In this document: positions 1-64,000 of the stretch, piece by piece
Layout: every line of letters starts with the position of its first letter
Position numbering within the stretch: position 1 is the stretch's first letter
NCBI RefSeq assembly: GCF_030013205.1
Contig: NZ_CP122648.1
DNA length: 64,000 nt
DNA from: Escherichia coli
Lineage (GTDB): Bacteria > Pseudomonadota > Gammaproteobacteria > Enterobacterales > Enterobacteriaceae
Strand: one strand, 5' to 3'
Notes under the pieces: generated by a model
What the model saw: the letters and a program-made list of their open reading frames with translations, nothing else
Database searches by the model: none
What the model was told of the DNA's origin: nothing
Position numbers and translations under genes: made by a program

Positions 1-297
1 ACGGTGCGGGTATTGCCCAACCATCGCCCCTGAATATAGCTGACCCAGCAACCGAGGCTGGCGGCAACGGCCAGCAGCAGAATCGTTTGCGGATAGCCCA
101 TCGCGCCTTTCGCAATCAATACGCCGACCAACACCAGTAAACTGTCGCCCGGTAAAAAGGCCGCCGGAAGCAAGCCGTTTTCAAGGAACAAAATTACAAA
201 CAAGACAAAATACAACATGCCAATCATCGACGGATTGGCCAGGGTTTCAAAATCCTGCGCCCACAGGGCTTGCAGCAATTGGGTCAAAAGTTCCATT
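1..297 (-). CDS. yqjA: DedA-family inner membrane protein YqjA, N-terminal part (gene continues beyond window start)
   Basis: Reverse-strand translation from ATG near 297 gives [58 protein letters not shown]..., recognised as YqjA; expected neighbour of exuR. Confidence 0.7.
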
Positions 298-640
298 CAT
301 TATTCCTGGTGAATCGGTTAACGCCACGCTGGTTTTAAAAGATGCACTACCGCAATGTTATTGCTGTTTTGGTATGTTTTGCGGGTTTGATACATCAACA
401 CAGCCTGAACTATTCCCTGTTAAATCGTGAGATAAGAAAGCATTCAAAAGCATAAATTCAAATTGAATCTAATTGTAACAAAGGTCAACGTTGTTCGTTA
501 TCAAAATTACATGTCCGTAGAGTCTGATTTTGCTGATTGCAGGGGAGGGTGGCGAGAGGATTTACACAGGCTGACACTTTATACTTTTCGCTTACCGACG
601 AAGCAAACAGGCGCATTGCAGCGCCTGTCGGATGGAAATT

Positions 641-1417
641 TCATTTGCTGCCGCTGGTGGCCGTATCGAGATGCACTACCGGGTTTTCTGCGAACAGATA
701 GCGGTCGGCATTGAACTCGAAATCGTCGCTGGTTTCGTTAAATAACATGATTTTGGTGTTTTCCAGATGCTGCCACATTGCCAGCTTAGCAGCATGAGGA
801 TCTTTGCGAATTAACGCCTTGAGGATTTGATCGTGGTCATCACACCAGTTATCGACGGTACGGGCATCAATGTGTTCGTGCAGTTTTTTCCAGTACGGGT
901 TATGACTACGCTGGGTCCACATTTTTTCAACGATAGCCGCCAGGGCGGAGTTCTGCGTCGCCAGGGCTACCTGAATGTGGAACTGCAAATCCCACTCGGA
1001 ATCACGGAAGCATTGTTCGCCGCGCGCCTGCTCCTGGATGGCCATCAGTTTCATGATGTCCTGTTTTGTGACCTGAGTTGCCGCGAACTCGGCAATATTA
1101 CTTTCGATGAGCTGGCGAGCCTGGAGCAACTCAAACGGACCGTAATTGGCGAATTCCATATTATTGTCAGCCGCCTGCTGATGGCGCGGCTGGTTGGAAA
1201 CCACATGAATACCTGAACCTTTACGCACTTCGACATAGCCTTCAACTTCCAGCATGATGATGGCTTCACGAACTACCGTACGGCTGACGTTCTTTTCATC
1301 GGCAATAAAGCGCTCAGCAGGCAGTTTATCACCCACCAGATAGACGCCCTGTTCGATGCGCTCTTTCAGATCAGCGGCAAGTTGTTGATACAAACGGCGT
1401 GGTTCAGTGATTTCCAT
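641..1417 (-). CDS. exuR: GntR-family repressor of hexuronate utilisation ExuR
   Basis: ORF 641..1432; protein from internal Met [37 protein letters not shown] (258 aa) recognised as ExuR; start moved to sixth codon of track ORF. Confidence 0.9.
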
Positions 1418-1492
1418 ATGCGCTCCAGGCATGATACGGCAGACTATATTTGTTATACCACTTTTGCGAGTTTAGCTCTACTCACAGTGATG

Positions 1493-1518
1493 AAAAAGCC
1501 GCCTGAGAAGGCGGCTTT
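1493..1518 (-). terminator. Rho-independent terminator downstream of exuT
   Basis: GC hairpin AAGCCGCCT-loop-AGGCGGCTT followed by a T-run when read on minus strand, just 3' of exuT stop. Confidence 0.5.
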
Positions 1519-1546
1519 GAAGGGAAACTAAAACTTACACGAAGCC

Positions 1547-2845
1547 TTAATGTTGCGGTGCAGGATCGTTATGTGTTTCCTGCGCCACCTCAATCGCCGG
1601 TTTGTTCTGCAACACCGTCCAGATAACCAGTGCACCCAGCAGGTCGAATACTGCCAGAACTGCGAACAGCGGGCTGAAGCCGATGGTGTCAGCCAGTGCA
1701 CCGACAACCAGCGCAAACAGCGTACTTGCCAGCCATGCGGACATCCCGGTTAAACCATTCGCCGTTGCCACTTCGTTACGACCGAACACGTCAGAAGAGA
1801 GCGTAATCAGCGCGCCAGACAGTGCCTGGTGGGCAAAACCACCGATACACAGCAGCATAATTGCGACATACGGGTTGGTGAACAGACCGATCATACCCGG
1901 GCCAATCATCAGCACAGCACCCAGCGTTACGACCATCTTACGGGAAACGATCAGGTTCACACCAAACCAACGCTGGAACAGCGGCGGCAGGTAACCACCG
2001 AGGATACAACCGAGGTCAGCAAACAGCATCGGCATCCAGGCGAACATCGCGATCTCTTTCAGGTTAAAGCCGTAAACTTTAAACATGAACAGCGGGATCC
2101 ACGCGTTAAAAGTACCCCAGGCAGGTTCTGCCAGGAAACGCGGCAGCGCGATACCCCAGAACTGACGGTTACGCAGGATCTGACCAACGGACATTTTCTT
2201 CGCTGTGTCAACCTGGTGCTGGGCTTCCTGACCATTAATAATGTAGTCGCGTTCTTCATCGGTCAAATGCTTCTGGTCGCGCGGATGTTTATAGAAAATC
2301 AGCCATGCCATCGCCCAGATAAAGCTCAATGCACCGGAGATGATAAATGCCATCTGCCAGCTGTGCATTACGATTGCCCATACCACCAGCGGCGGTGCAA
2401 TCATCGCACCAATCGAAGAACCTACGTTAAAGTAACCTACCGCGATGGAACGCTCTTTCGCCGGGAACCATTCGGAGCTGGCTTTCAGACCCGCCGGGAT
2501 CATCGCTGCTTCCGCGGCACCGACCGCACCACGAGCAACAGCCAGGCCGCCCCAGCTACCTGCCAGCGCGGTTGCACCACAGAACACGGCCCACAGCACA
2601 GCAAACATTGCATAACCGATTTTCGTACCCAGCACATCCAGTACATAACCTGCTACCGGTTGCATGACCGTATAAGCAGCAGAATAGGCTGCGATGATAT
2701 AGGAATACTGTTGGGTGGAGATGTTTAACTCTTCCATCAGAGTTGGCGCAGCTGCCGCCACAGTGTTACGCGTCAGGTAACCAAGCACGGTGCCGAGCGT
2801 CACCAGTGCGATCATATACCAACGTAACCCTTTAATTTTACGCAT
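1547..2845 (-). CDS. exuT: Hexuronate transporter ExuT (MFS)
   Basis: ORF 1547..2965; recognised ExuT sequence begins at internal MRKIKGLRWYMIALVTLGTV (432 aa), multi-TM MFS composition. Confidence 0.9.
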   Translation of the reverse strand: MRKIKGLRWYMIALVTLGTVLGYLTRNTVAAAAPTLMEELNISTQQYSYIIAAYSAAYTVMQPVAGYVLDVLGTKIGYAMFAVLWAVFCGATALAGSWGGLAVARGAVGAAEAAMIPAGLKASSEWFPAKERSIAVGYFNVGSSIGAMIAPPLVVWAIVMHSWQMAFIISGALSFIWAMAWLIFYKHPRDQKHLTDEERDYIINGQEAQHQVDTAKKMSVGQILRNRQFWGIALPRFLAEPAWGTFNAWIPLFMFKVYGFNLKEIAMFAWMPMLFADLGCILGGYLPPLFQRWFGVNLIVSRKMVVTLGAVLMIGPGMIGLFTNPYVAIMLLCIGGFAHQALSGALITLSSDVFGRNEVATANGLTGMSAWLASTLFALVVGALADTIGFSPLFAVLAVFDLLGALVIWTVLQNKPAIEVAQETHNDPAPQH

Positions 2846-4739
<1,894 letters not shown>

Positions 4740-4753
4740 GGTCTGGGGTTGAT

Positions 4754-6241
4754 ATGCAATACATCAAGATCCATGCGCTGGATAACGTCGCGGTCGCTTT
4801 AGCAGATTTGGCGGAAGGCACAGAAGTCAGTGTCGATAACCAGACTGTTACGCTGCGCCAGGATGTTGCTCGTGGACATAAATTTGCGTTAACGGATATC
4901 GCAAAAGGGGCCAACGTCATCAAATATGGCCTGCCGATTGGTTATGCATTGGCGGATATTGCGGCGGGGGAACACGTTCACGCCCACAATACGCGCACGA
5001 ATCTGAGCGATCTGGATCAGTATCGCTATCAACCTGATTTTCAGGATCTGCCTGCGCAAGCGGCAGATCGTGAAGTGCAGATCTATCGTCGCGCTAACGG
5101 CGATGTCGGGGTGCGTAATGAGCTGTGGATCCTGCCAACCGTGGGCTGTGTCAACGGCATCGCGCGGCAGATCCAGAACCGTTTCCTGAAAGAGACCAAC
5201 AACGCCGAAGGTACTGACGGCGTGTTCCTCTTCAGCCACACCTACGGCTGCTCGCAGCTGGGCGACGATCACATCAATACCCGCACCATGCTGCAAAATA
5301 TGGTGCGCCACCCGAACGCGGGCGCAGTGCTGGTGATTGGCCTGGGTTGTGAAAACAACCAGGTTGCCGCATTCCGTGAAACGCTGGGCGATATCGATCC
5401 TGAACGCGTTCATTTCATGATCTGCCAACAGCAGGATGATGAGATCGAAGCCGGGATCGAGCATTTGCATCAGCTGTATAGCGTGATGCGCAACGATAAA
5501 CGCGAACCGGGCAAACTCAGCGAACTGAAGTTTGGTCTGGAGTGCGGTGGTTCTGACGGTCTTTCTGGTATTACTGCTAACCCGATGCTGGGGCGTTTCT
5601 CTGACTACGTGATTGCTAACGGCGGTACTACCGTACTGACCGAAGTGCCGGAGATGTTTGGCGCAGAGCAGTTGCTGATGGACCATTGCCGCGACGAAGC
5701 AACGTTTGAAAAACTGGTCACCATGGTCAATGACTTCAAGCAGTACTTTATTGCCCATGACCAGCCGATCTATGAAAACCCATCGCCGGGGAACAAAGCG
5801 GGCGGTATCACCACGCTGGAAGACAAATCACTTGGCTGTACCCAGAAAGCGGGTTCCAGCGTCGTGGTTGACGTGCTGCGTTACGGCGAGCGTCTGAAAA
5901 CGCCGGGGCTGAACTTGTTAAGTGCGCCGGGTAACGATGCCGTAGCGACCAGCGCCCTGGCGGGTGCGGGCTGCCATATGGTGCTGTTCAGTACTGGTCG
6001 CGGCACGCCATACGGCGGCTTTGTACCGACGGTGAAAATCGCCACCAACAGCGAACTGGCGGCGAAGAAAAAACACTGGATCGACTTTGACGCGGGTCAG
6101 CTGATCCACGGTAAAGCGATGCCGCAGTTGCTGGAAGAATTCATCGATACCATCGTTGAGTTTGCCAACGGTAAGCAAACCTGTAACGAGCGTAACGACT
6201 TCCGCGAACTGGCGATCTTCAAAAGCGGCGTAACGCTATAA
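4754..6241 (+). CDS. uxaA: Altronate dehydratase UxaA
   Basis: 495-aa ORF MQYIKIHALDNVAVALADL..., immediately downstream of uxaC in same orientation (operon). Confidence 0.9.
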   Translation: MQYIKIHALDNVAVALADLAEGTEVSVDNQTVTLRQDVARGHKFALTDIAKGANVIKYGLPIGYALADIAAGEHVHAHNTRTNLSDLDQYRYQPDFQDLPAQAADREVQIYRRANGDVGVRNELWILPTVGCVNGIARQIQNRFLKETNNAEGTDGVFLFSHTYGCSQLGDDHINTRTMLQNMVRHPNAGAVLVIGLGCENNQVAAFRETLGDIDPERVHFMICQQQDDEIEAGIEHLHQLYSVMRNDKREPGKLSELKFGLECGGSDGLSGITANPMLGRFSDYVIANGGTTVLTEVPEMFGAEQLLMDHCRDEATFEKLVTMVNDFKQYFIAHDQPIYENPSPGNKAGGITTLEDKSLGCTQKAGSSVVVDVLRYGERLKTPGLNLLSAPGNDAVATSALAGAGCHMVLFSTGRGTPYGGFVPTVKIATNSELAAKKKHWIDFDAGQLIHGKAMPQLLEEFIDTIVEFANGKQTCNERNDFRELAIFKSGVTL

Positions 6242-6263
6242 AGTCGAAATGAGTTGTTAATAA

Positions 6264-6302
6264 AAAACGGCGTTTCATAATGTGAAGCGCCGTTTGCTTT
6301 TC
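6264..6302 (+). terminator. Rho-independent terminator after uxaA
   Basis: AACGGCG...CGCCGTT hairpin followed by TGCTTTT directly after uxaA stop. Confidence 0.5.
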
Positions 6303-6323
6303 CAGACCTGCTAAGGATTTATC

Positions 6324-6875
6324 ATGACCGCGTATTGGCTGGCCCAGGGCGTGGGTGTCATCGCCTTTCTGATTGGTATCACAACATTTTTCAATCGTGA
6401 CGAACGTCGCTTCAAAAAGCAGCTTTCGGTCTATAGCGCCGTTATTGGCGTACATTTTTTTCTTCTGGGCACCTATCCCGCGGGGGCCAGCGCCATCCTT
6501 AATGCCATTCGTACACTCATTACCTTACGCACGCGTAGCTTATGGGTAATGGCGATTTTTATTGTGCTGACTGGCGGAATTGGCCTCGCGAAGTTCCATC
6601 ATCCTGTCGAACTATTGCCGGTAATCGGCACGATTGTCAGTACCTGGGCGCTGTTCCGCTGTAAAGGGCTGACCATGCGCTGCGTAATGTGGTTTTCAAC
6701 GTGTTGCTGGGTGATTCACAACTTCTGGGCGGGGTCGATAGGCGGCACGATGATTGAGGGGAGTTTTCTGCTGATGAATGGTCTGAATATCATTCGTTTC
6801 TGGCGGATGCAGAAAAGGGGAATTGATCCGTTTAAAGTAGAGAAAACCCCTTCCGCCGTAGACGAAAGGGGTTAA
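6324..6875 (+). CDS. ygjV: Inner membrane protein YgjV
   Basis: 183-aa hydrophobic ORF at conserved position between uxaA and sstT. Confidence 0.8.
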   Translation: MTAYWLAQGVGVIAFLIGITTFFNRDERRFKKQLSVYSAVIGVHFFLLGTYPAGASAILNAIRTLITLRTRSLWVMAIFIVLTGGIGLAKFHHPVELLPVIGTIVSTWALFRCKGLTMRCVMWFSTCCWVIHNFWAGSIGGTMIEGSFLLMNGLNIIRFWRMQKRGIDPFKVEKTPSAVDERG

Positions 6876-6879
6876 ACAA

Positions 6880-8124
6880 TTAATTACGCAGGGCGCTATT
6901 TGCCAGACGATCGTCTTCTGCCTGGCAAGCTGCCGCAGTGAATAGCACGTCAGTTGAAGAGTTCAGCGCGGTTTCGCAAGAGTCCTGCAATACGCCGATG
7001 ATAAAGCCGACGGCAACCACCTGCATGGCGATATCGTTCGAAATACCGAACATATTACAGGCCAGTGGGATCAGCAGCAGAGACCCCCCCGCCACGCCGG
7101 ATGCGCCACAGGCACACAGAGAAGCCACTACGCTCAACAGCAGCGCTGTGGGCAGATCGACCGGAATACCCAGCGTATTAACCGCAGCCAGCGTCAACAC
7201 GGTAATGGTGATTGCTGCGCCCGCCATATTGATGGTGGCTCCCAGCGGAATAGAAACGGAATAGGTATCGCGATCCAGATTCAGCTTTTCACACAGCGCC
7301 ATATTCACCGGAATGTTCGCTGCAGAGCTGCGGGTGAAGAAGGCATACACACCGCTTTCACGCAGGCACAGCAGCACCAGCGGGAACGGGTTACGACGAA
7401 TTTTCCACCACACCAGCAATGGGTTAACCACCAGCGCCACCAGTAACATACAGCCAACCAGCACGACCAGCAGTTGCGCGTAGCCCCACAGTGTGGAGAA
7501 ACCGGTGGTTGCCAGGGTAGAAGAAACCAGACCAAAAATACCGATCGGTGCGAAGCGAATGACCAGTTTCACCATAAAGGTGACGGCATTCGACATATCG
7601 TTGACCAGGTTTTTGGTGGTCTCGTTACCGTGACGCAGTGCGAAACCGAGGCCAATTGCCCACACCAGAATCCCGATGTAGTTACCTTTCAGCAGCGCGT
7701 CGATGGGGTTGGAAACCATGCTCATTACCAGCCCGCGCATCACTTCGACAATGCCTGACGGCGGCGAAATATCACCCGCGCTACTGGACAAGTGCAGGGT
7801 AGAAGGGAAGGCAAAACTGAAGACTACTGCGGCCAGAGCAGCAGAGAAGGTGCCCAGCAGATAGAGGAACAAAATAGGGCGGATATTGGTTTTCTGCCCG
7901 TGCTGGTGGTTAGCAATAGATGCCATCACCAGCATCAACACCAGGATGGGGGCAACGGCTTTCAGTGCGCCGACGAACAAAGTACCTAACAGACCAACAG
8001 CTTCCGCCGCGGGTTTTGAGATCCATGCCAGAAGAATCCCCAGAACAAGGCCGACCAGGATTTGTTTTACCAGGCTGCCATGAGCCAGACGCCGGAATAG
8101 CCCCGGTGAACGTTGCGTAGTCAT
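6880..8124 (-). CDS. sstT: Serine/threonine:Na+ symporter SstT
   Basis: 414-aa [37 protein letters not shown]..., DAACS-family transporter composition. Confidence 0.9.
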
Positions 8125-8739
8125 TTTTCGATCCTTTCATTGTGTTGTCGCACATCCCTGGTGCGTTCTGTCGACGCATCTTTCAGGATGTAACAAAGTG
8201 TTTGCAAGGTCGAGTATAAGGAAAGTTACAGCTTCGGGAAGCGAAAAATGCTGGATTTTAAAGAGAGGTCATATTTTGCAACTTAATGGTTACATTTATT
8301 TGACATAAACAGAGGGAAGGACTGGCAACTAAGGCTGATTAGATAACATATGGGCAAAACTATTTGGAATATGAGAACGGTTGCGCTCCTTTAATGTGCT
8401 ATGCCATATAAAGTCACTGGCGCAGGGAGCGCGCAGGGGGCGGCCAATCGCCGCCGCCCCCTGCACCCCCAGGCTCTGGCGAACAAAATCGCCGCTGCGC
8501 GGTTCCCTCAGCTTATCCCTTGCGGCTACCGGGTCGGGCGCAAGGGAACGTCCCTGTAAGATGCGCCCTCGCCGCGCATCCATGCGCGTCGCCCCGGCCT
8601 CCAGGGAACGCTTCGACGATTTTGACGCCACCAACACCCGTGCGGTCTTTTTGTAAAGAGCTATAAGCCGATTACATAATTAATAGCTCACCTTTGTCTG
8701 GAATGAGTTATCTCTAGTAATGGCTTAATATACAGCGAA

Positions 8740-9705
8740 TCATTCTCCCCGCTGCTTATCATGCTGATAATTCACCCAGGCGTTGATAATAAACGTCATC
8801 ACCAGAATGCCAAACACCACGCCCAGCGAGACGGCGATTGGAATATGGTAGAAGTCGACAATCAGCATCTTGATACCGATAAACACCAGAATTACCGCCA
8901 GGCCATATTTGAGCATCGAGAAACGTTCTGCTACGCCCGCCAGCAGGAAATACATCGCACGCAGGCCGAGGATTGCAAACAGGTTTGAGGTCAGCACAAT
9001 AAACGGGTCAGTGGTCACGGCGAAGATAGCCGGAATGCTATCCACGGCGAAAATCACGTCGCTCAATTCCACCAGAATCAGCACCAGCATCAGCGGCGTG
9101 GCATACAGCAAGCCATTCTTACGCACAAAGAAATGCTCGTTGTCGATGGTGTCGGTCATGCGCAAATGACCGCGCAGCCAGCGCATCAGCGGCTTGTCGC
9201 CAATGCCTGATTCATCTTCATGGGCCAGCGCCATCTTCACGCCGGTAAACAGCAGGAAGGCACCGAAGATATACAGGATCCAGTCGAACTGCGAAATCAG
9301 CCAACTGCCAGTGAAGATCATGATGGTACGCAGAACAATCGCTCCGAGTACGCCATACACCAGCACGCGCCGTTGTAACGCCGCCGGAACAGAGAAATAG
9401 CTGAACAACATCAGCCAGACAAAGACGTTATCGACCGCCAGCGATTTCTCAATCAGATAACCCGTGAGAAAGGCCAGTGCCTGTGGATCGGCAACGGCGC
9501 GACCTTCGGTTTGCACCAGATACCACCAGAAAGCGGCGTTAAACAGTAACGACAGCGTCACCCAGACCAGCGACCAGGCCGCAGCCTGTTTCATGGTCAT
9601 GGCATGTGCCCCACGACGCCCCTGCAACAACAGGTCGATAGCCAGCATAATGGCGACAACAACAGCGAATCCGCCCCATAGCAACGGCGTGCCGACAGTA
9701 TTCAT
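8740..9705 (-). CDS. alx: TerC-family inner membrane protein Alx
   Basis: 321-aa multi-[34 protein letters not shown]... Confidence 0.9.
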
Positions 9706-9900
9706 AGAAGTTCCTTACACATAAAAAAACGGCCAACGTCGGAAGACGTCAGCCGCTGCTTTTTATGCATAGACCTCGCCTTCCGGCAAGGTCTCACTTA
9801 CAACAAAAAAGGAATACGTCTGCGTATTCCTTTCGGGTTGCCCGGTGACCGGATGTGGTTTTTCACACATCGTAATGACGATCGACCGGCAATGAAGTTA
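9706..9900 (-). promoter_or_regulatory. alx 5' leader (pH-responsive RNA element / yybP-ykoY-type riboregulatory leader; sRNA SraF locus in E. coli)
   Basis: Long untranslated leader upstream of alx with several hairpins (e.g. GGAATACGCAGACGTATTCC, and GGCCAACGTCGGAAGACGTCAGCCGCTGCTTTTT); assignment from known biology of alx, motif not formally scored. Confidence 0.45.
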
Positions 9901-9987
9901 CTCCCCTTTGCAGGTAACAAAGTATGACAGACCATTCAGTCAGTCAATGGTCTGTTACATACCTTTTACACTGTTTTACTTTGGCAA

Positions 9988-10974
9988 TTATAGTTTTACG
10001 CTATCTGCCGGAAAAATCACCCCAGTCTGGCGGCGGATCTCGGTCAGCAGTTTGGCGGTGATGCGACTGACCGCCAGCCCAGGATGATCCACCAGATGCT
10101 CATCCACCAGGGTAGCGAACAGCTCTGCTTCGTAGAGCATGGTATTAATATGCTGCGGTTGGGTGAGATCCTGCATCTGGCTGCCACGCGGCACAAAACA
10201 CACTTTCTGGCATTCAGACAGTTTTTCAATCACCAGCGATCCCGCTTCGCCCTGAATCTCGCTCGCCAGGACAGAATCACTGACTTTTGAGTGCTGCAAC
10301 GTAACGCTGAAATCACCGTAATCCATCACCACCACGCCGTGGGCATCCACGCCGCTTGCCAGCAAACTGGCGGTTGCCTGCACGCTTTTCGGCTCACCAA
10401 ATAACGCCACCGCCGACGCCAGGCAGTAAAAGCCGATATCCATAATCGAACCGTTAGAGAACGCCGGATTGAAGGTATTGGGATTCTCACCATCCAGGTA
10501 ACGTTGATACCGCGAGGAATACTGGCAATAGTTGAAAAAGACTTTACGCAGTTTGCCGACTTTCGGCAGTGCCTGGCGCAACAAATGAAAGTTCGGCAGG
10601 CTGGCGGTTTTAAATGCCTCAAACAGCACCACCTGATTTTCCCGCGCACAGACAATGGCGGCATCCACTTCCGCCAGATTCGACGCCAGCGGTTTCTCGC
10701 AAATCACATGAATTTTATGGCTAAGGAAAAGTTGTGTCTGGGAAAAGTGCAGGGAATTCGGGCTGGCAATATACACCGCGTCAATGGCATCGCTTTCAGC
10801 CATCGCTTCCAGCGATGTAAACAGATGCTCGACAGAAAAATCATTGGCAAAGTGCTGGGCCTGTTCAAGGCTGCGGGAATATACGGCGGTTAACTTGTAT
10901 TTACCGCTCTCATGGGCGGCCTCGACGAACTGGCGAGTGATCCAGTTCGTACCAATCACAGCGAAACGTATCAT
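9988..10974 (-). CDS. ygjR: Gfo/Idh/MocA-family oxidoreductase YgjR
   Basis: ORF 9988..10992; protein from MIRFAVIGTNWITRQFVEAAHESGKY (Rossmann GxGxxG-type N-terminus), 328 aa. Confidence 0.85.
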   Translation of the reverse strand: MIRFAVIGTNWITRQFVEAAHESGKYKLTAVYSRSLEQAQHFANDFSVEHLFTSLEAMAESDAIDAVYIASPNSLHFSQTQLFLSHKIHVICEKPLASNLAEVDAAIVCARENQVVLFEAFKTASLPNFHLLRQALPKVGKLRKVFFNYCQYSSRYQRYLDGENPNTFNPAFSNGSIMDIGFYCLASAVALFGEPKSVQATASLLASGVDAHGVVVMDYGDFSVTLQHSKVSDSVLASEIQGEAGSLVIEKLSECQKVCFVPRGSQMQDLTQPQHINTMLYEAELFATLVDEHLVDHPGLAVSRITAKLLTEIRRQTGVIFPADSVKL

Positions 10975-11052
10975 AACGCGTGGATACTCCATAAAGGGAT
11001 TCTGTCGTCAATGTAGCACGCCTTTTTCATCTTCGACGTGCGCAGATACGCA

Positions 11053-11736
11053 TTATTTCTGCGCCGGACAGCCATGCTCACTAAACGGCCCAATCATGAC
11101 CGATGGCCCGAGATATTTCGGCTGGCGATGGAGGATTTTCGCGTCAATCACCGCGCTGACTCTGGCGAGTTTCTCCCGTAACTGAGTATAAAAACCGTGC
11201 TTCATATTGAGGTCTGGCGCGTTAAAGCCGATAGCGTCGATGCCGTACTGTTTTGCCAGCCAGATGGCGCGTTGGTTATGAAATTCTTGCGAAATAATGG
11301 TGATATGGTTTTCCCCAAACACCTTTTTGGCACGCACCACCGAATCAAGCGTTGAGAATCCGGCATAGTCGCAGAAGATCACTTTCGCCGGTACGCCTTT
11401 AGCGATCAAAGCCTGCTGCATACCTGAGGCTTCATCGTAATTTTTACGTCCGTTATCGCCACTTACCAGTAGCCATTTCACTTTTCCGGCGTGGTACAAC
11501 GCTGCTGCGGTATCAATACGTCGGGTAAAGTAGCGATTACCCGGCCTGGCTCCCAGCAATAAACCCACGTTACGCGCCGGAACTGCGTTGACATCGCTCC
11601 AGGTCAGCTGCTTGCTGGTGTTGACCATAACGCGATCGGCAATAAAAAGGGTCGCTCCTGCTATAAGCAACAATAAACAGCCAATCTTAAGAGTCCGGCG
11701 AGAAAAACAAATACGGAGAAGAAGGCGGGGCTGCAT
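11053..11736 (-). CDS. ygjQ: DUF218-family protein YgjQ
   Basis: 227-aa ORF with N-terminal hydrophobic segment, conserved position between ygjR and ygjP; exact start uncertain. Confidence 0.75.
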
Positions 11737-11812
11737 GGTCGTTATCCTTAACGAAAAGGGGGAGGTCGATTTTAGGCGCTATAGGAAGAAAAGATAACGC
11801 CTGACATCATTT

Positions 11813-12316
11813 TCAGATTTTGTCCTGCCCAAGCGACAACTGCGTTAGCCACAGCCGGGTGTCGAACTCAAGCTGGTGGTACTGCGCCTCCATATGGCAG
11901 CACAATTGATAGAACGCTTTGTTATGCTCTTTCTCCTTCAGGTGCGCCAACTCGTGCACCACGATCATGCGCAAAAACGGTTCCGGCGCGTTGCGAAACA
12001 CGGTAGCGACGCGGATCTCCGCCTTTGCTTTCAGCTTGCCGCCCTGCACACGCGAAACAGCGGTATGTAACCCGAGCGCGTTTTTCAGCACATGGATCTT
12101 GTTGTCATACATCACTTTAGTGATCGGCGGGGCATTGCGCAGAAACTGATTTTTAAGATCCTGAGTATATTGCCAGAGGGCTTTATCGGTGGCGTAGTCG
12201 TGTGTTCCCGGATAGCGTTTTGCCAGCACATCGCCCAGACGCTGTTCGTTAATCAGCGTTCGCACCTGGGAAAGTAGCTGGTCGGGATAACCCTGAAGAT
12301 AAGTAAGATTGCTCAT
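11813..12316 (-). CDS. ygjP: Putative metal-dependent hydrolase YgjP
   Basis: ORF 11813..12352; recognised protein begins [25 protein letters not shown]; HExxH-like motif [12 protein letters not shown] present. Confidence 0.8.
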
Positions 12317-12400
12317 AACCGCCCACGAAAAAGAGAAAAAGGGTATACTCACGCACCCTTTTCAGGGGCAACGTCGAAATTTTATCATTCAGGAGGGCCG

Positions 12401-13537
12401 ATGAGCCACTTAGACAACGGTTTCCGTTCACTGACACTACAACGTTTTCCGGCGACGGATGACGTTAACCCACTACAGGCGTGGGAAGCGGCGGATGAAT
12501 ATTTGCTGCAACAGTTGGACGACACAGAAATCCGCGGCCCGGTGTTGATCCTGAATGATGCCTTTGGTGCGTTAAGTTGTGCGCTGGCGGAACATAAGCC
12601 ATACAGCATTGGCGACTCATACATCAGCGAACTGGCGACGCGCGAGAATTTACGCCTCAACGGGATTGATGAGTCGAGCGTGAAGTTTCTCGACAGCACC
12701 GCCGACTACCCGCAACAGCCGGGCGTGGTACTGATCAAAGTACCGAAAACACTGGCGTTGCTGGAACAACAACTGCGTGCGCTGCGCAAAGTCGTCACGC
12801 CGGATACACGTATTATTGCCGGTGCCAAAGCCCGTGACATCCACACTTCCACGCTGGAACTGTTCGAAAAAGTGCTCGGCCCGACCACCACCACGCTGGC
12901 ATGGAAGAAGGCACGCTTAATTAACTGTACTTTCAACGAGCCGCCGCTGGCCGATGCGCCGCAGACCGTTAGCTGGAAACTGGAAGGTACTGACTGGACT
13001 ATCCACAACCATGCGAATGTCTTCTCCCGCACCGGGCTGGATATTGGCGCGCGCTTCTTTATGCAGCATCTGCCAGAGAATCTCGAAGGTGAGATTGTCG
13101 ATCTCGGTTGTGGTAATGGCGTTATTGGTCTGACGCTGCTTGATAAAAACCCGCAGGCGAAAGTGGTGTTTGTCGATGAATCGCCGATGGCGGTTGCTTC
13201 CAGCCGTTTGAACGTTGAAACCAACATGCCAGAGGCGTTGGATCGCTGCGAGTTTATGATCAACAACGCGCTCTCCGGCGTGGAGCCTTTCCGCTTTAAT
13301 GCTGTGCTCTGCAACCCGCCGTTTCATCAGCAACATGCGCTGACCGATAACGTCGCCTGGGAGATGTTCCACCACGCCCGCCGCTGTCTGAAAATCAACG
13401 GCGAGCTGTATATCGTTGCCAACCGTCACCTGGATTACTTCCATAAACTGAAGAAGATTTTCGGCAACTGCACCACCATCGCCACGAATAATAAATTTGT
13501 GGTGCTGAAAGCAGTGAAGCTGGGGCGTCGTCGGTAA
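12401..13537 (+). CDS. rlmG: 23S rRNA (guanine1835-N2)-methyltransferase RlmG
   Basis: 378-aa ORF with SAM-MTase motif [10 protein letters not shown] and NPPFH catalytic motif. Confidence 0.9.
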
Positions 13538-13550
13538 GATTGGCAGCTAC

Positions 13551-13641
13551 CTGCCAGATAAGGCGTAAACGCCTTATCTGGCATACGTTCAGCACATTAC
13601 CCCCAGGTCGGATAAGACGCGGCAAGCGTCGCATCCGGCAC
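13551..13641. repeat. REP (repetitive extragenic palindrome) pair
   Basis: CTGCCAGATAAGGCGTAAACGCCTTATCTGGCA and GTCGGATAAGACGCGGCAAGCGTCGCATCCGGCA, typical E. coli REP units, in the rlmG-fadH spacer. Confidence 0.7.
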
Positions 13642-13654
13642 TTCAATGCACGAT

Positions 13655-15700
<2,046 letters not shown>

Positions 15701-15827
15701 TTATGTGGTCGGATGAGTTCTAATTTAGCTGTCGCCGGGGAAAAGGGAAAAGGGGAGTGCGGGGTTTGTGATGGGATTCAAAAAGAATACGCCCATTGGA
15801 AATGCCAGATACGACGCTTGTCGCGTT

Positions 15828-15864
<37 letters not shown>

Positions 15865-15865
15865 G

Positions 15866-15965
<100 letters not shown>

Positions 15966-15977
15966 ACTTCGACCATT

Positions 15978-17547
<1,570 letters not shown>

Positions 17548-17573
17548 AGATAGTGCCGTGTTTGCTCACTGGC

Positions 17574-17650
<77 letters not shown>

Positions 17651-17651
17651 A

Positions 17652-27634
<9,983 letters not shown>

Positions 27635-27642
27635 TTATCGGA

Positions 27643-27702
<60 letters not shown>

Positions 27703-27704
27703 TG

Positions 27705-28134
<430 letters not shown>

Positions 28135-28175
28135 AAAGATCGGATGGCGACGTCGTATCGCCATCCGATTTGATA

Positions 28176-29690
<1,515 letters not shown>

Positions 29691-29896
29691 TTAACATTTG
29701 TTGTTATTTTGCACGGTTTTTGTCGGGTATGGATTTGGCGATTGCTTCACAAATGCACACTTTCAGGGCAACAACTGCCTGATTTTTGGGCAAGATAATT
29801 AACGTTTTCGTATAGTAACAGAGTGAAAGTATTTTAAATCAAGGGATTAGATTTATGCTTTAATCGCAAATTGCGATCTAAATCAAATTAATCAGT

Positions 29897-29925
29897 TAAA
29901 GATAACCGCAGCGGGGCCGACATAA
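29897..29925 (+). promoter_or_regulatory. Sigma-28 (FliA) type promoter upstream of aer
   Basis: TAAAGATA-N11-GCCGACATAA closely matches the class-3 flagellar promoter consensus TAAAGTTT-N11-GCCGATAA, ~50 bp upstream of aer ATG. Confidence 0.55.
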
Positions 29926-29972
29926 ACTCTGACAAGAAGTTAACAACCATATAACCTGCACAGGACGCGAAC

Positions 29973-31493
29973 ATGTCTTCTCATCCGTATGTCACCCAGC
30001 AAAATACCCCGCTGGCGGACGATACCACTCTGATGTCCACTACCGATCTGCAAAGCTATATCACTCATGCTAATGACACTTTTGTGCAGGTGAGCGGCTA
30101 TACCTTGCAAGAGTTACAAGGGCAGCCGCACAACATGGTGCGTCACCCGGATATGCCAAAAGCGGCATTTGCGGATATGTGGTTCACCCTGAAAAAAGGG
30201 GAGCCCTGGAGCGGTATCGTGAAAAATCGCCGCAAAAATGGCGACCATTATTGGGTGCGGGCCAATGCGGTACCGATGGTGCGCGAGGGAAAAATCAGTG
30301 GCTATATGTCGATTCGTACCCGGGCGACGGATGAAGAGATCGCGGCGGTGGAGCCGCTGTACAAAGCGTTGAACGCCGGACGTACCAGTAAGCGTATTCA
30401 TAAAGGCCTGGTGGTGCGTAAAGGCTGGCTGGGTAAACTGCCTTCATTACCGCTTCGCTGGCGGGCGCGTGGCGTGATGACCCTGATGTTTATCTTGCTG
30501 GCGGTCATGCTTTGGTTTGTTGCTGCCCCGGTGGTGACGTATATCCTCTGTGCGTTAGTGGTATTGTTGGCAAGCGCCTGTTTTGAATGGCAGATTGTCC
30601 GCCCGATAGAAAATGTCGCCCGTCAGGCACTGAAGGTGGCGACCGGAGAGCGTAATAGTGTTGAGCATCTGAATCGCAGCGATGAGCTGGGGCTGACATT
30701 ACGCGCGGTAGGGCAGCTTGGCCTGATGTGCCGTTGGCTAATTAACGATGTCTCAAGCCAGGTGTCCAGTGTCAGAAACGGCAGTGAGACGCTGGCGAAA
30801 GGCACCGATGAACTGAACGAACATACCCAGCAGACAGTTGATAACGTTCAGCAAACGGTGGCGACCATGAACCAAATGGCGGCGTCGGTGAAACAGAACT
30901 CTGCCACGGCGTCGGCTGCCGATAAACTTTCTATCACTGCCAGTAATGCGGCAGTGCAGGGCGGGGAGGCGATGACCACGGTGATCAAGACAATGGACGA
31001 TATCGCCGACAGTACCCAGCGCATTGGCACCATTACTTCGCTGATTAACGATATTGCGTTTCAGACCAATATTCTGGCCCTGAATGCGGCGGTGGAAGCG
31101 GCACGAGCCGGCGAACAAGGCAAAGGTTTTGCAGTGGTGGCAGGGGAAGTGCGTCATTTAGCCAGCCGCAGCGCCAATGCTGCCAACGATATTCGCAAGC
31201 TGATTGATGCCAGTGCTGATAAGGTGCAATCCGGTTCGCAGCAGGTACACGCAGCCGGACGGACGATGGAAGATATTGTGGCACAGGTGAAAAACGTCAC
31301 CCAGTTGATCGCCCAGATTAGCCATTCAACGCTGGAACAGGCAGATGGGCTTTCCAGCCTGACCCGTGCGGTGGATGAGCTTAACCTGATCACCCAGAAA
31401 AATGCCGAGCTGGTGGAAGAGAGTGCGCAGGTGTCGGCGATGGTGAAACACCGCGCCAGCCGACTGGAAGACGCGGTGACGGTGCTGCATTAA
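29973..31493 (+). CDS. aer: Aerotaxis receptor Aer (PAS-HAMP-MCP signalling domain)
   Basis: 506-aa [47 protein letters not shown]... with MCP signalling domain. Confidence 0.9.
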
Positions 31494-31500
31494 TCGATAT

Positions 31501-31596
31501 GCCGGATCCGGTGTTTGATACACGATGCCTGATGCGATGCTGGCGCATCTTATCTGGCCTACGGGGGGTGTAGGGTACGCCGCATCCGGCAATCGG
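31501..31596. repeat. REP element cluster
   Basis: GATGCCTGATGCGATGCTGGCGCATCTTATCTGGCCTAC and GTACGCCGCATCCGGCAATCG, REP-like palindromes between aer and yqjI. Confidence 0.65.
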
Positions 31597-31599
31597 TGA

Positions 31600-32223
31600 T
31601 TAATCCAGTTGCGTAATATCAAAAGCGGCGCGGTCGATCACCGCAATGATCTTTTTTATTTGTGCATCAGTGATATCGCTCTGGTTGACGCGTAAATCCA
31701 GCACCGCTTTAAAATTATCCAGCGCCCGCTTCATTTGCGGGTTCTGGCGCAGCGCCGCGCCAACGCAACGCGCTTTGATGCGTTCTTCAATCATCTCCAC
31801 CTGTTCGCGGTTTTCTTCCAGCCACTGCGCGCCTTGTTCGGTCAGTGCAATCTGCTTCTTACCACCTTCCTCTTCGCGGATGGTAATCAGCGACTGCTCC
31901 TGCAGAAAATCCAGCGTTGGGTAGATGACGCCCGGGCTTGGGGTGTAATTCCCCTGGGTTAGATTCTCAATCGCTTTAATCAATTCGTAACCGTGGCTGT
32001 CATCGCGCGAGAGAATATCCAGAATCACCAGACGCAATTCACCGTGACCAAAGAAACGCTGCCGACGACCGCCGCCGCGACCGTGGCGACCACCGCAGCA
32101 TTGACCGTGTTCATGCTGGTGACCGTGTCCGCAGTGCTCATGTTCTGACTTCTCACCTTTGCAGCAGCCTTCATGGCGTGGCTGGCCTTCATGTTTACAA
32201 CACCCTTCGTGATGATGGCTCAT
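31600..32223 (-). CDS. yqjI: PadR-family metal-responsive regulator YqjI (NfeR)
   Basis: 207-aa ORF with His/Cys-rich N-terminus MSHHHEGCCKHEGQPRHEGCCKGEKSEHEHCGHGHQHEHGQCCGG. Confidence 0.85.
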   Translation of the reverse strand: MSHHHEGCCKHEGQPRHEGCCKGEKSEHEHCGHGHQHEHGQCCGGRHGRGGGRRQRFFGHGELRLVILDILSRDDSHGYELIKAIENLTQGNYTPSPGVIYPTLDFLQEQSLITIREEEGGKKQIALTEQGAQWLEENREQVEMIEERIKARCVGAALRQNPQMKRALDNFKAVLDLRVNQSDITDAQIKKIIAVIDRAAFDITQLD

Positions 32224-32499
32224 ATCAGCCTCCTTTTGCTTAATTAGATATATCTAATTTATATCTGATATGAGCGCTCTTGCAAGTATAAAAATGATTT
32301 TTAAACGTGAATACACCTCACATCCAGGCCGGATAATTCGTTCACGCCGCATCCAACAGCCTTGCTACGACGCTGAATGTCTTCTCATACTTCAGATATA
32401 TCAGTTCTACAAATCGCTTGCATTTATCATGATTAACAATCATTATCATTTGCGAAATTTATTTAGATATATCTGATTGCTATCACGAAGGCGATAACA

Positions 32500-33264
32500 A
32501 TGAATAACTCTCCCCGCTACCCGCAGCGCGTTCGCAATGATCTGCGCTTCCGTGAACTGACTGTGCTACGCGTTGAGCGTATTAGCGCCGGTTTTCGGCG
32601 CATTGTCCTTGGCGGCGAGGCGCTGGACGGTTTTACATCGCGCGGCTTTGACGATCACAGCAAACTCTTCTTTCCTCAATCTGATGCTCACTTTGTGCCG
32701 CCAACAGTAACGGAAGAGGGCATCGTCTGGCCGGAAGGACCACGCCCACCGTCGCGTGACTATACACCGCTGTATGACGAACTACGCCATGAACTGGCGA
32801 TTGATTTCTTTATTCACGAAGGTGGCGTCGCCAGCGGCTGGGCGATGCAGGCGCAACCGGGCGATAAACTCACGGTGGCAGGTCCGCGCGGTTCGCTGGT
32901 GGTGCCAGAGGATTACGCGTATCAGCTGTATGTCTGCGATGAATCCGGAATGCCCGCACTGCGCCGCCGCCTGGAAACGTTGAGCAAACTTGCCGTTAAA
33001 CCGCAAGTTAGCGCGCTGGTTAGCGTGCGGGATAACGCCTGTCAGGATTATCTCGCGCACCTTGATGGTTTTAATATCGAATGGCTGGCACATGATGAGC
33101 AGGCAGTAGATGCGCGTCTGGCGCAGATGCAAATCCCTGCCGATGATTACTTCATCTGGATAACCGGCGAAGGCAAAGTCGTTAAGAATTTAAGCCGCCG
33201 CTTTGAAGCGGAACAGTATGATCCACAGCGGGTACGTGCAGCGGCTTACTGGCACGCAAAGTAA
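32500..33264 (+). CDS. yqjH: NADPH-dependent ferric-chelate (siderophore) reductase YqjH
   Basis: 254-aa ORF MNNSPRYPQRVRNDLRFRELTVLRVERISAGFRRIVLGGEALDGF... Confidence 0.85.
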   Translation: MNNSPRYPQRVRNDLRFRELTVLRVERISAGFRRIVLGGEALDGFTSRGFDDHSKLFFPQSDAHFVPPTVTEEGIVWPEGPRPPSRDYTPLYDELRHELAIDFFIHEGGVASGWAMQAQPGDKLTVAGPRGSLVVPEDYAYQLYVCDESGMPALRRRLETLSKLAVKPQVSALVSVRDNACQDYLAHLDGFNIEWLAHDEQAVDARLAQMQIPADDYFIWITGEGKVVKNLSRRFEAEQYDPQRVRAAAYWHAK

Positions 33265-33317
33265 CTGATATATAAAAAGAAAAAGGCTGACGATTTCTCG
33301 TCAGCCTTTGCTATGTC

Positions 33318-33362
33318 TGGTGGCCCCTGCTGGACTTGAACCAGCGACCAAGCGATTATGAG
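33318..33362 (-). repeat. 45-bp direct repeat of the tRNA ileX 3' end (island att core, yqjH-proximal side)
   Basis: TGGTGGCCCCTGCTGGACTTGAACCAGCGACCAAGCGATTATGAG is identical to 44410..44454 (3' part of ileX); diverges from the tRNA thereafter. Confidence 0.85.
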
Positions 33363-33471
33363 TTGGTTGATAACCCTTTACTTACAGATAATTAGCGATA
33401 CTTTTCAATACCTTAGTATTTTTTAAAACTACTGTATAAATACCTGTATATACCCCAAAATACTTCTTTAC

Positions 33472-33520
33472 GGTATCCTATAGGTATCCTGGAGCAGAAC
33501 AAGCGATTTTCCAGGATACC
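33472..33520. promoter_or_regulatory. Putative integrase arm-type binding sites (GGTATCC repeats)
   Basis: GGTATCCTATAGGTATCCTGG plus inverted CCAGGATACC just upstream of int; near-identical GGTATCCTATAAGTATCCTGG recurs at 44347..44367 at the other island end. Confidence 0.5.
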
Positions 33521-33543
33521 AGATCGCTTGGTGGGGTGTATGA

Positions 33544-34971
33544 GTGAAATTATTCAGATTCTCTAAAGTAAAAATTGCAGAACTGCCAACGCCGGAACAT
33601 GGACAGGTCGAATATGGTGATACGGAGGTTAACGGGCTGCGTGTCCGTGTAGGTTCGTCTGGTGTGAAAAGTTTCTGCATTTCCCGTAAGCGTAACGGAA
33701 AATTTATTCGTGCAACGCTGGGGCGTTTTCCTGATCTGAGCGTGGATAATGCCAGGGCTAAAGCTATGGAACTCCTTGGCGAAGTCGCCACAACGGGGAT
33801 AAATCCGAACATAGCAAAGCGCACTAACAACAAGGCCATGATAACGCTGAGTAAGGCGATTGACGCCTACGTAAAAAATCGTGGCCACCGCCTGAAACCC
33901 GCCACAGAAAAACAGTACCGCAGCATATTACAGAATTATTCCGGTGACTGGATGGCCCATACCCTCGCCAGTATTTCCCGCGAACGGGTGGAACAACGGC
34001 ATAAGGCCATCACTGATGGGGCTGTATGGTTCGGTGCTGATAAAACCACGTTACGGGCTGGGGTTGGTACAGGAAGCAAGGCACAGGCCGATTTATGGGC
34101 GCGTGCGCTACGTGCTGTGTGTCGGTTTGCGCATGATCATTACCGTGATGATGCGGGTAATACTCTTTTACCGGATCCGCCGACTCTGGTACTGAGCACC
34201 AAGCGCCAGTGGCACGGAACGGTAAGAAAAACGGAACGTATCCGCCTGCATGATTTTCCCCGCTGGTTTGCTGCTGTAGCTGCTGTGCGCGACCAGGGCG
34301 AACAGGAAAGGGATGATATAGCGGTGACGGTATGCGATGCCGTGGAAATGGCGCTTTTTACCGGACTGAGGAAATCAGAAATTTTTGGCCTTACGTGGGA
34401 TCGCGTGAATATGGGCGGTCGTTTTTTCTGGATAGACACCACGAAAAACGGGGATCCGCTCGAATTACCGATTACTGATACGTTGCGGGAAATGTTCCAC
34501 CGCCGACTGAAAATAAAAAACGCTGATGATGTTCTGGTGTTTCCTGGTGTGAAGGGAGTGATTCAGGAAACACGGCACATCATAGACCGGATAAGCGCGG
34601 CTACTGTTCCAGAGTCGAACGATGAAATGCTCTCCCCTGTACCATTCAAATGGCACGATGCACGCCGGACGTTCGGAACGGTTGCCGAACTGGTGGGCGT
34701 GGGCAATTACATCCTCAAGCGCCTGATGAATCACCGTACTATGCGAAGTGCTGACGTAACGCAGGGGTATTTACATTTTGGTGCTGATGAACTGCTGGAG
34801 CCAGCGTCACGGATAGAACGGGCAATTCTGGAACATGCCGGGCTGGTGGAGAGTAAAAAATCTATCGATGCGCAATTGCTTTCCGCACTGGAGAGTATGA
34901 GTGACAGTGAGAAACGCGCATTACTATTTAGTATCGTTAATTCAAATGGTGGTTTGAATGTCAGAAAATAA
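33544..34971 (+). CDS. Tyrosine recombinase / P4-type integrase
   Basis: 475-aa ORF (GTG start at 33544); N-terminal arm-binding-like segment (GLRVRVGSSGVKSFCISRKRNGKFIRATLGRFPDLSVDNARAKAMELL) and C-terminal catalytic region with H-x-x-R and Tyr (WHDARRTFGT...TQGYLHF). Confidence 0.85.
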   Translation: MKLFRFSKVKIAELPTPEHGQVEYGDTEVNGLRVRVGSSGVKSFCISRKRNGKFIRATLGRFPDLSVDNARAKAMELLGEVATTGINPNIAKRTNNKAMITLSKAIDAYVKNRGHRLKPATEKQYRSILQNYSGDWMAHTLASISRERVEQRHKAITDGAVWFGADKTTLRAGVGTGSKAQADLWARALRAVCRFAHDHYRDDAGNTLLPDPPTLVLSTKRQWHGTVRKTERIRLHDFPRWFAAVAAVRDQGEQERDDIAVTVCDAVEMALFTGLRKSEIFGLTWDRVNMGGRFFWIDTTKNGDPLELPITDTLREMFHRRLKIKNADDVLVFPGVKGVIQETRHIIDRISAATVPESNDEMLSPVPFKWHDARRTFGTVAELVGVGNYILKRLMNHRTMRSADVTQGYLHFGADELLEPASRIERAILEHAGLVESKKSIDAQLLSALESMSDSEKRALLFSIVNSNGGLNVRK

Positions 34972-35644
34972 AATCATTGCTGCAATAGAATTTGACCATA
35001 ATGATGCGAAGGATATGAATACTATTGCAGATTATATTAGAGATGAACTGGCGTCTTCTTTTGTAAAAAAAACGATATGCGATATGGCAAATATCACACC
35101 ATCTAAAATGTCTCTGGAGGAGAGATTATCATTATCGTCAGAGATAGAAAATAAGGATTTAAAGGTTAATATTTCTGTATGTGCCGGATATGGAGATGAT
35201 TTTGATAAAAAATTTAATAGTGCATATTCAGAATTCAATGATATTTTGAAAGCTGCCATTATATTTGAAGTTCTTGGTTTCAACAGACTTGCAGATCAGT
35301 TACGTGAAAGATATGCGATTTTAGTGTCGGAGAATTTATTAAAATCAGTACGTGATATAGCTAATGTAAAGAAAATTATCAGTAAAGACCGTAGTAAAGC
35401 AAAGAAAGGAAAAACAAACAGGCATAAATCAACAGCGTTATCTATAGCTTGTAACACTTGGAAAAAATACCCTAATGCCAGTTTACCCGGGCTATCCGCA
35501 GAGATATACGCGCACTTACGCAATAAATGGAATGATGTCCCTGTAGTTGGGACTATAGAGAGATGGCTTAAGGAGTCGGGGATGAATCCAAAATCCCCGC
35601 AAAAAAACAGGGATTTTAAGTTAGTTATTGGAGACAAAGAATAA
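34958..35644 (+). CDS. Hypothetical protein, AT-rich cargo gene (no family recognised)
   Basis: 228-aa ORF MSENKIIAAIEFDHNDAKDMNTIADYIRDE...; start overlaps int stop; markedly AT-rich by eye compared with the rest of the island; Lys-rich central segment. Confidence 0.55.
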   Translation: MSENKIIAAIEFDHNDAKDMNTIADYIRDELASSFVKKTICDMANITPSKMSLEERLSLSSEIENKDLKVNISVCAGYGDDFDKKFNSAYSEFNDILKAAIIFEVLGFNRLADQLRERYAILVSENLLKSVRDIANVKKIISKDRSKAKKGKTNRHKSTALSIACNTWKKYPNASLPGLSAEIYAHLRNKWNDVPVVGTIERWLKESGMNPKSPQKNRDFKLVIGDKE

Positions 35645-35776
35645 ATCCAGTTTTATCCTCTGTAATCCAGATTTCAGCCATGTAAACCAGATATGCGATT
35701 TTGTATCTGGTTTTCCTGTCTTCAAGACTTCCCCATCGCTAAATAACGTATACCTGTTCTTAATCAGAAGTATACG

Positions 35777-35974
35777 GTGATACTCATGCATTTAGAAAAG
35801 ATGACCCGCAAAGAAGCTGCCGAGCATTTGGGGGTAAGTGTCCAGACTCTTGCTAACTGGGCGTGTACTGGCAAGGTAAAAATCCCTTTTCATAAGCTGG
35901 GGCGCAAAGTGCTGTATATGCGCACTGATCTCGATGCTTATCTTGCATCCACTCGCAGAACGCAGACGGTGTAA
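35777..35974 (+). CDS. Excisionase/AlpA-type helix-turn-helix DNA-binding protein
   Basis: MTRKEAAEHLGVSVQTLANWACTGKVKIPFHKLGRKVLYMRTDLDAYLAS fits the excisionase-family HTH pattern; three candidate starts (GTG 35777, ATG 35786, ATG 35801). Confidence 0.7.
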   Translation: MILMHLEKMTRKEAAEHLGVSVQTLANWACTGKVKIPFHKLGRKVLYMRTDLDAYLASTRRTQTV

Positions 35975-36115
35975 GGGGGGAGTGATGGCACATAAAACAA
36001 AGGCGACCGCAAAAGGGTCGCCAGTGGGAACAAGGGAAAACAAAAGCATCACCAACAATGCCACATTTGCGGCTGGTGGGCAATGTGATCAGTGTGCTGG
36101 CTTGCTGGTTAGCTG

Positions 36116-36298
36116 TCAGCCTTTGGGTTCTATGCCTTCTTTGCGTAGCTTATCACGACAAGCATTTTTTACCCATGAGCTGAAATTACCAGGCCCTGCA
36201 ACTTCGTTAATTTGTTGCAACAATGTGTCTTCGAAGCGGATGTTTTTCTTTGTGCTGCCGGAGCGATCAAATTTTGGTTTCACATTTTCTTCTTGCAT
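36116..36298 (-). CDS. Putative ribbon-helix-helix (Arc/CopG-like) small regulator
   Basis: 60-aa ORF; segment KKNIRFEDTLLQQINEVAGPGNFSSWVKNACRDKLRKE fits a beta-strand/helix/Gly-turn/helix RHH pattern; start abuts palindrome TGGTACGTACCA; weak RBS. Confidence 0.4.
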   Translation of the reverse strand: MQEENVKPKFDRSGSTKKNIRFEDTLLQQINEVAGPGNFSSWVKNACRDKLRKEGIEPKG

Positions 36299-36343
36299 TG
36301 GTACGTACCATCGTTATAAACTGAAATCAAATGGTACGTACCA
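36299..36343. promoter_or_regulatory. Pair of identical 12-bp perfect palindromes TGGTACGTACCA (candidate operators)
   Basis: Copies at 36299..36310 and 36332..36343, 33 bp centre-to-centre, in the spacer between divergent small genes. Confidence 0.5.
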
Positions 36344-36443
36344 CATTAAAAATACGCAACCATTAAATACAGCGAAGCCCGGCAGTGCGGGAACACTAAC
36401 CGGGCTTCTAACCACCAACGATAGAAAGCGTATCGAGGTAGCT

Positions 36444-36647
36444 ATGAGAAATCATACCACACACCCGCAAGGGCGGGACTCGCACGACCTGAATAAATAC
36501 ATCTGGCGTTTTATCGCCCTGAGCACCGCACAACCGCGCGTGATTCACATCGTGGCCACCAGCGAACAGGAAGCACGCCAGCAATCCCCGGCTGGCTGCG
36601 TGATGGTATTCGCCGCCCGTATTCGTCAGGGGGTGTGCCATGCCTGA
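36444..36647 (+). CDS. Hypothetical small protein (68 aa)
   Basis: ATG at 36444 preceded by GAGGT RBS; MRNHTTHPQGRDSHDLNKYIWRFIALSTAQPRVIHIVATSEQEARQQSPAGCVMVFAARIRQGVCHA; stop overlaps next start. Confidence 0.5.
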   Translation: MRNHTTHPQGRDSHDLNKYIWRFIALSTAQPRVIHIVATSEQEARQQSPAGCVMVFAARIRQGVCHA

Positions 36648-36960
36648 TATGTCAAATTACCAGTACCTGATTAATCCGCATTTTAACTGTGAGCATGATA
36701 TTGCTAAAAAGGTTTATTCCGCTGCGGATGGGGCTACTGACAATATATCAATGGGTATTGCGTCAATTGGTAGCCTGATGTGGCATGCGTCAGAAAATGA
36801 GGACTATGACGAAAAGGCTATGCGCATTGATATGGGTAATATCGGTTTGTTACTGGCAATGCTTGGGCAGTTTGATATTTCGTTACGGTGCACCATTGAA
36901 AATGCCACAGATGCATTAAATGCCATAAAGAAAGCGAATACTGATTCAAATCGGGGATAA
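36640..36960 (+). CDS. Hypothetical protein (106 aa)
   Basis: ORF with start overlapping upstream stop (translational coupling), part of a same-strand chain leading to the primase gene. Confidence 0.5.
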   Translation: MPDMSNYQYLINPHFNCEHDIAKKVYSAADGATDNISMGIASIGSLMWHASENEDYDEKAMRIDMGNIGLLLAMLGQFDISLRCTIENATDALNAIKKANTDSNRG

Positions 36961-36966
36961 ATAATC

Positions 36967-37266
36967 ATGAGAACATATTTATCTGGCTTGACTGCCAGCG
37001 GTTATGCACACCCCAAAATTATCCCCGGCGCTATTTATCTGGATAAGAACGGTAACAGAGTAACGGTAAAAGAACTGATGTTTGACCGTGTGTATTTTAT
37101 TCGTGATGGCTATTCATTTCATAGTTCGCTGAACGTGGAGATCTTTATTAGCAGATTCAGGCGGGAAATCCCGCTTTCCAGAAATAACCATGTGTCATGT
37201 ATGGATGTTGATAAAAAACTACAGGAACTGAAAAACATGATTGCCGCGTGGAGAGAGCAGAAATGA
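36967..37266 (+). CDS. Hypothetical protein (99 aa)
   Basis: ORF immediately after previous gene; stop overlaps primase start. Confidence 0.5.
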   Translation: MRTYLSGLTASGYAHPKIIPGAIYLDKNGNRVTVKELMFDRVYFIRDGYSFHSSLNVEIFISRFRREIPLSRNNHVSCMDVDKKLQELKNMIAAWREQK

Positions 37267-39080
37267 AAAAAGCGCCAAATTTAAAACACCAGCCGCGTGA
37301 CAAAATGACGGAAGTCATCATTTTTGCGGGTAGTGATGCGTGGGCACATGCGAAACAGTGGCAGGAACAGGACGGGCGACTGGCTGGCGATAACGTGCCA
37401 CCTGTCTGGCTTGGAGAGCAACAACTTGCCGAACTGGACAACCTGCAAATCGTACCGGACGGACGCTATCGCGTGCGTCTCTATCAGGCGGGGTTATTGC
37501 GTCCGGGGCTTGTTAATACCATCGGGCAGAAACTGGCAGTGGCAGGTGTCAGGGATGCTGATTATTACCCTGAAGGAATGCACAGCCAGAAACGGGAGAA
37601 CTGGCGCGAATATCTGGAACGTGAACGGGCAGAGCAGGCGGAAAAGAAAAAGGTAGTTGAACTGCCTGTAAAGAAAAAAGAGCGGGTAAAAGACGATAAC
37701 GCTTCATCACTGGCGCTTAACCAGATGGGAGCAAGTCAACGCGGCGAAGTTCTCCTGGCACATTATGGCGGTGAACTGGCGATTCATGCTGACTCTGACA
37801 CTGTTCACCATTACAACGGCGTTGTATGGGAGCCAGTACAGGATAAAGAATTACAGCGAGCTATGGCACAGATTTTCATTGATGCGGAGATCAGCTATTC
37901 GCAGAACGCCATTAAATCGGCGGTCGATACCATGAAGTTAAGTTTGCCTGTAATGGGGAATACAGCCCGTAACCTGATTGGATTCAGTAACGGGGTATTT
38001 GATACCAGAACAGGTAATTTTCGGGAGCATAACAAAAACGACTGGTTGTTAATTGCCAGTGAATTACCTTTCAGCCCACCAGCAGAGGGGGAAACGCTGG
38101 CAACACATGCGCCGAATTTCTGGAAGTGGTTACGCCGTTCGGTGGCTGAGAATGACCGCAAGGCGGATCGCGTACTGGCTGCATTATTCATGGTGCTGGC
38201 GAACCGGTACGACTGGCAGTTATTCATTGAGGTAACAGGTCCAGGGGGAAGTGGTAAAAGCGTGATGGCGGAGATTTGCACCATGCTGGCGGGTAAGGCC
38301 AACACAGTATCGGCAAGCATGAAGGCGCTGGAAGATGCAAGGGAACGCGCGTTAGTGGTTGGCTTTTCGCTGATTATCATGCCGGATATGACCCGCTACG
38401 CTGGTGATGGGGCAGGAATTAAGGCCATTACAGGCGGTGACAAGGTGGCAATTGACCCGAAACACAAAGCCCCCTACTCAACGCGTATTCCGGCAGTAGT
38501 GCTGGCGGTTAACAATAACGCCATGTCATTCAGTGACCGCAGCGGGGGGATCTCACGTCGTCGGGTGATATTCAATTTTTCGGAAGTTGTACCGGAGAAC
38601 GAACGCGATCCAATGCTGGCGGAAAAAATAGAAGGTGAGCTGGCGGTAGTGATTCGCCATCTGCTTACACGGTTTGCTGACCAGGACGAAGCCAGACGCC
38701 TGTTATATGAGCAGCAGAAATCTGAAGAAGCACTGGCGATAAAGCGAGAGGGGGATTCGCTGGTGGACTTCTGCGGCTATCTCATGGCGTCGGTAATGTG
38801 TGATGGCCTGTTAGTGGGTAATGCTGAAATTGTGCCATTCAGCCCACGCAGGTATCTCTATCATGCCTATCTGGCTTATATGAGGGCACATGGGTTTGGT
38901 AAACCTGTAACACTGACGCGCTTCGGTAAAGATATGCCGGGGGCAATGGCGGAATATGGCAGGGAGTATATGAAACGGAAAACGAAGCACGGTTTGCGTT
39001 CAAACGTGACACTGACGGAGGAATCAGAAGACTGGATGCCATCATGTGTATCGGTCACTAATGACGATAGCAAAAATTAA
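37263..39080 (+). CDS. Primase/helicase-type replication protein (P4 alpha-like; D5-type NTPase)
   Basis: ORF 37248..39080; likely ATG at 37263 (MKKAPNLKHQ...); Walker A GPGGSGKS with downstream hydrophobic-D Walker B-like LIIMPD; immediately followed by TGTTCACC iteron array. Confidence 0.8.
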   Translation: MKKAPNLKHQPRDKMTEVIIFAGSDAWAHAKQWQEQDGRLAGDNVPPVWLGEQQLAELDNLQIVPDGRYRVRLYQAGLLRPGLVNTIGQKLAVAGVRDADYYPEGMHSQKRENWREYLERERAEQAEKKKVVELPVKKKERVKDDNASSLALNQMGASQRGEVLLAHYGGELAIHADSDTVHHYNGVVWEPVQDKELQRAMAQIFIDAEISYSQNAIKSAVDTMKLSLPVMGNTARNLIGFSNGVFDTRTGNFREHNKNDWLLIASELPFSPPAEGETLATHAPNFWKWLRRSVAENDRKADRVLAALFMVLANRYDWQLFIEVTGPGGSGKSVMAEICTMLAGKANTVSASMKALEDARERALVVGFSLIIMPDMTRYAGDGAGIKAITGGDKVAIDPKHKAPYSTRIPAVVLAVNNNAMSFSDRSGGISRRRVIFNFSEVVPENERDPMLAEKIEGELAVVIRHLLTRFADQDEARRLLYEQQKSEEALAIKREGDSLVDFCGYLMASVMCDGLLVGNAEIVPFSPRRYLYHAYLAYMRAHGFGKPVTLTRFGKDMPGAMAEYGREYMKRKTKHGLRSNVTLTEESEDWMPSCVSVTNDDSKN

Positions 39081-39093
39081 ACTTATGGAATAA

Positions 39094-39316
39094 CTGTTCA
39101 CCACTGTTCACCCTGTCATAAATATCTTTTGTATCAGTATGTTATAGGGTGAGCAGTTATTTATGAACTGTTCACCAAACTATTCACTGTTCACCTTTTT
39201 GATTGTTTATTGAGCTTCAAGGGTGAACAGTGGTGAACAGTTGGTGAATAGTTTTTGTGAAACTGTTCACCCCTTAACATTATGAATTAAAAGATAAAAT
39301 ATCAAAAGGTGAACAG
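39094..39316. repeat. Iteron array, 9-mer CTGTTCACC in both orientations (candidate satellite replication origin)
   Basis: Forward CTGTTCACC at 39094, 39104, 39168, 39187, 39263; reverse GGTGAACAG at 39222, 39232, 39308; one-mismatch variants at 39148 and 39243; TGTTCACC is the iteron bound by P4 alpha protein at ori/crr. Confidence 0.7.
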
Positions 39317-39367
39317 GTGAAGGGTTAAAACGCAAAAATTTTAATTTACTGCTGTGAGATAAAGCCT

Positions 39368-39613
39368 ATGACAGCGAAGCACACAAAAAAATCACAATCG
39401 CACGCCCTTGATTTGACGGAACACTGGTTAAGGGTGTCGATAAAAATCATCGACCGCAACGCCGGGGAAGGATATGCGAAAGCACATCCCGAACTGATTA
39501 GCTCATTCATGACAACGGCAGCTGCAAACTTTGCCACGCTGACAGAACGGGAGATTGCCGAAGCGGAACAGGTGACAACCATCAACGTTAAAACCGGAGA
39601 GCAGACAGCATGA
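39368..39613 (+). CDS. Hypothetical protein (81 aa)
   Basis: ORF downstream of iterons, stop overlaps next gene start. Confidence 0.45.
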   Translation: MTAKHTKKSQSHALDLTEHWLRVSIKIIDRNAGEGYAKAHPELISSFMTTAAANFATLTEREIAEAEQVTTINVKTGEQTA

Positions 39614-40032
39614 CAGCACAGATAGCGGCTTACGGGCGGCTGGTGGCTGACCCGCAGTTAAAGACCACCAGCAAGGGTACACAAATGACGATGGCGAGTA
39701 TGGCGGTCCCACTTCCGTGCAGCCAGGCAGATGACGGAACGGCGACGATGTGGTTATCCGTCCTGGCGTTTGGCAGACAGGCCGAAGCACTGGCAAAGCA
39801 CCGCAAGGGTGAACTCCTGAGCGTGGCGGGTAACATGCAGGTGAGCCAGTGGACCGGACAGAACGGGGAGACGCGGCAGGGCTGGCAGGTTATCGCAGAC
39901 AGCGTAATCAGTGCGAGAACGGCGCGACCGGGCGGCAAAAAAGGCCAACAGGGGCAGGCTACTGATGCACTGAGCAGAGCAAAACAACAGGCGGGAAATG
40001 ATGATCCGTACGGGGATAACATACCGTTTTAA
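39610..40032 (+). CDS. Single-stranded DNA-binding protein-like (OB fold) with Gly/Gln-rich tail
   Basis: 140-aa ORF; layout (N-terminal OB-fold-like segment, then GGKKGQQGQ..., acidic DDPYGDNIPF C-terminus) resembles SSB; similarity judged by eye. Confidence 0.55.
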   Translation: MTAQIAAYGRLVADPQLKTTSKGTQMTMASMAVPLPCSQADDGTATMWLSVLAFGRQAEALAKHRKGELLSVAGNMQVSQWTGQNGETRQGWQVIADSVISARTARPGGKKGQQGQATDALSRAKQQAGNDDPYGDNIPF

Positions 40033-40046
40033 GCAACGAGTAACAG

Positions 40047-40072
40047 AAGCCGGAGCAATCCGGCTTTTTTCT
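40047..40072 (+). terminator. Rho-independent terminator after SSB-like gene
   Basis: GCCGGAGCAATCCGGC hairpin followed by TTTTTT. Confidence 0.6.
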
Positions 40073-40144
40073 GGGTCCTCCCGGTGTAGTGACCTGCCAC
40101 GGGGCGGGAGCGTCGCGGAAAAAGGCTGGTTTTTGCATTTTCAT
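40073..40144. repeat. 72-bp conserved element, copy A (paired with 42607..42678)
   Basis: GGGTCCTCCCGGTGTAGTGACCTGCCACGGGGCGGGAGCGTCGCGGAAAAAGGCTGGTTTTTGCATTTTCAT; about 67/72 identical to copy B by manual alignment; contains dyad CTCCCGGTG...CCACGGGGCGGGAG. Confidence 0.7.
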
Positions 40145-40330
40145 GGCGGCGGCAGCATGTGTAGTAATTTATTGATAATTAAAAGTTATTTCTGTTTTCA
40201 CCTGTACAATATTTTTTTCTCCCTGTCATTAGACCAGTTTGCAATTAATTGAAATATATAAATAAATTTGTTTTTCACCTGCCAGATGGAGTTGCCTGTG
40301 CAAAACGTGTTCAGATGGCGGGATATTTAT

Positions 40331-40355
40331 GCCGGATTCTCTCCGGCTTTTTTGT
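40331..40355 (+). terminator. Rho-independent terminator between repeat copy A and the capsid operon
   Basis: GCCGGATTCTCTCCGGC hairpin followed by TTTTTT. Confidence 0.55.
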
Positions 40356-40455
40356 GTCTGAATCTGATTAATCTATTTTTATGATAGAAATATGTTTATC
40401 TACCACTTTTATCGATCAATAATGCGCGCAGTTTAGTCAGTAAGAGGAAGTTACT

Positions 40456-40665
40456 GTGAATTGTATTAACGACCTGAACACAGGCGAGGTAAAAGGTGGT
40501 TCCGTTCATCTGGATGCGCAGACCGTTATGCGCCTTAAGCAGTACAGGATCGACCACATAAATCATCATCCTGACCAACCATTACCAGGTGCGGCGCAGA
40601 TTGTCAGACACGCGGTTAACGCGTGGCTTGATAAGAATGGTTTTGCATCTGGGGGGGAGCAATGA
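40456..40665 (+). CDS. Hypothetical small protein (69 aa), translationally coupled to protease-capsid gene
   Basis: GTG start preceded by AAGAGGAAG RBS; stop overlaps start of the 637-aa ORF. Confidence 0.45.
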   Translation: MNCINDLNTGEVKGGSVHLDAQTVMRLKQYRIDHINHHPDQPLPGAAQIVRHAVNAWLDKNGFASGGEQ

Positions 40666-42575
40666 ATCACTGGTACACCATTAAGGCGCTGGGTGTTCGC
40701 GGAGCGGCAGAAATATCCATCTATGAAGAAATTGGCGGCTTCGGTATTACCGCGAAGCAGTTTGCGGAAGACCTGAAAGCCCTGGGCGATGTCTCACATA
40801 TCGACCTGCGGATCCATTCGCCAGGTGGTGACGTGTTTGAAGGCATCGCCATCTATAACCTGTTACGGAATCATCCGGCAGAAATTACGGTTTATATCGA
40901 TGGTGTTGCGGCTTCAATGGCTTCGGTTGTCGCAATGGCTGGCGATCGTGTTGTGATGCCGGAAAACGCCATGATGATGATACATAAGCCGTGGGGTATC
41001 TCTGGCGGAAATGCTGGTGATATGCGTGATTATGCTGATTTGCTGGATAAGGTGGAAACCGTGTTAGTCCCTGCTTATGCCAGAAAAACGGGCAAATCAG
41101 CACAGGAAATTACCGCCATGCTGGAAGATGAAACCTGGATGGACGGGAAAGAATGCCTTAAGCACGGTTTTGCTGATGAATTGTTGCCATCTGTCACAGC
41201 AATGGCGCGAATTGAATCGAAACGCACAGGAGATTTTTCACACATGCCTGAAACCATTAAAGGAATGATTACCCCGCCACAGGGAGCAGCCAATATTGCT
41301 GGTAATGAACAGAAGCGCATCAACGGAATAAGTGAAGTGTTTAGCCTGTTCGGCAGTCGTTACGACGGGATCAAAATGGCGTGCCTGGAGGATGCATCAT
41401 GTACACCGGAGATGGCCCGTGAAAAGTTGTTGAACGAGCTGGGGCGCGAGTCCACGCCATCCAATAAAAATATCCCGACTCATATTTATGCCGGTAACGG
41501 GAACATAACAGGCGATGCAATTCGTCAGGGGCTTTATTCTCGTCTTGGGTATGAACGCCCAGAGCGGGGAAATCCTTACGCGATGATGAGCCTTTTTGAA
41601 ATGGCCCAGGCATCACTAACTGATCGTGGTATCAGTGTTGGCAGTTTTTTAAATCGCTCGCAGGTCGTTAATGCAGCTTTCACACACAGCAGCAGCGATT
41701 TTTCTCATATTCTGGCTGGTGGTGCTGAAAAATCAGTGCTGAAAGGCTGGCAGGACAGCGGCGAAACGTTCCAGAAATGGACGCGTACCGGATCGCTTTC
41801 AAACTTTCATGAAGCAAAGCGCGTTGGTCTGAATGGTTTTTCAAAGCTGGATAAAGTACCGGAAGGTGCGGAATATAAATACATCACCACCAGCGATAAA
41901 GGTGTACCTATTGCGCTGGCCACATACGGTAATATTTTTTCTGTTACCCGTCAGGCCATTATCAACGATGACCTGACCCAGTTAACTACAATCCCCATGG
42001 CGATGGGGCGTGCGGCCGCCAGAACAGTAGGTAATCTGGTTTATCTTCTGTTAACCAGCAACGGCAAATTTACGGATGGTAAAGCGTTATTCCATGCCGA
42101 TCATAAAAATCTTATTGCGAAGGATATGGACATGGTGGGGCTTGATGAAGCCCGTAAGCTGATGCGCCTCCAGGAGGATGCTAACGGCGACTCACTGAAT
42201 ATTACCCCTGCTTTTGTTCTGGTCCCTGCCGCGCTGGAATCTGCCGCGCGTCGCGCCATTCTGTCATCGTCATCAGTCTTTCCGGTTGGTGATGAGAGCA
42301 CTATCAATCAGAACCCCGGCATCATTAACGTGGTGAAAGATATGGCAGAAGTAATTGTTGAGCCACGTCTTGATAAGGCCAATAGCAAGGAATGGTATGT
42401 AGCCGCAGCTAAGGGGATGGACACAATAGAAGTCGCTTATCTTGATGGTATGGATACGCCATATCTTGAGGAGCAGGTGGGCTTTACTGTTGATGGTGTC
42501 GCCTGGAAAGTGCGCATAGATGCAGGTGTCGCGGCCCTCGATTATCGCGGATTACTGAAATCGAGTGGAGCATGA
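40662..42575 (+). CDS. Prohead protease (ClpP/S49-like) fused to a capsid-like C-terminal domain
   Basis: 637-aa ORF; N-terminal IHSPGGDVFEGIAIYN and GVAASMASVVAMAGD resemble the ClpP/S49 serine-protease motifs (cf. lambda gpC DTPGG); C-terminal ~350 aa has no recognised enzyme motif and is interpreted as major capsid by context and composition. Confidence 0.7.
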   Translation: MNHWYTIKALGVRGAAEISIYEEIGGFGITAKQFAEDLKALGDVSHIDLRIHSPGGDVFEGIAIYNLLRNHPAEITVYIDGVAASMASVVAMAGDRVVMPENAMMMIHKPWGISGGNAGDMRDYADLLDKVETVLVPAYARKTGKSAQEITAMLEDETWMDGKECLKHGFADELLPSVTAMARIESKRTGDFSHMPETIKGMITPPQGAANIAGNEQKRINGISEVFSLFGSRYDGIKMACLEDASCTPEMAREKLLNELGRESTPSNKNIPTHIYAGNGNITGDAIRQGLYSRLGYERPERGNPYAMMSLFEMAQASLTDRGISVGSFLNRSQVVNAAFTHSSSDFSHILAGGAEKSVLKGWQDSGETFQKWTRTGSLSNFHEAKRVGLNGFSKLDKVPEGAEYKYITTSDKGVPIALATYGNIFSVTRQAIINDDLTQLTTIPMAMGRAAARTVGNLVYLLLTSNGKFTDGKALFHADHKNLIAKDMDMVGLDEARKLMRLQEDANGDSLNITPAFVLVPAALESAARRAILSSSSVFPVGDESTINQNPGIINVVKDMAEVIVEPRLDKANSKEWYVAAAKGMDTIEVAYLDGMDTPYLEEQVGFTVDGVAWKVRIDAGVAALDYRGLLKSSGA

Positions 42576-42581
42576 CAACAA

Positions 42582-42605
42582 GGGCGGCGACAGCCGCCTT
42601 TTTTA
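42582..42605 (+). terminator. Rho-independent terminator after protease-capsid gene
   Basis: GGCGGCGACAGCCGCC hairpin followed by TTTTTT. Confidence 0.6.
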
Positions 42606-42606
42606 C

Positions 42607-42678
42607 GGGTCCTCCCGGTGGAGTGGTCTGCCACGGGGCGGGAGCGGCGCGGAAAAAGGCTAGTTTTTGCATTTTCAT
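42607..42678. repeat. 72-bp conserved element, copy B
   Basis: GGGTCCTCCCGGTGGAGTGGTCTGCCACGGGGCGGGAGCGGCGCGGAAAAAGGCTAGTTTTTGCATTTTCAT; same terminator-then-element arrangement as copy A. Confidence 0.7.
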
Positions 42679-42831
42679 TCGTCGTCATCATCTTTATATG
42701 ATATTGAATTTTAAGTATTTTTATTTTTGGTATGTTAATTTTGCTTGTTTTATGCTCAACATATAGCGCATTTTTTGACCTCTTCTGAAAGTTGTTCGCA
42801 GGATGCATGTTTAAAACATTCTGGAGCGGGT

Positions 42832-43317
42832 ATGGATCGAGAACTGAAAAATCTGATGCTGAACATTAATCAACTGGCGGCGATAGCGGGAATATGTCGT
42901 CAGACTGCGGCGGCAAGGCTGAAAAACATCCAGCCAGCCGGAGGGCATGACAAGCTGAAACTCTATCGGGTGACTGACATTCTGACCTGTTTTCTTGATC
43001 TTCCCGTTCCGGCATCACTGGAAGAAATGGAGCCACATGACCGTAAGGCCTGGTATCAGTCCGAACGTGAACGCCTCAAGTTCGAACAGGAAACGGCGCA
43101 ACTCATACCCGCCGATGATGTGCGAAAAGAGATGGCTATATGGGGGGAAATCGTAAGCGAGGAACTGGCAAAACTCCCCAATATTCTGGCACGTGATGCC
43201 GGGCTTAAACCGATGGCAGTAAACAGAGTGCAGTCAATTATTGACGATTTGTGTAATCAGATTATCAGCCGGATGGTAAAAAATGACGTAGTGAATGAGG
43301 TCGCAAAACAGGCATGA
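42832..43317 (+). CDS. Terminase small subunit, lambda Nu1-like
   Basis: ORF 42745..43317; likely ATG at 42832 with GGAG RBS; MDRELKNLMLNINQLAAIAGICRQTAAARLKNIQPAGGHDKLKLYRVTDILTCF parallels the Nu1 N-terminal wHTH region (KKQLADIFGASIRTIQNWQEQGMPV...EVLYDSAAVIKWY); comparison from memory. Confidence 0.65.
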   Translation: MDRELKNLMLNINQLAAIAGICRQTAAARLKNIQPAGGHDKLKLYRVTDILTCFLDLPVPASLEEMEPHDRKAWYQSERERLKFEQETAQLIPADDVRKEMAIWGEIVSEELAKLPNILARDAGLKPMAVNRVQSIIDDLCNQIISRMVKNDVVNEVAKQA

Positions 43318-43601
43318 TAATGACCGAATCTGAAATACTGCGATTAATCCGCTGTGCTGGTGGAATCAGCCAGTTGGCTGACGAACAGGCCGCGCAGCCG
43401 GATACAGTCACCGCTGAAAATTACGCGCGTGTGGTGGCTGAGGTGATGCGCCGTGACGGTATTGAGCTTAACGGCGTGGATATGCGCAACATACGAACCA
43501 GAGTTCTTGAGTTGCTGGCATACCGTCGCCGTTCTCAACAACGGAGGGAGAGCGCGAAAAATACTTACCAGTGGAGGAAGCCGGAGCACTTACGGCGGTA
43601 A
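43314..43601 (+). CDS. Hypothetical protein (95 aa)
   Basis: ORF overlapping terS stop by 4 nt; basic C-terminus. Confidence 0.45.
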   Translation: MIMTESEILRLIRCAGGISQLADEQAAQPDTVTAENYARVVAEVMRRDGIELNGVDMRNIRTRVLELLAYRRRSQQRRESAKNTYQWRKPEHLRR

Positions 43602-43618
43602 CTGGTTGATATTATCGA

Positions 43619-43870
43619 AAGTGCAAAAATGCACTTAGCAACTGGTGGCGAGTTGCAGATCTGCAACTCGACTATGAAACTACGGAAACTACCCGTAGTT
43701 TGGGTAGTAAGAGTAACACCCAGATTTTGGGGCTTACTCGCGATACCCAAATAAATGGTATCGGTGGAAGAAATATCGTTTCTCATATGTGAGTACCGAG
43801 GGCGGAATTCCGCCTTCGGTTACTTATTGTGCTCATGCACAGGGAGAGGCGGGTACAAATCTCTGTACCC
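43619..43870. other. Hairpin/palindrome-dense non-coding region at the attR-proximal end of the island
   Basis: At least eight distinct dyads in ~250 bp: AAGTGCAAAAATGCACTT, GAGTTGCAGATCTGCAACTC, AAACTACGG-N7-CCGTAGTTT, TGGGTAGTAAGAGTAACACCCA, CGATACC-N9-GGTATCG, GGCGGAATTCCGCC, TGTGCTCATGCACA, GGGTACA-N6-TGTACCC; no convincing ORF. Confidence 0.6.
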
Positions 43871-44051
43871 TGACGTCTTCCGGACTGCCAGCCCCATCGT
43901 TTTTTTACGCCCGCGAAAAATAAAAATTGTTTGTATGTGAGTATTGTAGCCAGCAAAAGCTCTTTCTTTGGTGGCTTATTGTTTCTAATAGATTTTGGGA
44001 GGTAGAAATGGGAGGCCCAGCGAAAGCTGGGCCGAGCTTGTTACGCTGTCA

Positions 44052-44195
44052 TTACTTCAGCATGATAACTAAAGCTATACATACTAGCACTACGGCTATT
44101 GGGCATAGACCTAAATTGCCAAGTGCTGCGATTAAACCTGTAACGGCAATCACACGTGCAGACAGCAGGTCTGAGCCCTTTCTTAAAGTATCCAT
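44052..44195 (-). CDS. Small hydrophobic peptide (47 aa), candidate membrane peptide of type-I-toxin-like size
   Basis: ATG preceded by GGAGG RBS (ACGGAGGTATCA-ATG); translation MDTLRKGSDLLSARVIAVTGLIAALGNLGLCPIAVVLVCIALVIMLK has polar N-terminus and one predicted TM helix; below the 60-aa track cutoff. Confidence 0.3.
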   Translation of the reverse strand: MDTLRKGSDLLSARVIAVTGLIAALGNLGLCPIAVVLVCIALVIMLK

Positions 44196-44346
44196 TGATA
44201 CCTCCGTCAGGGTTTTTGCCGGTCTCTTGGAGAGTTGGGGGCAAAAGTTCAGACCCGTAGCACTTTCTTGTTCGCAGGTGAACGGCTGCTACGACCCAAC
44301 TGTTCTGTAGGCATGAGCCAATTCTTACTTGTTAATACTTCTCAGA

Positions 44347-44367
44347 GGTATCCTATAAGTATCCTGG
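44347..44367. promoter_or_regulatory. Putative integrase arm-type site, tRNA-proximal side
   Basis: GGTATCCTATAAGTATCCTGG, near-identical to 33472..33492. Confidence 0.45.
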
Positions 44368-44409
44368 TAAAGCAAGATAGTTTGGATACATCTGTAATTC
44401 ATTGAAATC

Positions 44410-44485
44410 TGGTGGCCCCTGCTGGACTTGAACCAGCGACCAAGCGATTATGAGTCGCCTGCTCTAACCACTGAGCTAAGGGGCC
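44410..44485 (-). tRNA. ileX: tRNA-Ile (anticodon CAU, lysidine-modified isoleucine tRNA)
   Basis: Reverse complement reads GGCCCCTTAGCTCAGTGGTTAGAGCAGGCGACTCATAATCGCTTGGTCGCTGGTTCAAGTCCAGCAGGGGCCACCA: 76 nt, CAT anticodon in loop, encoded CCA end; canonical position next to mug. Confidence 0.9.
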
Positions 44486-44609
44486 ATGGTAGCGGATTAT
44501 AAAGTAACTCCGTGTCGCAATCCAGCCATTACCGCGCGCCTGCTGTTTTTATAAACAATGTATTTTCAATCCGTTATACTTTTCCTGGTGATGTTAGAAA
44601 GGAGTAAAT

Positions 44610-45116
44610 ATGGTTGAGGATATTTTGGCTCCAGGGTTACGGGTCGTGTTTTGCGGTATCAACCCTGGGCTTTCATCTGCCGGGACTGGTTTTCCCTTTG
44701 CTCATCCGGCAAATCGCTTCTGGAAGGTGATATATCAGGCCGGGTTTACCGACCGTCAGTTGAAGCCGCAGGAGTCACAGCATCTGCTGGATTATCGTTG
44801 TGGCGTCACCAAACTGGTAGACCGTCCAACGGTGCAAGCCAATGAAGTTTCAAAGCAAGAACTACACGCAGGCGGGCGTAAGCTGATTGAAAAAATTGAA
44901 GATTATCAGCCGCAGGCGTTGGCGATTCTGGGCAAACAAGCATATGAACAGGGATTCAGCCAGCGCGGTGCACAGTGGGGGAAACAAACGCTCACCATTG
45001 GTTCGACGCAGATTTGGGTGCTGCCAAATCCCAGTGGTTTAAGTCGCGTTTCACTGGAGAAACTGGTTGAAGCGTATCGCGAGCTGGACCAGGCGCTGGT
45101 AGTGCGTGGGCGATAA
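44610..45116 (+). CDS. mug: G/U mismatch-specific DNA glycosylase Mug
   Basis: 168-aa [45 protein letters not shown]... Confidence 0.9.
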
Positions 45117-45142
45117 AAAACGCCACCGAAAAGGTGGCGTTT
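45115..45142. terminator. Bidirectional rho-independent terminator between mug and rpoD
   Basis: AAAAAACGCCACCGAAAAGGTGGCGTTT: hairpin flanked by A-run and T-run. Confidence 0.6.
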
Positions 45143-45194
45143 GTGCAGAGGGCCTAGTGCCGGGTGCGGCGTAACGCCTGATCCGGCCTACCGA

Positions 45195-47036
45195 TTAATC
45201 GTCCAGGAAGCTACGCAGCACTTCAGAACGGCTCGGGTGACGCAGTTTGCGCAGCGCCTTCGCTTCGATCTGACGGATACGTTCGCGGGTAACGTCGAAC
45301 TGTTTACCCACTTCTTCCAGCGTGTGGTCGGTGTTCATATCGATACCGAAACGCATACGCAGAACTTTTGCTTCACGCGCGGTCAGGCCAGCCAGCACGT
45401 CGTGCGTTGCCGCGCGCAGGCTTTCGGTGGTCGCAGAATCCAGCGGCAGCTCGAGGGTGGTATCCTCGATGAAATCCCCCAGATGCGAATCTTCATCATC
45501 ACCGATCGGCGTTTCCATGGAGATTGGCTCTTTGGCGATCTTCAGCACTTTGCGGATCTTGTCTTCCGGCATCAGCATACGTTCAGCCAGTTCTTCCGGC
45601 GTCGGTTCACGGCCCATCTCTTGCAGCATCTGGCGAGAAATACGGTTGAGTTTGTTGATAGTCTCAATCATATGCACCGGAATACGGATGGTACGCGCCT
45701 GATCCGCGATAGAACGGGTGATCGCCTGACGGATCCACCAGGTTGCGTAGGTGGAGAACTTGTAACCACGGCGGTATTCGAATTTATCAACCGCTTTCAT
45801 CAGGCCGATGTTACCTTCCTGAATCAGGTCAAGGAACTGCAAGCCACGGTTGGTGTATTTCTTGGCGATAGAAATAACCAGACGTAAGTTCGCTTCAACC
45901 ATCTCTTTCTTCGCACGGCGGGCTTTTGCTTCACCGATGGACATACGACGGTTGATATCTTTAACCTGCTCGATGGTCAGGCCTGTTTCTTCTTCAATCT
46001 GCTGCAGTTTCTGCAGGGCGCGATGCACTTCTTCAGAGACATCGTGCAGTTTTTCCGACCACGGCTTGTTCATTGCAATTGCCGCGTTGAACCAGGTATC
46101 GCTGGTTTCGTTGCCGGTAAACAGGGTAATGAAGTTTTTCTTCGGCATTTTGCACTGCTCAACGCAGAGCTTCATGATCAGACGTTCTTGCGTACGAACG
46201 CGGTCCATCATGACGCGCATGCTGTTGACCAGGTAGTCAAACTGCTTCGGCACCAGGCGGAACTGTTTGAATACTTCAGACAGTTTCAGGATCTCTTCCT
46301 GAGCGGCAGCGTGACTGCGACCTTTCGCTTTGATGGTGTCACGCGTTACAACGTACTGAGCGCGCAGTTCCGCAAATTTTTCGCGAGCCAGTTCCGGGTC
46401 GATGCTGTTGTCATCATCGGCGCTGTCGTCATCGCCATCTTCTTCGTCTTCATCTTCGTCATCGTCCAGATCTTCCTGGGAAAGCTCAGAACCGACGTGA
46501 GTGGCGGTAGGTGCCAGATCTTCTTCTGCGTTCGGGTCAACAAAGCCGGTGATCAGATCGGACAGACGCGCTTCTTCTGCTTCAACACGATCGTACTGTT
46601 CCAGCAGATAGGTGATCGCTTCCGGATATTCAGCAACGGAGCATTGAACCTGGTTGATCCCGTCTTCAATACGCTTAGCGATGTCAATTTCGCCTTCGCG
46701 GGTCAACAGTTCAACGGTGCCCATTTCACGCATGTACATGCGTACCGGGTCAGTCGTGCGCCCGATTTCAGATTCCACGCTGGAAAGCACCTGCGCGGCG
46801 GCTTCGGCAGCATCTTCGTCCGCGGTGTTTTCAGCCAGCATCAGATCATCGGCATCCGGTGCTTCTTCCATCACCTGAATGCCCATGTCGTTGATCATTT
46901 GGATGATGTCTTCGATCTGATCTGAATCGACGATATCTTCCGGCAGATGGTCATTGACCTCGGCATAGGTCAGATAGCCTTGCTCCTTACCACGGGTGAC
47001 AAGAAGTTTCAGCTGTGACTGCGGGTTTTGCTCCAT
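45195..47036 (-). CDS. rpoD: RNA polymerase sigma-70 factor RpoD
   Basis: 613-aa [58 protein letters not shown]... Confidence 0.95.
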
Positions 47037-47230
47037 AAGACGGTATCCACACTTATTTCATGAGGTTGGTGTTGGGCGATTGACCCGATGTCCTTCAGCC
47101 GTTAACGCTGAAATCCAACGGTTGTTTACCGCCAACGATAATTACGAGGGCGTACTTATATATTTGCCGCTGCCTCTCAGTGCGGCTGTCGGGGGCTTCC
47201 CGATCGCTCTTCGGCACTTAAGCCGTTAAA

Positions 47231-48976
47231 TCACTTTTTCGCCAGCTCCTGGTTTAATGTCCAGAGCTCCAGGCGTTCTTCGTTGCTTAAACCATGCGTG
47301 CGCTCACGAGCGATTAACTCTTCCTGGCGCAGTTCAAGCAGCGAATCAAACATATGGTTGAGTGAGTCGGTGAAGGTTTGCTCAGCAATATTCTTATCTG
47401 CTATATCGTCCCACATCGACAGTTTTTCAAGGGTGGCAGCATTATTTGTACCACGATAGTGCTCTAAAAGTTGCCCGGTGGTCAGACCTGGCTGAGAGAG
47501 ACAAGTGTTGACCAGTTCTCTGAATAAGCCAAGTCCAGGGAGCTTATTTTCATCCAGATTCTCAAGCGGCGGGACCAACGTCGCTAATTCTGGATTTTGC
47601 ACCAGCAACCCTATAAGTATACGCATGGTCGTGCGTTTTAGCTGCGGAACAGGGCGAGAAACGCCGCTCTCTGCCGCTTTTGGCATTAATCGTTCAAGCT
47701 GGCTGTCATCAAGTATGCCTAATTTGTTGCCTAATTCCTGACGAAGATATATTCGCAGCGTTTCGCCCGGCACTTGCGATATCAATGGCAGTGCCAGCGT
47801 ACTCAAACGTGCGCGCCCGTCAGGGGTACTCAGATCAACTTGCGGCATCAGGCTGTTAAACAGAAATGCGGAGAGCGGCATCGCCTGCTCCATCCGCGCT
47901 TCAAACGCTTCTTTACCTTCTTTTCGTACCAGCGTGTCAGGGTCTTCGCCATCCGGCAAAAACATAAAGCGTAGCTGACGACCGTCTGTCATGTAAGGCA
48001 GCGCCGTTTCCAGCGCTCGCCAGGCGGCATCGCGGCCTGCACGGTCGCCGTCATAACAGCAAATGACATTGTTGGTCGCGCGGAACAACAGTTGTATGTG
48101 ATCGGCGGTGGTTGACGTACCTAACGACGCAACGGCGTAATTAATGCCGTATTGCGCCAGCGCCACCACGTCCATATAGCCTTCGACCACAAGCAGACGA
48201 TTGGGTTCAGCGTTATCCTGCTGCGCTTCATAAAGACCGTAAAGCTGGCGGCCTTTATGGAAAATGTCCGTTTCCGGCGAGTTCAGGTATTTGGGGGTAT
48301 CGTTGCCCAGCACGCGTCCGCCAAAACCAATCACCCGACCGCGTTTATCACGAATGGGGAACATCACCCGCTCGCGGAAACGGTCGTAACTGCGCCCCTG
48401 ATCGTTAGTGACCAACATCCCCGCATCAATCAATGACTGGCGATTTTCTGGATTGCCGCCAAACCGCTTCAGGACGTTGTCCCAGCCGGGGGGCGCAAAA
48501 CCAATCGCAAAGCGGGCGATAACCTCGTGGCTTAATCCGCGTTTTTCCAGATACTGGCGCGCAGACGTGGCAACAGGTTGCTGTAAAGATTGTTGGTAAA
48601 ACGTATTCAGACCGTCCATCAACTGATAAAGCGTTTGCCGTTGATGGCGCTCGATCTGGCTGGGGCCGCTACCTGCTTCAAATGGCACTTCAAGATTGTG
48701 CATTGCCGCCAGCTCTTCGACCGTTTCGACGAACTCAAGCTTGTCGTAGTTCATCAGGAAGTCGATCGCGTTGCCGTGCGCGCCACATCCAAAGCAGTGG
48801 TAAAACTGTTTCTCACCGTTAACGGTGAATGATGGGGTTTTCTCGTTGTGGAATGGACAACACGCGTGGAAATTCTTGCCCTGCTTTTTCAGCTTCACAC
48901 GGGCATCGATCAGATCGACGATGTCAGTGCGTGCCAGCAGATCATTAATGAATACGCGTGGGATTCGTCCAGCCAT
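47231..48976 (-). CDS. dnaG: DNA primase DnaG
   Basis: 581-aa ORF with zinc-ribbon N-terminus CPFHNEKTPSFTVNGEKQFYHCFGCGAHGN. Confidence 0.95.
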   Translation of the reverse strand: MAGRIPRVFINDLLARTDIVDLIDARVKLKKQGKNFHACCPFHNEKTPSFTVNGEKQFYHCFGCGAHGNAIDFLMNYDKLEFVETVEELAAMHNLEVPFEAGSGPSQIERHQRQTLYQLMDGLNTFYQQSLQQPVATSARQYLEKRGLSHEVIARFAIGFAPPGWDNVLKRFGGNPENRQSLIDAGMLVTNDQGRSYDRFRERVMFPIRDKRGRVIGFGGRVLGNDTPKYLNSPETDIFHKGRQLYGLYEAQQDNAEPNRLLVVEGYMDVVALAQYGINYAVASLGTSTTADHIQLLFRATNNVICCYDGDRAGRDAAWRALETALPYMTDGRQLRFMFLPDGEDPDTLVRKEGKEAFEARMEQAMPLSAFLFNSLMPQVDLSTPDGRARLSTLALPLISQVPGETLRIYLRQELGNKLGILDDSQLERLMPKAAESGVSRPVPQLKRTTMRILIGLLVQNPELATLVPPLENLDENKLPGLGLFRELVNTCLSQPGLTTGQLLEHYRGTNNAATLEKLSMWDDIADKNIAEQTFTDSLNHMFDSLLELRQEELIARERTHGLSNEERLELWTLNQELAKK

Positions 48977-49086
48977 AGGCCCCGATTTTTAGCAATTCAT
49001 AAACGAAAATAAGCCGCGCATTCCTTTCGGAAGCACGGCCTTACAACTACAACTCGGTCTGATCGGAGAGCAACGCTCTCGGGGAA

Positions 49087-49341
<255 letters not shown>

Positions 49342-49539
49342 TCAACGCCAGCTTATTTCAAAATGGTGCGGAATTTTACTGCAATTGCTGCTGCTTTGTA
49401 AAGCACCGCGGCCTTTTTTGAAAGGGACTTTTATAAGGGTGAGGAGTATACACGAGGCTTTCTCCAGGGGCGAACAAAGTTTTACATCAACCCGCATTAG
49501 TCCTACACTGCGCGGTAATAAAGCGAGGTAAAACAAGTC

Positions 49540-50553
49540 ATGCGTGTACTGGGTATTGAAACTTCCTGCGATGAAACCGGCATCGCCATTTACGACGATG
49601 AAAAAGGTTTGTTAGCCAACCAATTGTATAGTCAGGTGAAATTGCACGCTGACTACGGCGGCGTCGTGCCTGAACTGGCCTCCCGCGATCACGTGCGTAA
49701 AACCGTACCGTTGATCCAGGCGGCGCTAAAGGAGTCTGGTTTAACGGCAAAAGACATTGATGCTGTGGCCTATACCGCAGGCCCTGGATTAGTCGGCGCG
49801 CTGCTGGTTGGCGCGACCGTGGGGCGTTCTCTGGCGTTTGCCTGGGACGTTCCGGCGATCCCGGTACACCATATGGAAGGGCATCTGTTAGCGCCGATGC
49901 TGGAAGATAACCCACCGGAATTTCCGTTTGTGGCGCTGCTGGTTTCCGGCGGTCATACGCAGTTAATCAGCGTGACTGGCATTGGTCAGTACGAGCTGCT
50001 CGGCGAGTCTATCGATGATGCGGCTGGTGAAGCGTTTGATAAAACCGCGAAGCTGCTGGGGCTGGATTATCCTGGCGGGCCATTACTGTCGAAAATGGCG
50101 GCTCAGGGTACAGCCGGGCGCTTTGTCTTCCCGCGCCCGATGACCGACCGTCCAGGGCTGGATTTCAGCTTTTCTGGTCTGAAAACCTTCGCGGCAAATA
50201 CCATTCGTGATAACGGCACCGACGACCAGACGCGTGCTGATATCGCCCGCGCCTTTGAAGATGCGGTGGTCGATACGTTGATGATTAAGTGTAAGCGAGC
50301 GCTGGATCAGACGGGCTTTAAGCGACTGGTAATGGCAGGCGGCGTGAGTGCTAACCGCACGTTACGGGCGAAGCTGGCTGAAATGATGAAAAAACGCCGT
50401 GGCGAAGTGTTCTACGCGCGTCCGGAATTTTGTACTGATAACGGCGCGATGATCGCCTATGCCGGAATGGTGCGGTTTAAAGCAGGCGCGACGGCGGATC
50501 TCGGCGTTAGCGTGCGTCCGCGCTGGCCGCTGGCGGAGTTACCGGCTGCGTAA
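49540..50553 (+). CDS. tsaD: tRNA N6-threonylcarbamoyladenosine synthase TsaD (YgjD)
   Basis: 337-aa [36 protein letters not shown]... Confidence 0.95.
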
Positions 50554-50595
50554 AACTATTGGGTGCCGGAGAGTCACTTCCGGCACCGTCCTCAC

Positions 50596-52059
50596 TTAAA
50601 GCAACACCACGGGCATCCACAGTAAGCCGGTAATCACCAGCAATACGAGGAATATCAGCCCAAAAATCGCCCCCAGTCGCCAGTAATCCGCCGTTGGCAG
50701 ATAACCACTGCCGTAGTAAATCGGACTGGGGCCGGTGGCGTATGGTGTAAGAATGCTCCCCAGACCAATTGCCGCACCAACCATCAGGCAGAACACCGGC
50801 AGCGGGATTTCCGGCATCGCCAGCGCAGCGGCAATCATCATCGGTGCGAGGGCGGAGGTATACGCCGTGGCGCTGGCAAAGAAGTAGCGCAGCAGATAAA
50901 AGACCACAATCAACGCCACCATCACCATCGTTGGCGAATAACCGTTTAAGCTGCCTGCTAACAGTTTGCCAAACCAGCTAATAAAACCGGTGTTGTTGAG
51001 TCCGGTAGCGAGGGTGATAAGCGAGGCCAGCCAGAAGAAAACGTTCCACGCCGCTTTATTACTGACAATGTCGTCCCAACTGATAATGCGCAGAAGCAGC
51101 ATCAGTGCCACCACGCTGTAACCGACCATCGCGGCATCGATATAATCACCGCCGAAAATCCACAGCACCAGTGCGCCTACCATCAGCCCCAGCATCCGTT
51201 TTTCACGAGAACAGAGCGGGCCCATTGCCTGCAGTTCCGTCTCTGCCCAGCGCGGCACCTGATCACCAGACTTCAGTACCGGCGGGTACAGCACGTAAGC
51301 CAGCCAGGGAACCAGCAGAACCAGTAAAATACTGAGCGGCAACATCCCGAGGAACCAGTCGCCCCAGCTCAGCGTGGCGTGAGATGCGCTTTTCATCAGT
51401 CCAATTAACAGCAAATTTGGAGCCATCGCCGTCAGGAAAATGGCGCTGGTCACGCAGTCGGCAATAATCCCCATCCACATGATGTACGAGCCAATGCTGC
51501 GCGAACTGCTGTCGTTTGGTTGTGATTGATAGAGCGGTGGCAGGTTACGGATGATGGGATAGATAATCCCCGCACCGCGCGCCGAGTTGGACGGTGTTAC
51601 AGGTGCGAGGATCAGCTCGGAGAACATCACCGCATAGCCGAGAAACAGCGTACGATGCCCCATCTTTTTCACCAGAATCAGCGCGATACGTCGCCCCAGC
51701 CCGGTTTTTTCATAGCCTGTGCCAAACATAAAGGCGGCGAAAATCAGCCAGATAACCGAATTAGAAAAACCAGAAACCGCCCAGGAGAGGGATTTGGCGG
51801 TGAACTTAAAACCTGGCTGGGCGAGCTGCTCCGGGCTAAACAGCAGCCACGGCGAGAGAATGGCGATAATGGAGATACCCACCATCGCCACCACGGCACC
51901 CGGCACGGGTTCGAGGATCAGTCCAACGATCACGCCAGTAAAAACGGCAAAGTAGAGCCAGGTATGACTCTCCAGCCCTGCGGGAACCGGAATTAGAGCA
52001 ATAATGGCGATGACCGCCAGCGGCGCAAGGTATCGCCACCATTCAGTGGAAGGTTTCAT
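50596..52059 (-). CDS. ttdT: L-tartrate/succinate antiporter TtdT
   Basis: 487-aa multi-TM ORF at conserved position next to ttdAB. Confidence 0.85.
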   Translation of the reverse strand: MKPSTEWWRYLAPLAVIAIIALIPVPAGLESHTWLYFAVFTGVIVGLILEPVPGAVVAMVGISIIAILSPWLLFSPEQLAQPGFKFTAKSLSWAVSGFSNSVIWLIFAAFMFGTGYEKTGLGRRIALILVKKMGHRTLFLGYAVMFSELILAPVTPSNSARGAGIIYPIIRNLPPLYQSQPNDSSSRSIGSYIMWMGIIADCVTSAIFLTAMAPNLLLIGLMKSASHATLSWGDWFLGMLPLSILLVLLVPWLAYVLYPPVLKSGDQVPRWAETELQAMGPLCSREKRMLGLMVGALVLWIFGGDYIDAAMVGYSVVALMLLLRIISWDDIVSNKAAWNVFFWLASLITLATGLNNTGFISWFGKLLAGSLNGYSPTMVMVALIVVFYLLRYFFASATAYTSALAPMMIAAALAMPEIPLPVFCLMVGAAIGLGSILTPYATGPSPIYYGSGYLPTADYWRLGAIFGLIFLVLLVITGLLWMPVVLL

Positions 52060-52107
52060 CGTGTTATGCCTGCGAAAAAGGAGAGGGGGTGAGCCTCTCC
52101 GGGAGGG

Positions 52108-52713
52108 TTATTTGATGTAGTGGACGTGCTCGCAAATCTCTTCCACGATGGGATCGCGGCGTTCGGCGAACAGCTTTTTGTTTTCGGCTATCAGGTTGTT
52201 GCCGTGGGTATCAATAGAGACAATCAGCGGACCGAACTCTTTGACCCGGCAGACCCACAGCGACTCCGGCATCCCGAGTTCTGTCCAGTGCACCTCTTCA
52301 ATCTCTTCCACCTGGGTTGCCGCCAGTACTGCGCAGCCTGCCGGGAAAATCACATGCAGCGCCTTGAATTTCTGGCAGCCTTCTTCGGTCAGCGGCCCCA
52401 TTCCGCCTTTGCCGACCACCAGTTTCACGCCGGTCTGTTCGATAAATTCACGTTCAAAACTTTCCATACGCATACTGGTTGTCGGGCCGACGGATACCAT
52501 CTCCCATTTGTCGCCGTTTTTGCGCACGATGGGGCCAGCGTGGAAAATCGCTTTGCCGTTGAGATCGTAAGGGATCGGACGTTTGAGTTCGATCAAGCGA
52601 CGGTGGCAAACGTCACGGCAGGTCACCAGCGTACCGGTCAGGTAGATCACATCGCCGACGCGAATATCTTGCAGATCTTCAGCTTTGATCGGGGTTGTCA
52701 GGATCTTTTTCAT
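52108..52713 (-). CDS. ttdB: L(+)-tartrate dehydratase beta subunit TtdB
   Basis: 201-aa [37 protein letters not shown]..., stop overlaps ttdA. Confidence 0.9.
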
Positions 52714-53621
52714 AACGCGCTCCGGGTGTGAGACAGATTTTCAAAGGAGAGATCGGCATGAACCAGCAGTGTGCCGCGACGATGCGCCCAGCAGCCTGTA
52801 GAAACAGCAACGCCGATGGTTGACGGATGGCGGGCGGCAGATTCGATATGCACGCCCATCACTGAACTGTTGCCAGTCAGCCCTTGTGGACCAATCCCCA
52901 GACGGTTGAGTCCTTCTTCCAGGCGTACTTCCAGCTCTGCCGCTTTTGGATTTGGATGGCGGCTGCCAATCGGGCGCAAAATGGCTTTTCGCGAGAGCAC
53001 GGCGGCGGTTTCCACCGAGGTGGCGATGCCCACGCCCACCAGTACCGGTGGACAGGCGTTTACGGCGAGGGTGGAGATATTTTCGAAGACGAATTTCACT
53101 ACGCCTTCGTAGCCTTCCGACGGCATTAACACTTTCGAGCGGCCTGGTAGCGTGCAGCCGCCGCCTGCCATGTAAACTTCGATTTCCGCATCGTCATTGT
53201 CGGGGATGATGTCCCAGGTGACCCACGGTACGCCGCTACCGGTATTTTTGCCGGTATTTACTTCGTCAAAAATTTCTACCGCATTGTGACGCAGTGGCGC
53301 TTTGACGGTTGCCTCTTCCACGGCTTGTTTGAGTATGCTTTGCAGCTCGCCAAGCAGTGGGAAGCGGGAACCGACTTTAACGAAGAACATAATCTCCCCG
53401 GTGTCCTGACAGGCAGGACGATTCAGGTCAATCGCTTTTTGCATGTTGTCGAACATCGTATGGTAGATAATTTTCCCCATCGACGACGTTTCGGCATCCT
53501 TTAGCTGTTTTAGTTTATCCACCACGTCATCAGGCATTCGGGTAGAAATCATGGCGGTAAAGTTAGCGACAATCTCCGTCAACTTATTCACTGCCTGTTG
53601 CTTATTACTTTCGCTCATCAT
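52710..53621 (-). CDS. ttdA: L(+)-tartrate dehydratase alpha subunit TtdA
   Basis: ORF 52710..53675; recognised start at internal [21 protein letters not shown] (303 aa). Confidence 0.9.
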
Positions 53622-53827
53622 GGCAACTCCAGTTTCTTTATTTGTCTGGAAAAATTCACCGCAACAAACTACCACTAAAAATGTGGTTTTATATTTTTTG
53701 CCACCGTGAATATGTAATTAACAGTTCGTGAATCAACGCGAAAATAAGAATGAATATTGCGCCAGAGCAGGGAATGGCAATGTTTTGCGAAATACACTGC
53801 GCTTATCACAACTGCGGATAATTAACG

Positions 53828-54760
53828 ATGCTGAATAGCTGGCCTTTAGCCAAAGACTTGCAGGTACTGGTAGAAATCGTCCACAGCGGGAGTTTTAGTG
53901 CTGCAGCGGCGACGCTTGGGCAAACGCCTGCATTTGTCACCAAGCGGATCCAAATCCTTGAAAATACGCTGGCAACAACGCTGTTGAACCGCTCCGCCCG
54001 CGGCGTGGCGCTGACTGAAAGTGGCCAACGTTGTTACGAGCATGCGCTGGAAATCCTCACCCAATATCAGCGACTGGTCGATGACGTCACGCAAATCAAA
54101 ACGCGCCCGGAGGGGATGATTCGTATTGGCTGTAGTTTTGGTTTTGGGCGCAGCCATATTGCGCCAGCTATTACCGAACTGATGCGCAATTATCCTGAGT
54201 TACAGGTGCATTTTGAATTGTTCGATCGGCAAATTGATTTAGTGCAGGATAATATTGATCTGGATATTCGGATTAATGACGAAATTCCTGATTATTATAT
54301 TGCGCATCTGTTAACGAAAAATAAACGAATATTATGCGCAGCACCTGAGTATCTGCAAAAATATCCGCAGCCACAATCCTTACAGGAATTAAGTCGTCAT
54401 GATTGTCTGGTGACCAAAGAGCGCGATATGACCCACGGAATATGGGAGTTGGGGAACGGTCAGGAGAAAAAATCGGTGAAGGTAAGCGGGCACCTTTCCT
54501 CCAATAGCGGTGAGATTGTGCTGCAATGGGCGCTGGAAGGAAAAGGAATTATGCTGCGTTCTGAGTGGGATGTTTTACCGTTTCTGGAGAGTGGCAAACT
54601 GGTGCGAGTATTGCCGGAGTATGCACAAAGCGCCAATATCTGGGCTGTTTACCGGGAGCCGCTCTATCGCAGCATGAAATTACGTGTCTGCGTGGAATTT
54701 CTGGCGGCATGGTGCCAGCAACGGCTGGGCAAGCCCGACGAAGGCTATCAGGTTATGTAG
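53828..54760 (+). CDS. ttdR: LysR-family transcriptional activator TtdR
   Basis: 310-aa ORF with LysR-type HTH N-terminus; divergent from ttdA. Confidence 0.9.
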
Positions 54761-54772
54761 ATCCACCAGAAA

Positions 54773-55390
54773 TCACTCGGGATCCTTTTCGCGCTTTCTT
54801 TTGAATTTCGTCCAGATTTTTGTCTCCTGACGACGCCACAGACGCTGGATGTTGTCATGATGACGCAGCAGGATCAGGCAAGAGAGCATCGAAACCGGGA
54901 AGGTGAATTGTGGCTTAAACCTCCAGACATAAAACGGAGCAATCAGTGCGCTTACAATCGCTCCCAGCGACGAGTATCCGCTCAATAGCACGGTCAGTAA
55001 CCAGGTTCCCGCCATTACTCCGGTGAGATCCCAGCCAATTGGTGCGATGGCACCAAAAGCGGTAGCAACGCCTTTTCCTCCTTTAAAACCGAAGAAAACG
55101 GGCCAGATGTGTCCAAGGCAGGCGGCGATGGCAATTAAGCCTAGCCAGAAGGGGCTGACACCTAATTCATACGCACCCCAGACGGGCAACATTCCTTTCA
55201 GAACGTCGAAAATCAGTACTGCTACGGCTGCTCCCTTGCCACCGATACGTAACACATTGGTTGCGCCTGGATTGCCGGAGCCGCTGGTTCGCGGATCGGG
55301 CAGCCCACACAAGCGGCAAACCAGAATGGCACTGGAAATGGAGCCGCAGAGGTACGCGATGAGGATCATTCCAGGCGCGATTGCACTCAT
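54773..55390 (-). CDS. plsY: Glycerol-3-phosphate acyltransferase PlsY
   Basis: 205-aa multi-[56 protein letters not shown]. Confidence 0.9.
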
Positions 55391-55494
55391 AAGCTGTTCC
55401 GTTTTGAAAATTCGTGTTCAACGATGAATCTGTGGATAATACGCACATTTCGCCGGAAGTGGTATCCGGTTAGCCAAAAAGCAGGCAGGACGTG

Positions 55495-55863
55495 ATGGAT
55501 ATTGTATTTATAGAGCAACTTTCGGTAATCACCACCATTGGTGTTTACGACTGGGAACAGACCATCGAACAGAAGTTAGTGTTCGATATCGAAATGGCGT
55601 GGGATAACCGTAAAGCGGCGAAAAGTGATAATGTGGCGGATTGCCTCAGTTACGCTGACATTGCAGAAACGGTAGTCAGCCACGTCGAGGGGGCGCGTTT
55701 TGCGCTGGTGGAACGTGTGGCGGAAGAGGTGGCGGAGCTGCTGTTAGCACGCTTCAACTCGCCGTGGGTGCGTATCAAACTCAGCAAGCCAGGCGCAGTG
55801 GCGCGGGCGGCGAATGTTGGCGTCATCATTGAGCGTGGCAATAATCTGAAAGAAAATAATTAA
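55495..55863 (+). CDS. folB: Dihydroneopterin aldolase FolB
   Basis: ORF 55492..55863; MDIVFIEQLSVITTIGVYDWEQTIEQKLVFDIEMAWD... (start at second Met). Confidence 0.9.
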   Translation: MDIVFIEQLSVITTIGVYDWEQTIEQKLVFDIEMAWDNRKAAKSDNVADCLSYADIAETVVSHVEGARFALVERVAEEVAELLLARFNSPWVRIKLSKPGAVARAANVGVIIERGNNLKENN

Positions 55864-55953
55864 TTTTACAGCTGTTAAACCAAACGGTTATAACCTGGTC
55901 ATACTGCAGTAGTTCGGACAAGCGTTACATTTTTATAATTTAGGGGTTTATTG

Positions 55954-56775
55954 ATGAGCGATATGCACTCGCTGCTGATAGCGGCAATATTGGGTGTGGT
56001 CGAAGGATTGACAGAATTTCTGCCGGTATCCAGCACGGGCCATATGATTATTGTCGGTCACTTGTTGGGGTTTGAGGGCGACACGGCGAAAACCTTTGAA
56101 GTCGTGATCCAGTTAGGATCAATTCTGGCAGTGGTTGTCATGTTCTGGCGACGTCTGTTTGGCCTTATTGGTATTCACTTTGGTCGCCCGTTGCAGCACG
56201 AAGGAGAAAGCAAAGGCCGTTTAACGCTGATCCACATTCTGCTTGGCATGATCCCAGCGGTAGTACTGGGGCTATTGTTCCACGACACGATTAAATCATT
56301 GTTTAACCCGATAAATGTGATGTATGCACTGGTCGTTGGCGGTCTGTTGCTGATTGCCGCTGAATGCCTGAAGCCGAAAGAGCCGCGTGCGCCGGGTCTT
56401 GATGATATGACCTATCGTCAGGCGTTTATGATTGGCTGTTTCCAGTGTCTGGCGCTGTGGCCGGGTTTCTCCCGTTCCGGGGCGACCATTTCAGGTGGGA
56501 TGCTGATGGGGGTGAGCCGTTACGCTGCTTCCGAGTTTTCGTTCCTGCTGGCGGTGCCGATGATGATGGGCGCAACGGCGCTCGATCTCTACAAAAGCTG
56601 GGGCTTCCTGACAACCGGCGATATCCCGATGTTTGCCGTTGGGTTTATCACCGCTTTTGTGGTGGCGCTGATAGCGATTAAAACCTTCCTGCAATTGATT
56701 AAGCGCATTTCGTTTATCCCGTTCGCCATTTATCGCTTTATTGTGGCGGCTGCGGTGTATGTCGTGTTCTTTTGA
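55954..56775 (+). CDS. uppP: Undecaprenyl-diphosphatase UppP (BacA)
   Basis: ORF 55951..56775; [40 protein letters not shown]..., multi-TM. Confidence 0.9.
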
Positions 56776-56855
56776 TTGAGGAATAGTGTCGGATATGACG
56801 CTTGTGCGTCTTATCCGACCTGGCCGGTGTTTGCAATAAATTGAAATTCAAGTGC

Positions 56856-58094
56856 TTAATCAGGCTTTGGACAACGTTGTTCCTTCCAGCTGGCTACCGC
56901 CGCAATCCGCCGTCGGGTCAGCTCCTCGCGAATCTCCGCACCTTTAAATCCCGCTTCAACGACGGCTTTTGTCGGCACTGACTGTGCCACTTCCCAGGCT
57001 TCGCGCAACCAGCGGCCTTGCGGGTAGTCCGCTGATTCAAAACCGGTTCTGCCGCGCACATCAGCCTCGCTGGTCAGCGCCAGTTGCTCGACACGCTGCG
57101 GTTTACGCCAGGCGTCGATGGAATCAAACAATTTGACGATGGTTTTTGGGTTCAGCATTGGGAAGGTGTGGATGAGATCGTGAAACTCAGCCACCAGTCT
57201 GGCTAAATCGCGAATTTCATTTGGCACGCGCAGACGCTGACAGAGTTGTTCCACTAACTTAACACCCGCCGGGCCATGACCATGATGACGCGGCCAAAGT
57301 TCTGGTGGCGTCAGTCCTTTACCGAGATCGTGGCATAAAGTTGCGAAACGGACATCGACCTGCGGACTTAGCATCGCCGCCATTGAGAGCGTCATTAAGG
57401 TGTGAATACCGGTGTCGATTTCCGGATGCCACCTGGCAGGGGCCGGAACGCCAAACAGGGCGTCAATTTCCGGGAATAAAACGCGTAGTGCACCACAATC
57501 GCGCAGTACCTGGAAGAACACCTGGGGATTGCGGGTGGTGAGGGCACTTTCCGTCTCTTTCCATACCCGTTCAGGCGTCAGGTGTTCCAGTTCACCCGCA
57601 TGGGTCATCTCGCGCATCAGTGCCAGAGTTTCATCGGCAATACGAAAACCGAGGTGGGCATAACGCGCAGCAAAACGCGCCACGCGCAATACGCGTAACG
57701 GATCTTCGCCAAAAGCGGGGGAAACATGGCGCAACAGACGATTTTGCAGATCGCCCAGACCGTTGTACGGGTCGATAATCTCGCCGTTATCGTCCTGGGC
57801 CAGCGCATTAATGGTCAGATCGCGACGCTTAAGATCATCTTCCAGCGTGACATCCGGTGCGGCATAGCAGGTAAAACCGGTGTAACCGGAACCGGATTTC
57901 CGTTCAGTACGTGCCAGCGCATACTCTTCATGCGTTTGCGGATGCAGAAAAACAGGAAAATCGCGGCCTACCTGCTGGTAGCCCGCGTCGAGCATCTCCT
58001 GTGGCGTACTGCCGACCACCACCCAATCTCTGTCTTTGACCGGTAGCCCTAACAATGCATCCCGAACAGCACCACCGACCAGATAAATCTTCAC
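56856..58094 (-). CDS. cca: CCA tRNA nucleotidyltransferase / phosphohydrolase Cca
   Basis: 412-aa [31 protein letters not shown]... with C-terminal HD domain. Confidence 0.9.
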
Positions 58095-58157
58095 GCCATC
58101 ATCCCTTCGTCAAATACACAATTCCTAATAATAAGACAGTGCAACGAAGAAGGCGAT

Positions 58158-58778
58158 TTAGTTCATCCAGCGATCTTTGCGTTTGCGGCTTGGGATCAGG
58201 TGCGGCAGTACCAGACCGAGCAGCAAGCCAAGCCCCAGCACGCCGCCGCCATACATAAACCATTGCATGATGATGGTGCGCTGTTTGTCATCCAGCTGTA
58301 CGCTGGCGGCATCGACCTTTTTCTGCGCGACAATCAGCTCGTTTTTCAGTTTCTGATTTTCTTCTTTTAACCCGTTGATCACGCTGTCGCTCTGCGCCAC
58401 TTTTTGCTGCATTTCTGCGGTGCGCTGATTCCAGGTGTTATCGATATTGGTGAGTTTATCGGTCAGGGTTTTGACCTGATTTTCCAGATCTGGCACACGG
58501 GAGCGCAGGCTTGGCTCAGTGCTAAGTTGTTTCAACGGGATCCAGGCGGTACGGCCAGAGCTGTCTTTCACCTGGGCATAATTGGTGTTGGCGTCAGTTT
58601 GTAATAAGGTCACTTCCTCGCCGGCATTAACCGTGCCCACGAGGCGATAATGATCTCCCGGACCGCTACGGACCCAGGTATTCAGTTCGTCGGAAACATA
58701 GCGCGTTTCTTCAGCGTGTGAGACGGCAGTGGCGCTAAGTGCGAGTAAAGTTAATCCGATCAGGCGTAATTTTGGCAT
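58158..58778 (-). CDS. ygiM: SH3-domain membrane protein YgiM
   Basis: 206-aa ORF with signal peptide MPKLRLIGLTLLALSATAVSHA, coiled-coil middle, C-terminal TM. Confidence 0.85.
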   Translation of the reverse strand: MPKLRLIGLTLLALSATAVSHAEETRYVSDELNTWVRSGPGDHYRLVGTVNAGEEVTLLQTDANTNYAQVKDSSGRTAWIPLKQLSTEPSLRSRVPDLENQVKTLTDKLTNIDNTWNQRTAEMQQKVAQSDSVINGLKEENQKLKNELIVAQKKVDAASVQLDDKQRTIIMQWFMYGGGVLGLGLLLGLVLPHLIPSRKRKDRWMN

Positions 58779-59019
58779 CAGGCTGTCGTTATTGTCATGG
58801 AAAGTGGAACGATAGTAGTGGCATCAGTGTCGCTACGCAAAGCATTCGACATCAATCGGAATCCTCTGTGTCAGGTCTTGCCACTGCTTCAAACTTTTAC
58901 GCCCGTCAAATTGCCCGTTGCATGGCAATTTGGCGCAAAATACTATCTACTGACAAAAAAGATCGCATTAAGTTCGCCGTTCATCGTCACTTATGTGACA
59001 TAACCGATAAGTAAAGGCC

Positions 59020-60321
59020 ATGGCTCAGGAAATCGAATTAAAGTTTATTGTTAATCACAGTGCCGTTGAGGCGTTGCGTGACCATCTCAATACGCTGGGC
59101 GGCGAGCACCATGACCCCGTGCAGTTGTTGAATATTTACTACGAAACGCCGGATAACTGGCTGCGTGGGCACGACATGGGCTTGCGTATTCGTGGCGAAA
59201 ACGGTCGCTATGAGATGACCATGAAAGTTGCAGGAAGAGTGACAGGCGGCTTACACCAGCGCCCGGAATATAACGTGGCGTTGAGCGAACCGACGCTCGA
59301 CCTGGCGCAGTTACCGACGGAAGTCTGGCCGAACGGCGAATTGCCTGCCGATCTCGCTTCCCGCGTACAACCGCTGTTCAGCACCGATTTTTATCGCGAA
59401 AAGTGGCTGGTAGAGGTTGATGGTAGCCAAATTGAAATCGCCCTCGACCAGGGGGAAGTGAAAGCGGGTGAATTTGCTGAACCTATCTGCGAGCTGGAAC
59501 TGGAACTGCTTAGCGGCGACACGCGCGCGGTGCTGAAACTGGCGAACCAACTGGTATCGCAAACCGGATTACGCCAGGGCAGCCTGAGCAAAGCGGCGCG
59601 TGGCTATCATCTGGCGCAGGGCAATCCGGCGCGTGAAATCAAACCGACCACCATTTTGCATGTTGCGGCAAAAGCCGATGTGGAACAGGGGCTGGAAGCG
59701 GCGTTCGAGCTGGCGTTAGCGCAATGGCAGTATCATGAAGAACTGTGGGTACGCGGCAACGATGCGGCGAAAGAACAGGTGCTGGCAGCCATTAGCCTGG
59801 TCCGTCATACGCTGATGCTGTTCGGTGGTATTGTGCCGCGTAAAGCGAGCACTCACTTACGTGATTTGCTGACCCAATGCGAAGCGACCATTGCTTCTGC
59901 GGTTTCTGCCGTGACGGCGGTCTACTCTACCGAAACGGCAATGGCGAAGCTGGCGTTGACCGAATGGTTGGTAAGCAAAGCATGGCAGCCATTTTTAGAT
60001 GCCAAAGCGCAGAGTAAAATGAGCGATTCCTTCAAACGCTTTGCCGATATCCATCTTTCCCGCCATGCCGCTGAACTGAAAAGCGTTTTCTGCCAGCCGT
60101 TGGGCGATCGCTACCGTGACCAGTTGCCACGCCTGACGCGTGATATTGACTCAATCCTGTTGCTGGCGGGTTACTACGATCCTGTCGTCGCGCAAGCCTG
60201 GCTGGAGAACTGGCAGGGGCTGCGTCACGCTATTGCGACCGGGCAACGCATCGAAATTGAACATTTCCGTAATGAGGCAAACAATCAGGAACCGTTCTGG
60301 TTGCACAGCGGAAAACGTTAA
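59020..60321 (+). CDS. ygiF: Inorganic triphosphatase YgiF (CYTH domain)
   Basis: 433-aa [61 protein letters not shown]. Confidence 0.9.
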
Positions 60322-60343
60322 TCAGGCAAGGATAAAATCGCTT

Positions 60344-63184
60344 ATGAAGCCGCTCTCTTCACCGTTACAGCAGTACTGGCAGACCGTTGTTGAGCGGCTG
60401 CCAGAGCCTTTAGCCGAGGAATCACTTAGCGCACAGGCGAAGTCAGTACTTACTTTTAGTGATTTTGTGCAGGACAGCATAATTGCGCATCCAGAGTGGC
60501 TGACGGAACTGGAAAGCCAACCGCCGCAGGCCGACGAATGGCAGCATTACGCTGCCTGGTTGCAGGAGGCGCTCAGTAATGTGAGTGACGAAGCCGGGTT
60601 AATGCGTGAACTGCGGCTATTCCGGCGGCGCATTATGGTGCGCATTGCCTGGGAGCAAACGCTGGCACTGGTTACTGAAGAGAGCATATTGCAGCAGCTC
60701 AGCCATCTGGCGGAGACGCTGATTGTTGCGGCGCGTGACTGGCTGTATGACGCCTGCTGCCGCGAATGGGGAACGCCGTGCAATGCGCAGGGCGAAGCGC
60801 AACCGCTGCTGATTTTAGGCATGGGTAAGCTGGGCGGTGGGGAGCTGAATTTCTCCTCTGATATCGATCTGATTTTTGCCTGGCCGGAACATGGTTGTAC
60901 GCAGGGTGGACGCCGGGAACTGGATAACGCCCAGTTTTTTACCCGCATGGGGCAGCGGCTGATTAAAGTGCTGGATCAACCAACACAGGATGGCTTCGTC
61001 TATCGCGTGGATATGCGGCTGCGTCCGTTTGGCGAAAGTGGCCCGCTGGTGCTGAGCTTTGCGGCGCTGGAAGATTATTACCAGGAGCAAGGGCGCGACT
61101 GGGAGCGTTACGCGATGGTCAAGGCGCGGATTATGGGCGATAGCGAAGGCGTCTATGCTAACGAGTTGCGTGCGATGCTGCGCCCGTTTGTTTTCCGCCG
61201 TTACATCGATTTCAGCGTCATCCAGTCGCTGCGCAATATGAAAGGGATGATTGCCCGCGAAGTGCGTCGACGCGGTTTGACCGACAACATCAAACTTGGC
61301 GCGGGTGGCATTCGTGAAATTGAATTTATCGTCCAGGTATTCCAGCTTATTCGCGGCGGGCGCGAGCCGTCGCTGCAATCGCGCTCTTTACTACCAACGC
61401 TCAGCGCTATTGCCGAGCTGCATCTGCTTTCTGAAAACGATGCTGAACAATTGCGAGTGGCGTATCTGTTCCTGCGGCGTCTGGAAAACCTGCTGCAAAG
61501 CATTAACGACGAACAAACCCAGACGCTTCCTTCTGATGAGCTTAACCGTGCGCGGCTGGCGTGGGCGATGGACTTTGCTGACTGGCCGCAACTGACCGGG
61601 GCGCTGACCGGACATATAACCAATGTGCGCCGGGTGTTTAATGAATTGATTGGCGACGACGAAAGCGAAACACAGGAAGAGTCGCTGTCGGAACAGTGGC
61701 GTGAGCTGTGGCAGGATGCGTTGCAGGAAGATGACACTACGCCAGTGCTGGCGCATCTTAGCGAAGATGATCGCAAACAGGTGCTGAAGCTGATTGCTGA
61801 TTTCCGCAAAGAGCTGGATAAGCGCACTATTGGGCCGCGAGGACGTCAGGTGCTCGACCATCTGATGCCGCATCTGCTAAGTGATGTCTGTGCGCGTGAA
61901 GACGCTGCTGTCACGCTGTCGCGCATTACCGCCTTGCTGGTGGGAATTGTTACCCGCACTACCTATTTAGAATTGCTTAGTGAATTTCCTGCGGCGCTTA
62001 AGCATTTGATTTCTCTGTGTGCCGCATCGCCGATGATTGCCAGCCAGCTAGCGCGTTATCCATTATTGCTGGATGAATTGCTCGATCCAAATACCCTTTA
62101 CCAACCAACGGCGACGGATGCCTATCGTGATGAACTGCGCCAGTATTTGCTGCGTGTGCCGGAAGATGACGAAGAACAACAGCTTGAGGCGCTGCGTCAG
62201 TTCAAACAGGCGCAACTGTTACGTATTGCGGCAGCGGATATCGCCGGTACGCTACCGGTAATGAAAGTGAGCGATCACTTAACCTGGCTGGCGGAGGCTA
62301 TGATAGATGCCGTCGTTCAGCAGGCGTGGGTTCAAATGGTTGCCCGCTACGGTAAGCCAAATCACCTGAACGAACGCGAAGGGCGTGGTTTTGCGGTGGT
62401 CGGCTACGGCAAGCTGGGCGGCTGGGAGTTAGGCTACAGTTCCGATCTTGACCTGATCTTCCTCCATGATTGCCCAATGGATGCGATGACTGACGGCGAG
62501 CGGGAAATCGACGGGCGACAGTTTTATCTGCGTCTGGCGCAACGCATTATGCATCTGTTCAGTACGCGAACCTCTTCCGGCATTTTGTATGAAGTGGATG
62601 CACGGTTGCGTCCGTCCGGGGCGGCGGGAATGCTGGTGACATCCGCAGAAGCGTTTGCCGATTATCAGAAAAACGAGGCCTGGACGTGGGAACATCAGGC
62701 GCTGGTGCGTGCGCGTGTAGTGTACGGCGATCCGCAGCTCACCGCGCACTTTGACGCAGTACGCCGGGAGATTATGACGCTGCCGCGCGAAGGCAAAACC
62801 CTGCAAACAGAAGTGCGGGAAATGCGCGAGAAAATGCGTGCCCATCTCGGCAATAAACATCGCGATCGCTTTGATATCAAAGCCGATGAAGGCGGAATTA
62901 CCGATATCGAATTTATTACTCAATATCTGGTGTTGCGCTACGCTCATGAAAAACCGAAGTTAACGCGTTGGTCAGACAACGTGCGCATTCTGGAACTACT
63001 GGCGCAAAACGACATTATGGAAGAGCAGGAAGCGATGGCGCTGACCCGTGCTTACACGACGCTGCGCGATGAACTTCATCATCTGGCATTACAGGAATTG
63101 CCGGGCCATGTGTCGGAGGATTGCTTCACCGCAGAGCGTGAACTGGTGCGGGCAAGCTGGCAGAAGTGGCTGGTGGAAGAATGA
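60344..63184 (+). CDS. glnE: Glutamine synthetase adenylyltransferase / adenylyl-removing enzyme GlnE
   Basis: ORF 60140..63184; recognised start at internal [26 protein letters not shown] (946 aa). Confidence 0.9.
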
Positions 63185-63231
63185 AGTATGGTATTATCGC
63201 GCGCAAATTTTGAATCTCTCAGGAGACAGGA

Positions 63232-64000
63232 ATGAAAGTAACGCTGCCAGAGTTTGAACGTGCAGGAGTGATGGTGGTTGGTGATGTGATGCTGGATCGT
63301 TACTGGTACGGCCCCACCAGTCGTATCTCGCCGGAAGCGCCGGTGCCCGTGGTTAAAGTAAATACCATCGAAGAACGTCCGGGCGGCGCGGCTAACGTGG
63401 CGATGAATATCGCTTCTCTCGGTGCTAATGCACGCCTGGTCGGGTTGACGGGCATTGACGATGCGGCGCGCGCGCTGAGTAAATCTCTGGCCGACGTCAA
63501 CGTCAAATGCGACTTTGTTTCTGTACCGACGCATCCGACTATCACCAAATTACGGGTACTTTCCCGCAACCAACAGCTGATCCGTCTGGATTTCGAAGAA
63601 GGTTTCGAAGGGGTTGATCCGCAGCCGCTGCACGAGCGGATTAATCAGGCACTGAGTTCGATTGGCGCGCTGGTGCTTTCTGACTACGCCAAAGGTGCGC
63701 TGGCAAGCGTACAGCAGATGATCCAACTGGCGCGTAAAGCGGGTGTTCCGGTGCTGATTGATCCAAAAGGTACCGATTTTGAGCGCTACCGCGGCGCTAC
63801 GCTGTTAACGCCGAATCTCTCGGAATTTGAAGCTGTTGTCGGTAAATGTAAGACCGAAGAAGAGATTGTTGAGCGCGGCATGAAACTGATTGCCGATTAC
63901 GAACTCTCGGCTCTGTTGGTGACCCGTTCCGAACAGGGTATGTCGCTGCTGCAACCGGGTAAAGCACCGCTGCATATGCCAACTCAGGCGCAGGAAGTGT
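63232..64000 (+). CDS. hldE: Bifunctional heptose-7-phosphate kinase / heptose-1-phosphate adenylyltransferase HldE (RfaE), N-terminal part; continues beyond window end
   Basis: ATG at 63232 with [56 protein letters not shown]... Confidence 0.9.

What the first reader, a model, noticed from the sequence alone, without database searches (positions are those of the whole stretch)
40662..43317. Packaging module limited to a protease-capsid fusion and a Nu1-like small terminase
A single 637-aa ORF joins an S49/ClpP-like prohead protease N-terminus (HSPGGDVF...GVAASMAS) to a ~350-aa capsid-like C-terminal region. It is followed by a Nu1-like TerS with its own RBS. A satellite carrying its own capsid subunit and TerS but no portal or TerL would have to build or re-size capsids with helper portal and terminase while redirecting cos recognition to itself. 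The capsid call rests on context and composition, not on a motif I can see.
Basis: inference. Interest (0 to 1): 0.65.

Follow-up and report, generated by a model that had tools for sequence, protein, structure and literature searches.

The report
Phage satellite carrying own capsid gene
The reported genes sit in an 11-kb phage-parasitising island (a PICI-type satellite) at a tRNA gene of E. coli, which carries its own protease-capsid fusion protein, its own small terminase and two lambda-like cos sites but no portal or large terminase; this is a head-module variant of a known kind of element.

Summary
ORF 40662-42575 is a ClpP-type prohead protease fused through a helical linker to an HK97-fold major capsid protein (Pfam, NCBIfam NF045540, AlphaFold plus Foldseek). 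ORF 42832-43317 is a DUF1441 small terminase with a predicted Nu1-type winged helix. Sequence methods do not place it in the Nu1 family.

Both lie in an 11,092-bp island bounded by 48-nt repeats at tRNA ileX. The island has an integrase, an excisionase-like HTH, a P4-type primase with iterons, and SSB. It has no portal, TerL, tail or lysis genes.

- two lambda-like cosQ-cosN sites, one placed 200 bp upstream of terS as in lambda;
- a conserved small ORF coupled to the fusion;
- the helper type, which is mEp460/Gifsy-2-type lambdoid prophages.

The satellite fusion belongs to a satellite-only clade across Enterobacterales: 72-96% identical among satellites, 54-61% to phage copies, dN/dS about 0.04-0.17, with a shared linker deletion. 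The TerS is mosaic, with an exchangeable DNA-binding half and a satellite-specific C-terminal half.

Gram-negative PICIs with capsid and terS genes are already described, so this is a variant of a known kind. The function of the capsid gene is untested.

The parts
33316..33363 (.). attL: 48-nt perfect direct repeat of the 3' part of tRNA ileX
   Evidence: family D2; start-to-start spacing 11,092 bp
33544..34971 (+). tyrosine integrase
   Evidence: PHROG 1 integrase, E 2.8e-38; RefSeq annotation
34958..35644 (+). 228-aa accessory gene with no family match, in a low-GC stretch
   Evidence: no hit in PHROGs, NCBIfam or PADLOC; related satellites carry DUF6387 or AbiC-like genes in this slot
35786..35974 (+). 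62-aa excisionase/MerR-type HTH in the position of AlpA
   Evidence: Pfam HTH_17, E 1.3e-12; PHROG 66 'excisionase and transcriptional regulator', E 2.5e-10; not similar to the PF05930 AlpA of sister islands
36116..36298 (-). YlcI/YnfO-family small protein, divergently transcribed
   Evidence: RefSeq annotation; PHROG 949
36444..36647 (+). Icd-like protein (P4-type host cell division inhibitor family)
   Evidence: NCBIfam NF033153, 71 bits against a cutoff of 25
37263..39080 (+). P4/D5-type primase-helicase (replication protein)
   Evidence: PHROG 864, E 1.5e-192; TIGR01613 domain, E 3.5e-27 but 95.1 bits, below its 108.7-bit cutoff; RefSeq start
39083..39271 (.). iterons (CTGTTCACC repeats) just downstream of the primase: predicted replication origin
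   Evidence: families D3, D7, D11; placement as described for PICI origins in PMC6092414
39610..40032 (+). single-stranded DNA-binding protein
   Evidence: TIGR00621, 59 bits against a cutoff of 54
40051..40144 (+). cos1: hairpin plus T-run, then cosQ (GGGTCCT) and cosN; predicted 12-nt cohesive end GGGCGGGAGCGT at 40102-40113
   Evidence: 87% identical repeat of cos2 (family D1); aligns with the lambda end junction; its downstream region is unrelated to that of cos2 (59%)
40456..40665 (+). 69-aa small ORF whose stop overlaps the fusion start (ATGA); conserved upstream of the capsid gene in related satellites
   Evidence: PHROG 4934, E 4.8e-30; alignment with satellites from other genera; present directly upstream of the fusion in 73 of 79 IMG/VR loci; no Pfam match
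40662..42575 (+). ClpP-type prohead protease (about residues 1-180), helical scaffold-like linker (about 181-330) and HK97-fold major capsid protein (about 331-637), in one polypeptide
   Evidence: satellite-only clade and shared linker deletion; dN/dS 0.04-0.17
42585..42678 (+). cos2: hairpin plus T-run, cosQ and cosN; predicted cohesive end GGGCGGGAGCGG at 42636-42647
   Evidence: 76-81% identical to the region upstream of terS in mEp460-type phages
42648..42831 (+). cosB-like AT-rich region between cosN and terS, with the same spacing as lambda cosN to nu1
   Evidence: 96.7% identical to the equivalent region of prophage L004 and 76.3% to mEp460; lambda nu1 starts at position 191
42832..43317 (+). 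DUF1441 small terminase: N-terminal winged HTH (about 9-56), invariant middle helix, and a satellite-specific C-terminal half (105-161)
43314..43601 (+). 93/95-aa conserved backbone protein of unknown function, downstream of terS
   Evidence: PHROG 1561, E 3.3e-51; 76% identical to the protein that follows the Nu1-type terS of EcCIIHE3034
44408..44485 (-). attR (44408-44455) within tRNA-Ile2 ileX (anticodon CAU; 44410-44485)

Best explanation
The region is the morphogenesis and packaging module of an 11,092-bp PICI-type phage satellite integrated at tRNA ileX. Its helpers are lambdoid phages of the mEp460/cdtI/Gifsy-2 head type, whose head genes run DUF1441 TerS, GpA-type TerL, W-like protein, portal, ClpP::MCP fusion, cement.

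Shown here:
- the element's ends, integrase, replication module and two lambda-like cos sites;
- the fusion is a ClpP-type protease plus helical linker plus HK97-fold capsid protein, from a satellite-only lineage under strong purifying selection;
- the TerS has a predicted winged-helix N-terminus and sits 200 bp downstream of cosN;
- near-identical satellites lie embedded inside the TerL or capsid-fusion genes of exactly this prophage type.

Inferred mechanism: after helper induction the island excises and replicates from its own origin into concatemers. The satellite TerS binds the cosB-like region next to cos2 and recruits the helper's TerL, which nicks cosN (predicted 12-nt end GGGCGGGAGCGG). 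The DNA is then packaged cos-to-cos into procapsids nucleated on the helper portal and joined to helper connectors and tails.

The satellite's all-in-one shell protein (protease, scaffold-like linker, capsid) supplies or contributes the shell. It may assemble alone on the helper portal, or mix with the helper capsid protein as Ccm does in SaPIbov5. Its shortened linker may favour a smaller shell. Alternatively, four genome copies fill a helper-sized head.
For: Element and ends: 48-nt att repeats, integrase, HTH, primase, iterons and SSB. Fusion identity and fold. TerS; in phages the same family sits directly upstream of TerL. cos sites: alignment with the lambda ends, and identical cosN in mEp460 and the L004 prophage. 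Helper type: the fusion is 57% and TerS 65-71% identical to mEp460-type phage proteins. In IMG/VR loci L025, L032, L035 and L037 a satellite with primase 99-100%, TerS 98-99% where the locus reaches it, and fusion about 96-97% identical to this island (primase replaced by another replication gene in L037) lies inside a TerL gene 99-100% identical to that of prophage L004. In at least 12 further loci the satellite lies inside the helper's own fusion gene. Functional constraint: satellite fusions are 72-96% identical across E. coli, Klebsiella, Pectobacterium and Serratia but 54-61% identical to phage copies, including 56% to the satellite's own helper in L015; dN/dS is 0.04-0.17. None of 79 related loci has a portal directly upstream of the fusion; 73 have the small ORF directly upstream and 73 have a replication gene within 4.5 kb upstream. 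The DNA-binding half plus cosB also works in a real phage context: prophage TerS P0014 has an identical N-terminal half and is followed by TerL and portal. Precedents from the literature: SaPI TerS and Rpp redirect helper terminase (PMC6739421), and the capsid homologue Ccm reshapes helper capsids (PMC8569155).
Against: There is no experimental evidence for this island family. In the lambda-type PICI EcCICFT073, deleting the capsid homologue did not relieve interference (PMC6092414). [quoted passage not shown] The TerS recognition helix is identical to that of helper TerS proteins, so a change in specificity is not evident. Only 24 of 79 related satellites carry the satellite-type TerS, so it is not essential to the lineage. 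4 x 11,092 bp = 44.4 kb, against 44.5 kb for mEp460, so small capsids are not needed. No terminal repeats or cos-ended contigs were found in IMG/VR. A resident helper prophage in ETEC4079 was not located.
Confidence: 0.6

Rival explanations
1. The fusion is mainly an interference or decoy factor rather than a builder of satellite capsids. Its capsid or protease domain would co-assemble with helper proheads or process them prematurely and so lower helper yield. The satellite itself would be packaged as a tetramer in ordinary helper capsids.
For: Four island copies match the helper genome length. EcCICFT073-type PICIs are packaged in phage-sized capsids, and their capsid gene is dispensable for the phenotypes tested (PMC6092414, PMC6739421). 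The satellite clade is only 54-61% identical to helper capsid proteins, a distance at which mixed assembly could be poisonous.
Against: Satellites embedded in the helper's own fusion gene carry this gene as the only intact copy until they excise. That fits a working capsid protein better than a poison. All three regions, including the catalytic motifs, are under strong purifying selection.
Confidence: 0.2
2. The fusion is a spare part. It would be a legacy of helper-embedded relatives that integrate into the helper's fusion or TerL gene and carry a replacement copy. In the chromosomal ileX island it would be retained without a role of its own.
For: At least 14 of the 79 related loci are embedded in a helper late gene. 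The preprint 10.1101/2022.07.18.500453 proposes exactly this 'backup copy' idea and notes embedded satellites inside the CLP_protease gene of a PICI at a tRNA-Met gene.
Against: Most relatives (63 of 79 loci, and the ileX, clpS and other chromosomal islands) are not embedded, yet they keep the gene intact with dN/dS 0.04-0.17. The satellite copy is far from the helper copy it would replace (56% in L015). Satellites embedded in TerL carry no spare TerL.
Confidence: 0.12
3. The locus is a decayed prophage remnant, or alternatively a fully capsid-autonomous cf-PICI, rather than a partly dependent satellite.
For: It contains phage head-gene homologues next to an integrase at a tRNA gene.
Against: Against a remnant: perfect 48-nt att repeats, all genes intact, its own primase and origin, and the small ORF plus fusion present in 183 of 5426 complete E. 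coli genomes and at several att sites. Against cf-PICI: no portal, TerL, HNH or head-tail connector gene is present, and these define cf-PICIs (10.1101/2022.09.08.507074).
Confidence: 0.03

Closest known systems
Gram-negative PICIs of E. coli (EcCICFT073, EcCIIHE3034; Fillol-Salom et al. 2018, 2019)
   Same: Same backbone and gene order as EcCIIHE3034: int, HTH regulator, YlcI/YnfO, Icd-like, DUF4222, primase, SSB, cos1, small ORF, capsid gene(s), cos2, terS, 93-aa protein. The 93/95-aa proteins are 76% identical. Both have two cos sites, as reported for EcCICFT073 (PMC6739421). Size is about 11 kb.
   Different: The head module comes from another phage lineage. Here it is a ClpP::MCP fusion plus DUF1441 TerS, in place of lambda E-like capsid, D-like decoration protein, a 137-aa protein and Nu1-type TerS. 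No sequence-detectable Rpp homologue was found for the TerS-like protein. The att site (ileX) is not among the 29 reference PICIs.
SaPIbov5 Ccm (capsid-protein homologue of a cos-type SaPI)
   Same: A satellite-encoded HK97-fold homologue of the helper capsid protein in a cos-packaged island. It is the precedent for a satellite capsid protein that reshapes helper capsids (PMC8569155).
   Different: Ccm is not fused to a protease and occupies only the pentamers. SaPIbov5 has no TerS of its own. Whether the protein described here changes capsid size is unknown.
cf-PICIs (EcCIEDL933; Alqurainy et al.)
   Same: A satellite that encodes its own capsid protein, protease and TerS.
   Different: cf-PICIs also encode portal, head-tail connectors, HNH and TerL, and steal only tails (10.1101/2022.09.08.507074). 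This island lacks all of those.
Helper-embedded satellites (HES; preprint 10.1101/2022.07.18.500453)
   Same: Close relatives of this island, with nearly the same cargo, are embedded in the TerL or ClpP::MCP genes of their helpers. The preprint records embedded satellites at CLP_protease:110 and a PICI at a tRNA-Met gene that carries such a gene.
   Different: This copy sits in a chromosomal tRNA gene and has a different integrase.
Lambda gpNu1/cos, and pac-SaPI TerS
   Same: cosQ-cosN homologous to lambda. terS starts 200 bp after cosN, as nu1 does (position 191). The model predicts a Nu1-like winged HTH. The logic of a satellite TerS recruiting helper TerL is that of SaPI TerS (PMC6739421, discussion).
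   Different: The Pfam family is DUF1441, not Phage_Nu1. The predicted cohesive end differs (GGGCGGGAGCGG against GGGCGGCGACCT). The C-terminal half is specific to the satellite lineage.

Membership tests
Gram-negative PICI | Integrase at one end and a specific att site with flanking direct repeats | tested here: met
   int at 33544-34971; 48-nt perfect repeats at 33316 and 44408 in tRNA ileX
Gram-negative PICI | AlpA- or MerR-type regulator/excisionase downstream of int | tested here: inconclusive
   A 62-aa HTH_17/MerR-like protein is in the right place, but it is not PF05930 AlpA and is unlike the AlpA of sister islands
Gram-negative PICI | Own primase/replication initiator with an origin immediately downstream | tested here: met
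   P4/D5-type primase at 37263-39080 and iterons at 39083-39271
Gram-negative PICI | Size of about 7.5-15 kb with no lysis or tail genes | tested here: met
   11,092 bp; all ORFs accounted for
Gram-negative PICI | Induction by a helper phage and high-frequency helper-dependent transfer | not testable with these tools
   Only indirect evidence: near-identical satellites embedded in mEp460-type prophages
cf-PICI | Encodes portal, head-tail connectors, HNH and TerL in addition to capsid, protease and TerS | tested here: not met
   None of these genes lies between the att sites
P4-like satellite | sid/psu/delta capsid-size and transactivation genes | tested here: not met
   No island ORF searched against PHROGs or NCBIfam matched a family annotated with those functions; only an Icd-like protein and a P4-family primase are shared
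ClpP-like prohead protease/MCP fusion (NCBIfam NF045540) | Full-length match above the curated cutoff, with a ClpP domain and a capsid domain in one chain | tested here: met
   904 bits against a cutoff of 475; Pfam CLP_protease plus Phage_capsid_4
HK97-fold major capsid protein | HK97 fold of the C-terminal domain | tested here: met
   Model pLDDT 90.1; 334 Foldseek PDB hits with E<=1e-3, and the 50 listed are all capsids or encapsulins
Lambda Nu1 small terminase (Pfam Phage_Nu1) | Sequence membership | tested here: not met
   Pfam assigns DUF1441 only; hhalign against a true Nu1 homologue gave probability 1.8%
Lambda Nu1 small terminase (Pfam Phage_Nu1) | N-terminal MerR-like winged helix-turn-helix | tested here: met
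Lambda Nu1 small terminase (Pfam Phage_Nu1) | Gene directly upstream of a GpA-type TerL and downstream of cos in phages | tested here: met
   True of phage members of DUF1441. In the island cos is present but TerL is absent.
Rpp (redirecting phage packaging) | Sequence similarity to RppA/B/C | tested here: not met
   No Rpp chain appears among PDB sequence hits for the TerS-like protein at E<=1
Helper-embedded satellite | Integrated within a late gene of its helper prophage | tested here: not met
   This copy is in tRNA ileX between nfeF and mug; relatives are embedded

The most novel reading that the evidence does not exclude
The satellite-only ClpP::scaffold::MCP clade may mark a 'half-way' class between classical PICIs and cf-PICIs. 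Such satellites would build their own, possibly smaller, shell from a single self-processing polypeptide on a stolen helper portal. Some, like this island, would add a TerS whose satellite-specific C-terminal half captures the helper TerL. The shared 24-29-residue linker deletion would set the capsid size.
Probability: 0.3. Interest if true: 0.7.

Novelty: new variant of a known kind. Interest (0 to 1): 0.42.

Why it matters
Most Gram-negative PICIs carry a capsid-protein gene whose role is unknown. The one knock-out reported, in EcCICFT073, showed no phenotype.

This island family is a cleaner test case for three reasons. Its capsid gene is a self-contained protease-scaffold-capsid unit. That unit belongs to a conserved satellite-only lineage spread across Enterobacterales. 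And in embedded relatives it is the only intact capsid gene until the satellite excises.

The family is common: the satellite small ORF plus fusion is present in 183 of 5426 complete E. coli genomes, and the helper-type terminase in 1868 of 5426. The mosaic TerS, with an exchangeable DNA-binding half and cosB but a fixed satellite-type C-terminal half, suggests how satellites keep pace with their helpers' packaging specificity. All of this can be tested directly with mEp460-type phages.

Tried and rejected
- Rpp homology of the TerS-like protein: no PDB sequence hit.
- Nu1 membership by sequence: rejected.
- A known RNA family for the repeated 94-nt element: Rfam found nothing relevant. The repeat turned out to be cosQ-cosN.
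- mEp460 record ends as real cos ends: rejected. The record simply starts at the ATG of an extended terS ORF; the cosN homologue lies about 160 bp before the record end.
- A defence-system role for the small ORFs: PADLOC gave nothing convincing.
- Pfam on the 69-aa ORF: no match.
- Promoter and terminator scan: counts were not above the shuffled expectation.
- Locating a helper prophage in ETEC4079: the cos2-terS query has two places in that genome, but the second could not be retrieved from ranked listings.
- Evidence of packaged satellite DNA in IMG/VR: no terminal repeats and no contigs ending at cos.
- Literature on PICIs with a ClpP::MCP fusion: none found in the searchable library, apart from the helper-embedded-satellite preprint.
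- 'Recent capture from the current helper' as the origin of the fusion: rejected because of the deep satellite-only clade.
Full report
**What is at the coordinates**

The window is 100% identical to the chromosome of E. coli ETEC4079. ORF 40662-42575 (+) encodes 637 aa.
- Pfam finds CLP_protease at residues 38-175 (E 1.6e-34) and Phage_capsid_4 at 335-634 (E 4.4e-54).
- NCBIfam places the whole protein in NF045540, 'ClpP-like prohead protease/major capsid protein fusion protein': 904 bits against a cutoff of 475.
- PHROGs gives head maturation protease / major head and protease protein.
- GVAASMAS and MMIHKPWG align with the catalytic Ser and His motifs of solved ClpP chains. The S49/SppA similarity is marginal.
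- I modelled residues 200-637 with an 80-sequence alignment: pLDDT 90.1, pTM 0.77. Foldseek against the PDB returned 334 hits at E<=1e-3. The 50 listed are HK97-fold capsid proteins or encapsulins, for example SaPI1/80alpha, PhiTE and D3.
- Fusion residues about 208-262 form three helices ahead of a low-confidence stretch. This fits a scaffold- or delta-like segment.

**The TerS-like gene**

From the ATG at 42832 the gene encodes 161 aa and has a GGAG 5 nt upstream.
- It is Pfam DUF1441 (E 1.6e-35) and PHROG 141 'terminase small subunit'.
- In phages and prophages this family lies directly upstream of a GpA-type TerL.
- The AlphaFold model (pLDDT 79.9) predicts strand, helix-turn-helix, beta-wing and helix over residues 9-56, followed by long helices.
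- The best Foldseek matches are MerR-type winged HTH domains and lambda TerS 6hn7_B, but with E>=0.09.
- At sequence level it is not Nu1: hhalign against the genuine Nu1 homologue of EcCIIHE3034 gives probability 1.8%.

'Nu1-like' is therefore right for predicted fold and for gene position, and wrong for family membership.

**The surrounding element**

A perfect 48-nt direct repeat (33316-33363 and 44408-44455) duplicates the 3' part of tRNA ileX. It bounds an 11,092-bp island between nfeF and mug-rpoD. The genes, all on the + strand unless noted, are:
- integrase;
- a 228-aa orphan gene;
- a 62-aa HTH_17 excisionase-like protein;
- a divergent YlcI/YnfO gene (minus strand);
- an Icd-like protein;
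- a 106-aa protein;
- DUF4222;
- a P4/D5-type primase, followed by CTGTTCACC iterons;
- an 81-aa protein;
- SSB;
- a 69-aa ORF;
- the fusion;
- TerS;
- a 93/95-aa protein

. There is no portal, TerL, connector, tail or lysis gene. This is the architecture of Gram-negative PICIs (PMC6092414).

The reference PICI EcCIIHE3034 has the same backbone. In the same slot it carries a lambda-type module: a 68-aa ORF, an E-like capsid protein, a D-like decoration protein, a 137-aa protein and a Nu1-type TerS. Its 93-aa protein is 76% identical to the one here.

A 94-nt element occurs twice, at 40051-40144 and 42585-42678, with 87% identity. Each copy is a hairpin with a T-run followed by a sequence that aligns with the lambda end junction:
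- island: ACGGGTCCTCCCGGTG...CACG|GGGCGGGAGCGG|CGCGG
- lambda: ACGGGTCCTTTCCGGTG...TACG|GGGCGGCGACCT|CGCGG

These are cosQ-cosN homologues. The cut positions are inferred from this alignment only. cos2 lies 200 bp upstream of terS, as lambda cosN lies 190 bp upstream of nu1. mEp460 and related prophages have the same cosN upstream of their DUF1441 terS.

Two cos sites are also a published feature of EcCICFT073 (PMC6739421). In EcCIIHE3034 the first site is of the mEp460 type and the second of the lambda type.

**Helper type**

TerS is 65-71% identical, and the fusion 57% identical, to the proteins of mEp460-type lambdoid phages. Their head operon runs terS (DUF1441), terL, W-like gene, portal, a 652-675-aa ClpP::MCP fusion and cement.

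In IMG/VR, 79 loci carry fusions 62-98% identical to this one.
- None has a portal directly upstream. 73 have the small ORF directly upstream, and 73 have a replication gene within 4.5 kb upstream.
- In several loci (L025, L032, L035, L037 and others) a satellite with almost the same cargo as this island lies inside a TerL gene that is 99-100% identical to that of prophage L004. Primase is 99-100% identical (another replication gene replaces it in L037), TerS 98-99% where the locus reaches it, and SSB and the 93-aa protein 94-100% where present.
- At least 12 more lie inside the helper's own fusion gene. This matches the helper-embedded satellites of preprint 10.1101/2022.07.18.500453, which also mentions a PICI at a 'tRNA-Met' gene carrying a CLP_protease gene.

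That is strong indirect evidence for the helper family. Helper-type terS-terL occurs in 1868 of 5426 complete E. coli genomes. The satellite small ORF plus fusion occurs in 183.

**The fusion is a satellite lineage, not a recent capture**

- Satellite fusions from E. coli, Klebsiella, Pectobacterium and Serratia are 72-96% identical to each other.
- They are only 54-61% identical to phage fusions, including 56% to the helper in which the Pectobacterium satellite is embedded.
- All share a 24-29-residue deletion just after the protease domain.
- In a library clustered at 50% identity, the only representative above 62% identity is a satellite-length 638-aa protein at 92%; the full-length phage-type representatives start at about 58%.
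- dN/dS between satellite copies is 0.04-0.17. The capsid domain is the most constrained part.

The 69-aa ORF overlapping the fusion start is conserved with the fusion, and weakly with the ORF that precedes the lambda-type capsid gene of EcCIIHE3034. RefSeq instead annotates an ORF on the opposite strand there.

**The TerS is mosaic**

- Satellite TerS proteins share a C-terminal half (residues 105-161, non-acidic tail) that is 95-100% identical among satellites.
- That half is 47% identical to phage TerS proteins, which all end in an acidic tail.
- The N-terminal DNA-binding halves vary: 52-70% between satellites, but 100% identity to the TerS of prophage P0014/L004.
- The cosB-like region is 96.7% identical to that prophage and 76.3% to mEp460.
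- That prophage type is rare: 2 of 5426 genomes match over the full cos-terS query.
- In the embedded pair L035, helper and satellite differ in both halves of TerS, while the predicted recognition helix RQTAAARL is the same.

A change in cos specificity is therefore neither shown nor excluded. My inference is that the cosB plus DNA-binding cassette is exchanged between satellites and phages, while the C-terminal half is lineage-specific. By analogy with gpNu1 (established knowledge), the C-terminal half would be the TerL-contacting or oligomerising part.

**Mechanism and its limits**

Shown: the parts list, the predicted folds, the cos homology, the helper family and the selective constraint.

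Inferred: excision and replication; TerS binding at cosB and recruitment of helper TerL; cutting at cosN; and use of the helper's portal, connectors and tails.

The role of the fusion is open. The options are its own or mixed shells (possibly smaller, as with Ccm; PMC8569155), interference, or a spare part.

Points against a required small capsid:
- 4 x 11,092 bp = 44.4 kb, against 44.5 kb for mEp460.
- EcCICFT073 is packaged in full-size heads, and deletion of its capsid gene had no reported phenotype (PMC6092414).

Only 24 of 79 relatives carry the satellite TerS. The conserved core is therefore the small ORF plus the fusion, and the TerS is an add-on of the E. coli group.

**Novelty**

PICIs with capsid and terS homologues have been described since 2018, and capsid genes are present in 21 of 29 reference Gram-negative PICIs (10.1101/2022.07.18.500453). 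This island is not in that reference list, and I found no paper characterising a PICI with a ClpP::MCP fusion. It is a head-module variant of a known kind.

The features I could not find described elsewhere are comparative: the satellite-only fusion clade with its linker deletion, and the mosaic TerS.

Noticed in passing
window 40051-40144 and 42585-42678: There are two lambda-like cosQ-cosN sites 2,534 bp apart that bracket the small ORF and the fusion. Their predicted cohesive ends differ at the last base (…GCGT against …GCGG), and their downstream regions are unrelated (59% identity). Which site starts or ends packaging is unknown.
   Followed up: partly
L012 (EcCIIHE3034) 6728 and 9170: This published lambda-type PICI has one cos of the mEp460 type (GGGCGGGAGGCG) after ssb and one of the lambda type (GGGCGGCGACCT) before its Nu1-type terS. 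That raises the possibility that a single satellite can be packaged by two helper families.
   Followed up: no
window 40456-40665 (+) versus RefSeq CDS at window 40396-40569 (-): RefSeq annotates a minus-strand hypothetical ORF. The plus-strand 69-aa ORF is the conserved one (PHROG 4934, E 5e-30) and is translationally coupled to the fusion. Its function is unknown. A beta-strand followed by helices suggests a ribbon-helix-helix protein, but Pfam finds nothing.
   Followed up: partly
window 34958-35644: A 228-aa orphan gene lies in a low-GC stretch directly after int. Related satellites carry DUF6387, AbiC-like or GmrSD genes in or near this slot, so it may be a hotspot for accessory or defence genes.
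   Followed up: no
L013/L014, L066, L071, L072 (Klebsiella-type satellites): Instead of a terS, these satellites carry a tape-measure-protein homologue of up to about 810 aa downstream of the fusion. That is an unusual cargo for a satellite of about 11 kb.
   Followed up: no
L004-L007, and two complete genomes (CFSAN064035, 22AR0322): A rare prophage TerS (P0014) combines the satellite-type DNA-binding half and cosB (97-100% identity) with the phage-type acidic C-terminal half. It looks like a recombinant between satellite and helper.
   Followed up: partly
L008 (E. coli GCA_031665325.1): Two copies of a sister island sit in tandem at one att site next to the allantoin genes.
   Followed up: no
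window 36371-36443 (-): There is a weak Rfam match to the SymR antitoxin RNA (34.8 bits against a gathering score of 61, E 0.0015) between the YlcI/YnfO gene and the Icd-like gene. It is probably chance, but it sits in the divergent regulatory region.
   Followed up: no
window 43601-44408: About 800 bp between the last conserved gene and attR have no convincing gene. The stretch contains a strong hairpin at 43795-43820 and a 34-nt repeat (44334-44367) that also occurs near attL (33459-33492), possibly integrase arm sites.
   Followed up: no
window 15978-17519 (-): A 513-aa hypothetical protein with no gene name lies between fadH and ygjK in the core-genome part of the window.
   Followed up: no

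Follow-up and report, generated by a model that had tools for sequence, protein, structure and literature searches.

A gene for a homologue of the small terminase subunit (TerS) lies in a phage satellite of Escherichia coli (assembly GCF_030013205.1, contig NZ_CP122648.1), and the question raised by this locus is where the DNA in front of that gene would be cut for packaging. An earlier note on the 64,000-nt stretch that we analyzed, hereafter the window, had drawn attention to a 12-mer, GGGCGGCGACAG, resembling the lambda cohesive-end site cosN about 250 bp upstream of the TerS gene, and had added that it sits in a terminator hairpin, making a coincidental likeness conceivable. Both remarks were borne out. 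The 12-mer occurs only once in the window, at 42582-42593 on the + strand; it starts 250 nt 5' of the TerS ATG (42832), and shares 10 of 12 positions with lambda cosN, GGGCGGCGACCT. The packaging site that we predict is another one: it is very probably a lambda-family cos, here termed cos B, that begins 3 nt past the T-run of the terminator to which the flagged 12-mer belongs. The features discussed are collected in Table 1.

Table 1. Positions of the satellite, its predicted packaging sites and the neighboring features within the window.
Feature	Position	Strand	Description
Whole satellite	33316..44455	+	11,092-bp unit (11.09 kb) between 48-nt direct repeats at 33316-33363 and 44408-44455
Predicted terminator after the SSB gene	40049..40070	+	GCCGGA-GCAA-TCCGGC-T6; -17.1 kcal/mol, z -3.5; directly abuts cos A
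Predicted cos A (copy A)	40073..40118	+	cosQ GGGTCCT 40073-40079; cosN 12-mer GGGCGGGAGCGT 40102-40113; ACG and CGCGG flanks
cdtI-type cosB of cos A	40114..40330	+	Near base-for-base alignment with cdtI 13-190
ClpP-like prohead protease/major capsid protein fusion	40662..42575	+	Pfam Phage_capsid_4 and CLP_protease; between cos A and cos B
Predicted intrinsic terminator of the protease-capsid gene	42583..42604	+	Stem GGCGGC, loop GACA, stem GCCGCC, T6; includes the flagged 12-mer
cosQ-like GGGTCCT of cos B	42607..42613	+	Lines up with lambda right end ...ACGGGTCCTTTCCGGTG...TTACG/; conserved in satellite and phage loci
Predicted cosN cohesive-end 12-mer of cos B	42636..42647	+	GGGCGGGAGCGG; begins 54 bp past the start of the flagged 12-mer
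cosB-like region of cos B, mEp460/phi458 type	42648..42831	+	77-82% identity to the region 5' of terS in mEp460, phi458 and PhiR phages
Satellite TerS homologue, 161 aa, DUF1441	42832..43317	+	Pfam DUF1441 1e-35; phrog_141 7e-57
Non-coding stretch upstream of cos3	43650..43841	+	Nearly invariant; common to islands with three different packaging modules in the alignment
Predicted cos3, SfI/SfV/SfII/ST64B-type (HNH-associated) cos region	43842..43928	+	10-mer TGCCAGCCCC at 43886-43895

The likeness to lambda cosN was found to be at the level of chance, as the window held six matches with two or fewer mismatches and 6.13 ± 2.6 were expected from shuffled sequences. The same bases form a hairpin in which GGCGGC (42583-42588) pairs with GCCGCC (42593-42598) through six G-C pairs around the 4-nt GACA loop, followed by T6 at 42599-42604, and the stem begins 8 nt past the TGA (42573-42575) of the capsid gene. 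The promoter and terminator scan placed the palindrome at 42583 on the - strand and not on the + strand, and the + strand hairpin was folded directly, giving a predicted fold of -16.7 kcal/mol with z = -2.8. Among 35 related satellites, the exact 12-mer was kept in only five; the stem was conserved, and the variation was confined to the loop, which read GACA, GATA, TATA or GAAA. A GC-rich stem, a short loop, a U-run, a stop codon close by and a drifting loop are thus all present at 42583-42604. We conclude that the flagged 12-mer is the stem-loop of a predicted rho-independent terminator that ends the protease-capsid gene, and that its resemblance to lambda cosN is a coincidence, because a GGCGGC stem is ordinary in terminators.

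It could still be argued, from the 10/12 match and the distance of about 250 bp to the TerS gene, that terminase cuts GGGCGGCGACAG itself to an altered end, with the 72-bp copy B acting as cosB. We regard this as extremely unlikely. The 12-mer is flanked by CAA and CCGCC instead of ACG and CGCGG, only 6 of 22 positions are symmetric (10 of 22 in lambda), and no GGGTCC was found upstream of it between 42540 and 42581. Moreover, this hairpin was missing from seven of the 35 satellites, all of which retained the downstream cos; in five of these the 5' half of the stem is absent because another gene lies upstream, and in the other two the terminator of the SSB gene takes its place. The hairpin was likewise absent from all 45 phage loci that we compared, which keep the downstream cos, and the region upstream of their cosQ contained no 12-mer within three mismatches of lambda cosN. 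The flagged 12-mer was accordingly rejected as a cosN candidate on its chance-level frequency, its flanks, its symmetry and its poor conservation.

Directly past the T-run, the sequence has the layout of a lambda-family cos, with a cosQ, a cosN at 42633-42652, and an mEp460-type cosB that runs up to the TerS gene of the island. The heptamer GGGTCCT, which we take to be the lambda cosQ as described by Wieczorek and Feiss, starts 29 nt before the predicted top-strand nick; this distance is 30 nt in lambda. The predicted cosN has the flanks of lambda, ACG (42633-42635) and CGCGG (42648-42652), so that the junction ...ACGGGTCCTCCCGGTG..CCACG/GGGCGGGAGCGG/CGCGG can be aligned with ...ACGGGTCCTTTCCGGTG..TTACG/GGGCGGCGACCT/CGCGG of lambda. 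Twofold symmetry was observed at 12 of the 22 cosN positions. Two occurrences of the frame ACGGGGCGG-N6-CGCGG were counted in the window, with 0.02 expected. From the start of the 12-mer to the TerS ATG there are 196 nt, compared with 190 nt in lambda. The earlier proposal of a satellite cos with an altered cohesive end therefore stands for a lambda-family cos some 190 bp upstream of TerS, but not for the 12-mer to which it was attached, the predicted cosN being GGGCGGGAGCGG. In addition, copy B is not a cosB-like region beside cosN, as had been supposed; cosQ and cosN lie within it, together with the first ~30 bp on their right-hand side. Full-text literature searches for GGGCGGGAGCG returned only unrelated papers, and a search for cosQ together with GGGTCCT gave nothing relevant.

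Conservation of this site was analyzed in 80 TerS-bearing relatives, i.e., the 35 satellites and the 45 phage loci. The frame was kept in all 80, with a single substitution in the frame of one satellite, and the distance from the 12-mer to terS was either 196 or 185-186 nt, both values being found upstream of terS in the phages. Phage homology of the island sequence begins at cosQ and not at the hairpin. Furthermore, several phage records have an end at or close to the homologous position. The cdtI record begins exactly at the homologous cosN 12-mer, that of yong2 just past it, and that of mEp460_4F5 5 nt before it; for LLS, the annotation gives a 12-nt 5' cohesive end, GGGCGGCGCGCT, at this position, although the ends of both LLS and mEp213 are an inference of their authors rather than a measurement. 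All these ends map to the downstream site, which again speaks against the flagged 12-mer as the cut site. Contig ends from IMG/VR were excluded as evidence for packaging termini, because most of these contigs are provirus predictions or integrated copies.

The block that contains cosQ and cosN is present twice in the island, as 94-nt repeats A and B, and each copy is immediately preceded by a terminator and followed by late-type genes, namely the capsid operon for A and TerS for B. This arrangement would also suit a regulatory element that has been duplicated, for instance the leader or an operator of a late operon, in place of packaging sites. However, the repeat aligns base for base with the lambda cosQ-cosN junction and with the phage record ends, phages have this block where their cos is located, between the lysis genes and terS, and no Rfam RNA family was detected at the repeats; the homologous block of EcCICFT073 is an experimentally validated cos (PMC6092414). 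A purely regulatory role is hence very unlikely, and we read both copies as predicted cos sites.

The region to the right of cosN points to the phage group with which cos B is matched. Its cosB contains a TCGTCGTCATCATC motif at +44 to +57, a position equivalent to lambda R3, and the same motif was found in phages whose TerS has a DNA-binding domain like that of the island; in agreement, the cosB-type sequence co-varies with this domain. The part of cosB that determines specificity starts where copies A and B diverge, at about +44 from the nick. R-like repeats were sought in the cosB of cos B and none were found, unlike in cos A. The TerS homologue had been described as Nu1-like, and this assignment has to be changed: the protein falls in Pfam DUF1441 and phrog_141, not Phage_Nu1, and shares 64-71% identity with the TerS proteins of the mEp460 group. 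A sequence search against the PDB gave no match to Nu1 or RppC, the 180-aa TerS of the sister island L015 gave no match there either, and an NCBIfam search with TerS and the small ORFs returned nothing. Residues 1-94 of the island protein are identical to TerS of a phage contig, and its C-terminal third is satellite-specific. Since the DNA-binding half is that of a phage TerS, the island protein might be dispensable for cos B recognition. More tentatively, this division of the protein suggests that its target may be the large subunit, TerL, or oligomers of the helper TerS, and not DNA specificity. If true, this would represent a mode of packaging interference other than that of Rpp.

Two further candidate sites were found in the island. 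Copy A is a second predicted cos, with the same cosQ and cosN as cos B but a cdtI-type cosB, in which two 39-nt R-like direct repeats ending in TTTTCACCTG (40166-40204 and 40243-40281) were recognized. No terS gene follows this cosB. The third site, cos3, could be aligned over as much as 87 bp with the cos ends of the SfV, SfI, SfII, SfIV and ST64B records, at 84-91% identity. The cohesive end of SfI, 5'-TGCCCGCCCC-3', has been determined experimentally (PMC3636060), and the cos3 10-mer agrees with it at 9 of 10 bases here and at all 10 in the sister island L011. The cos3 region was detected in 310 of 5426 E. coli genomes, and is near-unchanged in Rpp-type or lambda-type and in capsid-forming islands of the same backbone. 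A hairpin at 43795-43820 in the stretch upstream of it has -26.8 kcal/mol and z -6.3, and an Rfam search of the repeats and cos3 yielded no family, only the tRNA and sub-threshold noise. The island has no HNH, TerS or TerL gene of the SfI/SfV type, and therefore use of cos3 would need a terminase from outside.

With several sites present, cos B could be a passenger or relic of a captured cos-terS cassette, packaging being directed from cos A by the TerS of a cdtI-type helper, or from cos3 by an HNH-type terminase of an SfV-like phage or of a co-resident capsid-forming island. The ~92% identity of cos A to the cos of many resident prophages, where the matching stretches adjoin DUF1441 genes, would fit this idea, as would the fact that cos3 and the 190 bp upstream of it hardly vary among islands of three types, one of them a capsid-forming island at the same tRNA. 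In EcCICFT073, too, transfer by lambda and phi80 depends on just one of the two cos sites, cos1 (PMC6092414). On the other hand, the frame and its 196-nt spacing to TerS are intact in 34 of the 35 satellites, the remaining one being that with the single substitution; cos A was found in 25 of 38 informative close satellite loci and is missing from the other 13, and the R3-equivalent motif of cos B fits the type of TerS that the island encodes. We therefore consider a relic unlikely. This alternative concerns which of the real cos sites is used, and it does not rescue the flagged 12-mer.

Taking cos B as a working packaging site, a course of events can be proposed from its homology, conservation and spacing and from its coincidence with phage record ends. 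The island would be induced by a lambdoid helper with a Gifsy-2-type head (mEp460, cdtI, Stx1 or LLS), and cosB would be bound by TerS of the island, of the helper, or by a mixed oligomer of both. TerS would then position the helper TerL, which may introduce nicks staggered by 12 bp at cosN. Packaging would proceed rightwards, from TerS through att and int, and would stop, when the head has been filled, at a cosQ-cosN further downstream. Together, the three cos sites probably widen the range of usable helpers. A more specific reading, which we put forward only tentatively, is that the island can be packaged by several terminases, with two lambda-type cos sites of differing cosB and an SfI/SfV-type, HNH-dependent cos; in that case, cos B may suit the island's own TerS and mEp460-type helpers, and cos A cdtI-type ones. 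Should all three sites be functional, three terminase classes could package the same 11-kb element, and if these include the terminase of a co-resident capsid-forming island, the element would be a satellite riding on a satellite.

The remainder of the island is in keeping with a mobile element of this kind. The 48-nt repeats at its ends correspond to the 3' part of a tRNA with a CAT anticodon (44410-44485). The island has an integrase with att sites, a size within the ~10-15 kb range, a D5-type primase followed by CTGTTCACC iterons at 39079-39277, and unidirectional genes, and it has no lysis or tail genes. A 65-aa helix-turn-helix ORF (35777-35974), a candidate AlpA-type activator, occupies the place expected for such a gene; in sister islands, an HTH regulator is annotated at this position. 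The gene after cos encodes not an Rpp protein but a full-length DUF1441 TerS homologue. Of the gene set of capsid-forming islands (portal, head-tail connectors, HNH, TerS and TerL besides capsid protein and protease), which is complete in L016, we found only the protease-capsid fusion and TerS in the island; this fusion shares 55-57% identity with the fused head proteins of the Stx, mEp460, mEp043, LLS and Ayreon phages. The island backbone is homologous to that of EcCICFT073, sister islands are L011, L012, L015 and L016, and we assign the island to the Gram-negative phage-inducible chromosomal islands (PICI) of the EcCICFT073 lineage. About 3% of complete E. coli genomes carry a member of the family, ETEC and ST131 strains among them.

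That the flagged 12-mer is an ordinary terminator changes little in itself, and the cos adjoining it is of a kind already demonstrated experimentally in EcCICFT073. With the corrected map, the sites that would decide which helper phages mobilize this island family can be located exactly. The map also shows a third packaging module on the EcCICFT073 backbone, composed of a fused protease-capsid gene, a DUF1441 TerS and mEp460/cdtI-type cos, which appears aimed at a phage group that includes Stx- and Cdt-converting phages. Up to three cos sites of two biochemical classes make the breadth of the helper range a testable hypothesis.

The closest known system is EcCICFT073 (Fillol-Salom 2018, 2019; Murialdo & Feiss 2022), with which the island shares an Icd-like region, DUF4222, primase, SSB and a 95-aa ORF, at 72-92% DNA identity in aligned patches, together with a capsid homologue upstream of cos. 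EcCICFT073 carries two lambda-type cos sites, both experimentally functional (PMC6092414); cos1, validated upstream of rppA (PMC6092414, PMC6739421), has the same order of hairpin, T-run, cosQ GGGTCCT and cosN, followed by the gene for the cos-recognition protein, rppA. Its cosN is, however, that of lambda, whereas here it reads GGGCGGGAGCG(G/T), and its recognition protein is a 144-aa Rpp encoded ~101 nt past cosN, in contrast to the 161-aa DUF1441 TerS homologue 196 nt past cosN. Moreover, the second site of EcCICFT073, cos2, is inverted, whereas cos A repeats cos B in the same direction; the EcCICFT073 capsid gene resembles gpE and is accompanied by a gpD-like partner, in place of the ClpP-capsid fusion seen here, and EcCICFT073 lacks the cos3 region. 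With lambda itself, cos B has in common cosQ and its distance from the nick, the identical flanks, the spacing to terS, and a G-rich 12-mer identical at 8 of 12 positions; the other four cohesive-end bases differ, the cosB sequence is unrelated, and the lambda TerS belongs to Phage_Nu1 rather than DUF1441.

Among the capsid-forming islands (cf-PICI), such as EcCIEDL933 (Alqurainy et al.), L016 occupies the same tRNA/mug site and has the same replication backbone, the 95-aa ORF and an almost identical cos3 region. These islands carry genes for portal, connector, HNH, TerL and a P27-type TerS, all absent here, and the present island would therefore be unable to build and fill capsids alone. An analogous strategy occurs in the SaPIs. 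SaPI1 and SaPIbov1 have a TerS of their own, and SaPIbov5 has cos and the capsid homologue Ccm. As in the SaPIs, an own TerS homologue or a copied helper cos would steer the helper TerL, and a capsid homologue is carried; the SaPIs differ in their Gram-positive hosts and unrelated sequences, and those that encode TerS use headful (pac) packaging.

Finally, the lambdoid phages mEp460, phi458, cdtI, Ayreon, LLS/mEp213 and Stx1/Stx2 carry the same cosQ-cosN block, with CGCGG(A/G)AA(A/C)(A/C)GGCTAGTTTTT to its right. The phage cos lies after the lysis genes and lacks a terminator hairpin, whereas the island has two cos copies with two cosB types, and neither TerL nor a portal gene. All these phages have Gifsy-2-type fused protease-capsid heads, so that their head gene is of the island's kind, and their TerS belongs to the family of the island protein. 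They are its likely helpers and the likely source of its cos-terS cassette.

The 12-mer GGGCGGCGACAG, which starts 250 nt 5' of the TerS ATG in the EcCICFT073-related satellite of the window (the island), equals lambda cosN, GGGCGGCGACCT, at 10 of 12 positions, in agreement with the earlier note that flagged it as a possible cosN about 250 bp upstream of TerS. It supplies the 5' stem arm and the loop of a GGCGGC/GACA/GCCGCC hairpin with T6 after it; the stem begins 8 nt past the TGA of the capsid gene and has a predicted energy of -16.7 kcal/mol (z = -2.8). The window contained six 12-mers with two or fewer mismatches to lambda cosN, against 6.1 ± 2.6 in shuffled sequence, and the match alone is therefore worthless.

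We then compared 80 IMG/VR loci encoding TerS relatives, each with 1.5 kb upstream: 35 satellite loci, with TerS 88-100% identical to that of the island, and 45 phage-like loci. The flagged 12-mer was exact in only 5/35 satellites, and the stem was intact with a loop variant in others (GATA in 22, TATA in one and GAAA in one). Five satellites had a different gene upstream and lacked the 5' stem half (...CAATAGTGACAGTCGCCTTTTTT), and in two the terminator of the SSB gene occupied the hairpin position because the capsid gene is absent there. None of the phage-like loci had a 12-mer with three or fewer mismatches from lambda cosN anywhere in the 120 nt preceding cosQ. The pattern was the same in full-length sister islands of E. 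coli strains 405 and ST131-751. As judged from sequence, this variation is the behavior of a terminator and not of a cleavage site. The flagged 12-mer was thus rejected as a cosN, and its likeness to one is put down to chance, as the note itself had allowed when it placed the match in a terminator stem.

A search of phage records showed that the region 5' of TerS is 76-82% identical to that 5' of terS in mEp460, phi458, PhiR phages and vB_EcoS-569R4, and cdtI, Ayreon and Stx phages matched parts of it. The homology began at 42600-42605, just past the terminator T-run, leaving the hairpin outside. Several phage records start within this region: the cdtI record at the base that aligns to position 42636 of the window, that of mEp460_4F5 5 nt earlier, and that of Hafnia phage yong2 directly after the 12-mer position. 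The 72-bp repeat found there, of which the island has copies A and B, contains a GGGTCCT block identical to that of lambda, which we take to be cosQ (bp 48473-48479), starting 29 nt before the nick (30 in lambda). The repeat also has both flanks of the lambda cohesive end, ACG and CGCGG, around a G-rich 12-mer sharing 8/12 bases with lambda's. The frame ACGGGGCGG-N6-CGCGG occurred twice in the window, in copies A and B, against 0.02 expected, and twofold symmetry over 22 nt involved 12 positions in cos B (the cos site in copy B), 10 in lambda and 6 at the flagged site. The 12-mer at 42636 begins 196 nt 5' of the TerS ATG, and that of lambda 190 nt 5' of Nu1. The record of phage LLS, whose TerS is 54% identical to the island's, carries the annotation "5' extended single-strand cohesive site GGGCGGCGCGCT", with CGCGGGAAACGGCTAGTTTTT next; at this place, the island reads CGCGGAAAAAGGCTAGTTTTT. 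The LLS end was inferred by its authors from mEp213 and lambda analogy, as reads fell short of the cos ends (PMC12315714).

In agreement, the cosQ-to-cosN block was kept in 80/80 loci, a few with single-base variants. The distance from 12-mer start to ATG was exactly 196 nt in 33/35 satellites and 197 nt in another, the remaining one (L035) having a single substitution in the cos frame; in the phage-like loci it was 185-186 or 196 nt. Collectively, these comparisons argue that a true cos of the lambda family, its cohesive end altered, lies upstream of TerS. Such a cos had been suggested in the earlier note, and this part of the claim stood; its predicted place is 54 bp to the right of the flagged 12-mer, inside copy B. 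Coordinates and junctions are listed in the table.

Features of the island and cos junctions (+ strand coordinates of the window)
Feature	Coordinates	Strand	Details
Island-bounding direct repeats	33316-33363 and 44408-44455		48 nt
34-nt direct repeat	33459-33492 and 44334-44367		85% identical; …GGTATCCTATA(G/A)GTATCCTGG
Island genes, 5' part		+	integrase, 65-aa helix-turn-helix ORF, Icd-like region, DUF4222 protein
SymR match	36371-36443	-	in Icd-like region
Island, middle			D5-type primase, CTGTTCACC iterons, 81-aa ORF, SSB, 69-aa ORF
Iteron cluster	39079-39277		direct and inverted orientation
Terminator tails of cos A cassette	40060-40070 and 40343-40353		CCGGCTTTTTT
cos A with cdtI-type cosB	40071-40353		cassette
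cos A (copy A)	40073-40118		same cosQ and cosN as cos B; 12-mer GGGCGGGAGCGT
cos A 12-mer	40102-40113		last base T
Conserved motif	40369-40394		TAATCTATTTTTATGATAGAAATATG
ClpP-protease/major-capsid fusion	40662-42575	+	after 69-aa ORF
Flagged 12-mer	42582-42593		terminator hairpin
cos B 12-mer	42636-42647		last base G
TerS homologue	42832-43317	+	161 aa; then 95-aa ORF
Non-coding DNA			~800 bp, 3' of 95-aa ORF at island end
Near-invariant non-coding block	43650-43928		~280 bp
Hairpin in this block	43795-43820		
cos3	43842-43928		
cos3 10-mer	43886-43895		TGCCAGCCCC
47-aa ORF	44052-44195	-	between cos3 and att
tRNA (CAT anticodon)	44410-44485		mug, rpoD and dnaG to its right
Lambda junction			...ACGGGTCCTTTCCGGTGATCCGACAGGTTACG / GGGCGGCGACCT CGCGGG...
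cdtI junction			...GCGGGTCCTTCCGGTGGGGTGGCCTGCCACG / GGGCGGGAGCGT CGCGGA...
Island copy B junction			...ACGGGTCCTCCCGGTGGAGTGGTCTGCCACG / GGGCGGGAGCGG CGCGGA...

Copies A and B diverge at about +44 from the nick, the position of lambda R3 (PMC9026076). The DNA 3' of copy A is near-identical to cdtI cosB, with two 39-nt repeats ending TTTTCACCTG, and that 3' of copy B is of the mEp460 type, with the motif TCGTC(G/A)TCATCATC common to phages with a TerS DNA-binding domain like the island's. The cos A cassette behaves as an insertion/deletion unit: of 38 informative close relatives, 25 carry it, and the ST131 island L012 lacks it, its SSB terminator running directly into GTGTCTGAATC. The predicted cohesive-end 12-mers of cos A and cos B differ at the last base; in a molecule with its left end from B and its right end from A, pairing of the ends would leave one mismatch. 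Both 12-mers of sister island L011 have T as the last base. Another sister island, the lambda-type L015, has a lambda cosN upstream of TerS and an inverted second cos (10889-10934, - strand) with a GGGCGGGAGCAT-type 12-mer, and cosN variants are therefore mixed within one island elsewhere in the family too. Two IMG/VR satellites, L032 and L034, run from SSB through terminator and cos to TerS without the 69-aa ORF and protease-capsid gene (compared with window 40049-42678), as if direct-repeat recombination between cos A and cos B had removed the 2.5-kb capsid segment or the capsid gene had yet to be captured. In L012, from E. coli ST131 strain 751, an insertion (9851-10551) with a tail-assembly-protein gene and part of a tail protein separates the capsid gene from cos B; here another late gene of phage origin has been captured.

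A third cos region, cos3, had 84-91% identity with the cos ends in the records of SfV, SfI, SfII, SfIV and ST64B. The SfI cohesive end is 5'-TGCCCGCCCC-3' by run-off sequencing (PMC3636060), and this exact sequence is found in L011. Together with the preceding 190 bp, cos3 is near-invariant among islands with the same backbone and different packaging modules, and it is kept in L015, which has gpE-like capsid and gpD-like genes and a 180-aa TerS, and in the capsid-forming island L016 at the very same tRNA/mug site. The region was found in 310 of 5426 complete E. coli genomes, and the capsid-TerS module in 163. The whole non-coding block ending with cos3 hardly varies among islands with three packaging modules (L011, L012, L015 and L016); it comprises the palindrome GAGTTGCAGATCTGCAACTC, repeats of ACTACGG/ACTACCCGTAG and the hairpin, ends in the SfV-type cos, and may be the packaging site of the capsid-forming lineage.

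The island unit is 11,092 bp, inserted in the 3' part of the CAT-anticodon tRNA, and its recognizable genes are all on the + strand; the ETEC4079 chromosome is 100% identical to the window over the segment tested. The iteron cluster directly 3' of the primase gene is likely the replication origin, and the 34-nt repeats just inside each island end may be arm-type binding sites of the integrase. About 60 nt 5' of the 69-aa ORF preceding the capsid gene, the conserved motif was kept in 50/50 informative fetched relatives, including distant ones (53% protein identity), and could serve as promoter or operator for the capsid operon. The 47-aa ORF, whose C-terminal half is strongly hydrophobic (…GLIAALGNLGLCPIAVVLVCIALVIMLK), may encode a small membrane peptide or toxin, or else be a chance ORF. 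The Rfam SymR antitoxin RNA match, at 34.8 bits (E = 0.0015), stayed below the gathering score of 61 and is probably noise; the Icd-like region around it is 90% identical to EcCICFT073, i.e., conserved.

The earlier note called the TerS Nu1-like; by family, it matched Pfam DUF1441 (1e-35) and phrog_141 "terminase small subunit". The protease-capsid fusion had 55-57% full-length identity to counterparts in Stx phages, mEp460, mEp043/213, LLS and Ayreon, lambdoid phages with Gifsy-2-type fused heads (PMC12315714), and this group also carries DUF1441 TerS and a cos B-like cos. At 161 aa (164 aa in phages), the island TerS is full length, and it is mosaic when compared with L052-L055 and L095: residues 1-94 are 100% identical to the TerS of L052, a 50-kb phage contig, whereas from residue 95, the last third, the phage versions agree mutually and the satellite version differs, lacking their acidic tail DDEEELQQEE. 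Since the C-terminal part of lambda TerS binds TerL (PMC9026076), we propose that what may set the island TerS apart from the helper's is how it engages TerL or helper TerS, and not the DNA bound. Four island units amount to 44,368 bp, about the size of a helper genome (42.9-47.0 kb), so multimers could be packaged in full-size heads, as has been reported of EcCICFT073 (PMC6092414).

EcCICFT073, which we located in CFT073, has a cos1 that reads GCCGGAGAAATCCGGC-T7-AT-GGGTCCT...TTACG / GGGCGGCGACCT / CGCGG, about 101 nt upstream of rppA, and shares with island cos B the order hairpin, T-run, cosQ and cosN. Its cos1 and inverted cos2 are both functional by deletion and plasmid-transfer assays (PMC6092414; PMC6739421). 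The cos B kind is thus already known, being the cos of an E. coli phage-inducible chromosomal island, and the two islands share 72-92% DNA identity in patches (Icd-like region, primase, SSB, cos and 95-aa ORF). No description of the island's combination of features was found in the literature searched; the combination consists of a DUF1441 TerS replacing Rpp, cosB regions of two types, a third cos of the HNH type and the cohesive end GGGCGGGAGCG(G/T).

Follow-up and report, generated by a model that had tools for sequence, protein, structure and literature searches.

Separate inheritance of a hairpin array, an SfV-type cos site and a peptide cassette that lie side by side in the attR-proximal tail of an ileX-integrated Escherichia coli satellite

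Introduction

Virulence and defence genes spread among enteric bacteria by way of phage satellites, and how these elements choose their helpers is an active question. Near the right end of one such element, positions 43619-44195 of the window (the whole 64,000-nt stretch of E. coli DNA analysed here) hold a crowd of hairpins on one strand and a short hydrophobic reading frame on the other. What is this tail for, and do its parts belong together? The original prediction offered three answers: a structured RNA with a small membrane toxin, a packaging or cos recognition region, and an array of protein-binding sites. We found that the tail is made of three modules placed side by side at the attR end of the satellite and inherited separately.

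The island and its attachment ends

The tail belongs to a PICI-type satellite of 11.1 kb integrated in the tRNA-Ile gene ileX of E. coli. Exact 48-bp direct repeats, representing the 3' part of tRNA-Ile, were located at 33316-33363 (attL) and 44408-44455 (attR) and span 11.09 kb; the integrase gene (33544-34971) lies at the left end, confirming the predicted attR-proximal position of the tail. On the minus strand at attR the repeat overlaps the intact tRNA-Ile(CAT) gene ileX (44410-44485), which is co-oriented with the peptide gene. The native ileX terminator (GGCTGACGA-TTTC-TCGTCAGCC followed by a T-run; 33274-33306, minus strand) was found just outside attL. Size and ends agree with those of PICIs (about 10-15 kb, att repeats, a tyrosine integrase at one end), as does the gene content: an AlpA-type regulator, a primase-replicase next to an origin, an incomplete packaging module, and an absence of tail and lysis genes. 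The genes placed, using PHROGs matches and the PGAP annotation of another island whose right end is identical, were integrase, AlpA-type HTH, Icd-like, DUF4222, P4-type primase, SSB, protease-capsid fusion, DUF1441 TerS and a 95-aa ORF; no TerL, portal or tail gene was present in the island. Iterons (TGTTCACC) at 39083-39177 adjoin the P4-type primase gene. A circular 10.8-kb copy of the island has been deposited as a 'plasmid'; this is indirect evidence for induction and transfer by a helper, which are candidate properties of the island.

EcCICFT073 and the cos-type E. coli PICIs share this backbone (int, AlpA-type HTH, Icd-like, DUF4222, P4-type primase, SSB and packaging block). EcCICFT073 likewise carries two lambda-type cosN and a terminal 93-aa phrog_1561 gene followed by a motif-plus-hairpin array. 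Unlike EcCICFT073, the island in the window has its own DUF1441 small terminase, a protease-capsid fusion and a third cos of SfV/HK97 type.

The last gene of the packaging block (43314-43601, plus strand) encodes the 95-aa protein, a phrog_1561 member (PHROGs E = 3e-51), and the array usually lies directly 3' of it. A protein search returned 862 close homologues; the family is nevertheless narrow, since searching the cluster representatives exhaustively gave only 37 (clustered at 50% identity). No significant match was obtained in Pfam, NCBIfam or by PDB sequence search, and PADLOC returned only a faint BrxA match (E = 0.007). The AlphaFold model (pLDDT 74) has three helices; Foldseek found no match to it at E <= 0.001, and no DNA-binding fold was recognisable. 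Rpp proteins have 139-154 aa and a TerS-like winged-helix domain and are encoded just downstream of the PICI cosN. The 95-aa protein was rejected as an Rpp, as it has no significant PDB sequence match even though the RppC structure is solved, its model is three-helical, and its counterpart in EcCICFT073 is a separate gene downstream of both cos. The PDB sequence search, made with the 95-aa protein, thus identified no Rpp in the island.

Dyads and folding of the hairpin array

The crowding of dyads was far beyond chance: a repeat search recovered nine inverted repeats between 43619 and 43870, including a perfect 22-bp palindrome (43649-43670), a 13+13 palindrome (43795-43820) and the pair AAACTACGG-N7-CCGTAGTTT / ACTACCC-N7-GGGTAGT. 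The plus strand of 43602-43930 folded at -132.2 kcal/mol, compared with -87.9 +/- 5.5 kcal/mol in dinucleotide shuffles (z = -8.1; none of 100 shuffles equalled it). The minus strand was also strongly structured (z = -7.7), the plus strand fold being better by 14 kcal/mol. When all 64 kb were scanned in 250-nt pieces with correction for GC, the array was the second most extreme plus strand region (z ~ -4.5), exceeded solely by the replication-origin region of the satellite (39051-39350). The stretch had been described as free of credible ORFs, and indeed none is conserved; for example, a 41-codon ORF at 43629 loses its ATG in homologues. The pseudoknot-like pairing proposed for the N7-spaced pair, by contrast, did not survive comparison. 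Its second helix (ACTACCC/GGGTAGT) is broken in loci L017 and L078, its first arm is deleted in L028 and L086, and the connecting loops appear too short.

The array (43599-43840, plus strand) begins with a unit at 43599-43636, in which the motif TAACTGGTTGATA overlaps the stop codon and is followed by the hairpin AAGTGCA-aaaa-TGCACTT (43619-43636). On the minus strand this motif is an exact IHF consensus (43599-43611), one of 6 matches in the 64 kb. In homologous regions the motif-plus-hairpin unit is repeated 1-5 times with differing stem sequences, and the hairpin at 43619-43636 shows compensatory changes at three pairs. A conserved 121-nt core follows (43647-43767, plus strand), which is the segment common to matches across satellite types. 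It contains the palindrome at 43649-43670, alternative hairpins at 43677-43701 and 43688-43708, and hairpins at 43711-43739 and 43741-43763; its variation is G·U-compatible, and the pair 43741/43763 switches from C-G to T-A. The strongest stem-loop (43788-43830, plus strand; core 43795-43820 with 13 pairs, one of them G·U) is followed by TACTTATTGT. This is the only site in the tail resembling an intrinsic terminator, and it passes the lenient rule only, its U-rich tail being weak; the other eight dyads have no T-run. A crude scan of 43200-44520 detected no sigma-70-like promoter on either strand. Rfam 15, searched with 43300-44500 at the gathering threshold and up to E = 5, returned only the tRNA, a Plastid-ycf2 match being the mirror image of the tRNA on the other strand.

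Distribution and conservation of the array

The array region matched 664 of 5,426 complete E. coli genomes (~12%, about one in eight). Every context inspected was a satellite, with differing capsid, terS and att types. The array travels with the 93-95-aa gene in about 660 E. coli genomes and at many attachment sites, an exception being strain A33 (L109), where it occurs without the 95-aa gene. The core was found in all examined satellite types that have an array like that of the window (cfPICI-type, capsid-fusion, lambda-capsid and helper-embedded), whereas the EcCICFT073 array lacks these 121 nt. Between islands the core is 92-100% identical, while the adjacent ORF there is only 62-83% identical at codon position 3. 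Diverged homologues without DNA similarity still end in hairpin-dense tails of motif-plus-hairpin units. In IMG/VR, the unit motif was context-specific in 16 of the 22 matches.

Comparison across homologous islands, which had been suggested as a check of the dyads, showed compensatory changes in hairpins 1 and 5. Among 31 distinct unit hairpins we counted 206 Watson-Crick pairs, 18 G·T and 1 A·C. Since the stems accept G·T but not A·C, selection acts on the sense strand, most simply as RNA; the RNA level is read solely from this asymmetry, and plus strand single-stranded DNA would yield an equal signal. Most of the core is invariant in the sequences compared, and covariation is therefore uninformative on the core helices.

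In the phage collection only the cos part of the tail was matched, and the array part had no match. Nor was the array found on any real plasmid: the matching plasmid records are non-mobilizable, and the best match is an excised satellite. A peptide-pattern scan of genome contigs for deeper homologues, meant for covariation, confirmed no relative, and a 16-mer DNA scan of genome contigs gave chance matches only, the query being too short.

The cos sites

A cos of the SfV/SfI/SfII/ST64B type (HNH-dependent, HK97-like) occupies 43842-43928 on the plus strand and is 84-90% identical to the region between HNH and terS of those phages. The SfI record ends at this cos, and the SfV record begins 7 nt upstream of the decamer. 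The cohesive end of SfI was determined as TGCCCGCCCC (PMC3636060). Its equivalent in the window, TGCCAGCCCC (43886-43895, plus strand), agrees at 9 of 10 positions; the exact phage decamer is carried by other satellites, and the A allele TGCCAGCCCC was seen only on satellite-sized contigs. Gene order in SfV-type phages is HNH, cos, terS. Neither the HNH nor the terS gene of that system is present in the satellite, which is what one would expect if the site was borrowed; the DUF1441 TerS of the satellite has no relation to SfV TerS. The last of the dyads noted earlier (43851-43870) falls within this segment. The predicted packaging or cos recognition region is thus borne out for 43842-43928, where that dyad alone is overlapped, and fails for the rest of the array. 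The whole array was rejected as a cos, given that both cosN of EcCICFT073 lie upstream of the 93-aa gene and the array lies downstream of it.

The SfV-type cos is the third of the island, and two lambda-type cos flank the capsid gene as a 94-nt direct repeat on the plus strand. Copy 1 (40051-40144) has a cosQ-like GGGTCCT at 40073-40079 and a cosN-like GGGCGGGAGCGT at 40102-40113, and is followed by an exact IHF consensus at 40165-40177. Copy 2 (42585-42678; cosQ-like 42607-42613, cosN-like 42636-42647) immediately precedes the DUF1441 small-terminase gene and matches the segment that precedes terS in the mEp460, PhiR, Stx2 and cdtI phages. Its sequence is also found upstream of terS in phage 606R10, and window position 42636 is exactly where the cdtI and Tritos records start. 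Two lambda/mEp460-type cos, a DUF1441 TerS of its own and an SfV-type cos together indicate that the island is equipped for two unrelated packaging systems. Judging from the sequence, the SfV-type cos would let a helper terminase of that kind, with its HNH protein, cut and package the satellite.

The peptide cassette

On the minus strand, the cassette (44014-44407) includes a gene for a 47-aa hydrophobic peptide (44052-44195), whose strong Shine-Dalgarno sequence GGAGG (44201-44205) lies five bases ahead of the ATG. The 47-codon ORF noted earlier proved to be a real gene under purifying selection (pN/pS 0.14-0.38) and is predicted to be translated. Hydrophobicity extends over residues 14-46, where the Kyte-Doolittle mean for 19 residues reaches up to 3.0. 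Homologues form five clusters at 90% identity and are 72-100% identical, and the peptide had no match in Pfam, PHROGs, NCBIfam or PADLOC. Just 3' of the gene, a conserved GC-rich hairpin (GGCCCAGC-GAAA-GCTGGGCC; 44014-44033, minus strand) shows compensatory changes in five lineages, and homology of the ileX cassette ends there.

The leader between the tRNA and the peptide gene (44196-44407, minus strand) combines integrase arm-type repeats with conserved RNA structure. The arm repeat GGTATCCTATAAGTATCCTGG at 44347-44367 (plus strand) also adjoins attL at 33472-33492. In the consensus fold of five lineages, GGUCUGA pairs with codons 8-10 in an invariant outer helix that encloses the SD and AUG, and the inner stems covary (GUAGCR/YGCUAC; UUUUGCC/GGCAAAA versus CCUUGCU/GGCAAGG). 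The z-score of the leader fold was -4.3. The peptide gene is 215 nt downstream of ileX in the same orientation. Because the native ileX terminator is displaced to attL by integration, the tRNA promoter probably reads through into the peptide gene in the integrated state.

The cassette travels with the ileX attachment site, and the full stretch including it was present in only 24 of the genomes that matched the array. It occurs without the array in loci L010, L013, L105 and L106, other genera included. Satellites of two packaging types, not all from one genus, carry the peptide gene at their accessory-gene end; some ileX-integrated satellites have no peptide gene. A role of the peptide as toxin or in exclusion or defence is possible.

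Discussion

We lean, by a modest preponderance, towards a mosaic of three modules at the non-coding right end of the satellite: an RNA hairpin array, a borrowed SfV-type cos and an ileX-linked peptide cassette. Our best guess is that the array acts as an insulator or structured 3' tail, or else as a stable RNA. It would most likely act as RNA, forming the structured 3' tail of the late transcript up to the terminator-like stem-loop at 43795-43830. In this position it may end late transcription and insulate cos, attP and int from it; it may also shield the message at its 3' end, and processing may turn it into a stable RNA. The core sequence is conserved beyond the needs of its stems, and it therefore probably makes a specific contact too. 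A bolder proposal, which we regard as unlikely, is that the core at 43647-43767 is an undescribed functional RNA common to several E. coli satellite classes, not a passive terminator but a processed, 3'-derived regulatory or decoy RNA. Such an RNA would bind a host or helper-phage factor or pair with helper or host transcripts, controlling the conflict between satellite and helper.

Could the array instead work as DNA? IHF might bend it and a satellite or helper protein bind the dyads and the ACTAC/GTAGT repeats spaced at 9 bp, so that the whole would serve like an extended cosB/cosQ or as an accessory site for recombination or replication. The adjacent 95-aa protein and the small terminase are candidate binders, and the array and the 95-aa gene seldom occur apart, which is often true of a cis site and its binder. 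Features at the DNA level are present: an exact IHF consensus at the array start (with consensus positions kept across units while the N4 spacer varies), two dyads that are palindromic through their centre, a core nearly invariant even in its loops, and the abutting SfV-type cos, which about 40% of the sampled array matches also cover. However, G·T mismatches in the stems outnumber A·C by 18:1, which is unexpected for double-stranded palindromes and argues against the predicted array of protein-binding sites, even if the one IHF consensus would fit such an array. From copy to copy the unit stems differ wholly in sequence, which puts them beyond any single sequence-specific dimer, and several units have lost the IHF core (CTGAAC, CTGATA). 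EcCICFT073 keeps an array although both its cosN are upstream of the gene, cfPICI-type islands keep theirs with no SfV-type cos motif found in them, and the suspected binder lacks a recognisable DNA-binding fold. We therefore consider a nucleoprotein site improbable. Very improbable is the idea that the hairpins form in plus strand single-stranded DNA, serving for single-strand initiation, as an oriT-like site, or as an origin or packaging signal like that of the f1 intergenic region. G·T tolerance suits single-stranded DNA as well as RNA, and IHF sites occur together with clustered hairpins both in oriT and in f1 intergenic regions. Against this, the island replicates from a P4-type primase with iterons of its own, would be packaged as double-stranded DNA through cos according to its sequence, and has no relaxase or nic-like motif, and the matching plasmid records cannot be mobilized.

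As for a type-I-TA-like locus, the sense-strand fold, the real peptide gene and its toxin-like leader uphold the parts of the original prediction, whereas their separate distributions show that the array and peptide are not a pair. That the array encodes an antitoxin or regulatory RNA of the 47-aa peptide is scarcely credible: both parts are structured and lie about 200 bp apart on opposite strands, but proximity is all that joins them. They are inherited independently (the array in 664 genomes, the full stretch with the cassette in 24; the four cassette loci named above lack the array), the cos site and a homology breakpoint near 43926 lie between them, and by inspection their complementarity is not beyond chance. 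The peptide could, with the array uninvolved, act as a type I toxin, or in a comparable way in addiction or abortive infection, as a peptide whose translation is held off by the leader structure and a putative antisense RNA, a possibility that we rate as doubtful. It is small and hydrophobic, comparable in size to known type I toxins, and under purifying selection; the conserved leader helix encloses SD and AUG with covarying inner stems, as in a leader that occludes the ribosome-binding site; and its gene has an accessory-gene position, at the end of satellites that differ in packaging type (two types) and belong to more than one genus. On the other hand, the peptide has no family match in the four databases searched, no promoter-like site for an antisense RNA was detected on either strand in a weak scan, Rfam gave no match, and the gene is absent from some ileX-integrated satellites. 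Type I toxins include Hok, TisB, ZorO, DinQ and others. The peptide resembles them in having fewer than 50 residues, in its hydrophobicity and in a structured 5' UTR predicted to bury the ribosome-binding site; unlike them, it has no sequence relation to any of these toxins, an antisense RNA was not found, and its gene lies downstream of a tRNA gene deprived of its terminator.

In the RIB/RIP-type BIMEs of E. coli, REP palindromes flank an IHF site where a transcription unit has its 3' end. Like them, the array is a cluster of extragenic palindromes at an operon end with an IHF consensus, probably transcribed as 3' stem-loops; unlike them, it has no REP consensus, is confined to satellites and tied to one gene, keeps all its units in one orientation and has a long core conserved in sequence. 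In the manner of P4 and cos-type SaPIs such as SaPIbov5, which need a helper HNH protein, the island carries an 87-bp copy of a helper-type cos with no matching terminase or HNH gene and would borrow these. Unlike in such satellites, the helper cos copy coexists with an unrelated second cos type and a satellite TerS, and bears the decamer allele TGCCAGCCCC in place of the phage TGCCCGCCCC. If the cos for both unrelated machines (lambda/mEp460-type, and SfV/HK97-type with HNH) work, this would be a simple way to widen the range of helpers. The array is a non-coding element that closes several satellite classes and is more tightly conserved than the adjacent gene, making it a testable candidate for a shared function in cis or at the RNA level. 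The portions of the literature that our search covered hold no description of it, and it is not mentioned in the passages searched of the PICI papers of Fillol-Salom 2018 and 2019 (PMC6092414, PMC6739421). The peptide cassette, for its part, suggests how a satellite gene can come under a host tRNA promoter when integration displaces the terminator of the tRNA.

Further candidates for the array were set aside. A replication origin was rejected, as P4-type iterons adjoin the primase gene; integron attC, lambda nut/boxB (with the arginine-rich C-terminus of the 95-aa protein), type III ToxI-like repeats and CRISPR-repeat mimics were dropped because the defining motif or partner gene is missing. 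A Chi-like octamer, ACTGGTGG, occurs at 43641-43648 on the plus strand and matches Chi at 7 of 8 positions, the exact Chi sequence GCTGGTGG being found here in most homologues. Chi protection was dropped as unspecific in view of the imperfect copy in the window and the density of Chi in the whole island (10 sites in 11 kb). In its orientation, the Chi site of the homologues would face RecBCD entering from the cos-cut right end.

Position of the stretch in a phage satellite

The chromosomal order in the window was aer, nfeR/nfeF, island, ileX, mug, rpoD and dnaG. An exact 48-bp direct repeat (33316-33363 and 44408-44455), formed by the 3' part of tRNA-Ile(CAT) (gene at 44410-44485, - strand), bounded an element of 11.09 kb. 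Its first gene encoded a 475-aa tyrosine integrase (33544-34971) and was followed in order by an AlpA-type HTH regulator, YlcI/YnfO, an Icd-like gene and DUF4222. Then came a P4-type primase (37248-39080), iterons TGTTCACC within 39083-39177, an SSB gene, a ClpP-protease/major-capsid fusion (40662-42575), a DUF1441 small terminase (42745-43317) and a 95-aa protein of PHROG family 1561 (43314-43601). By gene set, the element is an enterobacterial PICI-type phage satellite. A near-identical circular record of 10,790 bp, labeled 'plasmid', carried the 95-aa gene, hairpins, cos, attP and int in that order. Gene set and circular order together showed that 43619-44195 is the non-coding tail from the last satellite gene to attR.

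The circular record, pZ1323HEC0475-3 (L132, NZ_CP148328.1), represents a satellite excised as a circle and shows that plasmid deposits can include such elements. Its capsid, TerS and 95-aa proteins were the same as those of the FDAARGOS_1259 island (L001), and its integrase differed from that of L001; the right end of L001 was identical to the window's. On either strand, no 250-nt region of the window was more prone to hairpins than an AT-rich one (39051-39350; z = -5.7 and -4.8) directly after the primase gene. It contained two P4-alpha-type iterons TGTTCACC (39083-39103 and 39157-39177) and is presumably the replication origin of the satellite.

Three separable modules

The original prediction treated a cluster of dyads and a nearby 47-codon ORF as one feature: a structured RNA with a small membrane toxin, a packaging/cos region or an array of protein-binding sites. 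Both parts were real. A repeat search placed nine inverted repeats within 43619-43870, and the ORF (44052-44195, - strand) had GGAGG five bases before its ATG and a hydrophobic body. The fold energy of 43602-43930 was -132.2 kcal/mol on the + strand vs -87.9 kcal/mol in dinucleotide shuffles (8 standard deviations better), and -118.2 kcal/mol on the - strand (7.7 standard deviations better). In a GC-corrected scan of 250-nt regions over the whole window, this stretch ranked second on the + strand, surpassed only by the origin region at 39051-39350.

However, 43619-44195 is three modules, not one: a hairpin array (43599-43840), an SfV-type cos (43842-43928) and an ileX peptide cassette (44014-44407, - strand). 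Of 5,426 complete E. coli genomes searched, 664 matched 43642-43926 and only 24 had the entire stretch as far as the tRNA; homology broke sharply near 43926. Strain A33 (L109), with an ileX-integrated satellite, had the array and cos and lacked both the 95-aa gene and the peptide gene, showing again that the modules are separable. The independent distributions of hairpins and peptide contradicted the proposed link between them; what survived of the structured-RNA reading is that the hairpins look like sense-strand structure.

The hairpin array

In every inspected context the array was the 3' end of the satellite, mostly directly after the 93-95-aa phrog_1561 gene and independent of the make-up of the remaining packaging block. 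These contexts were capsid-fusion islands (window, L001), helper-embedded islands inside prophage terL (L007, L008), clpS-site islands with lambda-like capsid, decoration protein and terS (L005, L017), cfPICI-type islands with portal, HNH, terS and terL (L009, L016), a remnant adjoining fis (L006) and the experimentally studied EcCICFT073 (L024). In the phage collection searched, no match to the array was obtained except for the cos part. Only three plasmid records matched it, all typed non-mobilizable: the excised satellite, one of chromosome size (4.9 Mb) and one of 32.6 kb.

In E. coli 13E0725 (L007) and O157:H7 ECP17-46 (L008), the satellite lay within a lambdoid prophage large-terminase gene whose N-terminus was missing, co-oriented with the prophage late genes; in both, the array stopped at the junction and had no SfV-type cos. 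Mageeney and colleagues have reportedly described this helper-embedded configuration.

A recurring unit of about 50 nt consisted of (C/G)(C/G)TAAC-N2-(G/A)YTGA(T/A), a 9-12 nt spacer and a 5-8-bp stem with an A/T-rich centre, with 1-5 copies per homologous tail. The first unit in the window (43599-43636) overlapped the stop codon of the 95-aa gene, and its motif, read on the - strand, was the IHF consensus WATCAANNNNTTR, which had just six exact matches in 64 kb. The exact motif occurred on 22 IMG/VR contigs, in 16 of them 61-326 nt downstream of the phrog_1561 C-terminus; the remaining matches look like chance. Since the last codons of the gene (GGCGGTAACTGGTTGA) were repeated inside some internal units, arrays seem to have grown as 'gene end plus hairpin' pieces of different lineages were joined together. 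Among homologues with tails lacking detectable DNA similarity to the window, L018 (44% protein identity) was still hairpin-dense in its tail (z about -7). The tail of another, L022 (73% protein identity), opened with the recurring unit, its z of only -1.5 being that of a stretch running into flanking genes. L022 also carried a PAAR / pyocin-S-like toxin / CdiI-type immunity cassette (521-3179) between terS and the 94-aa gene, which was followed by a PerC-family gene; the cassette is accessory cargo where the original prediction expected cargo.

The stem pairs of 31 distinct unit hairpins comprised 206 Watson-Crick, 18 G·T and 1 A·C. A double-stranded palindrome or cruciform treats G·T and A·C alike, so this bias indicates selection of the stems in single-stranded form on the + strand, which is the operon's sense strand. 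The same bias appeared in the better fold of the + strand (by 14 kcal/mol over the - strand), in core-hairpin variants such as AAACTACGG to AAATTACGG, giving U·G, and in the pair table of a 20-sequence alignment. In homologues, where the original prediction had proposed to examine conservation of structure, true compensatory changes were found at three pairs of hairpin 1 (GTGCA/TGCAC, ACGCA/TGCGT, GCGCA/TGCGT) and at 43741/43763 (C-G to T-A), and all other positions in that alignment were invariant.

A 121-nt core (43647-43767) was common to all examined satellite types with a window-type array; the EcCICFT073 array had no match to it. The core was 92-100% identical between islands, and the adjacent gene 62-83% at third and 86-92% at first/second codon positions. 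Because core identity exceeded that of the gene, its primary sequence, loops included, would either be constrained more than the adjacent protein or have spread by recombination. The literature searched gave no description of an array whose core recurs in several classes of satellite and is better conserved than coding sequence.

The best-supported reading is that the array forms the structured 3' tail of the late transcript. Its sense-strand fold would then end or insulate transcription ahead of cos, attP and int, its next neighbours in the circular form, and shield the late message at its 3' end; it may also give rise to a stable RNA. The sole terminator-like site in the array was a 13-pair stem (43795-43820) followed by TACTTATTGT; real terminators with T-runs stood after the SSB and capsid genes. 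Conservation of the core at the sequence level suggests an additional specific partner. A role of the core as a functional satellite RNA that targets a factor of the helper or host is conceivable but unlikely. The array itself was rejected as a cos site, because both cosN sites of EcCICFT073 lay upstream of its 93-aa gene and the array region downstream of that gene contained no cosN.

In the 95-aa protein, the C-terminal segment RRRSQQRRESAKNTYQWRKPEHLRR, whose W and KKPERLRR hardly varied, is taken by us to resemble arginine-rich RNA-binding motifs like the one in lambda N, and A-rich-loop hairpins come after its gene; no structural or family support for such a motif was obtained in this protein. 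The island (33364-44410) was also Chi-dense, with 6 GCTGGTGG and 4 CCACCAGC in 11 kb. An exact Chi stood directly after the first hairpin in most homologues, facing a RecBCD that enters from the cos-cut right end (7/8 in the window copy, 43641-43648), and CCACCAGC stood on the far side of cos in several (loci compared: L005, L007, L017, L018 and L022). This placement may protect DNA ends.

Two types of cos on one island

The sequence at 43842-43928 matched, at 84-90% identity, the intergenic stretch that separates the HNH endonuclease gene from terS in SfV, SfI, SfII, SfIV, ST64B and related phages. At the equivalent place the SfI record ends, and the SfV record begins 7 nt upstream of the decamer. 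SfI has a 10-nt gap, TGCCCGCCCC, between its particle-DNA ends and uses cos packaging like SfV (PMC3636060). The cohesive-end equivalent in the window was TGCCAGCCCC (43886-43895); other satellites had either TGCCAGCCCC or the exact phage decamer, and the aligned SfV-type phages had the latter. The window allele was found on 14 IMG/VR contigs (L133-L146), all 5-22 kb, and on no phage-sized IMG/VR contig; it may be a satellite-specific cosN variant. The last predicted dyad (43851-43870) fell within this region, its stem differing between phages and satellites. The cos reading of the original prediction was thus right about a site being present, but it applies only to this dyad and the 60 bp past it. 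Matching TerS, TerL and HNH genes were absent from the island, whose DUF1441 TerS was unrelated to SfV TerS, so the putative site would need cutting by helper enzymes, as in P4 and cos-type SaPIs.

A 94-nt direct repeat, 87% identical, flanked the capsid gene (40051-40144 and 42585-42678), each copy being of lambda/mEp460 cos type. Both contained GGGTCCT, which we take to be the lambda cosQ heptamer, and 22 bases further GGGCGGGAGCGT or GGGCGGGAGCGG. The repeat matched the region upstream of DUF1441-type terS in mEp460, PhiR, Stx2, Fels-1 and cdtI phages, and the records of phages cdtI and Tritos both begin at precisely the equivalent of window 42636. One copy lay directly before terS, a phage-like position. 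The predicted cos inventory of the island is therefore two lambda-type sites flanking the capsid gene and one SfV-type. EcCICFT073 likewise had two lambda cosN sites (GGGCGGCGACCT at L024 19559 (+) and 20298 (-)), with its hairpin array downstream of the 93-aa gene. Satellites with borrowed cos sites are a known kind; two unrelated cos types on one island were not described in the literature searched. A clean intrinsic terminator (e.g., GGCGGC-GACA-GCCGCC-TTTTTT) stood ahead of each lambda-type cos.

The ileX peptide cassette

The 47-aa protein fell into five homologue clusters (72-100% identity) with the conserved body KGSDLLSARVIAITGLIxALGNIGLGPxAxVLVCIALVxxLK. Pairwise pN/pS was 0.14-0.38, showing that the ORF is a protein-coding gene, for a membrane peptide as originally proposed. 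It lay about 215 nt downstream of the tRNA-Ile(CAT) 3' end, on the same strand, in every contig reaching the tRNA, including cfPICI-type islands (L010, L106) and capsid-fusion islands. In one of these islands (L013), which is probably from another genus, the chromosomal neighbours differed. The phrog_1561 gene and hairpin array were absent near the peptide gene in L010, L106, L013 and other such contigs.

The leader contained a 21-bp repeat, GGTATCCTATA(A/G)GTATCCTGG (44347-44367), about 40 bp inside attR. Because it recurred beside attL (33472-33492, about 110 bp inside), the 475-aa integrase most likely binds the two copies as arm-type sites. In a consensus RNA fold of five lineages, the leader helix CGUAGCR/YGCUACG changed from G-C to A-U in two lineages, and another was UUUUGCC/GGCAAAA vs CCUUGCU/GGCAAGG, two pairs differing in both strands of the stem. 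A third helix, of 7 bp and without variation, paired leader GGUCUGA with codons 8-10 (UCAGACC), enclosing the Shine-Dalgarno sequence and AUG. A GC hairpin with compensatory changes followed the peptide stop codon, where homology ended.

The native ileX terminator (GGCTGACGA-N4-TCGTCAGCC and a T-run) now lies outside attL (33274-33306, - strand), the insertion having moved it 11 kb from the intact tRNA gene and left the functional ileX on the attR side without its own terminator ahead of the cassette. Given this displacement, and with no sigma-70-like promoter on either strand in a scan of the array-to-tRNA region, ileX transcription would run into the peptide cassette in the integrated state. 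Small accessory genes at the att-distal end of a satellite are a known kind; a putatively tRNA-driven peptide cassette was not described in the literature searched.

The peptide was unrecognised by any family library searched. Its gene resembled type I toxin genes in size, hydrophobicity and leader architecture. However, an antisense RNA was looked for at the peptide locus and not found, which argues against membership of that class. A sub-threshold Rfam match to 'Plastid-ycf2 5' UTR' (44412-44485, +; 39.5 bits vs a gathering score of 65.7) was an artefact, the mirror image of the opposite-strand tRNA.
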